Part shown: one piece after another, positions 1-64,000 of the stretch
How positions within the stretch are numbered: the first letter of the stretch is position 1
Layout: every line of letters starts with the position of its first letter
Origin: Mizuhopecten yessoensis
Taxonomy: Eukaryota
Assembly (NCBI RefSeq): GCF_002113885.1
Contig: NW_018408893.1
Coordinates: forward strand, 1-64,000
DNA: 64,000 bases
Reading direction: 5' to 3'
Notes under the pieces: generated by a model
The model's database searches: none
The model's input: only the letters and a program-made list of their open reading frames with translations
Told to the model about the DNA's origin: nothing
Position numbers and translations under genes: made by a program

Positions 1-361
1 ATTTGTTTTGAACCTCATGCAGAACCTATGATGTGTGACGGGCGACTTTCACGATAACGGATCTTTGAGACAAATAAGACGGATAATATTACTTTTATAA
101 TTATAATGTATCGGCCAGTCTGTGACTGTCCGAGACAAGCATATTCGAGAATGTCAAATTCGAAGTGCACGACATTAACGAAAAATTAACAGATTGATTA
201 TCTAAATTAACATATAAGTAATTTAGAAATTAACATATAAGCGATTTAGAATAATTAAACAGTTACTAACAAAAAATATGTTGCCACGTTTATTACAGAG
301 TATAGGCGGTGAAATTGAAAAAGAATAATTAACTTTTTTGTCTGATTACTTTTGATTTCAG

Positions 362-437
362 ACAATGATGCAGTCTCCACAAATGGTAGCACAATCATTT
401 TACTGACACTGTGTTTTACCTGCAGTTTGACAAAAAG
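362..437 (+). CDS. Probable internal exon of an unidentified gene entering from the left
   Basis: Acceptor ctttttgatttcag|362 and donor AG|GTAAGT at 438. Open frame NDAVSTNGSTIILLTLCFTCSLTK is hydrophobic. A pyrimidine-rich acceptor ending at 2756 could supply a terminal exon (SICYGATYIHCI*, 2757-2793). No homology recognised. Confidence 0.35.
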
Positions 438-1689
438 GTAAGTGTTTAGTAACCTTTAAAGTTTATTTCGTTTAGCGGTAACATTTGAAAGCCAATTCCA
501 CCTATATTTAGGACGTCACAATTATGTTTTCAGTCAGAATTAATTACTTTTAACAACTATGGCAATTTAAGTACGAGTAAGGTTTAGGTGGTGGAGGAAC
601 ACCGGAGTACCCGGGGGAAGAGCACCGACCTGCACCTAATAATGAACGATTCATTTTTTGACATAATATATAAATGTTCTTTCCCGAGTTTACTGATTAT
701 GTATAGTATATTGCCACGTGGGGAAATGTCCAAAGATTAAACGGTTATAATTTTCCTCATTCATTTTAATTTTCATACCGATTTAGGATATCTACTCGTT
801 ATCTTAATATTTGCGTAAGGAAAGAAAAAAGGTTGCTGTACTTTTCTTTATACAGTTGTAGTTACTCCCTATATAAGACGTCGATACTTGTTTGTATGGT
901 GTTTAACGGGATCTCAACAGTCAAGAGCATACGAAGAAGGGATACAAAAAAAATCAAAAGAAAGATATAAGCTGATTTGAATGAAAGTTGTAAGTTTTGA
1001 AAAAAATGGCTTTTAAACTTAACTTATTGATAGCAATATGAATATGTTATAGCATGGTTAATCAACAATGATTAAAAAAAGATCTCAATGTCGGCCTGAT
1101 TGTTCGAAGTGATATGCTGGCTTTTCACTTTAATAATCCGTAGCAGAACTGATGAGTCTTAAATGGACAAAATAGCCATGTGTAAATATTTGTTTTGAAA
1201 GAAGCGGGTCATTACTTTGTTTTTTTTTTAGCTCATATGCTACTTGGAATGTTTTCATTCTTGAAAACTATGAAAACTTGGAATGTTTTCATTCTTGAAA
1301 ATTATGAAAAATACATCTTTTCATCATTCTCTTTTTATCATCCTCTTTTCAAAATTCTCAAGCACTGGTTGTTATCAGTAATTATATCGTGCATTTTAAA
1401 CATGTGTTTCCAGCACCGGAATTCATACCTGGGAACATAATTACAAATCTATTGTCATGCCGATAAACCCATGCATTGGACGCTTAAACGTAATTGGGAT
1501 TTGTGTGTTCGTCTTTCTTTCTCATTTCTGATGTCTGTTCGTGTTTTATTTTGTATCTCCTCGATTCCTATGGTTAATTTAACTTTGAGTTCGAATGTTT
1601 AATTGTGTTTGAATGTTTTAGATTTCAAGGTTTTTTTTGTAACAGCTAAGGAATATGGTAAGCCAGCTTTTCCAGTTATGCGATTTAAC

Positions 1690-1762
1690 CCGGGGACCCG
1701 CTCACTAACTCAGTAACGTCGAGCGAGCGGCAGTGATCAGTAGTTGGATGTGTGACAGCCCG
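1690..1762 (+). pseudogene. 5S rRNA-like degenerate fragment (pseudogene or SINE3 head)
   Basis: gatcagtagttggatgtgtgacagcc resembles the 5S internal control region GGTTAGTACTTGGATGGGAGACCGCC; the rest is poorly conserved. Confidence 0.3.
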
Positions 1763-1889
1763 CACGTTACACTTTGGTTGTTTATTGATGATGCAGAATA
1801 TGTCATACAATGGGTTAATTGACTGAAATGTCATGAATGATATGATCGCATTCAAATTTCAGGTTTGCGCTGAAGGGAATTGTCTTATA

Positions 1890-1980
1890 TCCTCCTCATT
1901 TGTAGAACGGTGTACTGAGAAGCTTGGGGTCGCTTGTTCGATCCCCAGTAGCTTGGGGTCGCTTGTTCGATCCCCAGTAG
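1890..1980 (+). pseudogene. tRNA-like / SINE head relic with duplicated B-box arm
   Basis: A-box-like cctcatttgtagaacg followed by two exact 29-bp copies of agcttggggtcgcttgttcgatccccagt (1921-1949, 1950-1978) carrying GTTCGATCCC. Confidence 0.45.
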
Positions 1981-2862
1981 AATCACACTTCTCTTTCTTG
2001 CAACAGGTTCTTATATGACCGATGTAGAGTAATAAACCAAATCCGAATTCGCCTTGTGCACGCGTGCGTGCTTGAGTCCGCGCGTGAATCCCAGTTTCTG
2101 GAGCATATCTCCGCTGGTGATTCGTGTATTTGGCATGGGCCACATACCGTGAAGGGGCAGTGTTGCCTACCAAAAGGTATGCCATTGCGAACTCTCTGGT
2201 CTTTTATCTCACACGTAGAAACCTTTTTGCTTGTACACTGTATTGACTTAAGATTTGGTGAGTAGGTAAATATCATATTTCGCGTTGTCAGTACAAAACG
2301 GGAACATCGCAATTTCTCTATTACCTTTACCTGAAGTATTGACATACATGTTTTCTGATTAATATTAACTCACTTAAAGACTCATAGAGAGAGATGCCAC
2401 TTCAGGGTAAATCAAGTTTTTATTGGAATTTCATTTTATTTATTTATTTATGCGCTTGTTTTAGTGTTCCTTGCCCAGTAATATTGTTTTTATTGTGTGG
2501 TTCTCTGCATCGACTTACTTCACTTTAAATAGACGTTTGTGTCCTTTGTTTTTGATATGGCTAATTCCTGATGTTTTTTCGTATATAGACTATGATTTCA
2601 TTTCTGTTCTTGTTTGTCTTGCCGTGCTAGATGTCTACTGTACTTTCTTCAGCGTAAACGGCAAATTAACACCCACAAAACTAAGTTTATTTGCTTTTTA
2701 AAGGTTGCCATACTATTTCAATACCATTAGTCAACTTTTCCCCCTTTCCCTTTCAGCATCTGTTATGGAGCGACATATATACATTGTATTTAAAAATGAT
2801 GTTATGCATATACACTAATTATTTGGGTTATTTTTAATTAGCGGGACTTTAGAGCTAAACCC

Positions 2863-2950
2863 ACAATGAGACTTACAGCTAAGCTCACAATGACACTTAC
2901 AGCTAAGCTCACAATGACACTTACAGCTAAGCTCACGATGACACTTACGG
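2863..2950. repeat. 24-bp tandem repeat, ~3.5 copies
   Basis: Unit atgacacttacagctaagctcaca; explains the MTLTAKLT repeat ORF. Confidence 0.85.
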
Positions 2951-3756
2951 CGAGATTTATAGATTTTGCGGTCGTAGTTTTCTCACACTCAGCCAAAAAC
3001 TATTTTTGTATCAAACAGCACAGCCTAGCGGGAAGAAATGATACTAAGGCAGGCTATCCAGTTTACGAAACTTACCCAGTGGTATGGCAAAACCTAGGGT
3101 TCAAGCCAGGAAGCATGTTTGAGTTTGTCTCTTCTTGCTCAACAATTATATATATATTGTTAGACAATTGAGATTGTAATCCTCTCTTCATGCTCAGCAA
3201 TTGTATGTGGACTGGAGATGGGGAATTCAAACGGGAGTCTCAACATTCTCTGTTATTCATACATGATTAAGTCATTAGGTGCAGAAATTGCAGTAAGGCT
3301 AATGGTGAGACTTACAGGGAAACATACAGCGAGATTCATAGTGAGAGAATCAGCGAGACGTACAGCTCAAAAGTGTGTTAAATAATTTGATGAACTAAAT
3401 ACGTAAAAGCAACTTCTTGACTTGGGATAATTTCAAACAGCATTTTTCAATAAAAAAGATTAAATATAATAAGTCAAGGTTAGGTAAAACATGATTTTTA
3501 AACTCGATGAATGTTTGTTCAATATCTCTTTCGCTCTGACTGTTGTCTTTTAGCATTGACTTTGAGTGCGGGTTTTATCCTTGTGAGTTGATGATGTGTT
3601 AAACTTTAGATTAGATTTGAAAGCATTGTTTGTCTTTTTCGATGGCATTCTCGTGTGTGTTAACGTTAAGCTTACCCTGCTTCTGTTTACATAGAACCAT
3701 GTCGTTGTGACTACGTTTACCAACGACTAATGATATGTGTTTTCTGATGAATATGC

Positions 3757-4360
3757 ACGATAAACTATATTTGTGATAAGAATACAATGAATTGTTTATG
3801 ATAAACTACATCGGTCATTAGAATACAATGACTATTCGTGATAAGCTACACACGTCATAAGAATACAATGAAATATCATGATAAACTACACATGTCATTA
3901 GAACACCATGAATTATCATGATAAACTACACATGTCATTAGAACACCATGAATTATCATGATAAACTACACATGTCATTAGAACACCATGAATTATCATG
4001 ATAAACTACACATGTCATTAGAACACCATGAATTATCATGATAAACTACACATGTCATTAGAACACCATGAATTATCATGATAAACTACACATGTCATTA
4101 GAACACCATGAATTATCATGATAAACTACACATGTCATTAGAACACCATGAATTATCATGATAAACTACACATGTCATTAGAACACCATGAATTATCATG
4201 ATAAACTACACATGTCATTAGAACACCATGAATTATCATGATAAACTACACATGTCATTAGAACACCATGAATTATCATGATAAACTACACATGTCATTA
4301 GAACACCATGAATTATCATGATAAACTACACATGTCATTATCATACAATGAATTATCATA
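3757..4360. repeat. 40-bp minisatellite, ~15 copies
   Basis: Unit ataaactacacatgtcattagaacaccatgaattatcatg, identical over 3881-4340 and degenerate at the left edge. Confidence 0.95.
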
Positions 4361-5646
4361 CTAAAACTTTATCTGTCCCTATGCTGTAGTGCTATTCTAT
4401 CAATGGTATTTTTTGGCACCAATATTAACCTACAAACATCAAGCACGACTTCTCAGAGAGTTATTTACAGCTAGGATAGCTTGTATTTTTATTCAGTATA
4501 TTTGAAGTCTTCATAATAGAAATAGGTAAACCTCTTGATAAAATTTCAGACTAATATATTGTTTTGATATAAAACCTTGATACCAATATTCACTGATATT
4601 CTATTTTAGTTACTGATCAATGTTGCCATATAAAACGTACTGATATTTCATCAGCGACTTGTTTTCTTATTAGAAATCCGTTATATTCGATATATATTGT
4701 TTGACACCCCACCCCCTGGTAATCACTATTATTACGTCTAAATGTTTTTTTTTAAAGAATGTTCACTGATAGGTAGTTAATTTGTATGGTTAAAACAGTT
4801 GATATTTTTTCTGATAATTTTGTTGATTTGTAATCACTGCTATTTCGTTTGTGACTTTAAATAGTATATTCACTGATTTCTTTCCGGTGATATTTTCATA
4901 CTAGTAGCAAGCGGTTTCAACGGCACAGATTACATAAATTTGGCTATAGATAATTTATTTTGATGCTAATAATCGTTTACGTTGCTCTTGTGGTTTTGTT
5001 GATTATTATTAATCACTGCTATTTTATGTGTGATGTTTTATGTTGTAATAACTAATTTTCTCCGTGATTTATTTCGATATTATAAATCACTGATATATCA
5101 CTCATCATGTATTATTTTGACAGTAGTATTCCACAATATTAAACTATGGATTTAGTTGTGCACTTGTATCTTTTCGAACTTATTTATAACTTTTCGTTCA
5201 AGTCAGTCGTTTTGTAAGGTAAATAGTGTACGTTTGTTATATATTAACATAAGCACATAAGTGATTTTTTGCAGTTTAAATGGCACAATTTATTCAAGTA
5301 TCGCTAATATGTATTGTACTTAATTGACTCAAACATCTATCTGTATATATGTATATTTTCTGTTGTTCTCCCGTGATTACCAGTTTGCCCAATTTCATTT
5401 ATTTGATATGTATTTTGTTAGCGGACACCGCTCAGACCTGTTTTATGTCCGCCTGCGTATTAGCATGTTTCCTGTCATTATTTTAAAATAATACATCTAT
5501 TGCGGTTTGTGGTAGCTGGGAGTGTTTATCGGCGCAATGTTATTTTTGCCATCTTTTATATAATGATTGAGCGTTATTTAACAAGCAGCTAGCATGTTGA
5601 CAGCTTTTTGAAAAATATTTTTATTTGATTCGATATGAATACTAAC

Positions 5647-6821
5647 TTGTTAGCCTACCATCAGATGATGGTGGGCTATTCAAATCGCCCTGCGTCCGTG
5701 GTCCGTCCGTGGTCCGTCCATCGTCCGTCCTTAAACATTGTGTAGGACAACTTTTGAGACTGATTGGATAAACAAAATGGCCGATAGGCAGTTATCTTGG
5801 ATTTTTAACAGTGAAGGTTTGTTATCGCTATTTCGCAGGAAGTATCAGACGGATTTATCAAATTATATATGTAGGTTTCCTCTGGTCTGTAGTTGTGCAT
5901 GTTTAATTTTGAGACTGATCGGATATAGAATATTGCCGACAGGCCACTATCTTGGATTTTGATAGTGAAGGTTTGTTATCACTATTTCTTAGAAAGTACT
6001 GGAGGGATATTTCCCAAATTTGTTATATAGGCTTTCCTAAGTCTGTAGTTAAGCATGTTGAACTTTGAGAATGATCAGATAAACAAAATGGCTGATAGGC
6101 CACCATCTTGGATTGTGACATTAAATGTTTGTCATCACTAGTACTATTTCTCAGGAAGTACTGGAGGGATCTTTCCCAAATTTGTTATGTAGGTTCCTTG
6201 GTATGAAGTTATGCAAATTTCTTATAAGACTGATCGGATAAACAAATCTTTGATTTTGACAGTTAGGGTTTGTTAGTGCTATTTCCCAGGAAGTACCGGA
6301 GGATTCTTTTTCAAATTCTTTATGCAGATTCCCTACCATCCTTTATTGTTCATGTGTACTTTTGAAACTGATTAGATGAACAAAATGGCCGACCGACAGC
6401 CATCTTCGAATTTTGACATTGAAGGATTGTTAGTACTATTTCTCAGGAATAACTTGAGGGATTTTTCTCAAATTTGATATGTAGGTACCCCTTGGTCACT
6501 CTTTGTGCATGTTATACTTTGAATCTGATCATAAAAACAAAATGGCTAAAGGAAGAACTGAACATGTCTTTCTCATATTGCAATGATCGAAAAATATTTC
6601 TTTCACATTAAGTACTGTACTAGAAAATATGTGAAATGACAAACTCACTTTGAAGGTTGTCTTTCATACACATCAGTATTAAGTTTAGATAAAATGTTAC
6701 CTCAATGTGCATTTACTGTTAACATGACTCGATCAAACAGATTAAAGAAAAGAAGAGAAAAGATCGAACTGACAAAGAACTAATGAAGATGGTAAAATGG
6801 TGGGCGCCAAGATCCCTCTTG
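5647..6821 (+). mobile_element. Non-autonomous Helentron-associated (HINE/DINE-like) element
   Basis: 5' inverted repeat tagcctaccatc/gatggtgggcta, then (gtcc)n microsatellite, internal degenerate tandem repeats (caaaatggccga...catcttggatt), 3' subterminal atggtgggcg plus hairpin caaga-tccc-tcttg. Confidence 0.7.
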
Positions 6822-7439
6822 TATAGCATAACAGGTCTGATCGAAAAAAACTGAACGAGTGCTAAAGGTGTTCTATAGTTTATTAAGAAATCATGAGTGT
6901 ATTTATAGATTGATTAGATATTCATTCATATATGTAGCATACATGTGTCACTTTTTGTTCATAACATGTCAACAAAAAGAACCTTCCATTTCTTTTCTCT
7001 TCTGTTTTACCTATTTTCTGTTCAGCAGTTTACCACTATGGCTACTCTCTCACTCATTCTGATGAAAACTCCTGTTGTGATTTTTTGTTACAGATAAGTG
7101 CAACGATTTATATATTAATTTGCCATATATGTCCATTTGATTAATGTTGCAGTTACCGTAAATGACATTTAATTGATTAAATTGTATGTAATACATCATA
7201 TTAAAATCGCCCATCGTAAGGTTAGTTAAAACCGATTACATCCCCTTGACGCTTGCATACTTTAAAATGATTAATTTTCATACAAATTATCGCTAACATT
7301 TCCCTGCTGACATATTTGATTCTTATAATCAGTAACATATCTCTGGTGATTGTTTGCAAATCAAAGGTCAAAAAGTGGATGGAGTTGGGAGAATTATCAT
7401 GTTCCTGGCTATCGAGATTTTCCAACAGAATTTAGGCTG

Positions 7440-8210
7440 TCTTCGGCCGCTCTGTTTTTTGTTTCTAGTGAGGCTGAATTTATTGATGAGCTTATCATGT
7501 TGGTAACAAAAGCATAGCCAAGTCCTTCAAGTTTGCATATATCGACGATGTGCTGTCTTTATATAACAGGAAATACATGGAACACATCGATATTATATAC
7601 CCTCCTGAGCTTGAAATCAACGAAACTACAGGCTAGTCTACTCCAGTCGCTTTCCTCGATCGTTACCTACAATATGAACAACAGTGACAGCTTACTTTTA
7701 ACCTGTTCAATAAGCGGGACGGTTTTCAATTTCTCTTTTTTAAAAGTCACATTCCTGCTTTCCCTTTCTTGATCGTGACATCCGCGATCTCCCTACCTAC
7801 GATGTTAACATGTCGCAGTTGAATCGGATATTCAAGAGCTTATACTGAATATCATTAGTTCCGTGATAGCTGTCGACTGCTGGGGTTCCCTAAGAGTTTT
7901 TGGTCATGATCATGCATATTATTTTTTTGTATGGTATGGAAGCCAATGGGTTGGATTATGATAATTAGTGTGCCTTTTGTACTGTTGTCAATACACGAGT
8001 TCTAGATATAAGGATTACTTTGATTTGACCTTTATTGACATGGTGCGTATCGTCAATGACGCAAAAGACGCTAGCCCTTCCGAAACATGTGGTGTTATTT
8101 TTTTCAAGGGTCCCAATTTGAATCTCTGTTCGGTCCTTTTTTGGCCTACTTTTATCGATTTGAAATCGAGTTATGGTTTTGTTGACACCTCGGTATATTG
8201 TGTTGTTTTT
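7440..8210 (+). mobile_element. Degenerate Penelope-like element RT fragment (Naiad-like) with 3' region
   Basis: A frame absent from the ORF track reads SFKFAYIDDVLSLYNRKYMEHIDIIYPPELEINETTG*STPVAFLDRYL...LFNKRDGF (YIDD at 7538-7549), with stops and frameshifts. The 3' part (8040-8210) recurs inverted at ~18330-18530. Confidence 0.75.
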
Positions 8211-11200
8211 CTAGATTATTTCTTTTTATCTCCTTATATATTTTGATATTAGTAAATACTGATATTTCCCGGGTGGTGTATTTTTGTACTTAATCCCTGA
8301 TATTGATCTGATGGCTTTAATTGTTTAACTGATTTTTCCCCGATCTAATGTGATCACAGCAATCCGCGATATCAGTTCATTAGTAATTTCTTTTTAAACT
8401 TAAAATCATTTTTATTTCATAGTTATTATGCGAGACATAGCATATTGTTGTATATAACTTTTCGCGGTTTTAATGGCAGAACGTGTAGATATTTTAATTA
8501 CAACAAAATGTGAATATTTTTCCTGTTTTCCTTTTTCCTTTGCTTCAATACTTCCATTGCTTCAATACAAATTGCAGTGTTCACGTCGACCGATAATATA
8601 GACCCATTAACGTCCGCCTGTTTGTCAGGATGGTTCAAATCATTCATCTTTTGCGGTTTGTGGCATATCGGCGCAATGCTATTTTTGCCAACTGAAGTAT
8701 AGTGATTGAGCGTTATTCATTAAAAAGGTTTTGGCATGTTTACCGCCATCCCCCCTTCTTTTGTTTTAAAAAATGCGGTTCGACATAACGACTGTGGACA
8801 GCTCTGACCGTGAAATAAGCATCAGTGAATATTTTTCGTTCAATGTATTGATAGATTGTTTAGATATTCTTCCATATATTTGGCATATATATGGCGGACA
8901 TGTATATTATGTATGCGTTGAATTACAGTAACACCAGCCACCTTTCTGTACTCTGATGAAAAGTCCTAGTAATATCGAATATTGTTGGTTTATTGTTTAT
9001 AGATATATTATTAAAATAGACCTATCCATACTTAATATAGGTGCATGTGTTTTCAATGTATGTTAATTTGCCATATATGTCCATTTGATCAGTGTCAGAA
9101 TCACTATTAATGTCATTTAAATGTTTAAATCGTTAACGTAATATATCATTTACAATCGCCTATCAAGGTATGGTAAACAAGTTTCACGGCCCTTGTATCT
9201 TGCATTGCCGTTAAAACAATTGATGTCAGATGACGCCTGTGTACTTTCAAAATGTATATTTTTACACCATGCTTGTTGACACATGGGGACATTTAAAAAT
9301 GTATATTGTTGAAGAAGTTGATGTTGGATGACGACGACCTTTAAAATGCATGTTGTTAAAACAATTGATATTTGCTTATAGCTTGGTACTTTTAGAATAT
9401 TCATTTTCAAAGCGATATTGGATAGCTGTGTGGTCTTATATCAATATTATCGGTATGTCTTTTTAAAGATTCACGAGAGGGATAATATAAAAATCAAGAG
9501 AATCTCATTCATATATGCATACTTTATGCATCCTTTGTGAAATGTCTGTCAGCGAAATAAAAAGGAAACTGGGGATAGCTTATAAGCTTGAAAAGAACAC
9601 AAAGAGAAAACAACGAATAAGCAATTAAATAATTAATCAAATCCAACAGAATTAATCTTATATGAGTATATACATGTAGCTCTAGCCATTTTGTGAAACG
9701 AATCGAGAGTTGTAATTTGTTCAGAAACACAGTCATTATATACGATGAATATGTATAGATATTAGACGAAATGTGTTACGATGCTATTCGTCATAACTGA
9801 AATCAACACGTTTATTGTTTATTTCGTTTCTCTAGATGATAAATGTATAAACGAGTGACAAAGCTTTACCGACAAATGACAAGCGAGCATAATGGATTGA
9901 GGCATCATCTTATGTTGACTTGAACTTATAAAACCTTTAACACATAAGTAATACCACACATACGTTTTTCTGATAGCTTGTTTGTTTGCAGACGAATACA
10001 CAATAATGGAGTTATGAGTCACTGTGTATTCACCTGACCTTACGATCCCTTAAATACAGGAGTAATACCACACACATGTTTTGTCTGTTAGCATCATGTT
10101 TTTGTGTGGACTAGTTCATGCACGAGTGTATACCTTACACATGGTTGCACGCGTTCATCTGTGCAATAGAAGACGTATACACTGTGGTATTGCGTTTACG
10201 ACAAAGCTAAAGTATCTCTTTTTATATACAGTTTGTTAATATATCTCTACAAAACGCTGCTCATTATTATTCGGTATAAATGTTTGATATATTTCCGACA
10301 AAATTGAACAGAATAACAACAAATGTATGTCGTCGCGAACGGAATGGTCAAGTACCAATGCGGTAATATAGATAGCTTTAAATATTCAGAGAGCAGTTTG
10401 GTTTCGATTCGTCTATTTGACCGGTGGATAAACTGATAAACTGCATTCCAGTCAAATTGAGTTATTGAGTTCAAGGTTATACGCTGTTCAATGTTTTGTG
10501 ATGGCACAGTGTTACTTTTTAATTTTAATTTTATTACCAGACCTGTTAATTGACCGTATCTAACAAACTCCCTATATATCCTTATAAATACAATCATGTG
10601 ATTGCTTAGTTACGTTCAAATAAAAGATTCAAACCACTCTAGTTCATCATGTTTATGTGCATGTCGATAGAAATGTCATCGAGTCTACATTTACAATATT
10701 AGGACACTCGAGGGATTATTTTCCAATTTGTCGATATTCTTGGAGAGCATGCATTTCAACAGACTACATTGTAAACGTATTTCCAATTTGGCTCAAATGT
10801 GCAACGACGACCTCATTTTTGTGTTCTCATAAAGCTGTATTAAATGCCAATTAAAGAATACAATTAGATATTTGTCAAATCTTTTAATTTTTAGTTCAGA
10901 TATACTGATGGTGCTTTGTGATTTTGTTCGAATAAAAATAATTTTGGTAGCTAGTTTGAATCTTGTTTGAAACAATTTGCTAGTTTCATACATACATATA
11001 AAATTGCCCTACATCATGGCTATAAAAATCCCACCACACAGTTATGCTATGTACCTTCAGTATGAGAATAATAGTCAATGCGTTGACAATAATGATATAA
11101 GCTCTAGTATATTTACCTACAGTATGCACAATAATGTACAACTTTCTACTTATTCTATGCCAAACGTGACGATCTTAATTTAGCAGGTGTTACACAAATT

Positions 11201-12850
11201 TAGGTTGATGAACAAAGCCTAATAACGCAAATATTAACTTTATTATATTACCATGTCATCCGTCGTAGGAGTCACGTGAATATGGCAATTTGTATTGAAG
11301 CATTAGAAGTATTGAAGCAATAGAAATGGGAAAACAGGAAATATATTTACATTTTGTTGTCATTAAACCTATGTCTGAAGGGTTCCAAGATACGGTATAA
11401 ATTATAACAAAAGGGGAAAGCTTCATCGAAAACCTTCATACCATTTAAAGTTAAGAACGCTTGTCTTTAACTGATAATGTAGTTCCAAACGAAAAAACAC
11501 AACGTTAAATCTGCCAGAATATATTCCAGCTTCAATTTTCAAAACAAGAGAATAAGGAAGTGTCAATTAAACCCTAATTCGAACTCAGAACCGATAGAAC
11601 TAGGACAAAACATGAACAAAGGAAAGATGAACATGGAAAACCTTAAAGTTACAGCAAAGTTTTGGGACTGATTATCCACCAGCAGAGCCAACGAAATTGT
11701 TCTTTGTTGAAACACCTAGTCGGTGCATAAAGTAAATATTTACTGCACCAATTATTTACTGCGTCAGCTATTCCGACCATTTAGAAGATATCAGAACAAT
11801 GAAAATTTGTGTCTTAAGTGTGATGGAATATATGTAGAACTACAGCAAAAGGGAAAGGTGTCTGGTAATGTAATAGAACCATTAGTTTTGGCTACGAGAG
11901 AAAAAAATGTTTAGAACGGGTTTGTTTAAATAAATTCCAGTTTCAGTTTTTGCATCGACTTTACATTCCATTTGTGTCCCTCTCTGTTGATGCGGTGTTA
12001 TTTATTTCATATATTAATTTTCATTCAACCTCAAGTGAGGCGATGATTCGTTAAGATTCTTATCATGACTAAACTTATTTACCGTTAGAAATGTCAACGT
12101 ATAGAGTAAGTATCCAACCATGACATGACTTTAAGATATTATAAAATGCTATTTTTCACAAGAAAGTCTTACCATTTTAATTTTTCATTGCTCCCTTTAA
12201 TTCGGTTAAAGGTTTTATATCTAAATACATGAACATATTTATAGGATATTGTACAGTTTTTCATTAGGTAAGTCACAGATGGAAAGTCGGGAATTATTAA
12301 GTAAAAATCCTTCATGAAGTTCGTATCTTGGCAATCAAAGGCTATGCACCTAAATTCACATGAAGACATCTCCTTAGAGCACTGCGATTTCCACTGACTG
12401 TGAGTGTCTAGCTATAACAAACTTGGCGTTGTCTATGTTCGCCTCTCAAACAATCTATTCAAAATAGGTAATGTTTATATTATTACTTTTTGCTTAAATA
12501 TAATAATTATTTGGCTCGGAAAATTTGACGTTCACAGAGGTATGATCAGCAGCTGGTGCTGTCACAAAATCCGATAGATTTGATAATAGTCAGTGAATAT
12601 TTGGTACACATTGGAAATCAATTTAGCCTTAACATGTCCAATGCAATATATGTCAATATAATTGTTAATGATGGTGTGTTTTCAGCTTACTTCCTCACCG
12701 TATATATAAATATAATATAACGCTTTATATTGTATATTAATATCATTGTAATTTGGAATACAAAAATACATTTCATAACAAATATAAGAAACAATGGATA
12801 AAACACGTGGATCCGTGGCTCTCGTTCATTTCATTGTGGATAGCATCACT

Positions 12851-15800
12851 TTAAAACGCCTGAAAAATTAAACATACATTAAGTATTTGATGGAGTCAGC
12901 AAACGCAAATTTCAAATTTATACAATAATTTTCTTTTTAAAATATTAAATCCAAAAATGACCCTCCCATTTGTAACTTTTGTCTTTCCTTTTTTACAAAT
13001 ACAGTTAATAAATTGTCCTTTTGTGAGTGTTTCTTAAATGTCATATTTGTAGATGTATATGTTCAGTAAATTTGCAATAGCCAACACCTAATATTAAGTA
13101 GCATATTTAAAACATAAGTTTTGTCGGTGAGCGGGCAGGAATTAGCACTTTCGAGTCATTGTTGAAATGTTGCTGATTGATAGATTCCTACTTATCTGGA
13201 TTTGGATAACAAATTGCAATGTGGCTGGATTTGATTTAAATATAGACGTCGAACTGGGAGTGTAAACGGACAATATGATAGATACATGTAATGATGCTTC
13301 ATTTAAAAGGACAGAAAAAATAAATCATGCTGTTTTACTTTTTTACAATAATTAATAAAAAAAAAACACCACCCTGCAGATTTTTACATAAGCGACACAT
13401 AATCACATTAAAAGTATAACAAGTGTATATCGCACTCAAAATGGCAAATGAAATGTCAATATTATTTTCAGACAGTTTTTCTAAATGTTCAAGTTGTTTT
13501 GGTCTTTATGCCTCTACATATAGTTTAACCTCTGTTTCCCAATCAACATTTAACCAGTAATATTAATTCATATGAATTGTGATGTTGACACATTAAGGCA
13601 TACGCTTCATACAGACTAATAAAATATAATAAAGTTATACAAGTTTCTCCCTTCACTGATGTGTCTCCAATCCATCAATGATTTATCTATTCCAAACTGA
13701 TAAGTGTCCCATCCTTAATTACTGATTCTCTTATTCTTTATTGATATGTCTCCCATCCTCCACTGATGTGTCTCCCATCCTCCTTTGATGTGTCTCCCAC
13801 CCTCCACTGATGTCTCCCACCCTCCATTGATGTGTCTCCCACCCTCCACTGATGTGTCTCTGACCCTTGAATTATGTGTATTCGCCCACCACTGATGTGT
13901 CTCCCATCCTCCACTGATGTGTCTCCCACCCTCCACTGATGTGTCTCCCACCCTCCACTGAAGTGTATCCGACCCTTAAAGTATGTTTATTGACCCACCG
14001 CTGATGTGTCTCCCAACCTCAACTGATGTGTCTCCCAACTTCCACTGATGTGTCTCCCACCCTCCACTGAGGAGTCTCCCGCCCACCTCTAATGTGTCTT
14101 CGACCCTTGAACTATAGGTGAACGCCTTACACTGATGTGTCTCCCACCCTCCACTGATGTGTCTCCCACCCTCCACTGATGTGTCTCCCACCCTCCACTG
14201 ATGTGTGTCCCACCCTCCACTTATGTGTCTACCAACCACCACTGATCTTACTAACTTCGCTTTTATATAGTTTTAATATATCCTTGGTAGACGTCTGTTA
14301 CTGTCACGTGAACCCTTACTAACTATTATATATCCTTGGTAGATTGCCGTTTTTTACACCCGCACTCTTACTAACAACAATATAATTTAACTACTATAAA
14401 TCCCTGGAAGACGTCCGTTATTTACATGTCATCCCTTCCTAACTACACTATAATACAACTTTGAAATATCCTGGATAGACTGGCATTACTTACACGAAAA
14501 CCCGTACTAACTCACTTCAATACAACTAAATAAATCTAAGGAAGACGGTCGTTGTTTATACTTGAACCCGTACTATACCTGGATATTTGACAGGATTGGT
14601 CTCCCAACGTCATTGAATTGCGACCACATTGGCACGGGTAGGGGAGCCATTAATGGTATACCTGCTGAGAACACGCCGCCGGTATTCGTTACTCCCTGTG
14701 CCCTTACAGCTGCTGCTGCTCCAGCTTCCGCTGCTCCTGCTCCTGTCCTTACCATAGGAGTTCCAATATTTCCTCCTCCTGCTTGATTGCGAATAGATGG
14801 CACCCTGCTGAATCCAAACATACGTGTTCCCTCTGAACGCATTGGCAATGTAAATGGTGCAAAATTTGGAGCCCGAAAAGCTGGTGTAGTTTGGAACGAA
14901 ACGGGTATCGACGTACGACCAGGCATTGCCGGTGCGTCAAAACTCAATGGTGTCAACGGAGTGACGGTGATTGGAGTTCGGCCCGTCATCATCGAAGATT
15001 GTCGAATTTGTGCACGTGGAGGTGGCCGGGGATTAAGTGATGGAGTATCATTAATTATAATTTGCGGAAGAACAGTGACAGATGTTTTGGGTTCATTGAA
15101 AAATGTACTCGATTGGACGGAAGGACCTGCAAATGTTGAAAAATGGGGGGAAAGGGATCCGGAATTTTGTGAAAAGCGTGATACTTGTGGTACTGCAAAG
15201 GTTTGAGGCACAGAATCAAAAATTACACGAGGTGGTTCGGTGGAGGTAAATGTCTGGGCCGACGAAATATCCAGTGGGTTTTGAAACGGCATCGCAAGAG
15301 GAAAAGGTGGAACTGTTTGCACGTTTACAGATGTTGAAGGAAATGAGGCCGAGGAAAAATCAGAACCCGAACCAACAAAAGGAGCTGTGAGGAATGTTTG
15401 ATCAGACGGAGGATAAAATGATGTTTGAAACATTTCAGGAGACCGGAAGAAAAACGTCGGTCGTCTTTCCGTTCTTAATCGAGCAGCAAAATTTGACGTC
15501 GGTAAATATGACATAGACGGTGGTCGTTCAAAATTCATTGGTGGAAATGTCAAAGATTGGGCGGAGGCAGGTACCATTCCTGATGACCTTTGAATGGCAT
15601 TGAAAGTGCGTTTTGGTTGATTTGCCAGTGTTGACATGAAAGGTTTATTAGTGAGACGCGGTTTACTGCTAGATAGTCGCATTGTGTTTCCAGCTCTAGC
15701 CGGAGAAAACATGACTCTACTCATTCGTGGAGGTAATGGAGGTTGTCTTGCCACAGTTGCGAAGAAACCATTGGTGCCTATTTGGTCAGTTGACGTTGAC

Positions 15801-16234
15801 GTTGATGTTGATGGATTTAGGTTATTGTTAACAATAGAGCTAGCAAATAAACTAGCACCACCATCTACCTGTGTAGACACTGTAGGCTCACTATTAGAGC
15901 CACTTGCGACCTGAGTGTTGGTGTTAAATGAACGTACCCCGCCAACTGTTCCAGATTTCCCAACTTCACTGGGCGCCTGTGGGTTGGCAAAACTATCCTT
16001 GAAGACAACGCCTTGTGAATCGGCTTCGATAGCATTATTGGTTACATCGGCTGTTGCAGGGGGTAAATCTGGCAAGTCATCACCAAGCAAGGAACCAGGT
16101 ATAGAGGGTATTTCTGTGTCCAGGGGGTTCACCCCTTCGGGTGGTAAAGCCCTCACCAACGGAATTACGCATTGTAAACACCCGATAATACATATCACCT
16201 CAATTGTCCTAGTCATTAATTGCATGGTGATCAT
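12851..16234 (-). CDS. Secreted Pro/Ser/Thr/Phe/Arg-rich low-complexity protein (~553 aa), candidate shell or extracellular matrix protein
   Basis: 1.66 kb ORF 14573-16234 in AT-rich DNA. Acceptor tttctgtttcag|G lies just before the ATG. Signal-like N-terminus ...ICIIGCLQCVIPLVRA|LPP. Either ends at the TAG at 14573 or splices CAG|GTATAG (exon end 14579) to tttttcag|GCG TTT TAA (12859-12851). Candidate 5'UTR exon ~17423-17510. Confidence 0.8.
13650..14225. repeat. 22-bp minisatellite
   Basis: Unit ccactgatgtgtctcccaccct; generates the GDTSVEGGRHISGGWETHQW pseudo-ORFs. Confidence 0.9.
14227..14572. repeat. Degenerate ~55-70-bp tandem repeat
   Basis: Recurrent cttactaact...atatccttggtaga motif, about 5 copies. 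Confidence 0.6.
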
Positions 16235-17533
16235 CCTGAAACAGAAAGAAACAAAGTAAACTAGAATATATATATAAAAAGGTGAAAACGCTAGGGAGGT
16301 ATTATAAATAAGAAACTGTTATCATTTGTTTTTATATTTAACCATCACAAGGACTTTTGAATGTTTTTTTGATTTACTATAAATATTTGTGACCAGGGAA
16401 CCTCTAAAGAGGTGAAAGCGTTAGGAAGGTACTAAGAAACTCTTGTCATTTGATTTTTTAAATATTTAACCATTACTAGGACTTTGAATATTTTTTCGCT
16501 ATATAAAGTCATTATACTTTAGTTCATCAATTGTCAATGTACATGTTTCAGCGGTATTCTACTTTAAGCGCTTTAAGTGCTCTCAATATCACGCTAATTT
16601 ATGACTGTGCCAATTGAAGTTTCTGAATAATATTTCTTAAAGCATATATTTTAAATGTACCATTTCATCAATGCCCTTAATGGTTAAAATTCGATAATAC
16701 GCTAAAATTTGAGTCCGCTAAAAGAAGTGCTTTTACAGTAACAAGGACCAAATTCATTTGAACTCTAAGTCAACTACAAAAAGGCAAAATATAAAACCTT
16801 CCCAGATAACATTCCACAAACAGGGTTTCTTGTCTATAAATGTTGAACTTGAAAACGATTTAAGAAAATAACCTTGCGTATCATGTGATAACGTGCGATG
16901 TAAATTAAAACAAAATGTCAAAAGAAACAGCATTACTTTACAAATAATAGCTTAATACTCCGTTGAATTGTAACGAAACCTCCCCGTTGCATGATAATAA
17001 TCATTCATTAAATGGGACCAGTATCCATATTCTTTGCATGGCATTTATCAAGGTTCCCACATACCGCGAGATAAAAACAATGACGTTGTACTCTCGAACG
17101 TTAGAATTACTATAGCAGACATTTTAAAGGTCCAAACGTTTACAAACTTTAGCATTTATTAAAAAAATATTTAAGATTTTTGTTTCGTTTTAAAATATAT
17201 CGAATAAATAATGTAAAAGATTCAAGAATGGGTATGTTGTACCAGTGAAAATGCTTCAATTAATGGAAAATTAAAATGTCTAAGCTTTTTGGAGTTGCTA
17301 GAAAATATCCTTTCAATTCAACAATATCTAAAATAAAATTAAAGTCTTAAAAAAGATATATAATTAGTAAGTGAATTGTTACATGAAAATCATTCTAATG
17401 ACATTAAATAGTGGGTACTTAACGTGAGTCGGTTACAATCAGCTAGAAGCCGAATAAGACTACTTCCACTAACCTGGGAGTCGGCCTGTCCGCAGCAGCT
17501 TAGCTAGAGTTACAGTAAACAGCTCGTATGGTT

Positions 17534-17540
17534 CTTTATA
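17534..17540 (-). promoter_or_regulatory. Candidate TATA box for the 553-aa gene
   Basis: TATAAAG on the minus strand ~115 bp upstream of a candidate donor CTCAC|GTTAAG (~17423). The neighbouring gene has a similar CTCAC|GTAAGT at ~26869. Confidence 0.4.
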
Positions 17541-18329
17541 CGTCCACCCCAGCACCTCAGCATATCAGTAGACGAGAACGGAATTTCCTCACCTAATCGG
17601 TACGTCTGGTTCATCAATTATGCTATTGTAATTGAAACGAAACATCCGACCTTTAACCATTAACGAGGGGTGTGAAGCGGTCAGATAATACTTCATCAAC
17701 CGAGCGTAGTTTACTTTTTAAATGTTGATGTAAACAACTTTTTTTCTGTTCTGCTTGCTTGGGTTATACATCTATAGTGACAGGCGCGTGACCTTTCATG
17801 TCACATGCAGGCTGGTTTTGTTCGGCATGGACTTCCTGCTGATAACACAACGCTATCATGACCACTTTGTTTTGATCATTATTATTAAACGCTTGATATT
17901 ATTTACTATCCAATCCAAAAGTATTTTTCTCTTTTTATTCCTATTCGTCGATACAAAGTTGAAGAAGTATCTTTGTATCTTATTTTTCATAAAATATCTT
18001 AACAAACATCACTGATCTAGTATTTGGTTCAAACGCAGTCGAGTTATCTGGTGTTTGTCTGAACACTGTTCTTGTGTGTAGAAAAAATGTTAAAAATAAA
18101 AACAAATATTTGGGTAAAGTATGAAAACGCTAACTCGATTCGATTTCAAAAACACATCATGAACTTAATGTTAAACAGAGACGCTGTCCTAACAGCACTA
18201 TTACTACATAAACAGGTGTACATACAAACAGGACGATATATTTACCCATCATCTTGTCGCAAAAGGAATAAAAGGATTACATTTCGTCGTCATTTATTTA
18301 TCAATAAGAACAGTTAACGGTTATATAAT

Positions 18330-18532
18330 CTCATACACAAAAGGACAAAAACAACAAGAAAATACCGAAGTGTCAATAAAATATAATCTCGAACCCAAAA
18401 TCGATACAACTAGAGCAGAATATGAACAAAGGATAGATTTACATGGAGACCATTTGAAAATGAAAAAAAGGAATAAGACCAGATGTTCCGGAAGGGTAAA
18501 CGTTCTCTGCTTCATCAAAGGCACCCGCCGTG
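18330..18532 (-). mobile_element. Interspersed repeat related to the 3' region of the Penelope-like relic
   Basis: Minus strand gaacgtttacccttccggaacatctggtc...attgacacttcggtatt matches plus 8067-8196 gacgctagcccttccgaaacatgtggtg...gttgacacctcggtat. Confidence 0.6.
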
Positions 18533-21199
18533 TAAATCTAATTTTAAATCAGAACGTCATCTCGGAGACACAACAGGAATAGTGGAGAAAAAACAACAAG
18601 AACGATGAGTTCCATCTACGTAATCAAAAGTATCAGAACGCCATCTCCTACAATGTTTGTGAACATGAAAGAGAGGCTTCATGACATCAGATATGAAATG
18701 TAAGGTTCGCAGAGCAAGAATACCAAAATTGTATTTACAACAACGGTAACCTTTTCTGACCACAGTTGGTTGAATCATAATCTCAAAGCGGTGTTGTTTT
18801 TTAACATGTATACGATGTTTAATAACACTCACATACAATGATGATGCTGAAATAGAATAGTAAAAGGGAATTAGTCAAGACATCTACAAGAGATAATGTT
18901 TGTAAACGACGTGACAATTTAGTAAGTAATGAAGTCTTAAGTTCGATAACACCAAAATATGTTTTAAGTAACGTTGTCATTGGTTTTGAAATTAGAAGGT
19001 GAAACCAATAAACTCGTACAAGAGGTGATGTTTTTGAAAACATGTGTGTGAGGTTTCGTGACAATCGGTCGGACAATATATGAGCGAAGTCTGCAATATC
19101 CGACAACATAAGGTAAATTCTACTTACCACATTACAGCCTGTGTTTTAGTCTTTAGAACAGTTGTTTCGATGTAGATTGCTGTCTACATCACACAGGAAT
19201 GATTGTTTTTTCCCCAGACATTTTTCAGCAGTAGAAAATACTCTAAAGGTTCTGCTCTTCTAAGGTTTAAATCACGTACAAATTTCATTTTGATCTGGTG
19301 TAACCTGATATTATTGGATTTAACTAATTATGATTAATTTTAAAAGCATTTTGAAAATGTGAATTTCTTACGCTCCAAGCAACGTCAAAATATCACATTT
19401 TTTGACGCTTGATTAATCGCTTGTCATTGCGTCACCATTTTTAGACGTAGTAAGGTGTTTTTCAGTCGTACAAGTTTTTAATTTTCAATTTTATAAAAAT
19501 AATATGAAATAAAGTAGAAAACTATACAATTTTGATATTTAGAGACATGCCTATCAAGAATTGTATATAATTATATAGTTAAAATGTATGCTCAATAACA
19601 ATTGCAATTTATTTACTCGTGCACTAACTTTTCTAATGAAGCTTCATATATATATATCTAAATTAAATATTATAAATGTCACAATTTGAATTTACTACTG
19701 TATCAAGAAATGTTATGACGCTTTCTACCAAGCAACTAAATGATAGGCATAATTTTGAGCCAATACTGAGTACTGAAAACAAAGTAGGAAATTATACAAT
19801 TTTGATATTTTAATGCTCATTTATATCAGCTGAAGAAGCCCATTTGTTTTTTTTATAATGCAAAATTTGAAAAATTAGGTAAAAAACATAACGGCAAAAA
19901 AAAAAAGTATAGCGACACCCTCTTTCACTGTTGTAAAGAGATAAACGCATTTTCTTTTAATCCAGTGAATATTTAATTATATCAGTGATCAGATCTGTTT
20001 GTATTTAACCGTTAAAACAGCAAAAACTGTAGAAAAAATGAGGATTTGTAAATTTAGATATAAGGGGTAGGGGTAACCTTTACTGTTTTCCTGAGGCAAA
20101 TATCATTTGTGCACACGTCCATAGATTTCTTATAACTCATTTGAAAGATAATATATATGAATTTGGTCACTTTTCGGTCTAAGTGGTAAATTTCTCGAAA
20201 ACTCTCATAAATAGTAAAATTCGTATGTTTGACCAATCTGACTAAACAAACGACACACGGTCGTATACATTTTTTTGTGCATTTTCTTATATTGTCCATT
20301 TTGAAATAAGATATGTCTCAAAAAAGGCTAATAAGTAGAAAATTTTGACTTTTCACAAGATCTGGTAATGGTGAACTGAATTGATGACGCATTTCTTTTG
20401 TGATATGGTATAGCTGCGCGAAGAGATCACGGAAACTGTAGTCGTTTTCATGGCCTGGTCTTAATTTGTTTAAATGATCAAATGTCTGTTTCCTGTCTTC
20501 GATCAATGGTGACATACATACTTCTCGCGAGTTTGATGGTGGTTTAAGTGTTTGATCGTACATTGAAATCCTAGTCCGTGACGACCTGAAAACTTTAAAT
20601 GTTAAACTTAAATGTTTTGAGTCTGATTTACATCTGCTTGAAAAAAAAGTGTATATACAAGTAACATCTATCATTTTCTTAAACGTCTGAGTTGCTTGGA
20701 CGTAAACATACAAACAAACCAAACCAAGCTTTGTCCTGAAACATGTGGTGTTATTCTCAAACTGGCAAGATCTGCATACATTCTCTGTTAGACGTTTGCA
20801 TAAAACATAAATCCTAGCAAACAGTTTGAATCAAATAGAATGTATTATAAAAATTAGATCATGTCCACGCCGAAGTATTTTAGAGGTATAATGGACTTGA
20901 TGTTTTCCGACTAAGACTAAGACTTTTTCTCGTTGTGTGTGAATTTTGTGCGAGGTGAGGGGAGGAGGAAATAAAACTTAACTATAAAATTTATTTTCGT
21001 ATAAAATTGACTACTTTTTATTTCAGGTGTTAGGCTTTCCAAATGAACAGACATGCGCAAGAGGTACAATGTTGGTCGGCTTGTCTCCTTGGTAATAGAA
21101 TTACAAAGATAGGAAAACAAAAAACAGTAAGGGTTGAAATGTATGCTTTAAGGGATAAGAAAAGACTACAACAGCAAATGAAGAGTCAGCAAATTTAAG

Positions 21200-21810
21200 G
21201 GCGTGACATCATGATTCCGCCGAATAAGAGTTTCCTGTTTCCTGTACTACGTACATGTGGAAATCATCGTGATAGATGTCACCCGACTACTAAAGGATTG
21301 GGTTTTGGCAATCCATAGTCCCCCATAGGTAATGATTTTTAGGAGATATGGCCCGGACAAACTTAAACAGTAAGGTCAAAGGTCATAGGCCAAAGCATAT
21401 AGGTCACAGTGAGGTCATAGTGACCTAATTTTGCACTCAGCCATCCCAAGATGCCTATGTCACTTAATCTGATTACTTCAGGTGAAATCGTAAAGAAGAT
21501 ATGTCCCGGACAAACATTTTCAAAAGTTAAGGGTCAGTGGTCAAGTCATACGTCACAGTGACCTTTTTCTTTCACGCTGCACTCCGCCACCCCAAGATGT
21601 CCTTGTGTACCAAACATGGTTACTCCAGGTGAAAAGTACAGAAGATATGCCCCGGACAATATTTTTCTAAAGTTAAGGTCATAGGTCAAAGACATGTTAC
21701 AGTCAGGTCATAGTGACCTTCTTCTTACACTCTGAACTCCGCCATCCCATGATGTCCTTGAACACTTAATACGGTTTCTCTAAATGAAATAGTATAGAAA
21801 GGTACCAAAC
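21200..21810 (-). mobile_element. Partial HINE-like element with internal tandem repeats
   Basis: Repeated gatatg.cccggacaa / aaggtca / gtgacct / ccgcca.cccaagatg units; 5' end not seen. Confidence 0.5.
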
Positions 21811-22982
21811 CAAAAGGGTAAGTGTCTTTTGCTGTATCAACTACTTCTACATGTTAATAAAGATAAAAGACAAGCACTGTCATATCCCCAAAGTGAAAGT
21901 CGGGCTTGTGACAAAACCACAAGGAACACAAATGGACGAAATCAACTTATATATCTAACAAAGAAACATAACATTTACCAGCGAGATCATCATGGCGACC
22001 AGAAATCATGTGCTCACGATATGATAACCACATTTTATATATGATATGGCGTTAGGAGATTATGATGTGATGTAACGCCATCATTCCTATTAATAACCTA
22101 AAACTGTTGTAAGGTGAGCAGCGCCTGATCCAAACTTAATTACTACCAACATACCTATGATGTAGGTATACATTTTTTATTGCACTCATAGAAATACCAT
22201 AAAAAGAATTACTAGCCAACACGATTAGATAGTGATGCATGGCGATTGCTTTAAGTCCGTTTGATGTTATCAGGACAGAGGTGAAATCACATACAGTTAC
22301 GTAAAACATTGTAATATGACTTAATTATATAACAAATGCTTCGGTTCGTAAATTGGACAGACATGTTTTTTTTTTCAATCAGAATAACATATATCATACC
22401 TACAAAGGTAACGAACTATCGGTCATTGCGTCTAACCACCAGAGCATTGTAATGTACGATCGCTGGCGGGACGGGAGGTGATGACGGACGCTATACAACA
22501 AAGGCATCCATCACTGACGGCCAGTCAACCATACCGGACGTCAGGGAAATAGCCTCCTCAACGTGCGTCCCACCAGTATCATGTGACTAAGTCTGACGTC
22601 AACACCTCCAAATCAATAAGAAATGGAGGTGTAAAAATTACAATCACAGTTTGTTGGAGGTAAATTCGGCCAATCAGAATTTAAAAGTGTTATGAAAAGA
22701 TAACACCATATATCAATGATAAACTTTTTTTAACCCGAATTCCATTGGCCTCGTATTTCTTAAAATCCTTTGCTTTTGTGACAATATTAAATTTTACTAT
22801 TAATTGAATAATTTGAAAAATTTGGTGTTGGCTATTAGTGTTTTAACCAATATGTCATGTTAATACATTTTCTTGTATATAGAGGAATATTAAGATCATT
22901 GCTTTTCGTGATGTACCTTTTTTTTTACCATATCCAGTCATGTAAGAAAAACTTAACCAGTTAAGATTAGTGTGCTCGCTAC

Positions 22983-23137
22983 TGTGATTTCACAAGGGGT
23001 GACCCTAATCCGTATGACATTACATTTACAAAAAGGGAGTCACTCCGGCGGGTTAATATTCTCGTTATTGTGATTTCACAAGGGGTGATCCTAATCCGTA
23101 TGACATTACATTTACAAAAAGGGAGTCACTCCGGCGG
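22983..23137. repeat. 69-bp direct duplication
   Basis: 22983-23051 and 23069-23137 differ at one base. Confidence 0.9.
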
Positions 23138-24209
23138 ATTATTTATTTATTTATACTCGTTTATGAAAATGAAGTGATTCTATGAATTAAATGTTTATCT
23201 GCCAACTACATTAGGTAATATGATACGATAAAGCAAGGTGAATAACACATAAGCCATGTAGTAAAACAATTATATTTAGTATGTTCGGTGCGATGTTGCT
23301 ATTGAGGGTATACATAATTTATTTATTTATTTTACTTGATCACGGGAAATGTTTTAGAAAACTGCGGAATGGCGATGGTCGATGGGCATTGAGGAGGTGG
23401 TAAATGACTACTAGAGAAAGCACACACTCCTTCATACGTAATGGAACTTGATTACAGATTTAGAAAAAGCAGAGGTCTTATCACGCAAAAAGGTTTCACG
23501 TGTAATCAGTATGATCCCAAAATTTTGGCATACCAATCAGAAACGTAATTTTGTGATGCGAGAAATGAAAGTGGGATCTATTTTAGACGCCAAGAGCTTT
23601 CCCCTCTATTTCTTAACATAGCATCCTTTAGAGGGATGTTTTAGTTTTGATCGAAATTTCTAAACCGTCTTATATTGCCCCCTACACATCAGGATAGATC
23701 ATAACATATGTTGTGCTTGGTCGATCATCCTCGATACTTAAGGGGTAATCGATATACAAAACGTTTAACTTCGCTTCCGTAGGTAGACGTCTATAGTCAG
23801 TTCGATCTCGGTCACAAAAAGTAATTAATGAAACTTTGAATTAATTGATATAAAATTGAAAAATATATAAAAATGCAATGAGTCTTACAGCTTTCGACTA
23901 TTTAGTAAAATACCTATTTTAATGGTATATGGTTATATAGGATAAGGCAAGATCATAAATGAGGTAGGTTGTCAGAGCAATAAGAATTTTGTTTGATGGA
24001 ACAGTTATCCGGACACAATTAAATTTGCATCTCGTATATATATCTGTCGCAATATGGTAACAACTCTATAATTGGTCATTGTCAGGCTTTTATTTTTAAA
24101 TCAGGGCAGATAAAACATCTGCAACTTAAGTTAATATGACGTGCTAGAAGAGCTAGATTGTGGTCCAAAATATTATCAGTCATAATCATTCGCTTGACGG
24201 CGCCAGGGT

Positions 24210-25430
24210 CTACGAGGGAACTGGGAAGAGTTTTGCGAGATCTTTGTTCGTTTCCAGGTTAAAGGAGCTTACTTGCTGTTTTGGATTAATCAAAATGCCC
24301 TGGTTTCTCCATGAAACTCCTCCGTCGACATAAACAGGTGGCAGAACGTCCTGTGAGAAACCTCCATCAACCACAACTGGAGTTTTACCACTTTTGTCAC
24401 GATTTTTAAATGCCTCCAGGATCCTTTTGCTTAAAGAGTTTTGATCGAGGCGTTCTAAACGGCGATTGGCATTGCTAAAATGGCGTCTGGCTGCAGGAGG
24501 TAAAACCTGGTTGTTGCCCGTATTTGCAAATCGAGGTCCTACGGTTGAAGGAGACCTTGCGAGAAACTCATTTATTTGTCTCAACTTCTCTTGTGCTTCT
24601 CGTCTAATTTCCTCGTCAGATCTGGATCTAAACCGGAAATTGGATGACGCCTGATTAACGTTTATGTTAGCAGAACTCTCGGAATTTGAAGTGTGTCCTG
24701 TCTGTTTTGGAACATCCGGTTGGCTTTGGGATGGGTTAGATGTCTCCACTATACTGTTCGTTTGTGAACTCTGCTGGATAGGCCTCTGGTTAGTGTTTTG
24801 AGCCCTTCTCCCTAAAATAAAGTCGACGAGCCTTTGGGTTGCGCTGTTTGATACTACAGGCCTTCTTGCATGTGTTGTCGATGGGTTTACCTGAGGTACG
24901 ACATTATTCCTTCTGGATATTATGGGATTAGGACGATTTGTCCCCAACAATGACGGATGATTTAGACTTGACCCTGTAAAGCGCCGCCCAAAGTTGAAAC
25001 CGACAGGATTGTGCCCCCTGCTAAACTGAAGACGATTTTGTGGGATAAATGGAAGGGTTGATCGGCGAATTACAGAGTCTATTGGAGCTGGACGATTGAA
25101 GGCAAATCCTGGAGTCATCCGACCAGACTGGGTCGGAAACATCATCAGCAGACCATTTGAGTTCATCCAACCGTTTGCTCCTATTCTAGATGGGGAAAAC
25201 CCCGTTCTAAATCCTCCTAGATTATTTGTAAATTGGCTTGTTTGAATCGAGGGCCTGTCAGATGAACGAAAGTTATTCGGTAATGAATTGGGGATTCTAA
25301 ATTGTTGTGCAGATCTTTGAGGTTGTATCGGAGACGTTGGAACGTCGGGCGTACGAACTTGTAGGTTGTTGATTCCATCTTGAGCCCAGGAAGATCCGAT
25401 AACACACAGAAAATAGACCGCCACGAGCAT
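24210..25430 (-). CDS. Secreted Arg/Asn/Gln/Ser/Pro/Phe-rich low-complexity protein (406 aa), candidate shell or extracellular matrix protein
   Basis: Long ORF. Acceptor ttttttattcttag|25456 precedes the ATG at 25430, giving signal-like MLVAVYFLCVIGSSWA|QD. AATAAA on minus at 24089-24094. Upstream UTR-exon donor GTAAGT near 26869. The ORF-track start at 25559 is probably intronic. Confidence 0.82.
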   Translation of the reverse strand: MLVAVYFLCVIGSSWAQDGINNLQVRTPDVPTSPIQPQRSAQQFRIPNSLPNNFRSSDRPSIQTSQFTNNLGGFRTGFSPSRIGANGWMNSNGLLMMFPTQSGRMTPGFAFNRPAPIDSVIRRSTLPFIPQNRLQFSRGHNPVGFNFGRRFTGSSLNHPSLLGTNRPNPIISRRNNVVPQVNPSTTHARRPVVSNSATQRLVDFILGRRAQNTNQRPIQQSSQTNSIVETSNPSQSQPDVPKQTGHTSNSESSANINVNQASSNFRFRSRSDEEIRREAQEKLRQINEFLARSPSTVGPRFANTGNNQVLPPAARRHFSNANRRLERLDQNSLSKRILEAFKNRDKSGKTPVVVDGGFSQDVLPPVYVDGGVSWRNQGILINPKQQVSSFNLETNKDLAKLFPVPS

Positions 25431-26254
25431 CTCGACTATTTCAGTGGCGCCAAGACCTAAGAATAAAAAAGGGGCAATGTATAGAGAACCACTGCTAGAT
25501 AACATGATTGATGAAAACTCTGTGATGGGGTAGTATATGTAATTAATGATAAATAACAATATAAGTAATTACTCTGCGATGGGTGCTTGATAAAAGCAAT
25601 AATAAATAACAAATAATCAGAGATAACTTTGTGGTAGGATGGCATATACTTCAGACCTACATAGGATGTACCGCTCAATTAATTAAATGAGCGAAAACGG
25701 GAAACTATTCTCCTTAAAAGTATTATTGAAAATGTTCACCATTTTTGGACTCGGCATCCTACAAGAAAAAAGATATCCTCATGTAACATTTAATTCCAAT
25801 GATAAAGAAACAAACTTTACAGATATTAATATGTATATGGTGATAGGATTGGGATATATAAATATTTTCAATGTTATGACCATGTGATCCAAGGAGTGGA
25901 ACCAGTCTCGCTATGACTCATACTGTAAGAAAGATTGTTTGCAATTGTTTCTTCATAGTTAACACACATGGTTTTTGATGCAAACCTTCACCATTATAAG
26001 TTAGAACAAAAAGACCCCTGTTACCTTTTAAGTGGAAAAGAGTAATTTATACAAGGAAACTCTGTAGTTCTTATCCATCTTTGATTCCTAAAATGGCCTA
26101 ATATCAGCACCCTTTGTCCAACGGAAATTCAGAAAAAAAATAAGAGCTTTTGACTCGATATAGACAATGTCAAAATATAAACTCTATTTTACACAAAATA
26201 TGAATAAAGTTATTTAATTTTATAAATCACTCTTGTTAGCCAATATGTTAGCGA

Positions 26255-26382
26255 GTGGGGGAGTATCCGGAGAAAACCAACTTGCTCGGGCGGGTGACCA
26301 ACTATTTGTACATGTCCGATCGGAGAATCGAACCCCGGCCGCCTTGGTGAAAGACGAGTGCGTTATCCACTGCGCCACCCAA
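26255..26382 (-). mobile_element. tRNA-derived SINE fragment
   Basis: Minus strand GGTGGCGCAGTGGATAACGC (A box)...GGGTTCGATTCTCC (B box), followed by core ggttttctccggatactcc. A related core fragment lies at 587-633. Confidence 0.65.
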
Positions 26383-27339
26383 ACACCCAAAATATATATT
26401 AGGGTGGTAGGGTTGTTACATATTATATGTATAAATTATGATGACAATTGACATCCTGGTAGTGTTGTATGAATAATAATACAAGGGATTACATTGGACT
26501 AGGGGTGTAACACTTAATGATAGATCACAAATAATCAGTGATTATCTTGGACTAGGGGTATAAAACCTAATGATATACCACAAATTATCGGTGATAACTT
26601 ATGCTAGGGTTGTGCATGAGACTAAAGATAGATCCCAAGTAAAAAAAACCCCAGAGATGATAGATAATCGACCGGTAACTTATCTCTGTGGTGTACAAAC
26701 ATATGGTACCTAACGTACGATCGGAGGACAAATAACTGGCATTACTCAACAATCAGTCCGCAAATGCAGTTCGATGTGACTCATGACAAGGAAATGCATT
26801 TTTGACAAATCAAAGGCTAACAATTTTTGAGAAAGTGAAAAACAAAATAATCATAAAAACACAACTTACGTGAGGGTGGTGTCGAATGGTGTAAATAGGC
26901 GACAACACTGAGCTGGCTTACAGGTGATTACAGGCCACCACCGATTCGGAAGACGCACATCCTTTTGTTGATTTTTGTCTCAATTCAACACAACCTTTGA
27001 TAAAGTACAAGGGGTAACACTGAGGGAGACTTGAAAAGACGGACTAAAACAATCGTTGAACGCTCAACCAGCTGAATGGTAATTGAATAAAACAAATAAA
27101 TAACGTTATTGTTTTTGTTGTTTTCGTGATGTTCAATTTTGTAATGTTTGGAGAGAAAGTTTTCCCCCCAATAGCGACTCCTCATTCAACGAAACAAATA
27201 AGTCGTCTGATTGATGAGACGAAGTTTCTAATCAGCCCCCGCCGTGTTTCTCTGTCACAAGCCATCTACACAGGGAAATGTATGTACGGTAAATATCATC
27301 AATACCACACAAAACACATTGTTTTTATATATACAGTAT

Positions 27340-27900
27340 GTAAGATAGCAATGATAATCTAGATATAGACGATGACTCAACATATAACGTTCTTATATAA
27401 TGACATCTGTAATATATTAGATAACATTGATAATATTGATGTAGAAAGTGATTCAACACATTGGTTGTATATAGCGATATGTTAAATAGCAATTATAATC
27501 TAGATATAAGTAATGACTCGACACATAATCTTCTCATATAATAAAATCTGCAATATGTTAGATAGCAATGATAATATTGATATAGAAAGTGATTCAACAC
27601 ATTGGTTGTATATAGCTATATGTTAAATAGCAATTATAATCTAGATATAAGTAATGACACGACACAACGTTCTCATATAATAAAATCTGCAAGATATAGG
27701 TGATGACTCGACATTTACCGTTCTTGTATAATGAAATCTGCAATATATTAGATAGCAATGATGTAGATGGTGATTTGACACCCTTTAAAAAAAGCTAAAT
27801 CTAAAATATGTCATACAGTAGATAACAATAATGATCTAAAACACCTTTTATAAGCTTAATCTACAATATGATATAAGGCAATGATAATCTACATACAGGT
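27340..27900. repeat. Degenerate ~60/122-bp AT-rich tandem repeat
   Basis: Recurrent gatagcaatgataat / tgactcgacac / aatctgcaatat units. Confidence 0.75.
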
Positions 27901-28758
27901 AATGATTATACACATCGCTTTTACAAAGACAAATCTTCTACAAGATTATATGAAAATACGGATAAAAATAAGGATTCAACAATAAAACTTAATCCACAAA
28001 ATCTCACACAGCAATTAAAATCTAGTTACAGATCATGGTATCACAATGAGGATTAAGCTAAAAGGTGAATTTTAATAATTGGTTTCAATTTAAATTAACA
28101 ACGGCATTAATTAACAGCTATACATATCAAAGCACACTAAAACGCCCTTGTTTTTTTATCAGCTTCTGATTGGACAATTCGGGGGTACTGAACAATTACA
28201 AGTAACATGATTATGGAGGATGTGAAAATGAAAGTACAACTTGGGTCGTTCGGAACATTAATCATTGAAGACGTGTTAAAACTGATTCATTTAATTAAAC
28301 ACTATCTCAAATGTCATCTAGTTATAATATCAAGTACATAGCTAAAATAGAGAGACAGATATTATGATACACAAGTAGAACAAAAGAAATTCCCGATCCA
28401 TATTTCTTTCGTATTTAATACAATTATATGTCTACATTATGTAATAACTCCATTCGTAGAGGGGACTTGTTCGTGAGTGATAAATGTAAATTCAAACGTG
28501 ATACTTATTATAAACAGACGCTGGATAACTCCCATTAGTAAGCATTTTCAAAACTGGTTATAACACAATGTGAAATATATCTTTACAAAAAATCAAACAA
28601 TATGCATGTTTTAATTCATGAAACATGTAATCAGCTATTCGTCGCCCTGCGACTAATTTTTTTAAAATCAAAAGCAGCACAGAATGAACCTTGATATTAA
28701 TCAAATAACATACATATCGTCTGTCTCGTGTCTTCAGAACTACATAGATACTTGATGG

Positions 28759-29002
28759 GAAGTTCTTTGTACACAACCAATAACATTTTCTATGTGACGT
28801 TTCGATGACTAGTACGATATGTACACTGTCACCTTCATCAGACAAATGACAAATGAAGCGTATGGACCACTCGTACACATTTTACACCTTTGTGTGCATA
28901 CGCTTCATTTGTCATTTGTCTGATGAATGTGACAGTGTACATATCGTACTTGTCATCGAAACGTCACATAGAAAATTGTATTGGTTGTATAAAAAGAACT
29001 TC
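28759..29002. ncRNA. Inverted pair of minimal Penelope-type hammerhead ribozyme motifs
   Basis: ~106-bp arms (28759-28864, 28897-29002). Each carries CTGATGA-A-stem II-GAAA-CGTC: plus strand 28920-28965, minus strand 28841-28796. Confidence 0.7.
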
Positions 29003-31089
29003 TCAGAATCCATGCTTACCAACCTGAAGAAAATGTTAAGGAATACATAGATACTTATGTTACATTATCAAAGTAACAGTTAACTCATAACGAACACGGG
29101 GTAATATAAGAGACGTATACATACTACAGTATATGTATAAGGCTTTATACTTCTGGTATCATAGAGAGTAGAATTTACATCGTGATCATTGAATGTATTT
29201 GTAAAACGAAATGAGGTTTTTGCCGAGGTAATAAAATCGCTTAAATAATTACTGTTTTATGACCTTACAGATCAAATATACAATCTTGTTATTATATATA
29301 TATTAGCAAAAGGGAGACGGTAACTTGATCAACTTACAAGGTGACAAGACAGAAGGAGAAAAAACATCGCAACATAGATACCATGCCAGTAGACGGGACC
29401 AGTGTGGCTAAATGCAGTCGTTATCATTTCGACAGGTAGAGTCAGGAACATTGTGACAGATACAGCTGGAAACATTAAGTCTAACATAGAAAACAACATT
29501 ATGACAAAGGGACACGGAAGGATTACATTACTGTAAGTGGGCGAACTCAATGCCAAATTTTAATGCGGATAGTTTCATTGGGGGCCACTTCGAATCTGAA
29601 CAAAGTTGTTTTAAATAAATAGAAATAAAAAATGTGCCAGAAAAAGTGTCTTCCTATACGTAAACAATATTCAGATAACACTGGTATAGAGGAGTCAAAT
29701 GACGCCAAGGTACAGTTGACATGTAAATGACATTTAAAAAGAGTGTATTGTGTATGTTAAGTTATGTACGTAAAACTAGTAAACCATCATTCTACCAAAT
29801 ATATTTTTATCATTCGCTTTTATTTAACCAACTTTCAAACAACTGTGTATTGTGCAAAATGTATTTAAAATTTACATTGGAGATTTTCATTTTCTCGTTG
29901 TTTTCCTTCCTACCTATAAAACAGTGAGCCTGTTGTCAATATTAGTGTGAATGGTTGGAGTGTTTTTCCACCGTACCCAGGTTAGGGCATTTCAGCGAGA
30001 TTGTACTATGAAGTAGCCCTTGACAGGCCCTTTCATCTGTGGATAAGTGTTCACATGATCACCAGGGCTTTCGTTAAAGTATCTTTTTGACTATCCAATG
30101 TTCGCTTTGACTCTTGGAATTGAAAGTACATATCTTACCTGGTTTTACTCCAAATTTAAGGAGAGAATAGCTTTTGACTTCTGATATTGCTAACTGCCAA
30201 GAGACAACTGAAAGCCCTGGTATGACCTATGCAAAACCCTTGATTAATAAACAATTCGTTACTACAAATGACCGTCATAATGACACTTGTTCATTCAACA
30301 ACTTGCTCCGTAGTCTCTCTGGATATGGGGTAAGAGGATCGAGGTCAACAGTTGTGATCAGCTGCAATGTTCTTTGCTTCGACGGTTGCCTTTCTTTGCC
30401 TTTGTTTTGAGATTTGTTTCTCTCTCGAAATAACCGTGTTTACAGATTTTGATCTCCCGAAATAACCGTGTGTTTAGAGGATTTTTTTCCCTCAATTTAT
30501 TTCATACTTAATATCCTTGCTCACCCGTTTCCGACATAGTCCTTGTGGTTTGGTCTCTTTCTCGTGTAGGTGTCCATTTCTTCAAACATATATCTCTCAT
30601 TTTCTGAAGGTTGGTCATCTCTGAGTTTCAATTATTAAGTTAGCGGCATCACAGAAACGTTGTTTATGCGTTACTAACTGTAAATATTTGGGTAACATAA
30701 GACATGTTCATAAGCAGGTATGAAGAAATCTGGAGGAACCCGACAACGAAAAGGAGATCGCAGTGTCCGAAAAAAATATTGGAACTTTGATAACTGCATC
30801 ATCACCAATAAATGTGATTTTCATCGGGAGACATCAGAACTGCTGGCTCAAAGGAGGTTTACAGACAGGACGGCATTATCAACGATTTTCCAATAAACTG
30901 AAATAGGCGAAACTCTGATTTTTGATATAGGGGTAGATATCATCCAGATAAATGCATATTACATCATGCCACATGTCTACACCAGAGAGGCAAATGTGGT
31001 TAGGTCATACTTAAAATAGTCAAAGATAAGGAAAAACCATATAGAAAATAGTTATGACATTGTTGTTTCAAAGATGTTGTGGAGAGACG

Positions 31090-31500
31090 TTTGTTACACC
31101 AGAGGAAAGCTGACAATACTTTGAGAAATAATACACTGGCGACACCAGAGGTAAGCTGACAATACTTGGAGAAATAATACACTGGCGACACCAGAGGTAA
31201 GCTGACAATATTTCGAGACAATTCACTGGCTACACCAGTAGAAAGTTGGCAATGCTTGGAGAGATAATGCACTGGCTACACCAGAAGAAAGCTGACAATA
31301 CTTTGAGAGATAGTACCAATGCTTAGTGAGATAATTCAATGACTTCACCAGTAGAAAGTTGACAATGCTTGGAAAGATAATACACTGGCTACGACAATAC
31401 TTGGAGAGATGCTCTCTTCACCAGAAGAGAAAGGGACAATACTAGGAGAGATGCCAAATACACAAGAAGAAAGCTGACAATACTTCGGAGACAAGTGCAT
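31090..31500. repeat. Degenerate ~45-bp tandem repeat
   Basis: Unit approx acaccagaggtaagctgacaatacttggagaaataatacactggcg. Confidence 0.8.
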
Positions 31501-31632
31501 TGTTTGGACAAATCCAGGTCTTGCCAAACTGAACACACCAAAACACTCTGCAATGTGAACTAGTGGATGAAGGCATAATATAAAGCCATTTGATGATGCC
31601 TAAATAATGTCACAAGCATGTGCAATAAACAT

Positions 31633-32664
31633 AACAAGAGGCCCAAGGGCCTTAGCGGTCACCTGAGTTATATCATAGGTACTGGTAGCTTTATTTTATT
31701 GTTTAGATGTGATGTGGAAATCAGCATGTAAACTAAGTGAAATACAATACTTGTCATGTCATCAAAGGATAAGAATTTGAAAATATTGGTAAATGTTCCC
31801 TTTGGGGCCCCGCCCTACCCCTTGGGGATGGGTCAGGAATCCTAATTTACAAAAGTAATACTCTCATTCACCAAATATGATTCTGACTAAGTTTGAGTAA
31901 TTTTCTGCTGAAAATGGATGAAATATATACCCAAAAGTGTTATTTCCCTATATAAACTGTAGTAAACTTTACCCCCTCCCCAAGGGAAAACGGATAGCTA
32001 GGGGGTCCTGAAATTGACGATTTAAATAAAGCCCCTGATGATTTTCTTTCCATGCAGAGAAAATGAATGTAGTACCTCTGAGTCTGGAGGAGAAAAATTT
32101 GGAAATATTGGTTAATTTTCCCATTGGGGCCCCACCCTGGCCCCAAGGGTTGGGGGAGGAATCTCAATTTTACAATTTGAAACCATCTTCCTCCAAGGAT
32201 AATTCTCACTAAGTAAAAATAATTTCCTACAGAAAGTTGTCAAAATATACCCAAAAGTGTTATTTCCCTATATAAACTATAGTAAACTTTACCCCCTCCC
32301 CAAGGGAGGAACGAATAGCTGGGAGGTCCTGAAATTTACAATTTAAGTAAAGCCTCTGATGATCTTTCTTTCCATGCAGAGAAAATGACTGTAGTACCCC
32401 TGAGTCTGAAGAAGAAGATTTTTGAAATATTGGTTAATTTTCCCTTTGGGGCCCCGCCCTGGCCCAAGGGGTTGGGGTAGGAATCCCAATTTTACAATTT
32501 TGTAGCCTCGTCTACCAAGGATGATTCTGACCAAGTTTGAAAAAAATCCATCCACTGGTTCATGAGAAGAAGTTGAATATGTAAAAAGTTTACGCACGAC
32601 GGACGATGAAGGACGGAAAGCGATTAGAACAGGTCACTTGAGCAAAGCTCAGGTGACCTAAAAA
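31633..32664 (-). mobile_element. Complete non-autonomous Helentron-associated (HINE) element
   Basis: Minus 5' TTTTTAGGTCACCTGAGC-TTT-GCTCAAGTGACC inverted repeat, (cgtc)n tract, ~320-bp internal tandem units, 3' CTCAGGTGACC plus palindrome AGGCCCTTGGGCCT-CTTGTT. Confidence 0.8.
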
Positions 32665-33918
32665 TGCTTATCGATATCTGTATATGTTAAACTATGAGAA
32701 ATCAATGGACCAAAGAAATATGTTGTTCACTGCGCGGTCAATGTAACAATGGAAAACAAATTATTTTTCTTGATACGCATATCTATTTTAATCAAAAACG
32801 TATTCAGCAACATACATTTATCCTACATTTTTTATATAGTGTTACTTGAATTGCAATACAACTTCATTTATGACTGGTGATAATACTGTTGGTAATGCGA
32901 GTACCTGGTTTAGTGGTTATATGAGGGCTGTAGGTGCTAGATGTAGGTGCACTCTACTATAAGTTTTCAACTCCATTTTCAATTTGTTAAAATTCCATCC
33001 CTAAGTTGCATATTTAGTCATATACTCATCACTATATCGATAAAAAGGCTTCAAATTTTCCTCTCCGATATATGAAACTGGTCTTTTTCATATCAATATT
33101 TTGCAAAAATAGCCAAAAAAAAGATCATTGAACAGCTAAAACTGAAAGGCTTTTGCCCATTTCCTTTCATACCACGGAAGCTGGTTTAAAGTGATTTATT
33201 CGCCCCAGGAAATTAGTTAGATCCCATCTACTTGAGTCGCATACTTTCAAATTCATTTTTGACCTAGGGATACTTTGCACAAAAAATAGCCAAAATCTGC
33301 TTCTGGTTAAATACCTATGCTTTTGCTTTGCCCCCAGAATGGACATAGCAGTCATTTATACAAAATAATCAAGTCACATGGGCTTGTTGATGTTTAATAC
33401 AACATTCAGTCACAATCCTTTCTGTGGTTCTGGACTACTAGTATCAAGATGTACAGATGACGTACAGCATCACAGCAAGTCGTTTCATAATGTCAATATG
33501 TGCTTTTCCTTATAGTATGAAAAAGAACCTATCCTGATAAGGACAATATCCGTTTTTCAAACTGTCGGGTAAGAAAATTATCATTATTAAAACAGAAATC
33601 GAAGACATGTCACATTGTAACATTTTATTTGTAATTTGTTTTCATTAAATACTGCATAATGGTTATCATGCATACAAGAAGTGAATTCCAGGGCTACCTG
33701 GTATAGGCCTAGTTCTTGCCAGCACTTTCCATTTTGTTTTTAAATTTTCCTCATTTAAATCTTCAGTATTTGAGAGAACACTTGTGCATGACCAGTAGAT
33801 ACAACAGCCTTTGATATTATAACCTTATTAAGTATAAGTAATTCAGATCATTTTGTGTGTTTGGTGGGGGTCATAGTTCAATGACAAAATGGTAATTCTC
33901 ACTACAGAGTATTCCACA

Positions 33919-34007
33919 TTAACTCATTCACCTCTAAAATGTCATTATGAATTAATCCAACCTTTGAATTGGAAGAGTTCAAATGTGTTTTCAGGGGTGA
34001 ATGCATT
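33919..34007. mobile_element. ~90-bp MITE-like element
   Basis: Imperfect TIRs taactcattcacc/ggtgaatgcatta; second copy in opposite orientation at 57223-57313. Confidence 0.6.
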
Positions 34008-34840
34008 ACTACTGCATGATTATATAATTGTGTGCAAATATATAATGTAAACCCTAATACAACAACGTATGTAACCTAGACCGTATGCTAGTCATTAGTA
34101 TAACGATGACAGTTTAGAAGGGTTATTCAATCAATCATTATTATAATAATACCATGCAAAGTCAAGAGCATTTGCTTAATAGTTTTCACAATTTTCATAA
34201 CAGGGACAAAGCCTACATAACAAATAGAAAACAGTCAGTTGTTATGCCTTAAACATGTTTCCGTTTTCTCTCTCTGTTCACAAAGTAGGAAGTAAAAAGT
34301 GATATGAAACGCAGGAGGAGACCAGTCATATTCTGAGGCTTCCAACTCTGTATGCAATTGAAAATTTTAATGTTTCTTATATGAAAAATGTCTATCCTTG
34401 ACTATATATATAGAGCAATGGTTTAGTTACAGAACCATTATTGTCATAAAAAAATTGTGCCGAGTTCATACATTTAAAACATCAGTTTCATTCTTTCCTC
34501 AACACAATCACTTACACCAATTTACTACGAACTCTTCATGTAAAATACCCCATAGTTTATTGACTTGATTATTGCCTTTTTTGTGAACTTCACACATAAA
34601 GTTATATGATAAGTGCAATATTTGATAATCTCAAGTTCACCTCATCTGCCAGTAGACCTGTCTGTATTGATCATAGCAGCCAAGATTTTTTGTATATACA
34701 AACAACACATCAGACTTGTGTTAAACACAGCATCAATGGTCTGTTTTATACACAAACAACACATCGGCCTGTTGTACTGGACACACCTGCGAAGACCTTT
34801 ATACTGGTACCAAGTCACTAAGTCCTACTGCCTCTAGTCA

Positions 34841-37800
34841 TCAGCTGCACACTTCCACCATGACAGACTCTGTCTTGTTTGACGTCTCCTCCCGACAGGT
34901 CACATGGAGGGAACCCTCCCTAAAATACACAGAAGTTAAACCATAGAAATTCACCTCCTTGTACATTTTGTCACTACACTGTTATATAACATTCCTAGGT
35001 TTTGCCACTTCGGCCTTGCACCAATGACCCACTGGCCCTGCAGGTCTGGTTTTATTCAGTCTGATGTCCTACCAACAGCGAAGTCATTTAAGGAGTGCTA
35101 GTGATTGTAGATGATCCGATGGGTTAACCACTCGGCCACCACAGCCCACTGTTCCTTGCCAAATCAAGATTCATCCATGCAAGTTTTTGACTAATACAAT
35201 GTATCAAACATTTAACTCATAATCTTCACAATGACTCTCTTCTTACTATGCACGTTAAATAGTTTACGAAAAAAATACAATTAGAGTCACGTTACTCATG
35301 ATCAACACATAAAAAGAAATCCCAATTTTTACTGTACATGACAGGAGTTAACTTCATCTAAGTAAAACCAATAATCCTTATCTACAATACAAATGTAGAA
35401 ACAATTTTTACAGACTTTGTTTTAATGCTTCAACAAGAAAAATATAGTCGTTTTTCCTGATAACAAAAATTGACTCACCTTCTTAGATGGAAGGTTACTA
35501 ATACTTTAGCTGCTTCTGGTAAGTCTCTCATCACAAGCTGTAGAGAAAAGGAACACATATATTTATTCATATAGCATCTATGATGGTATGGTGGCCTTTT
35601 TATCCAGATTTGCCAGGATTTGAACTTGAAGCTGGCACAACTAGGCATTAAGGAGATAAGGTATACTGTGTTTCTTGCCATGCATAATCCCCATTGTTAG
35701 AAGTTGTGCATGTTACAATTTGTAGTTTGAGAAATAGCGATGACAACAATTATTTCCAAACTGACTGACAGATGGATGGAAGCCTGACCACAGACGAAAA
35801 GCTTTTCGAACAACCCACTATCTGATAATATGGCTAAATAAGGAAACAGAGACCTTGAAATATGTTGGCAGTATGCAATATCTCCAATGAAATATGGGCG
35901 ATCTTATTAAGGTTTTGCTTTACAAAAATCCAAAAGTTAGCATGATATGCTAAAATCTTTAAATAATATGCAATATTTGACAGTTTCACTTCAGTGATTG
36001 CCTGCTTAACAAATCATGTGTAAATTTGTGTAAATCCAGATTTTGGATATATGTAACTGTTCACACATAAAACTTTCTAAACAGGAGCCTAGAACAAACT
36101 AAACCGTGGACTTCATCTGTCCTTACTGACCTTAGCAAGGTCATCTGCAGTGTCCGGCTGTTGAAGGTCACCACACTCACACAGATCCATCTGGAGGGAG
36201 GTCTGATGTTCCCCCAAAATCACAGTCTCATGTTTACGGGATGGCAGTGGTGTCAGGGATGGGAACACAGGCTGCAGGTTTGTCGCCCCATTGCTACATG
36301 ACTAAATAAATGCACAAATTCCATATCAATTTGGTTGAAATAGAGTTGTGTAAGTAAATATTATTAATACACTTCTGTAACATCTAATACCATTTGATCT
36401 TTAAAACTAAAACATTTTTGTCTCTTTTTGTTTAAAATATCCAATATGTTCAAGTCTACTTATGTTTTGTACACAATTTAAATGAAAAAAACTACATGGC
36501 AAGAAAAGATATAGAAACTTACCCGTAAACACACTGCTTTAGACAAGCATTCTATTTCATTGTTTTCTGTGTTCTCTTTTACCTCTGTGGCATCACAGCC
36601 TGTTAGTATACCAGCCTACAAACAATACAGGAAAATACTCTATATCGGAAAATGTTCCACACATTAATTTTCGTCCTTTTCACACCTTTGTCAATACTTA
36701 AACTTTTACCCTTTTCACACCTTTGTAACGAGGGCGACTTTGTCTTTGGTTTGTTTGTGTTTTATGTCCTATTAATAGCTATGTTTATTTAAGGAGGTTT
36801 TGGTGGTGGAAGAAAGCCGGAGTTCCCAGAGAAAAACCACCGACCTGGAGACAGTACTTGGTGACTGCCCGAAGTAGGCCTCGAATCCGCGACCCAGTGG
36901 TGGATGGCTAGTGGAAGCAGAATGTCAGACGCCTTAACCACTTGGCCACCGACTTTGTCATGACAGCAAATGTTAGTAAAGAGTTTAGCATACACAGTAA
37001 TCATTTCAATTTAAAGAGCAGTATCAATGCCTAGAGAATATATACATTTTTGTATATTCAGATATGCAGTTATTAAAAATTTATAAAATTTACTAAAAAA
37101 TACTTTCAAAACAAATTATGATATAAAACAAAGTCAATAATTATCATATCATAATCAGTTGTACAGCCCCCAAACATGCATACCAATTATACAAAATACA
37201 ACTACATGCATAAACAAAAGCATATTACGGGTGAATGATTTCTAATTACCCAGGTTGATGTTTGACTCTATCGTATTGTGAAATGAAATTCAAACTTTAT
37301 ATAAGTTCCCTATTAATGATTAATGTTTCACATCTGAAGGAAACAGTAGCCTGAAAAAACACTTTCTTGTGCCAGCAAAAATGGTTGTCTTCTTCACTTG
37401 GTAAAATAGTTTGTATAAATGTAAATATTTAATGATGACTTAATAAAAGATTTTATCAACTATGGTAGATGTCATTGCAAAATGAGAAAACTAGCCCAAA
37501 CTTCATATGCAATCCTCTCCCATATATAGTATCAGGCCTTTAGCTAAAAAACAATATAGATAAACCACAACAGGATGAGACAGACTGATCATCCCCTGTT
37601 TCAACACCATGATTTATTTTCTGTCCTGTGGGTACATTAAATGTCTGTAATCTTAAGTGACTCGATTGCCCTACCTGTTTTGCTGCGCCGATCGCTATAA
37701 TTTCGTCTGGGGGAATGGAGCTTAGAACTTCAGCAGATTTGATATAGCCTTTAATGGTTTTCTGAACCAGAGGCATTTTTGCCCCACCGCCACAAACTAT

Positions 37801-40800
37801 CACCTATTGAAAGAGATAAATGTCTTATTTATTTTTCATCATAACATTGAGAAATAATTGATGGAAGGGAAATAACTCTTCTCATGTTTAAAAAAAAAGT
37901 TAATATGATTTCTTTCCTTGAAGAATACATTGACAATATGGATATGTTTGAATTGAAATTGAATTAACAAAACAAGTTATATAGATAAAATATTGAAAAC
38001 ATATTCTCAGACAAATCTGATTAATTTATATGTAACATGTATTATTTCAATATGTTTAAAGGAGCTTGCCTTGTCTACTTGGTCAGTGGATATACCGGCA
38101 TCACTACAGGCTGCATCTATAAGGCTGGTACACTGCTGCATCAGGAATCCTACCTGGTTCTCTAACCTCGCCCTAAATACACAGGTGATACTTCAAAATG
38201 ACACATTTAATTGAGGTACAAAATAAGATGTTTTCTGTATAGACACATCTGTATTAAACTAAAATCACTTTGTATAAATCATGGTAGCATGTGTCCCTCA
38301 CACACTCCTGTTTGTAGTTTCACTTTGTTAAGTTGGACACCAATCATGTCAGGTGTAATTACCTCTCCAATGACCATGTTTGGCCAAGGGAGACCTTAGA
38401 GCACCTTGTTCCTTTAGCATGTTTGTCTAGATCAGCTGACCACATAATTGGTCACTGGTCACTCCACCATCTGATCATCCTCCGATGTCAGACGCATGCA
38501 TAACTCATGAATGTCAAAACAAGATTTGCTGTATTTAATAACACTACTTCTTAACAGTGATACTCAACAATGCTAAGTATAATGTATACAATTTCATATT
38601 TCAATTAGGGGAACATTGTGCCAGCAGTTCTGAAATTAAAAGGATTTGCTTTAATTGGATTCGGGAAAAGCAGACTACACACTGCAGTGTTTTTTCCTAC
38701 CTAAATACAACAGTCTGCATTTTACTACGTGAATTAGGAAAATATAGTACTTTTTTTTTTTTTTTTTTTTTTTTTATTAAAATGGCACTTTTTTTGCTAG
38801 GATAAGTTGCATGTATGTAAACTTAGGCAAAAAAAACCCCAAAACTCCATGACAATACATGGAAATTGGCTGCAGTCAAATATAAATTCATATTAACAGT
38901 GTTTATCAAGTAAGAGGAGTTTAAAGAACATTTGCTGTACTTGACAGTTTGTTTGGTGGTCATACTTCTCCTCTGACAAAACTTCTCACGAGTGTCATAC
39001 AGAAGCAGTTTAATATGTGACAGTTTCTGTACTTGACAGTGTTTGGTGGTCATACTTCTCCTCTGACAAAACTTCTCACGAGTGTCATACAGAAGCAGTT
39101 TAATATGTCACAGTTTCTGTACTTGACAGTGTTTGGTGGTCATACTTCTCCTCTGACAAAACTTGGCCAGGAAGACCTTAAAACACCAATTTAATGTAGC
39201 ATGCTTGTGTCCAGATCAGCTGACCACAAATGGACAGTCAGTGACCCCTCCTTTGTCTGGTCATCAGGGTCTGGTGTTTTCCAAGCATGCGTAAGTCTGT
39301 CTGTTATTTTATGACTGAAATTTTGCATTTTTAAAAGTTATTAAATAAAATGTATTTTATCTAACTCTTGTAAATCTGTTTGGTACTACATGACTGGCAT
39401 TTTGCACAAAATGTTAAGAAATGAAATTTATTTAATTTTACCTAAATCCATACACTGTAGCTTACCTACATGATAAACACATTGTGCAGGCCTTAAACAT
39501 TACAATGGAGCTATCGATACCCAACAGTCTATCTGATAAACTAACTTGCTATTTTTTTTGGCATGTAGCTGATTTTTCAGCATCTATTTGTCAAGTCTTA
39601 CTATTTCGGAAAGAAACTCCCCATGTTTAATCATCTGCCACTTTTAAATTTTCAAACCAACAGAATTGCCTACAACTTGCATTATGTTATTGTATAATCG
39701 TTTCATTAAATAGAAAAAAACTTACACTACAGCACTTTATGGCACTGATATATCCCCCAAAAAGGGTTGTTGTAAGAACTTTTTACATGTTTACAGATTT
39801 TTCCTGTAAAAAACAAATTGACAGGTTGGCAAGTATGCCTCAGAAGGTAAGAAATTTCTTATATAAAACAGATTGACAAAACTTGTTTCAGAGCACATCA
39901 GGTAAATTGATAAATTTCTAGATCAAACAGGTCATTTTAAGCCATTAATATGTCTTTCACATCACAACCATATAGAGTGAGTGCTAACATCACTGAATAG
40001 TTGGCTTTAAAGTGCCAAATACATATGTTAAAATATTAAATAGAATTTTCCATTTTAAATGGCTGACTGTATTAATTGTTGCGAATGGGGATTGTGCATA
40101 TTAATTTGATATCTTCAAATTTATTTCAAAATCAAAGATTTTGTTATACATTACAGTCCCACAGCTGTAGTGAAAGGTTCTATAAATTAGCTTGTACACT
40201 TGATGTGATCACAGGGGTACTCGATTCTCACGAGTGTCATACAGAAGCAGTTTAATATGTGACAGTTTCTGTACTTGAATGTTTGTTTGGTGGTCATACT
40301 TCTCCTCTGGCAAAACTTGGCCAGGAAGACCTTAAAACACCAATTTAATGTAGCATGCTTGTGTCCAGATCAGCTGACCACAAATGGACAGTCAGTGACC
40401 ACTCCTTGGTCTGGCAACATGGGTCTGGTGTTTTCCAAGCATGCGCAAGTCTGTCTGTTACTTTGTGACTGAAATTTCACATTTAAGTTATCAAATAAAA
40501 TGTATTTTATCTAACTCTTGTAAGTCTTATCTAGTACTACATGACTGGCATTTTGCACAAAATGTTAAGAAATAAAATTTATTTAATTTTACCTAAATCC
40601 ATACATTGTAGCCTACCTACATGATAAACACACTGTGCAGGCCTTAAACATTACAATGGAGCTATCGATACCCAACAGTCTACCTGATAACTAACTTGCT
40701 ATTTTTTTTGGCATGTAGCTGATTTTTCAGCATCTATTTGTCAAGTCTTACTATTTCGGAAAGAAACTCCCAATGTTTTATCGTCACTTTTAAATTTTCA

Positions 40801-43800
40801 AACCAACAGAATTGCCTACAACTTGCATTATGTTATTGTATAATCGTTTCATTAAATAGTAAAAACCTTACACTACAGCACTTTATGGCACTGATATATC
40901 CCCCAAAAAGGGTTGTTGTAAGAACTTTTTACATGTTTATAGATTTCGCTATGTAGTTTTTCCTGTAAAAAACAAATCGACAGGTTGGCAAGTATGCCTC
41001 AGAAGGTAAGAAATTTCTTATATAAAACAGAATGACAAAACTTGTTTCAGAGCACATCAGGTAAATTGATAAATTTCTAGATCAAACAGGTCATTTTAAG
41101 CCATTAATATGTCTTTCTCATCACAACCATGTAGAGCGAGTGCTAACATCACTGAATAGTTGGCTTTAAAGTGCCAAATATATATGTTAAATTACTAAAT
41201 AGAATTTTTCATTTTAAATGGCTGACTGAATTAATTGTTGCGAATGGTGATTGTGCATATTAATCTAAAATTTTCAAACTTATTTTGACATCAAGGATGA
41301 TTTTGTTAAATAACATCACAGCTTGTACACTTGATGTGATCACAGGGGTACTCAATTCTCACGAGTGTCATACAGAAGCAGTTCAATATGTGACAGTTTC
41401 TGTACTTGAATGTTTGTTTGGTGGTCATACTTCTCCTCTGGCAAAACTTGGCCAGGAAGACCTTAAAACACCAATTTAATGTAGCATGCTTTTGTCCAGA
41501 TCAGCTGACCACAAATGGACAGTCAGTGACCACTCCTTGGTCTGGTCATCAGGGTCTGTTGTGTCTAAAGCATGCATGAGTTTCCTCAAGTATTAACAAT
41601 ACAGAAATTACTGTATGCATTTATCATAAAATAATAAACTTGCATGAATTCATGTTTTTAAATGCAATGCAAAAATAACAATATGAAAGTAGTAAGATGT
41701 TGATGACTAATTAACCAGTATAAGATATATAGCAAGACTCGGTTGATGAAAGATTTCAGGATGATACTAGGGTTACTCACAGAATGATAGCTAGTTATTC
41801 TGACTATCTTATAAGAATAACTGTTTAAAATTGAATAAGTTTAAAGTACAGTTTGTATTAAAAACTTCAAAATGACAAAAAAAATACAGATTTTAAATCA
41901 ACAAGAGTAAAGTGAAAAACATGACAACCAATTATCACAGGGTATACGTCAGACCCTTTCTTTCTAAACATTACGAAAAACATATTTGCACACCGCTTCA
42001 GTTTCCAACTGGAGAACGGAATCATGACATCAGAATAACAGCTAAATTTGATATGCCTTTTACATGACAAACTTTCATCATCTAGCTACAACAATTCATT
42101 TCAGTTTAGTACCAGATGAAAATTTTAATCTGACCTGGTCATTGTTTTAACAAAGTTTTCAGCAATATTTCAGATCAGATGGGAATATTTCAAAATTGAC
42201 CATCACATGTCGAATTTTGGAAATTCCAATGCTAACCAAGAGAGTATTTTGCTTTTACTTGACAACAAACATGTAATTTGGAGTAGCAGAGAAATGTATG
42301 AGGTTCGTATGATCATGTCAAGTCACACAGCTAACATGTACTATCAAATATGTATTAATAAAGGTAGGATTTAAACAGATTCTGTGACATACTTCATCTC
42401 TGGTTAAATGGACTGTTATTCATTATTATGAAGATGAAACATACCGTGTGAACTAGTTATGAAAGGGAACTCTAATCAAGTTCCATTATCAAACACAGTG
42501 AAATCTGTCTAGAAAATAACTTGCGTTGATTAATATGCATTTTCTCTTCATGAATACTCAACAAGAATTTCATGGTTGCAATATACCCACATTATATAAC
42601 AATAATCTTTATTAGAAACAACTAAAATCTGATTTCAATGATGATCAGTAAGTATTCACAGCAAATAATAATAACAGTAACTCCTAAAGTTTGTTTTCTT
42701 CCTTTGAGCTAAATAAGGAAATAAGGCTGTTGTAGGTTTACCTGGATACATTGTTGTGAAAGTCTACACCCTCGAACAGGGAGTCTACAGCACAGGACGC
42801 ATTATCAAGGGTTGATAGTGTGTGTTTACACCGCTCTGCTGCCATGTTGAGTTTACTGAGAGACCGTCGACTCTCTGTAACATCGAGTTTGTACTGTCTG
42901 AAACACCAACAAATACAATGACAGATACAGGCAACAAAACACTGGGTCACGTATTCTCTCCAGTCCATTTTAGTGAAGCAGTAGTGCTGTAAAGTTAAAA
43001 TTCAAAATTTGATTACTTATAAATTGACTGTTTTTTTATAATTTTCTTAATAGAAGACTTAATTGTTAATTTTGTAATTTACATAATTCATTTAAATAAA
43101 ATCTTAGTAAAACATTTTGTAAAAGTATGAATATCTTTTTCTGAAGATCAAAATTTATGAGAATGGGTTAATTACCTGAAGAATTCTGTTGCTAAGTAGT
43201 CTGTTAGGGCCTTGGTAAACTTTGTACCCGATAGCTGGGTACTGTTGACGGAGCCCATGATGCGATACAGACCATTGTGCTCCTTTACTACCGACACGCT
43301 GCTCGACTCTCCGCCCAAGCGGAATACCAACGTACAACTGAAATTAATAATAATTTGAGGTTCTTATATACCGCTTTATCACAACCTAGTTCGTAGGTCG
43401 TCTCAAAGCGGTGCACAAATTATTATCCGTGGTTATAGGGCCTTTGCAACCAGCCAATACCTTTTTCAGCTTCCTTTGGGAGCATACAGCCGGAGCTGCC
43501 ATTTCGGCACTAACAGCTAGCATTCAACAATTCTAGTACTGCCCAACCATGTACTCATTTACAGCTGAGTAAACTGGAACAAGTGGAGTAAAGTATCTTG
43601 CTCAAGGATACAACACAGTGCTGTGCCGTGCCGTGACTCGAACACTCAACCCTTCGGTCACGAGCCCGGCGTCCTACCACAAGACTACCGTGCCTCCAAT
43701 GTGTAGCACATAAATCAATAATACTCATCATTACATCTGTAGCCATTTTCCTGACCTTGAAAATCTGAAGACAATTTTCACCTGAAGAGAAACCTTGGTA

Positions 43801-46800
43801 GAATATCAGGTTAAAGTATGAACCTTTTATCATTATAGGACATTTAGGTCTATGGCAATAAATAGCAGAACTACTGCATATTGATAACATTTAATTATAC
43901 TTATAATGACAGTTTTCATTATCAAGGAGAAAGCAGCTCTATGTGCGACATTCTTTCAGCTTTATAACTGGTAAATATTTATTTATCAACAACAATCTGT
44001 TCATAGATAAAGTATGACTGTATGAAAGTTTATAAGCAAGTGGCCCATGGACCAGTGACTTTAGTAAGATTTTTATCAGATGAGTCCATGTCATTCTTTT
44101 GAAAAATGAATTTACATTGATAGGAAATAATGTGGGTTTTCAAAATGTTGGCGAGTCCCAAGGAAAAGCATGCGTACAGGACTCAAATATTTGTGTCCAG
44201 ACAACAACTGATGGACCTTAGCTTATTGCCGAAATTATTGAAACTGCCTCGGTATAATATCAGAAAGGTTTCAGTTGGAAATAAATTTTCAAGATGGCTT
44301 CAACCTGAAACCCCTTGTCACAAGGATGCTTGTAGGAAAATATTTATTAAAATTTGTCTGGTACACAATTCATGAATTTTACCTATATATCGAAGGTAAA
44401 GTTTGCCTCCTTGGCAGGGTCACATTTCGAGTTAAAGGATCTAGTTTGATATGAGGGTTTTTCATTCCCTGCCTTTTACAAATTCTAGTGAATACTTTGA
44501 AAAGTTGTGAAAAATTACCACTTTTGTAGTACAACACGAGGAAACAAGGAAAGCTTCTTGTGAAAAGGTTTTAAGATTTGACTTATTACCCATTTTGGCC
44601 AGTCAAACAATTTTGAGATGATACACTTTATGGTTTTCCTCTATATATCCCTATGTATATGTTGACCCCTTGATGCAGCTCCATATGGGGCTGGGGACTT
44701 AATATGAATATATTTAAGTACCTTACACTCTGCCATTACACTTACTTAAAAAGGAAGTTCCTTCCTACCACTGAAATAGCCTTACCCTGGTATTTATGGT
44801 ACTCAGCAGAAGGTTCCTTCCTACCACTGAAATAGCCTTACCCTGGTATTTATGGTACTCAGCGGAGGTTTTTCTAAATTGTCTATCATTACATCTGTCA
44901 AGCCCACCGCTTTTATCTCATGAAGGGAAGGGCATGTAGTGAGATCCCTTATCCCAATGATGTTTCATATAAAATCTGGTTGAAATCTGTTAAGTGGTTT
45001 CACAGAAGTCAGAAATGTGAAAAGTTTAAACATGACGAGCAAATATGGATGAAAATATCTCATTTGTACCTTAAGTTCAGGTAAATTTAAACTTCAAAAG
45101 CTGATTTTCAAATGCTTGTAAGTAACAATTGTGACATTTTATCCTAATGTTGAAGTATATGTGGGTGAAGATAGCATTTTTACCTTTCCGTTTTGTTGTC
45201 CAACTGTCCGACATCGTATGCCATGAGAGCTGCAAGAGGCTCCTTGATTATCCGAAGAATGTTAAAACCACCCGAGGCTGCAGCATCACTAGTATAAAAT
45301 ACACAACCAATTAGCCATCGCTGACTCAGACAACATTATAGAAATAGGCTTGATTTAAAATGTTTTAGTGCATATCTTTAAATTCACAGAAACAATATTG
45401 AGATTTAAGCAACAAATATTTCTGTGATTTCATTTTATATTTGAAAAGTTACATTATAATTAACCATCATAATGGAACAGCATTAGATGCAGATTTTGCT
45501 GAATTCACAAATGATGCAAATGTTTTTTTTTAGAAAATTCTTAAAAAATGATATCTGAAAAGTAACAGAGTGGGTTGTACTGAAAAGTAACAGAGTGGGT
45601 TGTACTGAAAAGTAACAGAGTGGGTTGTATTATGTGGTTTCAATGTGTTGACATGATCACCTGGTGGCGGCTATCTGTTCCTCTGTGAAGTCTGTAGGCA
45701 CTGTCAAAACAGAATCATGAATGTCTCCATCCCCGTGACTTTTGGCAATACCTAAAAGAGAAACAAAGATTCAGAGAATGAATGACAGATCTTCATTACT
45801 TCCTTATAACATTAATTATCCTTAATGTCTTAATTATTTCTCTGCATTTATAGGTACAATGTATACTGTACGTCATTATCAGTAAACTGATATAAATGAT
45901 AGATCTGAAAGCACCAACCAATTTTATTTGTCTGAAAAATCTTTTGATGCTGAAATCTAGTAAAGAACTTAAAGACACATTTTAAAATAAGAAACAAAAT
46001 TGGTGAGTTAGGGCTCACAGATATATCTCCTCAGGAAAGGGTTGATGTGTTTACTTGTGGCAGTAGCATGGTTTAAAATAACTCTGCAACACTTTCACAT
46101 CTTAGACAGCTACACTATAAATGCAGACAACTACACTTATGCCAGATGTGTTAAAGCATTTGAAGGGTTTGACTGATCAAGTGTCCTGTACACACACTTC
46201 TCACTATGGATAGAGGCATCATAAGCCCATCTCCATTTCTTTGATTCAGCAAACAATATGGCCCTCTGGGCTTACTACATGATTCAAAGGATATACAGTC
46301 ATAATTCTTAATCTCTTACCCATCATTGTTTTGAACACTGCCTCGGCCACAGTTCCTGGACTGACAAGAGTTGTCTTTCCTTTGAATTCCACTTGAAAGT
46401 GGGGCTCACCTTTATTAGGCACTACCTACATTGAATGACAAATGAAAAGGAGACATGATTTTGTCTGGGTATGTAAATAGAGCAATGGACAAGTAATCAA
46501 GTCCCTGGGTTGACTCCTCGCTATCAGAAACACCTGTAAAAAGTTATCTTGGTTATAATCTAATAGCAGTTTATACAACAAACAATACGCAAAAACACTG
46601 GTGTGCTGTTCAGACTAGAGGGTACTAGGTAGTTGATATCCCTTTTATGACAGATGCGAAATTTCAGCTGTTTCCACCAAAATTTACCAAACTTACACTG
46701 GGATAAAGTTGGCATATATATACTACTGATTCACTTTCATACAAGAAGTATACATGCCCCCCTTAATGTACCATGTGACCGCCAAATCACATGACTTCTA

Positions 46801-49684
46801 TTCCAGAAACTTGTGTCTCGGAAATGACGTATGAATACCGTGACTTTGTCACAGTCTTCAATGAATACCATGACTTTGTCACAGTCTTGAATGAATACCA
46901 TGACTTTGTCACAGTGTCAATGAATACTATGACTTTGTCACAGTGTCAATGAATACCATGACTTTGTCACAGTCTTCAATGAATACCATGACTTTGTCAC
47001 AGTGTCAATGAATACCACGACTTTGTCACAGTCTTCAATGAATACCATGACTTTGTCAGTCTTCAATGAATACCATGACTTTGTCAGTCTTCAATGAATA
47101 CCACGACTCTGTCATGCTTCAATGAATACCATGACTTTGTCACAGTGTCAATGAATACCATGACTTTGTCACAGCGTCAATAAATACCACAACTCTGTCA
47201 CAGTCTGCTGCTCATGCCTATAGATTGCTTTTTTTGTACTTCCCGTTACCATATATCTGTTAAAATTGTTGGTGTACATGGAAAGAATGATATATTTTCC
47301 CTTAATTAATGTAGCATGAAAAGTCAACAGTTACACAATTGTCCATCCCTTTACCTTAACTGCATAAGCATCTTTGTAAGACTGCAATTCTGGATCCTCC
47401 ATGGAACGACCAAGAACCTTCTTCACACAAGGGATTGTATTCTGGGTATTCCTGATATAGGCCTGTTTGGCAGCCATGCCAACTGCCTAAAAACAAATGT
47501 TGTTATACTCAATATTGAAAAAGTATATTGCAATAAGAATTCAGCATGGCAACTGCCTATATTGCCAGTATCAACAGTGCAGTGAATATGGAAAATACAT
47601 TGCATGTTATAACAAGTATGTAGTCAAAGTGGAATAGGGATTAGAGCTCGGACTGAAAATTCACTAGCAGATTAACATGTGAAGACAAGTCCAAGCAGAT
47701 TTTAGGCATAATCCACAACATTTCTTTCATACAGCATAACAACCTATATTAGATGGAAAGTTGTCATAATATTAATGACTTTATCGTCTGATGTAAAAGT
47801 TGTAAAACTGAAGCCAGATCATGTGTAAAATAGCTGGGAATTACTCTAGATAGGTTTTTATCTGGCTAATCCATCGCTAATTAATACTATCATTACTTAA
47901 GTAAATCAAAGGTTAAAATTTTTGAACAGAATAAGTTGTTGTCTTTCTCCACAAACCAGGAAACTATATGTTCTGCATTAATAGTGTCACTTTGATTATG
48001 CATGTTCTTCATGGTATGAAGGTCTTTCAATGAAGCTCAAATATAAGTTACAAGTAGCTCAAACTGAAGTAATTAGATTCATTTCAAATCTTCATCAGAA
48101 AAAGTGTGACATTTTTAGAATTTTAGAACTAGTTTCTTTAAAAATTTGTGACCAAGTTAGACAATTAAGACTGAATCATGTTTTTAATATTTTTCAAGGA
48201 AAGTGTCCAGACTATATATATATGAACCATGGTTTTACACCTCAAGCTTCAACCCATTTTACTAGATCTAAGCAATTTGGTTTTTGTATTCCTGCTATCA
48301 AAGGGGTATTAGCTTCAACTTTTTATTATATAATAGTGTGAAGGACTGAAATATGCTTCCTGGCAATATAAAGCAAATTTCAAAGAAAGGACTTTAAAAA
48401 CTCATGAGAAGAAACTTGTATTTTATGGAAACTGCAAAGGACAATCACAAAAATGACTTTTTATTCTAAAAGAACAAATGTAATTTGTATTAGATTGTCC
48501 ATTGTTGTTTTGATTAACTGTGATATCCTAAATATGTATTTGCCAATATTGTTTATAAAATTGCCTTAACCTTGACGTGCTCGTTTATGGACCCCATTGG
48601 ATTTTTTTATGTGTTATCCAAGGGCAACTGTTTATTTAACTTACTGTGACTACTAGTACAGTCTATGTCTTATGTTTGTTTGTATTTTTGTACCACTTGT
48701 GTAATTGTAATGCCTTTTACCTGAATAAACATTATTATTATGATTGAGGAAAACACCAACAGACAAATGTTTTTCTTCAATCGGATTAAGCTAAAATTAA
48801 AGCATAACATCTTTTCGTTCCTTATTTTAAATGTTTCCTAAAAAAGTTATAACGTGCAATAAATCTTATTCACAGCAACTTATTTGATATATTTACCCAT
48901 GCATATACCATTTAAAACTTAAGCTGACAGGGAAATTGTATGATGGATTGAGAGGTGGAAATGCACTAGATCACATAAAAGATTACAAGCTACTTTGTCT
49001 TGGGCGATATAGCTTTTGAAGCGAACATATCTTTTGGGATATATAAACGAGGCGTTAAGGTTTTTAAGGGGAAATTGGTTGGAATGGGGTGATGTGAAAC
49101 AAACTTGTGGCATACAGCTTTTGGGCGAATCATCTGACACCCTGCCCAACCTGTTAAAAGTGGCATAATGAGTACAGGTACTTACCTGTTCTAAATCAGT
49201 ATAGGCCACCATAGACGGTGTCGTTCTGTCTCCCAGGTCATTTGCAACAACATCAGTCTTCCCATCCTACAAAAAGTTTCTTACTCTTTAACAAAACACG
49301 CAATATAACTGAGCAACAATTACTAGTAAATGACAGTAAAAGGAATCAAATATTTTAAATGAGTGAAATCTTTAAGTTTTAAAATTTGAAAATAAATATT
49401 CAGTTATTGTTCTACATTACTTTGTGAAATGGCATAACATTCTTCAACACCATTCGAATGCACCCTATCATTCCCATCCCAAATCATTGTATTTGCACGT
49501 GCACATGTTGTGGGGATCCCAGTCGTATTCTAGATATCTTTTAGTTCAAATAATTAGCAAACTTATTCAAATGGGTATATGAGTATTTGATTAAAACGAC
49601 ATATATTCAGCGTTAACGATAATTAACCTTAAAAACAGCCAAACAAGCTGACGAGCTTCCAAAGTGTACACCGAAGGCTGCCAT
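34841..49684 (-). CDS. HSPA14: Heat shock 70 kDa protein 14 (Hsp70L1, ribosome-associated complex subunit), 14 exons, 507 aa
   Basis: Exons 49628-49684, 49186-49266, 47355-47486, 46320-46425, 45661-45751, 45184-45288, 43176-43337, 42742-42897, 38070-38172, 37675-37803, 36523-36615, 36131-36301, 35479-35537, 34841-34919. Phases are all consistent, total 1524 nt. Reads [36 protein letters not shown]...LRIIKEPLAA...FRLGG...CGGGAKMP...EGSLHVTCREETSNKTESVMVEVCS*. The GVH phosphate loop and truncated lidless C-terminus are characteristic of HSPA14. Confidence 0.96.
36745..36951 (-). mobile_element. tRNA-derived SINE, same family as 54160-54390
   Basis: GGTGGCCAAGTGGTTAAGGCG head, GGATTCGAGGCC B box, core ggtcggtggtttttctctgggaactccggc, (aaac)n tail. 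Confidence 0.85.
38344..38499 (-). ncRNA. Putative box H/ACA snoRNA, divergent copy A (HSPA14 intron 8, sense)
   Basis: GCATG...CATGC 5' hairpin, H box AAAGGA (38415-38410), 3' hairpin AGGTG/CACCT with upper stem TCTCC/GGAGA, ACA (38349-38347) 14 nt from the upper stem. Confidence 0.7.
39127..39290 (-). ncRNA. Putative box H/ACA snoRNA, copy B
   Basis: GCATGCTTG...CAAGCATGC, H box ACATTA, TTGGTG/CACCAA hairpin, ACA. Confidence 0.6.
40281..40444 (-). ncRNA. Putative box H/ACA snoRNA, copy C
   Basis: Same architecture as copies B and D. Confidence 0.6.
41412..41575 (-). ncRNA. Putative box H/ACA snoRNA, copy D
   Basis: GCATGCTTT...AAAGCATGC, H box ACATTA (41482-41477), 3' hairpin TGGTG/CACCA with TCTTCCTGGC/GCCAGAGGAGA, ACA (41417-41415) 14 nt from the upper stem. 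Confidence 0.65.
43343..43697 (-). mobile_element. Full-length tRNA-derived SINE (second family) with (ATT)n tail
   Basis: Head GGAGGCACGGTAGTCTTGTGGTAGGACG...TGTTCGAGTCAC, core ccttgagcaagatacttta, tail gcggtatataagaacctcaaattattatt. Confidence 0.8.
44390..45090 (-). mobile_element. Degenerate HINE-like element
   Basis: Segments resemble 32500-32660 (aatgtgaaaagttt...catttgtaccttaagttcaggtaaat); contains an internal ~56-bp duplication near 44756-44870. Confidence 0.45.
45555..45629. repeat. 25-bp tandem repeat x3
   Basis: Unit ctgaaaagtaacagagtgggttgta. Confidence 0.9.
46830..47205. repeat. ~29-30-bp minisatellite, ~12 copies (HSPA14 intron 3)
   Basis: Unit atgaataccatgactttgtcacagtcttca or gtgtca variant. 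Confidence 0.92.
47800..48741 (+). mobile_element. 5'-truncated CR1/L2-group LINE relic, antisense in HSPA14 intron 2
   Basis: Frameshifted ORF2 C-terminus HFDYACSSWYEGLSMKLKYKLQVAQ...LRLNHVFNIFQGKCPDY...STFYY, ending aataaacattattatta. Confidence 0.75.
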
Positions 49685-49981
49685 GTTTTAAATCTCGTCT
49701 CTTTTCGAGATTAACCCCCTGATGACCCAATGAACTGTCACAACCCGGAAGTAGTGTTTCCACCAATCACAGAGCGACAAATGTACATGTGCTTCCTACA
49801 GGACACGTAATTTTTACCGGCATCTACGTACACGTTCAGTTTGTATGAAAAATAACAGACTCCATAGAATTAAGAAATCATTGATTAGTGAGAACTGTTG
49901 TCGTGACAAACGGAGCAGTTTAAAGGACATATCATACGACGAAATAATTAAGAAACGAATAGGCCTATAATTGCTGAAGAA
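49685..49981. promoter_or_regulatory. Bidirectional promoter shared by HSPA14 and MANF/CDNF
   Basis: 297 bp between divergent ATGs; ETS-type CCGGAAGT at 49745-49752; CCAAT boxes at 49727 and 49763. Confidence 0.8.
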
Positions 49982-52900
49982 ATGATGGGGATTCAGAAAT
50001 TGTTGCTGTGTCTGACAGTTATCGCGTGGTGCGTTGTCAATGTCAATGGGAAGTACAGACCAGAAGAATGTGAAGGTAATTTGAGTGTGGCGAGACCATG
50101 TCTGGGTAGACCCATTATTTAATGGACAATAAGAAGGCATTATCATTAGGGAACAATGGTGTCAGTTTTGTCCACTCGGTGGTAAGTTGCCAGTCGCTTC
50201 AGTATCTGTCCAAGACGTTTCGGAGGAATATATGAATTAGCTTGTGATTTCCTTAGTTTCCGTACTTTATAAATATTACTTTCTCTTAAGTAAACCCGTA
50301 CCAACTTTGTTTGGTGTACGTTTGTATGGGACCGAAACGTCTAGAATTCTCTATCTGACAGGGGTGTCAGACGTTTCGCCCTAAAACCGTTACGCCCCAA
50401 ATTTGATTCATATCGCCCAAACCAGTTCGTCCCAAAAAAAACATTACACCCCAAATAGTTCGCCCCAAAACAATATAGCGCCCCGTTCCTAAAAAAAATA
50501 AACAACTAATCCATGTTTTCATGTGCTATTATAAAGAAAATATTTCTTTTAGGTATATGTACATCTTGTCATCAAACGTTGATGCCTGTAGCTATTAAAC
50601 ATGTTATTTGTGACTCCAGGAAATCTCCAAATTAGCACTTGTACAAAATAAATAATAAAACCTTCAGAATTTGTATCAATTTTATCTTTGCAGCATGTGT
50701 GAACTTCATAAAGACATTTGATGAAACTTTATCAGCTGATGCACGCAAAAGTATGGATTCCATCAAGACAGAATTAATAGACTTTTGTGAAAACACCAAA
50801 GTAAAAGAATATGAAAGAATTGTAAGTATAAATATTAAAAAACACATCTTAAATGTGGGTTAGTAACATTTCTAACTGTAGCTGGAATAATGTATACAAT
50901 AGTTTTAACAGAGCACGTTTACTCTAGTGGTAAAAACTTCTTTATAATTCATACAAAATAAACATGTAAATAATATTATACACTAATACTTACTCATGCA
51001 CCTGGTAAGGCCAGACAAAAAATATATATATGTGTTTCCTGTAACCTGTAAAATTTAAGGTAGGTAGGTAACAAATTGTATTTCAAAAACTAATTATACC
51101 CCCACAACGAAGTTTGGGGGGGGGGGTATACTGGAATCACCCTGTCTGGATGTCTGTCTGTCGTCCGCAGTAACTTGTCCGGAAAACTCCTCCTTAATTA
51201 ACAGGTGGATTTCATTGAAACTTTGCATGAATTATCAGTATCTTATGTAGTTGTGCAATGGCATGCATTTTAATTTGGGACTTCAACCCTTTTTGATGGA
51301 GTTATGCCCCTTTGTGCAAAATACTTGTACGCGCAACTCCTCCTTAATGGACAGGTGGATTTCATTAAAACTTTGCTAAATGATCCATATCTTATGGAGT
51401 TGTGCACCAGCATTTTAATTTAGGATTTCAACCATTTTTCATGGAGTTATGCCCCTTTGTGCGAAATACTTGTTTATTTTTCTGTTATTTTATTTTTTTG
51501 TTTTTATATAAAATAGTGATTAACTCATTACTGGTGAGAAACTATATTGCTTTGCATTAGTAAGCCTTAATCTTACAGTTCTGTTTTATATAGTAGCGGG
51601 GGTATTAGTTAGCCTTTGGCTTACAGTTCTAGTTTTATATGGTTTATATTGAAGTGATCTTGACTTTAACTGTGCTTCTTTGAAAATTCCCTTAGAAAGT
51701 TTATGGTAGACACAAAAAATAATGGTAGGTACGGTTACCAGAAACACCAATTTTTTTTTGTTTGGCCTTAAGAAGGATTGCTCTCATCAATATCTTGCCT
51801 ACTACGAGTGCTGTGTTGACTTATGCTCCTTTATGGACTTGTCGAAACAGTGTTCGCTCGATATCTCAAGTAATTATTAACGGATTAACTTCAAACTTCA
51901 CAACAAGGTTAATTACCATGAAACCTCGGACAAGTTCGATAACCGCCATTATCCGACCGTAATTATTGGAGTTATTCCCCTTGGTTTCATTAATGCGATG
52001 CATGTGTTCCATGATGTTGAATTGCACTCATTGATCTACCAGTTATGTTGAATGATTTCTCTTTCAATATCAATTACTCACAAATACTTCATATATTTCA
52101 ATCATACAAACAACTGCTCATTCAATGTGTGACGGGCGTATTATATACCGCTCGCGGTAACCTTGTTAACACTTTCAATACCACTTACCGGTTTTAATCT
52201 TTGCGTTAGAACTATTGAGACTAGTGTCACGTCATTCTGTAATTGACAGTGACACTGTTCGTCTTCTTGAATTTCATTGACATTGCCATCACCAGAACTG
52301 TCTGTTTCACTAGCTTCACCATTATTTACCACAGAAAAAAATCTTCATACAAAAAATATTGACACGTTGACAATTATCAGTATGTTTTTAAAGCGCAACA
52401 ACAACCCTGCGAAGATGGTTTAAAGTAAAATGAACATAGGCAACAATTTTCAGAATTAATTTATACAACATGCTGATTTTTGGTTTCATGAAATTGGTAA
52501 CAATTTTCAGAATTTTAAACTTAATATAGGGAAAATAGGTAAATTACACTTGGAATGGGGTCAATTACTGACTAAAATTAGTGACTTTTTTTTTTTAGAA
52601 TAAGGGATTTGAGCTGGGGGCATAATTGATATGCAAATAAGAAGTATAGTGCTGTTTTGTGTTATACATATTTTAGCTTGTACATGTATAATGCATTATA
52701 TTTATATTGTAGTGTTACTACATTGGAGGACTGAAGACTTCCGCTACAGCAATACTCAATGAGATCACACGACCGCTGACCTTTAATAAGCCGGCCGAGA
52801 AGATTTGTGAAGTACTTGACAAAAAAGATTCCCAGATTTGTGAAGTAAAAATAAGTAAGTTTTAGATTGTTTGCTCTTCTATAACAAAACATGATTGATA

Positions 52901-53681
52901 TTCTATGTACATGAAAAAAAAATATTTGGTAAAATTCAGGTATACCAAGAAATAAAACAGAAAAGTTGCAGGGGTCAAACTCCGAACTTTTAATTGTAAA
53001 ACGTACACTTTACCATTGTTGTTATCTAGAGCTTATCAATTCACAGCACTATAACTAGTGTCTAATTTTTGGGCTACAAAGCCTGTGAAAAAATAAATGA
53101 ACACTGAAAGATACATAATTGGTAAGTTCTCTATTAAGCCTGAAAAAAACTCCTTTTGGTTACTTTAGTTTCTATTTATAGAATGGAGAATATTCAAAGT
53201 GAGAAAAAAATCCTTCATGTTGAAACTTTTACAGTTATAACTGATTAAAATTAATAATTCTTTTGATCATTTAACCTTCATTATTAAATGAATGAACTTT
53301 ATCTGTTCTAAAAGAATTATGAAACAATTCTATAATACATGTACCATACAATTTATGGTTCCAAACCCTGGGTCAGGGTGTCCTGGTGAGAGATGAGAGC
53401 ACTATATAGCACCATAGACTTCACCACCCAATCTCCTTTGTCATTCATTTTCTTGCAATATCTTTGGTAATTGAATTACAGAGAAGAAGATTAACCTTGC
53501 TGAGGTTGACCTGAAGAAATTGCGTGTTAAGCAGCTGAAGGAAATTCTCAGTGACTGGAATCGCAGTGATGCTTGTAAAGGATGTGCCGAGAAATCAGAC
53601 TTCATAAGCATAGTAGAGGAACTTATGCCCAAGTACGACCAAGCCGCATACAAACTACGACAACAAAAGCTAGAGTTATAG
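49982..53681 (+). CDS. MANF: MANF/CDNF (ARMET) family ER-stress neurotrophic factor, 4 exons, 187 aa
   Basis: Exons 49982-50075, 50694-50821, 52713-52854, 53482-53681 (564 nt, GT-AG, phases consistent). Signal peptide, CEAC, CYYIGG..TSAT, KIC...[34 protein letters not shown]-terminal KLEL. Confidence 0.96.
51094..51634 (+). mobile_element. HINE-like element in MANF intron 2
   Basis: ttataccccc...gggggtata inverted repeat, (gtct)n tract, ~150-bp internal duplication, 3' gcgggggtatt...cagttctagtt. Confidence 0.7.
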
Positions 53682-54159
53682 TTTGGTTTAGATTATTTTG
53701 TTCAAATTTTATTTATGAAGTATGTTTTTTTTAAGAGAGAGGGAGAGAGAGATTGTGTATGTTGTTAAAACATATTTGGTATGTTAAGTTGCTGTGTATG
53801 TATATTTTTGTGTGCTATAGACAGTGTTGGTCAGAACAAATGAAAATTTGATATTGATACATGTACATGTTGGTGGAAAACTTGGTCTCTGAATGGCTTA
53901 ATGTGAAGATTAGCATGAAGTTTTCTTTTATAGGAAAGTTAATTTGTAAAATTAGAGGAAACTCCAATTATATTTCTTTCTAGAGTCAATGCAATTGATG
54001 ATTAAACCACAATGTGATTCTATAAATTAATATCAAATGTGTCCCTACCCAAATTGGTACAGTTTTGACATTTTCTTTTCATATTTAGAATTCCATTGAT
54101 GACAGGTACTTTTTCTTCATATTTTAAAAAGTCTGCCTATTGTTCTTAAGGAAAAGGGG

Positions 54160-54390
54160 CAGGCTGTGGTGGCCAAGTGGTTAAGGTGTCTGACATTCTG
54201 CTACAACTAGCTCTCTACCACTGGGTCGTGGGTTCGAGGCCTATGTGGGGCAGTCGCCAGGTACTGGCCGTACATATAGGTCGGTGGTTTTTTTCCGGAA
54301 ACTCCGGCTTTCCTCAACCACCAAAACCGGGCACGTCCTTAAATGACCATAGCTGTTAATAGGACGTAAAACACAAACAAACCAAACCAA
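54160..54390 (+). mobile_element. tRNA-derived SINE downstream of the MANF stop codon
   Basis: GGTGGCCAAGTGGTTAAGG A box, GGTTCGAGGCC B box, core ggtcggtggttttttccggaaactccggc, (aaac)n tail. Confidence 0.85.
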
Positions 54391-56659
54391 TCTTGCTGGA
54401 AAATGTCTACTTTGGATTCCAAGTAATATACTAGTATCAACCTTTTGTACATGTTGAGGACCGATTCTTTGACCATTTACCGTAAGATAAAAATCTGGAC
54501 AGAATATGATTTAGACAGAGTGCAAAAATATGGTGATCATATGTTTGAGGTGAAAGAAAATGTATCTGCTGTAAACATAGACAATCATGATAACAAAATA
54601 ACAGATCTTTTGGGGTTTTCTGATGACAAAATTTAGATTTGTGTTGAAGGTTGAAATATATACATTTTTTATATATGGCTTTAAAAATTTTGATCACTAA
54701 TAAAATTAGACCAGCATTTTAAAATTATTTGTCTATCTATCAGGAGATTAAATTCTTCCTTGCAAGAATGAAATAAATCAGACTTTCGCTACTAATGTAA
54801 AAAGTTACATACCCTGGTACTCATAAATAAAATCTTTGATCGTATTTTCTGTGCAGTAATGCAGAGAAAAATCTGTTCAACTTCTTGTATTTGTATTTCA
54901 TATTGATCAGGTAAGCATCATCTTCGCTAGCCAAGTGTTCGCTTACGTGGAGTGTATACGAAGCGAACACTTAGCTAGCAAAGATGGGCAAGCATTATCA
55001 GTGAATATATCAATCATTTCAAGTTACCTGCCAATATTAAAATGTCATCGATGGATGTTAGTATGGAATGTTTTGAGATTTAGAGAACATTTATTTTTGG
55101 AATGAAAGGCATTCAAGTTAGATAATGTAAGTATGGAATATTTTGAGATTAAGAGAATATTAATTTTTGGAATGAAAGAAGTTAAATAGTTAGAAAGTTG
55201 TTCGCTAATAAAAAATGACAATATTTATGAATGCATGTATGGATGATTTCTAGTACAATGAGAGTTTGATAGTGAATACAAATCCTTTTTGATGTATTAT
55301 TCTCATCTTGTTAAAATTTCCTCATACCTTCATAAACATATATACATACTGTATGTCAGCTATGTTTGTTAGTAAAATCACTGAATTCTCACAGAATTTT
55401 TAGGCTGAAATCAGAGAAATTTGGATGGCCTCATGGCATAGCTTGTTGTTTCCACAAAGTCAAGCTTATATATGTGTACCAAAAAGAATTCATATGAATG
55501 TGGTGAATTATATTTGAAATAAAACCTTTGAAGTAAAAAAACATATATATATCAAACTTCTTACTAATATTTTAGTATTGTATATATGAATTAGACAAAA
55601 AAATAGCTTTCTAAAACCAAAAAAAAAAAAATGCTCAAATCCAGATTCTATATAATAACCCAAGATGGCTGCACAAAATCAGACATGTCCGTCTGTTACA
55701 AAGTTATCCTTTCTGTGGCACTATAGATTGTGGCAACTGTAATTAATTTGGTTTTAAATCTTGTATCTTACATCAAGAATTTATTAGAAAATACTAAAAT
55801 GGCAAATGGCTGATGTTGACGGCACATAGTATGAAGTCCATAATCAAGGATTGAAGGGGGCGGGGGGGGCTTTCATCTGTCCATGTTATAAACAGTTGTT
55901 ACGACCTTGGGCTGTAGTAAGGTCTGCTGTTTATAAGCAAGCTGCAGATATAGTTGACCAGCAAATGCCATCTGATATCATCAGAGATATAGTTTGCTGG
56001 AGGTACTCAATACTGAAACATCTGGAATTCCACGGAGAGTTTTAAAGCTATAGAATTTGCTTGAATCCTCGACTCGCAGACTATATGGAAATTGTGATAG
56101 AAAGATTTTCACTTCAGGTTTATTCTTTTCTGTTTAAACATTTTTAAAAAGAGAAATTCACTAACTAGTTGTGTATAATAACAATCTTATGAATATAACT
56201 GACTTGCAGTACTTGTAGATTGGTCATTACAATTTTAATGTAGTTACATTGCATACATTGCGATACTATAAATTGTATAACAAGTTGCAATGTGTTACTA
56301 TGACATTTGTACTGTGAAGGGATCCAGTGTCTGTTACTGGAATAGGTCATAATGTTTTGTCCAGGAGAATGCCTGGTAATTAGTTTTCATGAAAGTGCTA
56401 AGCTTTGTTTATGTTAATTCGTACAATATATTGCCTACATTTTTTCAACACTTGGTTTTGTTTTAAAAGCAGTGATCAATACCCTTGGTAAATCTGAAGC
56501 GTTAGATTGTGCAGACTTGCATGTACTATCTAGCACAGCTACCAGGTTTGAACCTATAGGGATAAATATTCACAATATCATCAAATTTACAAATGAAATT
56601 TAAAAATGGTAATTTTCATGTTTAAACACTTAAATGCAGATATTGATTAACACATCACG

Positions 56660-56873
56660 TAGTTTTAGTTGTTCCTTAAAGTAAAATATAGCATACTATC
56701 ATCAAATGTTGTGCTACCCCGGGGCCTGTTCATTTTAGTTCCTTAAAGTAAAATATAATTTCATATTATCATCAAATGTTGTGCTACCCCAGGGCCTGTT
56801 AATTTTAGTTGTTCCTTAAAGTAAAATATAATTTCATATTATCATCAAATTTTGTGCTACCCCGGGGCCTGTT
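56660..56873. repeat. ~70-bp tandem repeat x3
   Basis: Unit ttccttaaagtaaaatata...atcatcaaatgttgtgctacccc.gggcctgtt. Confidence 0.9.
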
Positions 56874-57759
56874 ATGTTATTTTTCACTGCCGGACAAAAT
56901 AGCATTTAGGGATTTTTCTCCTTGTCGAGAATGTTTAGATCTGTAGTGTTGTGTAGACAATTTGGTTTCAAATCAGAAAACATCTTACAGTAGAATGACT
57001 AGTTCTGTGGCCTAATGCTTGTGCTACACTCTAAATTGATAAAGACACAATGTGACAACAAGTAATGAGGATGCTGTTAAAAGCTTCAAGTGCCAATTTT
57101 AGTTTTTCTTCTATCTGGATGGGCAATATCCTATATCTGTACATTTGAATATTGAATTCCAAGATACCTATAGACCTATAACTCTTATACTTACTACTAA
57201 ATGCAGTAAAATGAAATTGCAGTTAACTCATTCACCCTTGAAGATACACTTGCACTCTTTCAATTCAAAGGTTGGAATAGTTCATTGTGAAATTTCAGGG
57301 GTGAACAAGTTTAAGGTATAAATTCATATATTAAGCACTGTTTGAAACTGAAGCAACAATATGTCAATCCAGAATAAACAGTTTGTCCAAAACATATGTG
57401 ATGACTTCTAAACTTGTATGTTAATATTACAAATAAGGTTGTAATATTGAATCTGCAGAGTTTAAATAAAATGTTATTTAATAAAATATTTGCTTTTTTA
57501 TTGTTTTCTTGTCATCCATGTGCAGGCATGTACGTAGCTGCCTATATGCTGGAATGCAGGTGTATCCACCATATTTTCAAACAGAAAAATAAAACAAAAA
57601 CAAAATCTGATTAAAATCATATCCTACATTCACTACATATTCAAAAAATCATATCCTACATTCGCTATTTATCACGTAAAGATACTAGTAAAAAAAACTA
57701 GATACTTTTCTGTCATCAGTCTATAACATCCCAAGAACAGACCGTACAGACATTCCAGA

Positions 57760-58400
57760 ATGACAACAGGAAACAAACCTAAATAAGTTACATGACTGTG
57801 AGGAACAAACTTAAATAAGTTACATGACAGGAAACAAAATTAAACTGTCACTTGACAGGAAGGAATAAACTTAATAGTCTTTAAACTGTCACTTGACAGG
57901 AAGGAACACACTTTATGTAGGAACATGACGGCAGTGAACACAGTTAAGGAGATATATGACTACAGGTAACAAATGGAATCATTTCAAAGCTAGAGTAGAT
58001 AATAGGGAAATCAGTTATGGGAAAGCAGAGATCAAACATGACAACAGGGAATGAACGTAAATAAGGAACAGGACAACAGGGAATGAACATGGCAGCAGGA
58101 TGAACAAATTAGAAACATGACAGCAGGGAATGAACATAAACAAGGAACATGACAGCAGGGAACAAAGTAGGAACATGACAGCAGGGAATGAACATAAAGT
58201 AGGAACATGACAGCAGGGAATTATCATAAAGGAATAACATGATGGCTGGTATTCAACATAAAGAGGAGCAGTTGACAGCAAGGAAAACACTATTTAGGAA
58301 CAAGACAGCAGGGATTAAACTAAAGTAGGAACATGACAGCAGGGAATGAGAATAAAGAAGGAACATGACAGAAGGGAATGAACAGAAAGTCCGAACATGT
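57760..58400. repeat. Degenerate ~30-bp minisatellite
   Basis: Unit approx aaagtaggaacatgacagcagggaatgaac. Confidence 0.75.
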
Positions 58401-58539
58401 CAGCAGGTTGAAGATTCTGCTAATTGTATGTAGGTGGTGTGCATGGTGCAGGACTTGCGTCGAAAGGTTAAAAGTTGTTAAAAACTGGATAAAAACAAAG
58501 GTCCTCAGAGTTTTGACACACTGGCCATGAAGGCATCCA

Positions 58540-58790
58540 GTGACTGACGGCGAGGGCACTATGATGTCTGGCGGGAGGGCGTTCCAGTCAGAGTGAGTCT
58601 CTCGAGCTCACCGTCCTGGGGAAGAAGGACAACTTCCTTGTGTCGATCCTGCTTGTGAGGAGCTGGTAGGAACTGGCATGGACATATCTACCGAGTCTGT
58701 GAGGTAATAGCAGTCTACCGCCTTTACTTATCGCAACCTAATTAAGGCCTCAGTCGATCCTGTACAATATGGTAGTCAGTCGAGCGTGTG
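58540..58790 (-). mobile_element. LINE ORF2 3' relic
   Basis: Minus strand encodes RIDTRKLSFFPRT, then after a frameshift DWNALPPDI; SFFPRT...WNxLP is typical of CR1/L2-group ORF2 ends. Confidence 0.55.
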
Positions 58791-59203
58791 ATATGGCGTC
58801 TTTTGAAATTTCTATTGGAATATTCTGTATACCAGGTTAAATATATGATTAAAATTAATACCATAAAAATTTGTATACACTTCTAGGGGAAAATGGCAAT
58901 TAAAAATCCCAGATGCTCATGGATACACTAGGCCTAACTGGTAGTGTTCTTAAAATGGCATATTTTGAGTTGTTCTCTCGGATGAAATCATTAGTTCTCA
59001 GAATACAGGAATAGTGCAGCAAATTCACTGGCTGGAAATACTCATTTTTTGTTTATTTTTAATTCTAAATAGGGAGACTTGGCAAGTATGCATAATCCTA
59101 ATACTTTATGCACTTATATGATTCCGGTTCCGTCATCCGGTCTTAATTTCGAGAAGATTATAGTCGCCTTGTCACTTCCAACCTTGCGGACGTTGAGCTC
59201 ACG

Positions 59204-59468
59204 ATGCAACAAGTATTGAAAAGAGTTTTATTACTACTATCTAATGTTACTGGCATAGTCATAACCGTGATTGTTATTCGGACCTTGACGTTTTCCGTGC
59301 GGACAGACGATGTGACACCGTGTGCCAAAAGTGACGAGGACTTTGTGCAGGCGACGGATGCTGTGGTGGGGAGATTTCGCCGGGCGTTGAGGATGCGGAC
59401 TGTAGCCACATCTCCACACGTCTACGATAGAGAGGAACTAATGAAGCTAACATCTTTTATCAAAACTG
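59204..59468 (+). CDS. PM20D1: First coding exon of a PM20D1-like M20 peptidase; downstream exons not found in the window
   Basis: N-terminal membrane anchor (IVITVIVIRTLTF), then C..SDEDFV....VGRFRRALRMRTV.....YDREEL..L..FI, matching the PM20D1 N-terminus pattern. Phase-1 donor G|GTACCT at 59469. ttccgg motifs upstream near 59122. Confidence 0.72.
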
Positions 59469-60134
59469 GTACCTTGAAATAAGGACAAGTATTTAAAAAA
59501 AAATGTTTGTTTAGAAATTTGCAGTAGGTACATTCGCGTTACCGGTTGAAACGGTTGAACCGGTTGAACCTGTAAAGAAAACGACAGGTACAGATCTGGA
59601 CCGAGGCTGGCCTCAGGAAAATTTGGCACGTTTAGATTGAGGGGTCCAGACGTGCCTGACCGAAACTAAAATGCTGACTATTGCCAATTTGCGTTATTTC
59701 TTTCTAAAACAATGTCAAGTCACATGTAGTTTTTAAGTTACGTTATGTAATTCAGTGGACGGATGAAAGAAGGTCATAATATTCTTGAAACACTGTTTTT
59801 TATTCTCCGAAACTGTGGATTTTTAGCTCTGCTTTATAATAGAATGGTCCAAGTGTGTTCGTTTATCGTGGAAAATTTCTGCGCCACACGTACGGTTTCA
59901 ACCGGGATACGCGAATGTAGCCTAGGTAGAACCATTAGAAAACGAAAGCAAATAATGAATAATATTGGAAAGAAACGGAACGCAATAGAATGAAACGAAA
60001 GTAAATGAGAAACCATAATAAAAAGTTTCATTCAGGCTAGTGTATCAGGTCATCATCACGTCTTCGACAATTTTTTCAGTCGTTATTTGTGGACGTTTTT
60101 GGGTTACCTACAAATTACGCAGTTGTTCCGCGAG

Positions 60135-60365
60135 TGTGGAAAAAATGCGGAAAATGTGTGGATTTTTTATTTTTACGCATGTTTTACGCAACTGCGGAAA
60201 CGGTGGTGTGGAAAATGTGTGTAAAATATGCGGAATTTTGACTTAGTCATTTTCAAATGCGGAAAATATGTGGATTTTTTATTTTTATGCATATTTTACG
60301 CAAATGCGGAAATCATGATGTGGAAAATGTGCGTAAAATATGCGGAAATTTGACTAAGTCATTTT
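60135..60365. repeat. ~112-bp tandem duplication rich in tgcggaaa
   Basis: aaatgcggaaaat.tgtggattttttattttta.gcat repeated; possibly a transposon subterminal array. Confidence 0.75.
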
Positions 60366-63300
60366 TAAATGCAATTTTGGACTTAGAATAATTTCAAGGT
60401 GTAACATTCTGGACTTAGAAAATTTTTCAAAATATATGAGATTTTCAATGGATTTTTTTCCCCTGGTTTCTGTATGCCAACGATATTTTAATCATATGAA
60501 TAGTAGTTTCTTCAAAACATATGATTAAAAAGTTCATGCAAATAAATATCCGGGTTAACAAGATTGATTATAACTTGAAAGAACTTGTTTCATAATTGTT
60601 TTAAAATAAATAAAGTATATATTTTAACAGTGTCTCATGGTCCTGACACTCAATGCAAGGACTCACTCAAATAACAAAGTTACCAGTTATTTGGTGTTAC
60701 CATGCATATGGTGCATACAAATCCTTATTGGATTCTGAGGTTTTTTTATCAATCAATGTGTTTTATTCAAATATTTGGAATTATTTGGGTTCATTTGTCA
60801 GGGACAAATGTATATAAAAAGCACTAGAAGCAATTTGTATTTAGCTGTTTACATTGTAATTATGTATACTTATACATGTAGCATGTTCTAGGTATGAACA
60901 TTTTAAAATCAATGGAAGCGCAGTTGCTGGATAAACCACGTCACACACACGACCATGACAAAAAAGTGCCTACATGTAAAAACAGACATTACCATGTGCT
61001 GATGACATGACAATCAAATGACATCATAATGTCATGGCATGAATTTGTATGTAATTAAGCCTCCAGCAGTAAATGTTATGTCTTAGGCGGGTCAGGAGAC
61101 AAGAGTTGGCCACAAATATGACTTTGCATTGTGTAATTTTGAATGTTTTACAAACTGTACAAATTTTGGAATATAGAACCAGTGGCCAACTGCAGTCAAC
61201 TCCTGATCAACCCACCTTCTCCTGATTAATTAAAGTGTGAGGAAAGACCCAAAACAACACCAGAGTTCAAGTTCCACAAGTTTATTACATATTTAAATCA
61301 TAGTGTGGTTTCATTGAACAGAAATGAAAAGAGCAAAACAAACAAAAATCAGTTAACTGAAATGTAAAGCCTGTACAAACAGTGGAATGAAACAAATTAG
61401 AACACATGGTAATAAAATATAATTGAGGAAAAACATAAACTTAACAATTGCAATAGTGAATGTATAAGACATTGACTGACTTGTTAAAAGGACTCGCACA
61501 ACTAAATTAGCCAATCAGCAAGTGTTTCATATGTTTGTAGTTCCAATCTAAAATAAGTTCCGGCTAATCATTCGGCCACTGAAGGAGTTTAATAAGGAAC
61601 TGATGACAGATTTTTAGATAAATGAAATGTTCAGGTATTTAACTTTTGAAAAATATATACTTTTGATATATTTCCATGTCTGTCTGTATGCAGATTTGCA
61701 CAGGGCAAAATGTCTGGGGGCGTTTCTGTTTTGGGTCACGGGGTTTGCTTGTAAACATCCAGTTGTCAACTTCCTGACGCTGTGACACTCCAATATGCCA
61801 CTAAACCTACCAAAAAAGTCATTTTGTAGCCTTTGCAAGGTATGTTTTTATGAATCTAGACAGTTAATTGTCACTTGTTTTGAACTTCAAATATTAAAGT
61901 TATTAGCTAAAATGTTTGGTAATAACATATAGTAAATGATTTAGTTGTGAAAGTCCTAAAAGGCCCAATTTGGTCAGTATAATTATAATAGTCTAGAATA
62001 TCTGACACTGTACACATCATGGTATATGTAGCTATGTACCATTTGTTCAGTGAGATTGGTTAGACTTCCACCATCCCTCCTAAAATAAGGAAACACTACA
62101 TAATAAACACCACAACATCATGTTAATTCTGGTGTCAGAAGGTCTATGTTTTTTAAAATTTAAACTGCATTGTAACTAAGTACAACCTATACCCTGGGGA
62201 TAAATCTGCATGTCACTCTGTTTTCAGAGAGTAGCCTAATAATTACATTACGACAATAGACATGAAAGTGACAGTATACAGAATAATATCAACCTAAAAG
62301 TGATGTTTCAGTTGTACGAGACCAATACTGGCCTAATTAGTCAGCATTAGATGCTCAATCCTTTTTGATTACATTTGGAAAACTTGAAACATCTTTACAG
62401 CCTTTACTGAAGTCCATATGCATGAATACAAGAAGTTCTTTCATCCACTTTGTTGGGATAACTGCATTCTCTCTGAAAAATATGTAGTTCATCTGGTTTG
62501 AGATACATGTAGTTTGAGATGCATGTAAAGGACAAATTATGGAATTAACATAAAAATATTCAATAACATCACTTTGCTAAAACCCCCAAACAATTAATTG
62601 AAACATTTAAAAATGATGTTACAATCTTATTACCATCTAAAAATGATATTGCGATATATGTACTGCTAGATAAATATTTTAATATATCAGTGCTGCAATA
62701 TTATTGCACACCCCTAATTAAATCAATGAAAACATTTTGCATTCAAGCCATTTTGGTATCTGTGGAGTGTAACATATAGAAAGATTGTCATTCGAAAATC
62801 AATGTGGAAATTGTTCCTCTGTTCCTGAACGGAAACAATTCTTGTTTAAAAATATAAAGACGTTCGCTCGTTTTGTAACCCAACGCGATCTAGTTAACCT
62901 TGTCGAGTTCCAGGAGAAATTGAAATTATCATGTCTGATTGACCCTTTTTCTTTTAAGGGCTGTGTCAGTCAAAAACGCTTACCAGACTGTCATCCATGG
63001 TGCAATCATGATCATGATGATATAATTTTAATTGTGAGTCCTTGCGGTTTGTCCTGGCATGATTCTTCAATCATATAAACCTTATCAGAAAGAAGGGCGT
63101 GGAACGTTTGGTAAGAATTGTACAGCTGTTAAAAATTGTATACACTGTACGCTGGCTTTTTATCCCGGTGAGTGTCGATTGTCTTCTCAAATGTATCTTG
63201 AAAACCCACACAAACTCTTCTCAAAACACCGATTACAACCGGAAGTAAATATTATGGATCTTGGTCATTAAAACGTTTCTAACCATATCAAAGGGCTTTC

Positions 63301-64000
63301 CTTCAAAACGCCTTATTGACCCTGACGACAACCAAACTTTTCGCGCTCTTTTACAAATCGGATTTGTGTGTTGACAGCCGACAGCGTTCACGAACTTCAA
63401 GTCACCTCATGATCGGTTATCTGCACATCATATCGCAAATGTTTGAAATACACATATGCTATACTGATATGTATGTTTATGTGTGCTGTGATCCATATCA
63501 GTGTAGCATATGTGTATTCTGGACATTTGTATTAAATTGTAATGAACCCCTGTGGATGAAGGTCTGCCGGTCATTACATCAAACGGAGGATTCGTTATCT
63601 CCTTCCTAGTGATGGTAAGAGCAATGTCAGATAAATAAAAGCCCAATGAGAGTCAAATTTACGGAGACAGGGGCATTTTTCGATCACAGCTTTCGTTGTT
63701 GGTCGTCAGATCGTAATTGCTACGTTCAATTCGTTTTACAAATTCATAAAATAAATTCACGTAACTATTCCTACAAACTGATTTACCAAATTTTGTATTG
63801 TATATGAAACATTTGTATATATGAAAAGTTCAGATTAGCAAATTGACAGTCTGCTTGATAAAAAAAATCCCAAATGTACAATTGCACTGCCTGGGTTTAA
63901 ATTCAGAGTTCATATATATATAATGATTCATTTTAAATACTTTAATTACAATTTATTATTCATGGATCAAGCATAAATATTGCATTACAAATAAAGTCAA

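What the first reader, a model, noticed from the sequence alone, without database searches (positions are those of the whole stretch)
38344..41575. Four-copy cluster of an apparent box H/ACA guide RNA in one HSPA14 intron
Seen: on the host sense strand, four ~155-165 nt segments share hairpin-H box-hairpin-ACA architecture. Copy A has diverged from copies B-D, yet the H box stays ANANNA at the same position (AAAGGA vs ACATTA), the lower stem covaries (AGGTG/CACCT vs TGGTG/CACCA), and ACA stays 14 nt from the upper stem while flanks are unalignable. Established: these are H/ACA hallmarks, and animal intronic snoRNAs are usually one per intron, released by exonucleolytic trimming. Inference: an old duplication plus a recent 1.14 kb amplification made a polycistronic intron that would need endonucleolytic or alternative processing, or would yield long sno-capped RNAs. 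I do not know HSPA14 as a snoRNA host.
Basis: partly seen in the sequence, partly recalled or inferred. Interest (0 to 1): 0.8.

Follow-up and report, generated by a model that had tools for sequence, protein, structure and literature searches.

The report
Tandem U1-guide scaRNA-like genes in intron
One intron of a mollusc HSPA14-like chaperone gene carries four copies of a small box H/ACA guide RNA gene that looks like SCARNA18/U109, the RNA that directs pseudouridine formation at position 6 of U1 spliceosomal RNA; it is a real but fairly ordinary gene cluster of a layout already known from flies and rice.

Summary
Four 156-165 nt segments on the minus (host-sense) strand share hairpin, H box, hairpin, ACA. 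Three (B, C, D) are 94-97% alike and lie in a 1.15 kb tandem unit. The fourth (A) is about 76% alike, with unalignable flanks. Spliced RNA-seq reads place all four in one 4,569-nt GT-AG intron of an Hsp70-family, HSPA14-like gene.

Neither the segments nor the spacer occur elsewhere in the 988-Mb assembly.

The only Rfam match is snoU109 (SCARNA18), at 37.8 bits against a cut-off of 43. It is the best match to that family in the genome. The 3' pocket pairs with this genome's own U1 5' end around U6, 5+3 Watson-Crick pairs in B-D and 4+3 in A. The pocket bases that differ between the two lineages are the ones that do not pair. A rival target is 18S U753.

Limits:
- No discrete ~160-nt RNA was shown. 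The poly(A)-type libraries give no peak and contig depths are ambiguous.
- The orthologous intron in another invertebrate is 241 nt and empty, so the location is lineage-specific.

Several H/ACA genes in one intron are known from Drosophila and rice. This scan also noted a tandem C/D array in a TCP1 intron of this genome. I class it as a new member of a known kind.

The parts
41413..41577 (-). Copy D, most upstream H/ACA unit. 5' hairpin, H box ACAUUA, 3' hairpin with pocket UUUUAAGG / AGUAUGAC, then ACA.
   Evidence: Rfam snoU109 full-length match, 37.8 bits, E 0.0011 in 3.5 kb and best in the genome. Fold z -2.76. A 75-nt RNA-library contig of depth 162 lies on 41502-41576.
40282..40445 (-). 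Copy C. Identical to D from the H box to ACA; 8 substitutions, all in the 5' hairpin.
   Evidence: Rfam snoU109 30.2 bits on the 3' hairpin.
39130..39291 (-). Copy B. One change in the 3' upper stem (G-C to G.U) and a 2-nt shorter tail after ACA.
   Evidence: Rfam snoU109 25.5 bits.
38346..38501 (-). Copy A, the old paralogue, about 76% identical to B-D. H box AAAGGA, pocket CUCUAAGG / GGUAAUUA. Its 3' end lies 173 nt upstream of the 3' splice site.
   Evidence: Own-genome model match of 137.6 bits. No Rfam match. RNA contig depth over it equals the intron background.
38950..39129 (-). Two extra 90-nt tandem units, each repeating the 3' half of B's 3' hairpin, the ACA and 55 nt of downstream flank. 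They lack a 5' arm, so they are presumably dead fragments.
   Evidence: Repeat family D2. BLAST fragments at 38947-38984 and 39040-39074.
38173..42741 (-). Host intron of 4569 nt, GT-AG, holding all four copies.
   Evidence: Splice joint seen in X20, X23 and X24 reads and in an X5 contig. Splice-site sequences.
42742..42897 (-). Upstream host exon, Hsp70 nucleotide-binding domain, about residues 240-299 of Hsc70.
   Evidence: PDB sequence search, E 1e-10 to Hsc70/Hsp70. Read depth 20-40.
38070..38172 (-). Downstream host exon of 34 codons, followed by a GC-AG intron.
   Evidence: Three-frame translation, sequence, and loose ends of reads joining to the next exon.

Best explanation
These are genes for a box H/ACA guide RNA homologous to vertebrate SCARNA18 (U109). 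They were duplicated once long ago (A against the ancestor of B-D) and then amplified recently, by local tandem duplication of a 1.15-kb unit, inside one intron of an HSPA14-like gene. Inferred mechanism: the host pre-mRNA is transcribed by RNA polymerase II. Dyskerin, Nop10, Nhp2 and Naf1/Gar1 assemble on each hairpin-H-hairpin-ACA unit. The intron is spliced out (this step is shown) and nucleases remove the unprotected spacers, which requires internal cuts because the units are in series. Each mature RNA of about 160 nt then uses the pocket of its 3' hairpin to pair with the first ten nucleotides of U1 snRNA and presents U6 (possibly U5) to dyskerin for conversion to pseudouridine. The 5' hairpin has no detectable target, as in vertebrate U109. 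The recent copies are probably redundant. The guide half (H box to ACA) has stayed unchanged in them while the 5' hairpin drifts.
For: - Architecture and fold are present in all four copies.
- The only Rfam family matched is snoU109, full length on D at 37.8 bits, E 0.0011. The 5' stem, the segment CAUGCUACAUUAAA spanning the stem and H box, and the AGUAU side of the pocket are letter-identical to the vertebrate consensus. D and C are the best matches to that family in the 988-Mb genome.
- U109 is SCARNA18 and guides U1 pseudouridine 6 through its 3' hairpin with 4+5 pairs (PMC1636440 table; PMC1687206).
- This genome's U1 starts AUACUUACCUGGUAC.
- The B-D pocket gives 5+3 Watson-Crick pairs around U6. 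This is the only all-Watson-Crick site of 8 pairs or more among 1001 uridines scanned in U1, U2, U5, 18S, 5.8S and half of 28S.
- Copy A keeps 4+3 pairs. The pocket positions that differ between A and B-D are exactly those that do not pair with U1 or would lie beyond its capped 5' end (read directly).
- Summed arm energies favour U1 over the 18S rival once both lineages are considered: -4.2 and -3.2 against -4.1 and -1.9 kcal/mol.
- Selection on the old duplicate: flanks are unalignable while the RNA segment stays about 76% identical, with three pairs changed on both sides.
- In the recent copies there are 0 substitutions in the 72 aligned columns from H box to tail between C and D, against 4.5% in the spacer (about p 0.04). 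The 5' lower stem of D has a compensated change, G-C to U-A.
- A U1-6 H/ACA guide exists and has been tested in Drosophila (PMC3884663).
Against: - The Rfam score is below the family's gathering cut-off (37.8 against 43). For the whole genome the E-value is only 0.07. Copy A does not match the family at all.
- The U1 duplex is short (8 pairs, 7 for A), with only 3 pairs on the 3' side of the target.
- An equally stable rival site exists for B-D in 18S.
- Only part of 28S, and neither U4 nor U6, could be scanned.
- No discrete RNA was demonstrated. Three raw-read RNA runs show zero or near-zero depth on the copies. In the one contig library, copy A sits at intron background.
- A canonical CAB box UGAG is absent. 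Only GGAG (5' domain, all copies) and AAGU (3' loop, B-D) are seen.
- The orthologous intron of another invertebrate is empty.
- Taken whole, C and D are no better conserved than the spacer: 95.1% against 95.5%.
Confidence: 0.62

Rival explanations
1. The RNA is a nucleolar H/ACA snoRNA whose 3' pocket guides pseudouridylation of 18S rRNA at U753 (context CAUU[U]ACUUUGAAAA). It would do this instead of, or as well as, acting on U1.
For: - This is the longest complementarity found for B-D: 3+8 pairs, 3 of them G.U. Its arm energy equals the U1 site, -4.1 against -4.2 kcal/mol.
- By my own reading of the conserved 18S context, this U corresponds to human 18S pseudouridine 801, which sits in a run of uridines (existence of the site: bioRxiv 10.1101/2024.01.08.574649). 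The positional equivalence comes from memory and was not tested.
- Dual snRNA/rRNA pockets are documented for Drosophila pugU1-6 (PMC3884663).
Against: - Copy A pairs poorly with this site: 3+5 with 4 G.U, -1.9 kcal/mol. The two U-to-C changes in A break pairs with 18S but are neutral for U1.
- Only 3 pairs, one a wobble, lie on the 5' side.
- No Rfam rRNA-guide family matches, whereas snoU109 does.
- The chance expectation for such a G.U-tolerant match among 1001 sites is about 0.06 by my estimate.
Confidence: 0.15
2. The array is evolutionary debris. One copy at most is a working gene, and the tandem copies and fragments are neutral products of unequal crossing-over that are not processed into stable RNPs.
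For: - C and D taken whole diverge as fast as the spacer, 95.1% against 95.5%.
- Truncated 90-nt fragments show sloppy duplication.
- B has lost two pairs of a small 5' sub-hairpin and D one pair of the 5' upper stem.
- There are no read peaks on any copy in three RNA runs, and copy A is at intron background in X5.
- The orthologous intron elsewhere is empty.
Against: - The guide half is unchanged between C and D, and the one change in B keeps the pair.
- A compensated stem change occurs in D.
- A has kept boxes, spacing, fold and U1-pairing bases while its flanks decayed.
- These four are the only detectable members in the genome, so if the function exists it must be supplied from here.
- The libraries examined are not suited to 160-nt structured RNAs.
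Confidence: 0.15
3. The serial arrangement yields stable long RNAs capped at both ends by H/ACA RNPs (D-spacer-C, C-spacer-B), like mammalian sno-lncRNAs such as SLERT. These would accompany or replace the monomeric RNAs.
For: - In the RNA-library contigs of X5, a 1171-nt contig runs from inside D through the whole spacer into C (40371-41531). Its mean depth is 85, like the exons (66-84) and about ten times the other intron contigs (4-9).
- Sparse intronic reads in the raw runs fall mostly between D and B.
Against: - Contig depth is a flat mean and collapses repeated units.
- The contig differs from the reference by 21 letters and 12 gap positions, so that animal may carry a different, possibly larger, array, which would raise depth without any RNA stabilisation.
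- The depth step at 41576 coincides with the edge of the tandem array as well as with the 5' end of D.
- My rough read count is about 11 reads in 2.5 kb between D and B against about 4 in 2 kb elsewhere, which is not significant.
Confidence: 0.08

Closest known systems
SCARNA18 / U109 (Rfam RF01233 snoU109), the vertebrate H/ACA scaRNA guiding U1 pseudouridine 6
   Same: Two-hairpin H/ACA plan. The 5' lower stem and H-box segment (UGCAUG ... CAUGCUACAUUAAA) are near-identical. The 3' pocket has AGUAU pairing to U1 nt 1-5 and ..AGG pairing to C8 C9 U10. The 5' hairpin has no assigned target. It is intronic (PMC1636440; PMC1687206).
   Different: The score is below the family cut-off. The 5' hairpin is about 35 nt longer. 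There are 3 rather than 4 pairs on the 3' side of the target. No clear UGAG CAB box. The host gene differs (HSPA14-like rather than the human host listed as MGC23909). It is multiplied in tandem within one intron, not spread by retroposition.
Drosophila pugU1-6 (scaRNA guiding U1 position 6)
   Same: An invertebrate H/ACA guide for the same U1 position, shown to work in extract. It also has a second, rRNA-directed complementarity (PMC3884663), as B-D may have for 18S.
   Different: The fly RNA was isolated with WDR79, whereas nothing is known about binding or localisation of the scallop-like RNA.
[quoted passage not shown]
   Same: Several H/ACA units, often paralogous isoforms, in a single intron of a protein-coding host. 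This implies processing beyond simple exonucleolytic trimming (PMC2780460; Huang et al. 2004 J Mol Biol, as cited in PMC5932544).
   Different: A different phylum. Here the cluster holds one family only, and includes very young copies and truncated fragments.
sno-lncRNAs / SLERT (mammalian long RNAs capped by snoRNPs at both ends; from my own knowledge)
   Same: An intron with two or more snoRNA units in series, which is the precondition for such RNAs. One contig depth hints at a protected inter-unit segment.
   Different: No evidence of defined ends or accumulation. It is only a possibility here.
Tandem array of at least 8 box C/D snoRNA genes in a TCP1 intron of this same genome
   Same: Same genome, same layout (tandem amplification inside one chaperone-gene intron), and the same verdict from its follow-up.
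   Different: C/D class with an rRNA methylation target. I did not re-examine it.

Membership tests
Box H/ACA guide RNA (class) | Hairpin - hinge - hairpin - tail secondary structure | tested here: met
   MFE and consensus folds of all four copies. z -2.8 and -3.0.
Box H/ACA guide RNA (class) | H box ANANNA in the hinge | tested here: met
   ACAUUA in B-D and AAAGGA in A, in the same alignment columns.
Box H/ACA guide RNA (class) | ACA triplet 3 nt from the mature 3' end, 14-16 nt from the target position in the pocket | tested here: inconclusive
   ACA is present 14 nt after the base of the upper stem in all copies. The mature 3' end was not observed.
Box H/ACA guide RNA (class) | Internal loop (pseudouridylation pocket) with bipartite complementarity to a known substrate | tested here: met
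   3' pocket: 5+3 (B-D) and 4+3 (A) pairs flanking U6 of this genome's U1. No target found for the 5' pocket.
Box H/ACA guide RNA (class) | Accumulates as a discrete RNA of about 130-170 nt bound by dyskerin, Nop10, Nhp2 and Gar1 | not testable with these tools
   The only reads call gave no peak in poly(A)-type libraries and ambiguous contig depths.
Rfam RF01233 snoU109 / SCARNA18 | Covariance-model score at or above the gathering cut-off (43 bits) | tested here: not met
   D 37.8, C 30.2, B 25.5 bits, A none. Still the only family hit and the best locus in the genome.
Rfam RF01233 snoU109 / SCARNA18 | 3' hairpin pocket complementary to U1 around pseudouridine 6 | tested here: met
   Family target from PMC1636440.
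Rfam RF01233 snoU109 / SCARNA18 | CAB box (ugAG) in a terminal loop, Cajal-body localisation | tested here: inconclusive
   No UGAG. GGAG is invariant in a loop of the 5' domain in all four copies, and AAGU in the 3' loop of B-D aligns with cAGU of the family consensus. Localisation is not testable.
Rfam RF01233 snoU109 / SCARNA18 | Orthologues traceable in related species | tested here: inconclusive
   The orthologous intron in the one related contig found (L007) is 241 nt with no H/ACA unit. Two metagenome pattern scans were blank. No mollusc genomes are available in the tools.
Intronic snoRNA gene cluster (Drosophila/rice type) | Two or more snoRNA units within one spliced intron of a Pol II host gene, same strand | tested here: met
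   Splice joint 38173-42741 in four runs. All copies lie inside it on the host strand.
sno-lncRNA | Stable RNA spanning the inter-unit segment with snoRNP-protected ends | tested here: inconclusive
   A 1171-nt contig of depth 85 across D-spacer-C in X5. It is confounded by repeat collapse and possible copy-number difference.

The most novel reading that the evidence does not exclude
Because the H/ACA units lie in series in one intron, the segments between them may survive as long RNAs capped by H/ACA RNPs at both ends, in the manner of SLERT. That would make this a first invertebrate example of sno-lncRNA biogenesis, produced from a chaperone gene and varying in copy number between animals.
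Probability: 0.1. Interest if true: 0.6.

Novelty: new member of a known kind. Interest (0 to 1): 0.35.

Why it matters
If the assignment holds, the guide for U1 pseudouridine 6 is recognisably the same RNA in molluscs and vertebrates: same 5' stem, H-box segment and pocket. That pushes the origin of SCARNA18 back to the bilaterian ancestor. Pseudouridines 5 and 6 sit in the part of U1 that reads 5' splice sites. The locus also captures snoRNA family growth by local tandem duplication in progress, showing old paralogue, young copies, truncated fragments, a compensated stem change and a frozen guide half. It adds a second case in this genome of a chaperone-gene intron used as a snoRNA array. 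It does not reveal a new kind of system.

Tried and rejected
- **Rfam at gathering thresholds over the whole window:** no match. Only the permissive scan found snoU109.
- **Dispersed repeat or transposon origin:** rejected. BLAST of the RNA segment and of the spacer, the family model and my own model R1 all find this locus only.
- **A small exon splitting the copies into different introns:** checked, because Hsc70 residues about 300-334 were missing between the two obvious exons. The missing exon lies at 38070-38172, downstream of copy A, so all copies share one intron.
- **rRNA family searches of the genome:** failed three times. I located rDNA with a short conserved 18S pattern instead.
- **Masked 28S:** in that locus 28S reads N from locus position 4542 on. 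I did not fill it. I had requested two other rDNA stretches (L020, L021) in the same turn, before I saw the Ns, and I did not read or use them. The target scan therefore covers only the first 1.8 kb of 28S.
- **Target of the 5' hairpin pocket:** nothing with at least 3+3 pairs shared by the copies.
- **Orthologues:** exon-by-exon protein word searches gave nothing or only one contig. Two metagenome DNA pattern scans were blank. I avoided a pattern that could hit vertebrate SCARNA18.
- **Joined exons:** the host gene was searched exon by exon by reference.
- **Expression:** the three raw-read RNA runs show no depth on the copies, so they neither support nor exclude a small RNA. The sno-lncRNA reading of the X5 contig depths is left as a low-probability rival.
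- **Retroposition:** a 25-nt A-run lies between the B fragments and A. I considered a snoRNA retroposon but did not pursue it. Local duplication explains the homology of A and B-D more simply.


Full report
**What is there.** Read on the minus strand, the stretch 38346-41577 holds four segments of 156-165 nt with one plan. The plan is:
- a long 5' hairpin closed by a GCAUGC-type stem;
- a single-stranded hinge with an ANANNA box (ACAUUA in B, C, D; AAAGGA in A);
- a 3' hairpin with a large symmetrical internal loop;
- an ACA triplet 14 nt after the base of the upper stem.

Coordinates are A 38346-38501, B 39130-39291, C 40282-40445 and D 41413-41577. MFE folds give the two-hairpin shape for every copy. 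D and A fold better than dinucleotide shuffles, with z -2.76 and -2.95. The opposite strand also folds (z -2.3), as any hairpin does, but it carries no boxes.

**Duplication history.**
- B, C and D are 94-97% identical and sit in a tandem unit of 1131-1154 nt.
- A is 76-77% identical to them, and the 60 nt on either side of A cannot be aligned with their flanks.
- The 3' end of B is followed by two extra 90-nt tandem units. Each repeats only the 3' half of the 3' hairpin, the ACA and 55 nt of flank.
- Neither the RNA segment nor the 1-kb spacer occurs anywhere else in the 988-Mb assembly.
- The Rfam family model and a covariance model I built from the four copies also find only this locus.
- The amplification is therefore local, not a dispersed repeat. 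One caveat applies: those genome searches score only the best candidates of a loose first pass.

**Host gene and intron.**
- ORF pieces on the minus strand at 43175-43330, 42742-42897 and 37672-37803 match the Hsp70 nucleotide-binding domain at about residues 196-250, 240-299 and 335-376. One exon matches the fungal Ssz1-type protein best.
- The apparent gap of about 35 residues is filled by a small exon at 38070-38172, downstream of copy A.
- RNA reads from three studies and one RNA contig join 42742 directly to 38172, skipping 4569 nt with GT..AG ends. All four copies therefore lie in one spliced intron on the host's sense strand. Copy A ends 173 nt before the 3' splice site.
- The next intron uses a GC donor.
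- I searched exons one by one by reference and built no joined coding sequence.
What I tested shows only an Hsp70-family gene with an Ssz1-like exon.

**What kind of RNA.**
- At curated thresholds Rfam finds nothing in the window.
- With permissive thresholds the only family that matches the copies is RF01233 snoU109. The match is full length on D (37.8 bits, cut-off 43, E 0.0011 for the 3.5 kb searched) and covers the 3' hairpin on C and B (30.2 and 25.5 bits). A has no match.
- The match is not just shape. The 5' stem (UGCAUG), the 14 letters spanning the closing stem and H box (CAUGCUACAUUAAA), the AGUAU side of the 3' pocket and several upper-stem letters equal the vertebrate consensus.
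- Searched over the whole genome, D and C are the top matches to that family, at E 0.07.
- U109 is SCARNA18 (PMC1687206). It guides pseudouridine 6 of U1 snRNA through its 3' hairpin with 4+5 pairs (table in PMC1636440).

**Test of the target.**
- I took U1, U2 and U5 from this genome with the Rfam models. I took 18S, 5.8S and the first 1.8 kb of 28S from an rDNA unit found with a short 18S pattern.
- The rest of 28S in that unit reads N and I left it so. Two other rDNA stretches were requested in the same turn, before I saw the Ns (L020, L021), and were not used.
- U1 here begins AUACUUACCUGGUAC.
- In B-D the pocket strand next to ACA (AGUAUGAC) pairs with A1-U5, and the other strand (UUUUAAGG) pairs with C8-U10. 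This leaves U6 and A7 unpaired at the base of the upper stem, the canonical geometry.
- Among 1001 uridines scanned, this is the only site with 8 or more contiguous pairs and no wobble. I estimate about 0.05 such sites by chance.
- Copy A (GGUAAUUA / CUCUAAGG) keeps G.U5, G-C4, U-A3, A-U2 and the same three pairs on the other side.
- The pocket letters that differ between A and B-D fall in two groups. One group would lie beyond the capped 5' end of U1. The other group faces mismatches (G11, U13, C15). Letters that can pair are invariant (read directly). That is the pattern expected if U1 is the shared target, though two lineages make a thin sample.

**A rival target.**
- 18S U753 gives 3+8 pairs with three wobbles for B-D, with the same summed arm energy as U1 (-4.1 against -4.2 kcal/mol).
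- Copy A fits it poorly (-1.9 against -3.2 for U1).
- From memory of the conserved 18S context, this U would correspond to human pseudouridine 801, a site that does exist (bioRxiv 10.1101/2024.01.08.574649). I did not and should not check the human sequence.
- A dual snRNA/rRNA pocket would have a precedent in Drosophila pugU1-6 (PMC3884663).
- No target was found for the 5' pocket, as for vertebrate U109.

**Signs of constraint.**
- The consensus fold has 42 pairs, and three keep pairing through changes on both sides.
  - One is a C-G/U-A swap in a 5' sub-hairpin of A.
  - One is a G-C to U-A change in the 5' lower stem of the young copy D.
- Between C and D there are 8 substitutions, all in the 5' hairpin. 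None falls in the 72 aligned columns from H box to tail, while the spacer differs at 4.5% of sites. By my estimate that is roughly p 0.04.
- B's single change in that half turns G-C into G.U.
- Taken whole, C and D are no better conserved than the spacer (95.1% against 95.5%). The young copies may be largely redundant, or the guide half may be kept alike by gene conversion.

**Expression.** This is the weak point.
- The raw runs cover the exons 20-40 fold and show essentially nothing on the copies. Such libraries seldom capture 160-nt structured RNAs, so this decides nothing.
- In the contig run X5, the values are:

| Contig or region | Coordinates | Mean depth |
|---|---|---|
| 75-nt contig, identical to the first 75 nt of D | 41502-41576 | 162 |
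| 1171-nt contig, from inside D through the spacer into C | 40371-41531 | 85 |
| Other intron contigs, including those over copy A | - | 4-9 |
| Exons | - | 66-84 |

- This could mean stable RNA from the young units, even a long RNA capped by two H/ACA units.
- It could equally reflect collapsed repeats and a larger array in that animal. Its contig differs from the reference by 21 letters and 12 gap positions. The depth step also coincides with the edge of the tandem array.

**Conservation elsewhere.**
- Exon-wise protein word searches found one related contig, from a JGI metagenome (L007). It carries the same three exons with the same boundaries at 77-84% amino-acid identity.
- Its orthologous intron is only 241 nt and holds no H/ACA unit.
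- Two pattern scans of metagenome contigs for the conserved cores were blank.
- The position in HSPA14 is therefore lineage-specific. snoRNA and scaRNA genes are known to change hosts, U109 among them (PMC1687206), so this does not argue against the RNA itself. It does leave the family without a second species.

**Comparison with what is known.**
- In vertebrates the rule is one snoRNA per intron. [quoted passage not shown] 2004, cited in PMC5932544).
- The present locus is therefore a new member of a known kind. It is the first SCARNA18-like candidate I can point to in a mollusc-like genome, multiplied in tandem.
- Release of the individual units must involve internal cleavage, or it leaves sno-capped long RNAs. 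That step is inference.

**Verdict.**
- H/ACA gene identity is very likely (about 0.85).
- Homology with SCARNA18 and U1-6 guiding is the best reading (about 0.6).
- Accumulation and processing are untested.
- Interest is modest.

Noticed in passing
window 38950-39219 (minus strand): A 90-nt unit is repeated three times head to tail. It starts in the loop of B's 3' hairpin and runs through ACA plus 55 nt of flank. This leaves two orphan 3' half-hairpins downstream of copy B.
   Followed up: partly
window 38757-38790 (minus strand): A run of about 25 A lies between the B fragments and copy A. It could be the tail of an old retroposition or just a simple repeat. Reads appear cut there.
   Followed up: no
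window 41355-41410, 40225-40280, 39075-39128 (minus strand): The 55 nt downstream of B, C and D are conserved and contain an imperfect hairpin (ACAGAAACUG ... CUGCUUCUGU). It is also present in the extra 90-nt units and absent downstream of A. Function unknown.
   Followed up: no
window 38068-38069 (minus strand): The intron after the small exon 38070-38172 uses a GC donor (AAG|GCAAGC). Reads joining to the next exon confirm it.
   Followed up: partly
L007:1-1629: A JGI metagenome contig (sample 3300005037) carries three exons of an orthologous HSPA14-like gene from an unidentified invertebrate. Exon boundaries are identical and the introns are short (241 and 334 nt).
   Followed up: partly
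window 40371-41531, run X5: The RNA-library contig over the C-D unit differs from the reference by 21 letters and several indels, including a 9-nt insertion after 41003. This suggests allelic or copy-number variation of the array between animals.
   Followed up: no
L019:4542-10000 (G000:C1046): In this rDNA unit, 28S reads N from locus position 4542, shortly after the last Rfam match (which ends at locus 4400, LSU model position 1455), to the end of the fetched stretch. I left it unfilled, so half of 28S could not be scanned for targets.
   Followed up: no
G000:C5576 and other contigs: At least 16 U1 genes score above the Rfam cut-off. Several are clustered within 25 kb on C5576, and the six U1 loci read have identical 5' halves.
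   Followed up: no
L019:1032 (18S U753): The 3' pocket of copies B-D is complementary (3+8 pairs, three wobbles) to a conserved 18S site that probably corresponds to human pseudouridine 801. This is a possible second target.
   Followed up: partly

What the first reader, a model, noticed from the sequence alone, without database searches (positions are those of the whole stretch)
49628..50075. HSPA14 and MANF/CDNF head-to-head pair mirrors the human HSPA14-CDNF arrangement
Seen: divergent ATGs 297 bp apart with CCGGAAGT and two CCAAT boxes between them. Established: human CDNF and HSPA14 are adjacent and divergently transcribed on 10p13. Inference: the pair predates the protostome-deuterostome split, so vertebrate CDNF rather than MANF keeps the ancestral locus, and a co-translational chaperone may be co-regulated with an ER-stress factor. 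I saw no exact ERSE, ERSE-II or UPRE consensus.
Basis: partly seen in the sequence, partly recalled or inferred. Interest (0 to 1): 0.7.

Follow-up and report, generated by a model that had tools for sequence, protein, structure and literature searches.

The report
Ancient HSPA14–MANF head-to-head gene pair
In a scallop genome the ribosome-chaperone gene HSPA14 and the single MANF/CDNF gene start 297 bases apart on opposite strands, and the same pairing in a snail, a sea urchin, amphioxus and next to mammalian CDNF shows it is an old bilaterian arrangement, real but of a known kind.

Summary
The window is Mizuhopecten yessoensis contig C5566. It carries a 14-exon HSPA14-like Hsp70 gene on the minus strand (ATG at 49684) and a 4-exon MANF/CDNF-family gene on the plus strand (ATG at 49982). 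The gap between the start codons is 297 bp and holds CCGGAAGT and two CCAAT boxes. It has no ERSE, ERSE-II or UPRE consensus.

RNA reads confirm the first splice junctions of both genes. They show no spliced upstream non-coding exon within 6 kb.

The MANF/CDNF gene is the only one in this genome.

In a survey of 11 MANF/CDNF loci from other animals:
- The same head-to-head partner, an Hsp70 gene of about 505-570 aa with the same 19-20 codon first exon, 307-461 bp away, is present in Littorina, Lytechinus, Branchiostoma and next to marmot CDNF.
- No Hsp70 gene lies within 10 kb upstream in Ostrea, Ptychodera, Tachypleus, Exaiptasia, Sycon or at toad MANF.

So the pair predates the protostome-deuterostome split, has been lost repeatedly, and in vertebrates stays with CDNF. 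Co-regulation is untested. I found no paper describing this linkage outside vertebrates. It is a new member of a known kind, a conserved bidirectional gene pair, and of moderate interest.

The parts
34841..49684 (-). HSPA14-like Hsp70 gene, coding span from ATG 49684 to stop 34843-34841. It has 14 coding exons. The in-frame pieces sum to about 515 aa.
   Evidence: Pfam HSP70 hits to exons. Stop-free pieces read and listed: e4 ~46422-46321, e5 ~45752-45660, e6 ~45290-45183, e7 ~43333-43175, e8 ~42899-42741, e9 ~38171-38070, e10 ~37803-37675, e11 ~36615-36526, e12 ~36295-36134, e13 ~35540-35478, e14 ~34945-34844. Boundaries of e4-e14 are approximate and come from homology and frame only. The start of e4 (46422) is supported by a 45-read loose end at 47352.
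49628..49684 (-). HSPA14-like exon 1, 19 codons. It carries the degenerate N-terminal motif [10 protein letters not shown] where the canonical gene has GIDLGTTYSC.
   Evidence: Sequence. Junction 49628|49266 in 22, 13 and 8 reads. The same exon and the same boundary occur in Littorina, amphioxus, urchin and marmot. The canonical scallop Hsp70 N-terminus is shown.
49186..49266 (-). HSPA14-like exon 2
   Evidence: Pfam HSP70 positions 19-43. Both junctions are seen in RNA reads.
47352..47486 (-). HSPA14-like exon 3
   Evidence: HSP70 profile positions 45-90. Junction 49186|47486 in 40, 22 and 12 reads, and a loose end at 47352 that reads on into exon 4.
49685..49981 (.). 297-bp stretch between the two start codons: the shared divergent promoter and both 5' UTRs. 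GC is 0.39 and CpG observed/expected is 1.17. There is no TATA box.
   Evidence: RNA depth here is low but not zero, and no joint leads from it to an upstream exon.
49727..49731 (+). CCAAT box 1 (NF-Y-type consensus)
   Evidence: A CCAAT in this same orientation is present in the equivalent gap of all four other linked species.
49745..49752 (+). CCGGAAGT, the ETS/GABP-type consensus
   Evidence: The ETS core CGGAAG/CTTCCG also occurs in the Littorina and amphioxus gaps but not in urchin or marmot.
49763..49767 (+). CCAAT box 2
49982..50075 (+). MANF/CDNF-family gene exon 1: start codon, signal-peptide-like hydrophobic N-terminus and the first Cys. It ends in phase 1.
   Evidence: 100% identical to residues 1-31 of P0152. 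Junction 50075|50694 in 15, 9 and 29 reads.
50694..50821 (+). MANF exon 2 (ARMET_N, first half)
   Evidence: Pfam ARMET_N E 2.5e-5. Junction 50821|52713 seen in RNA.
52713..52854 (+). MANF exon 3 (ARMET_N, second half)
   Evidence: Pfam ARMET_N E 1.6e-18. PDB CDNF and MANF hits at E ~5e-14. The loose end at 52854 reads on into exon 4.
53482..53681 (+). MANF exon 4 (ARMET_C SAP-like domain with CKGC, C-terminal KLEL, stop TAG 53679-53681)
   Evidence: Pfam ARMET_C E 1.5e-20. PDB MANF E 8e-18, CDNF 1e-13. 100% identical to P0152 residues 123-187.

Best explanation
The locus is a compact, TATA-less bidirectional promoter. The start codons are 297 bp apart and the two transcription starts are probably only 120-160 bp apart. 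From it the scallop transcribes, in opposite directions, its HSPA14 ortholog (the Hsp70-like subunit of the ribosome-associated complex) and its only MANF/CDNF-family gene (an ER-resident, secreted proteostasis factor). The arrangement was inherited from the last common ancestor of bilaterians. It survives in molluscs (scallop, periwinkle), an echinoderm, a cephalochordate and, after the vertebrate duplication of MANF/CDNF, next to CDNF. It has been broken independently in several lineages. Shown here: the gene identities, the geometry, transcription and splicing of both genes, the single-copy status of MANF/CDNF in this genome, and the cross-phylum linkage. Inferred: both core promoters share the CCAAT (NF-Y-type) and ETS-type elements that lie between the two starts, so a breakpoint in this short interval would cripple at least one gene. 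That would explain the long persistence without requiring functional co-regulation.
For: Geometry and motifs.
Gene identities.
RNA: all first junctions of both genes are seen in three raw-read RNA runs. No joint leads from either exon 1 to an upstream exon inside 47300-53299. The longest overhang into HSPA14 exon 1 is 57-63 nt, which suggests a very short 5' UTR. Coverage in 49700-49899 is consistent with a MANF 5' UTR of roughly 100-165 nt.
Copy number: only one ARMET_C and one ARMET_N locus in the 988-Mb genome.
Linkage: there is a head-to-head Hsp70-Pfam partner in Littorina (505 aa, 331 bp), Branchiostoma (567 aa, 319 bp), Lytechinus (519 aa, 307 bp) and next to marmot CDNF (509 aa, 461 bp).
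Partner identity: window exon pieces e1-e7 match those partner genes in order and orientation, and the first exon is matched only in them, not in ten other Hsp70 loci of the scallop genome.
Shared motif: a CCAAT in the same orientation occurs in all four other gaps, joint chance about 0.01.
Literature: cdnf-hspa14 adjacency in a teleost and in goat; a single HSPA14 in bivalves.
Against: The linkage is absent within 10 kb in Ostrea edulis, Ptychodera flava and Tachypleus, so any constraint is not absolute. It is also absent in the two non-bilaterians sampled. The libraries look unstranded and depth is given in 200-bp bins, so the two transcription starts are not mapped. Junction counts do not rise and fall together in the three runs (HSPA14 e1-e2: 22, 13, 8; MANF e1-e2: 15, 9, 29), which does not suggest tight co-expression, though n = 3. 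The ETS core is missing from the urchin and marmot gaps. HSPA14 orthology rests on length, first-exon motif and boundary, position and partial best-hit evidence. No full-length tree was built, and the PDB holds no HSPA14 chain to compare.
Confidence: 0.85

Rival explanations
1. The pair is kept by selection for co-regulation. One promoter couples a co-translational chaperone on the ribosome with an ER-stress factor, so that both rise together when protein-folding load rises.
For: Both genes are transcribed in the same RNA samples. The pair has been retained for over 500 million years in four phyla. A CCAAT box recurs in all the gaps; CCAAT is the NF-Y half of the ERSE that drives mammalian MANF (PMC10405524).
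Against: No ERSE, ERSE-II, UPRE or HSE consensus is present. Junction counts do not co-vary across the three runs. The pair was lost in oyster, an acorn worm and a horseshoe crab, all of which kept MANF. In vertebrates the strongly UPR-induced paralog, MANF, is the one without the partner.
Confidence: 0.2
2. The head-to-head pairs arose independently in molluscs and in deuterostomes, so the resemblance to human CDNF-HSPA14 is coincidence.
For: The linkage is missing from several lineages in between and from both non-bilaterians sampled.
Against: Two specific single-copy genes out of roughly 20,000 ended up head-to-head with gaps of 297-461 bp in five lineages. The same Hsp70 subtype is the partner each time, with the same first-exon motif and boundary.
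Confidence: 0.02
3. The adjacency is an assembly or annotation artefact of this window.
For: The assembly is fragmented (82,659 contigs).
Against: The window has no N. RNA reads from independent studies cover both first exons and their junctions at these coordinates. DNA-like runs from other studies hold up to 0.6 of the stretch's words. Independent assemblies of four other species show the same arrangement.
Confidence: 0.01

Closest known systems
Vertebrate CDNF-HSPA14 divergent gene pair (human 10p13)
   Same: The same two gene families, the same head-to-head orientation and a gap of the same order: 461 bp between coding starts in marmot against 297 bp here. The Hsp70 partner has the same first-exon structure.
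   Different: The scallop gene is the unduplicated MANF/CDNF gene. Its sequence is closer to MANF than to CDNF: exon 4 scores 66 bits against MANF and 53 bits against CDNF. The scallop gap is AT-rich (GC 0.39) while the marmot gap has GC 0.59, and the marmot gap has no ETS core.
Bidirectional promoters enriched in NF-Y (CCAAT) and GABP/ETS sites, as described for mammalian genomes (from my own knowledge, not checked in a paper here)
   Same: Short gap, no TATA box, CCAAT boxes and a perfect CCGGAAGT lying between the two starts, and high CpG observed/expected.
   Different: No factor binding or reporter data exist for this promoter. The ETS site is not conserved in all the linked species.
Ancient metazoan microsynteny blocks (gene pairs kept together by cis-regulatory constraint)
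   Same: Two unrelated genes have stayed adjacent across protostomes and deuterostomes.
   Different: The likely constraint here is a shared core promoter a few hundred bases long, not long-range enhancers lying inside a bystander gene. I found no paper naming this pair.
Mammalian MANF promoter with ERSE and ERSE-II (UPR target)
   Same: The downstream gene is homologous, and a CCAAT box, the NF-Y half of an ERSE, is present.
   Different: No CCAAT-N9-CCACG, ATTGG-N-CCACG or TGACGTGG/A occurs in 49500-50200. Vertebrate MANF has no Hsp70 partner.

Membership tests
MANF/CDNF (ARMET) family | N-terminal saposin-like ARMET_N domain | tested here: met
   Pfam PF20145: exon 3 at E 1.6e-18 and exon 2 at E 2.5e-5. 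PDB MANF and CDNF N-domains at E ~5e-14.
MANF/CDNF (ARMET) family | C-terminal SAP-like ARMET_C domain with a CXXC motif | tested here: met
   Pfam PF10208 E 1.5e-20. CKGC aligns with the CKGC of human MANF.
MANF/CDNF (ARMET) family | Eight conserved cysteines, a signal peptide and a C-terminal KDEL-like tail | tested here: met
   Eight Cys are read in the exon translations, at the columns invariant in alignment A1. The tail is KLEL. The hydrophobic N-terminus was read by eye only; no signal-peptide predictor was run.
HSPA14 (Hsp70L1, RAC subunit) subfamily of Hsp70 | Hsp70 nucleotide-binding domain | tested here: met
   Pfam PF00012 hits on five exons of the window in profile order, positions 17-373.
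HSPA14 (Hsp70L1, RAC subunit) subfamily of Hsp70 | Short protein of about 509 aa without the C-terminal lid or EEVD tail | tested here: met
   The exon pieces sum to about 515 aa and the frame ends ...VEVCS then stop. A canonical scallop Hsp70 is 647 aa and ends ...TVEEVY. The partner genes are 505, 519, 567 and 509 aa. The exons were not joined into one protein.
HSPA14 (Hsp70L1, RAC subunit) subfamily of Hsp70 | Orthology to vertebrate HSPA14 (reciprocal best hit or a tree) | tested here: inconclusive
   The first exon (motif and boundary) matches only the MANF/CDNF-neighbour genes, including the marmot 509-aa gene, and none of ten other scallop Hsp70 loci. Pieces e2-e7 score best on the Littorina partner, but amphioxus and marmot score no better than the scallop's own Hsp70 paralogs on the most conserved pieces. 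No full-length tree was possible, because no full-length HSPA14 protein id could be obtained without joining exons. My reading that all 14 exons follow human HSPA14 end to end is from memory of the human sequence.
Bidirectional promoter | Two divergent genes whose transcription starts lie less than 1 kb apart | tested here: met
   The start codons are 297 bp apart, which bounds the distance between the transcription starts. Both genes are transcribed and spliced.
Bidirectional promoter | Mapped transcription starts and shared functional elements | not testable with these tools
   The reads are unstranded and binned at 200 bp. CAGE or 5' RACE and reporter assays are needed.
UPR-responsive promoter (ERSE / ERSE-II / UPRE) | Consensus CCAAT-N9-CCACG, ATTGG-N-CCACG or TGACGTG(G/A) | tested here: not met
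   No match on either strand in 49500-50200.

The most novel reading that the evidence does not exclude
The HSPA14-MANF/CDNF divergent promoter is a regulatory unit more than 550 million years old that is kept by selection, tying output of the ribosome-associated chaperone to that of the ER proteostasis factor. On this reading vertebrate CDNF inherited the ancestral regulatory setting, and the ERSE-driven, strongly UPR-inducible MANF promoter is a rebuilt derivative that arose after the duplication.
Probability: 0.15. Interest if true: 0.6.

Novelty: new member of a known kind. Interest (0 to 1): 0.42.

Why it matters
MANF and CDNF are studied intensively as protective factors for neurons and pancreatic beta cells, yet it is not well understood why vertebrates keep two paralogs with different regulation. 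This finding gives the pair an evolutionary anchor. The unduplicated ancestral gene already shared a promoter of about 300 bp with HSPA14. CDNF, the faster-evolving paralog, kept that setting, and MANF, the paralog with the more conserved sequence, lost it. That makes the question of whether CDNF's regulation is the older one directly testable. It also adds a clean, short, cross-phylum example for work on why some divergent promoters resist rearrangement. It does not reveal a new kind of system.

Tried and rejected
- PDB searches with HSPA14 exon pieces. They were meant to separate HSPA14 from other Hsp70s, but the PDB has no HSPA14 chain. The best hits were HSPA2 and fungal Ssz1-type chains at E ~1e-3, which is not discriminating.
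- ESM Atlas search with exon 7. It returned only generic Hsp70 fragments.
- The look-up of encoding contigs for the window's own MANF (P0152) and for Montipora MANF (P0172). Neither is on record.
- The foreign 29 letters at the 5' end of the X6 contig, a possible upstream exon. They are not in the window at up to 3 mismatches, and no canonical splice site lies at 49817. I treat them as a chimeric or variant contig.
- The Exaiptasia 514-aa upstream neighbour. Its length made it a suspect for a diverged HSPA14, but neither the window pieces nor a canonical Hsp70 give any tblastn hit, so I rejected it.
- The sigma-70 and terminator scan. It is not relevant to a eukaryotic promoter.
Exons were searched one at a time by reference, and full-length comparisons used database proteins only.
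Full report
**What is at the coordinates**

The window has no N and is AT-rich, like an invertebrate genome. It is contig C5566, bases 1-64000, of a 988-Mb assembly in 82,659 contigs.

On the minus strand an ATG at 49684 opens a 19-codon exon that ends at 49628 before a GT. On the plus strand an ATG at 49982 opens an exon that ends at 50075. Between the two lie exactly 297 bp. They contain CCAAT at 49727 and 49763 and CCGGAAGT at 49745-49752. No ERSE, ERSE-II, UPRE, HSE or TATA consensus is present.

CCGGAAGT occurs only twice in the 64 kb (0.64 expected), so its presence in this gap is unlikely to be chance. Two CCAAT boxes on their own are not significant.

**The plus-strand gene**

It has four exons: 49982-50075, 50694-50821, 52713-52854 and 53482-53681.

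- Exons 2 and 3 match Pfam ARMET_N and exon 4 matches ARMET_C.
- Exons 3 and 4 match the solved structures of human MANF and CDNF.
- Exon 4 scores higher against MANF (66 bits) than against CDNF (53 bits).
- Exons 1 and 4 are 100% identical to the NCBI protein 'MANF homolog [Mizuhopecten yessoensis]', 187 aa. The window is therefore Yesso scallop, and the gene is already annotated.
- The protein has eight cysteines, CKGC in the C-domain and a KLEL tail.
- Six-frame searches of the whole genome with both ARMET profiles find this locus and no other. The scallop has a single MANF/CDNF gene, as reviews state for invertebrates (PMC10405524).

**The minus-strand gene**

Pfam HSP70 hits lie in profile order at 49269-49186, 47486-47349, 43330-43175, 42899-42714 and 37812-37669. 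Reading the minus-strand frames gives 14 coding pieces from 49684 down to a stop at 34843-34841.

- The pieces sum to about 515 aa, against 647 aa for a canonical scallop Hsp70.
- The N-terminus reads [10 protein letters not shown] where canonical Hsp70 has GIDLGTTYSC.
- There is no EEVD-type tail.

These are the features of HSPA14, which is single-copy in bivalves (PMC11268181, PMC11750468). Orthology is well supported but was not proven by a full-length tree.

**Transcription**

Three raw-read RNA runs and one contig run were laid on 47300-53299.

| Junction | Reads in the three raw-read runs |
|---|---|
| HSPA14 e1-e2 | 22, 13, 8 |
| HSPA14 e2-e3 | 40, 22, 12 |
| MANF e1-e2 | 15, 9, 29 |
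| MANF e2-e3 | 8, 3, 35 |

- Loose ends at 47352 and 52854 read on into the next exons.
- No joint connects either first exon to an exon further upstream within the 6 kb.
- The longest overhang into HSPA14 exon 1 is 57-63 nt, which suggests a very short 5' UTR.
- Depth in 49700-49899 is low but real and rises in 49900-50099. This fits a MANF 5' UTR of roughly 100-165 nt.
- If so, the two starts are about 120-160 bp apart, with both CCAAT boxes and the ETS site between them. This is inference: the libraries look unstranded and depth is binned at 200 bp.

**Synteny survey**

MANF exon 4 was searched against the representative library. The full-length hits were named with two word searches. Twelve look-ups of encoding contigs followed, with 10-kb flanks. 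Ten returned a locus.

Loci with a head-to-head partner that carries Pfam HSP70:

| Species | Partner length | Gap between coding starts |
|---|---|---|
| Littorina saxatilis | 505 aa | 331 bp |
| Branchiostoma floridae | 567 aa | 319 bp |
| Lytechinus pictus (both copies of a local duplication keep exon 1) | 519 aa | 307 bp |
| Marmota CDNF | 509 aa | 461 bp |

tblastn with the window's exon pieces finds e1-e7 of these partners in order and on the expected strand. Each species has the same 19-20 codon first exon ending at the same residue before GT. That first exon is matched in none of ten other Hsp70 loci fetched from the scallop genome.

Loci with no Hsp70-like sequence within 10 kb upstream, tested with both the window pieces and a canonical Hsp70:

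| Species | What lies upstream |
|---|---|
| Ostrea edulis | no gene called |
| Ptychodera flava | an MFS transporter |
| Tachypleus tridentatus | no gene called |
| Exaiptasia | a 514-aa gene without Pfam hits |
| Sycon | an FSIP1-like gene |
| Bufo bufo MANF | no gene called |

'Absent' here means no shared promoter. A partner more than 10 kb away is not excluded.

**Reading of the survey**

The pairing of these two specific genes occurs in Mollusca (two classes), Echinodermata, Cephalochordata and Vertebrata, with gaps of about 300-460 bp. Independent origin cannot reasonably explain this. The pair was present in the bilaterian ancestor and has been broken several times since. The two non-bilaterians sampled lack it, so an older origin is neither shown nor excluded.

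In vertebrates the partner stays with CDNF. This also holds in a teleost BAC and in goat (PMC6579814, PMC9902602). The paralog that kept the ancestral neighbour is therefore the one that diverged more in sequence. If the duplication was part of the vertebrate whole-genome duplications, both loci descend equally from the ancestral one, and the HSPA14 copy beside MANF was lost. I could not test this.

**Promoter content across species**

All four other gaps have at least one CCAAT in the same orientation as in scallop and no ATTGG. The joint chance is about 0.01 from shuffles, and about 0.003 from 300-bp tiles of the same loci. The ETS core is present in Littorina (twice) and amphioxus, but not in urchin or marmot.

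A CCAAT/NF-Y-type element is thus the one recurrent feature. No ERSE-like composite was found in the scallop. Co-regulation of the two genes remains a hypothesis. The junction counts in three runs do not move together, but three runs prove nothing.

**Literature**

Full-text searches gave the following:

- HSPA14 + CDNF and MANF + HSPA14 returned only papers that list the genes side by side in vertebrate regions or in expression tables.
- MANF + CDNF + synteny, ARMETL1 + HSPA14 and CDNF + 'bidirectional promoter' returned nothing.

I found no description of the invertebrate linkage. It may still sit unnamed in genome-wide microsynteny lists that I could not search.

**Verdict**

The finding is real and correctly interpreted. 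It is an ordinary kind of feature (a conserved bidirectional gene pair), not described for this pair as far as I could find. It has a modest but concrete bearing on how MANF and CDNF diverged.

Noticed in passing
window 49817-50436: In the metatranscriptome run X6 a 680-nt contig at depth ~256 runs unspliced from the MANF 5' UTR through exon 1 into intron 1. It has a 20-nt deletion at 50396 and 29 foreign letters at its 5' end. The three raw-read runs have almost no depth in 50100-50499. It could be an intron-retaining or short transcript, another allele, or a chimeric contig.
   Followed up: partly
window 51100-52300 (MANF intron 2): A repeat with RNA depth of about 100-200 in every run, many variant letters and 'goes back ~151' joints. 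It looks like a dispersed or tandem repeat family that is transcribed elsewhere in the genome.
   Followed up: no
window 49114-49142 and 50362-50390: Inverted 29-nt arms, 83% complementary, inside larger repeats rich in 'cgccccaaa'. They bracket both first exons and are probably two copies of a dispersed element in opposite orientation.
   Followed up: partly
L004 14866-16291, L005 18456-19286, L010 26816-27514: A DUF4504 (PF14953) gene lies just downstream of MANF in the acorn worm, amphioxus and the sea urchin. In the scallop its only copy is on another contig, C462. This is a second microsynteny that looks deuterostome-wide.
   Followed up: partly
L010 and L011 (Lytechinus pictus CM031017.1, about 53 kb apart): The MANF gene, together with HSPA14 exon 1 and the 307-bp gap, is present twice in near-identical copies. 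This is either a recent segmental duplication or an uncollapsed haplotype.
   Followed up: no
window 54160-54400 and about 36790-37010: tRNA-like SINE fragments, seen by eye, downstream of the MANF 3' end and in an HSPA14 intron. ARAGORN calls no tRNA in 53500-64000.
   Followed up: no
window 63239-63246: The only other CCGGAAGT in the window. It may mark another promoter.
   Followed up: no
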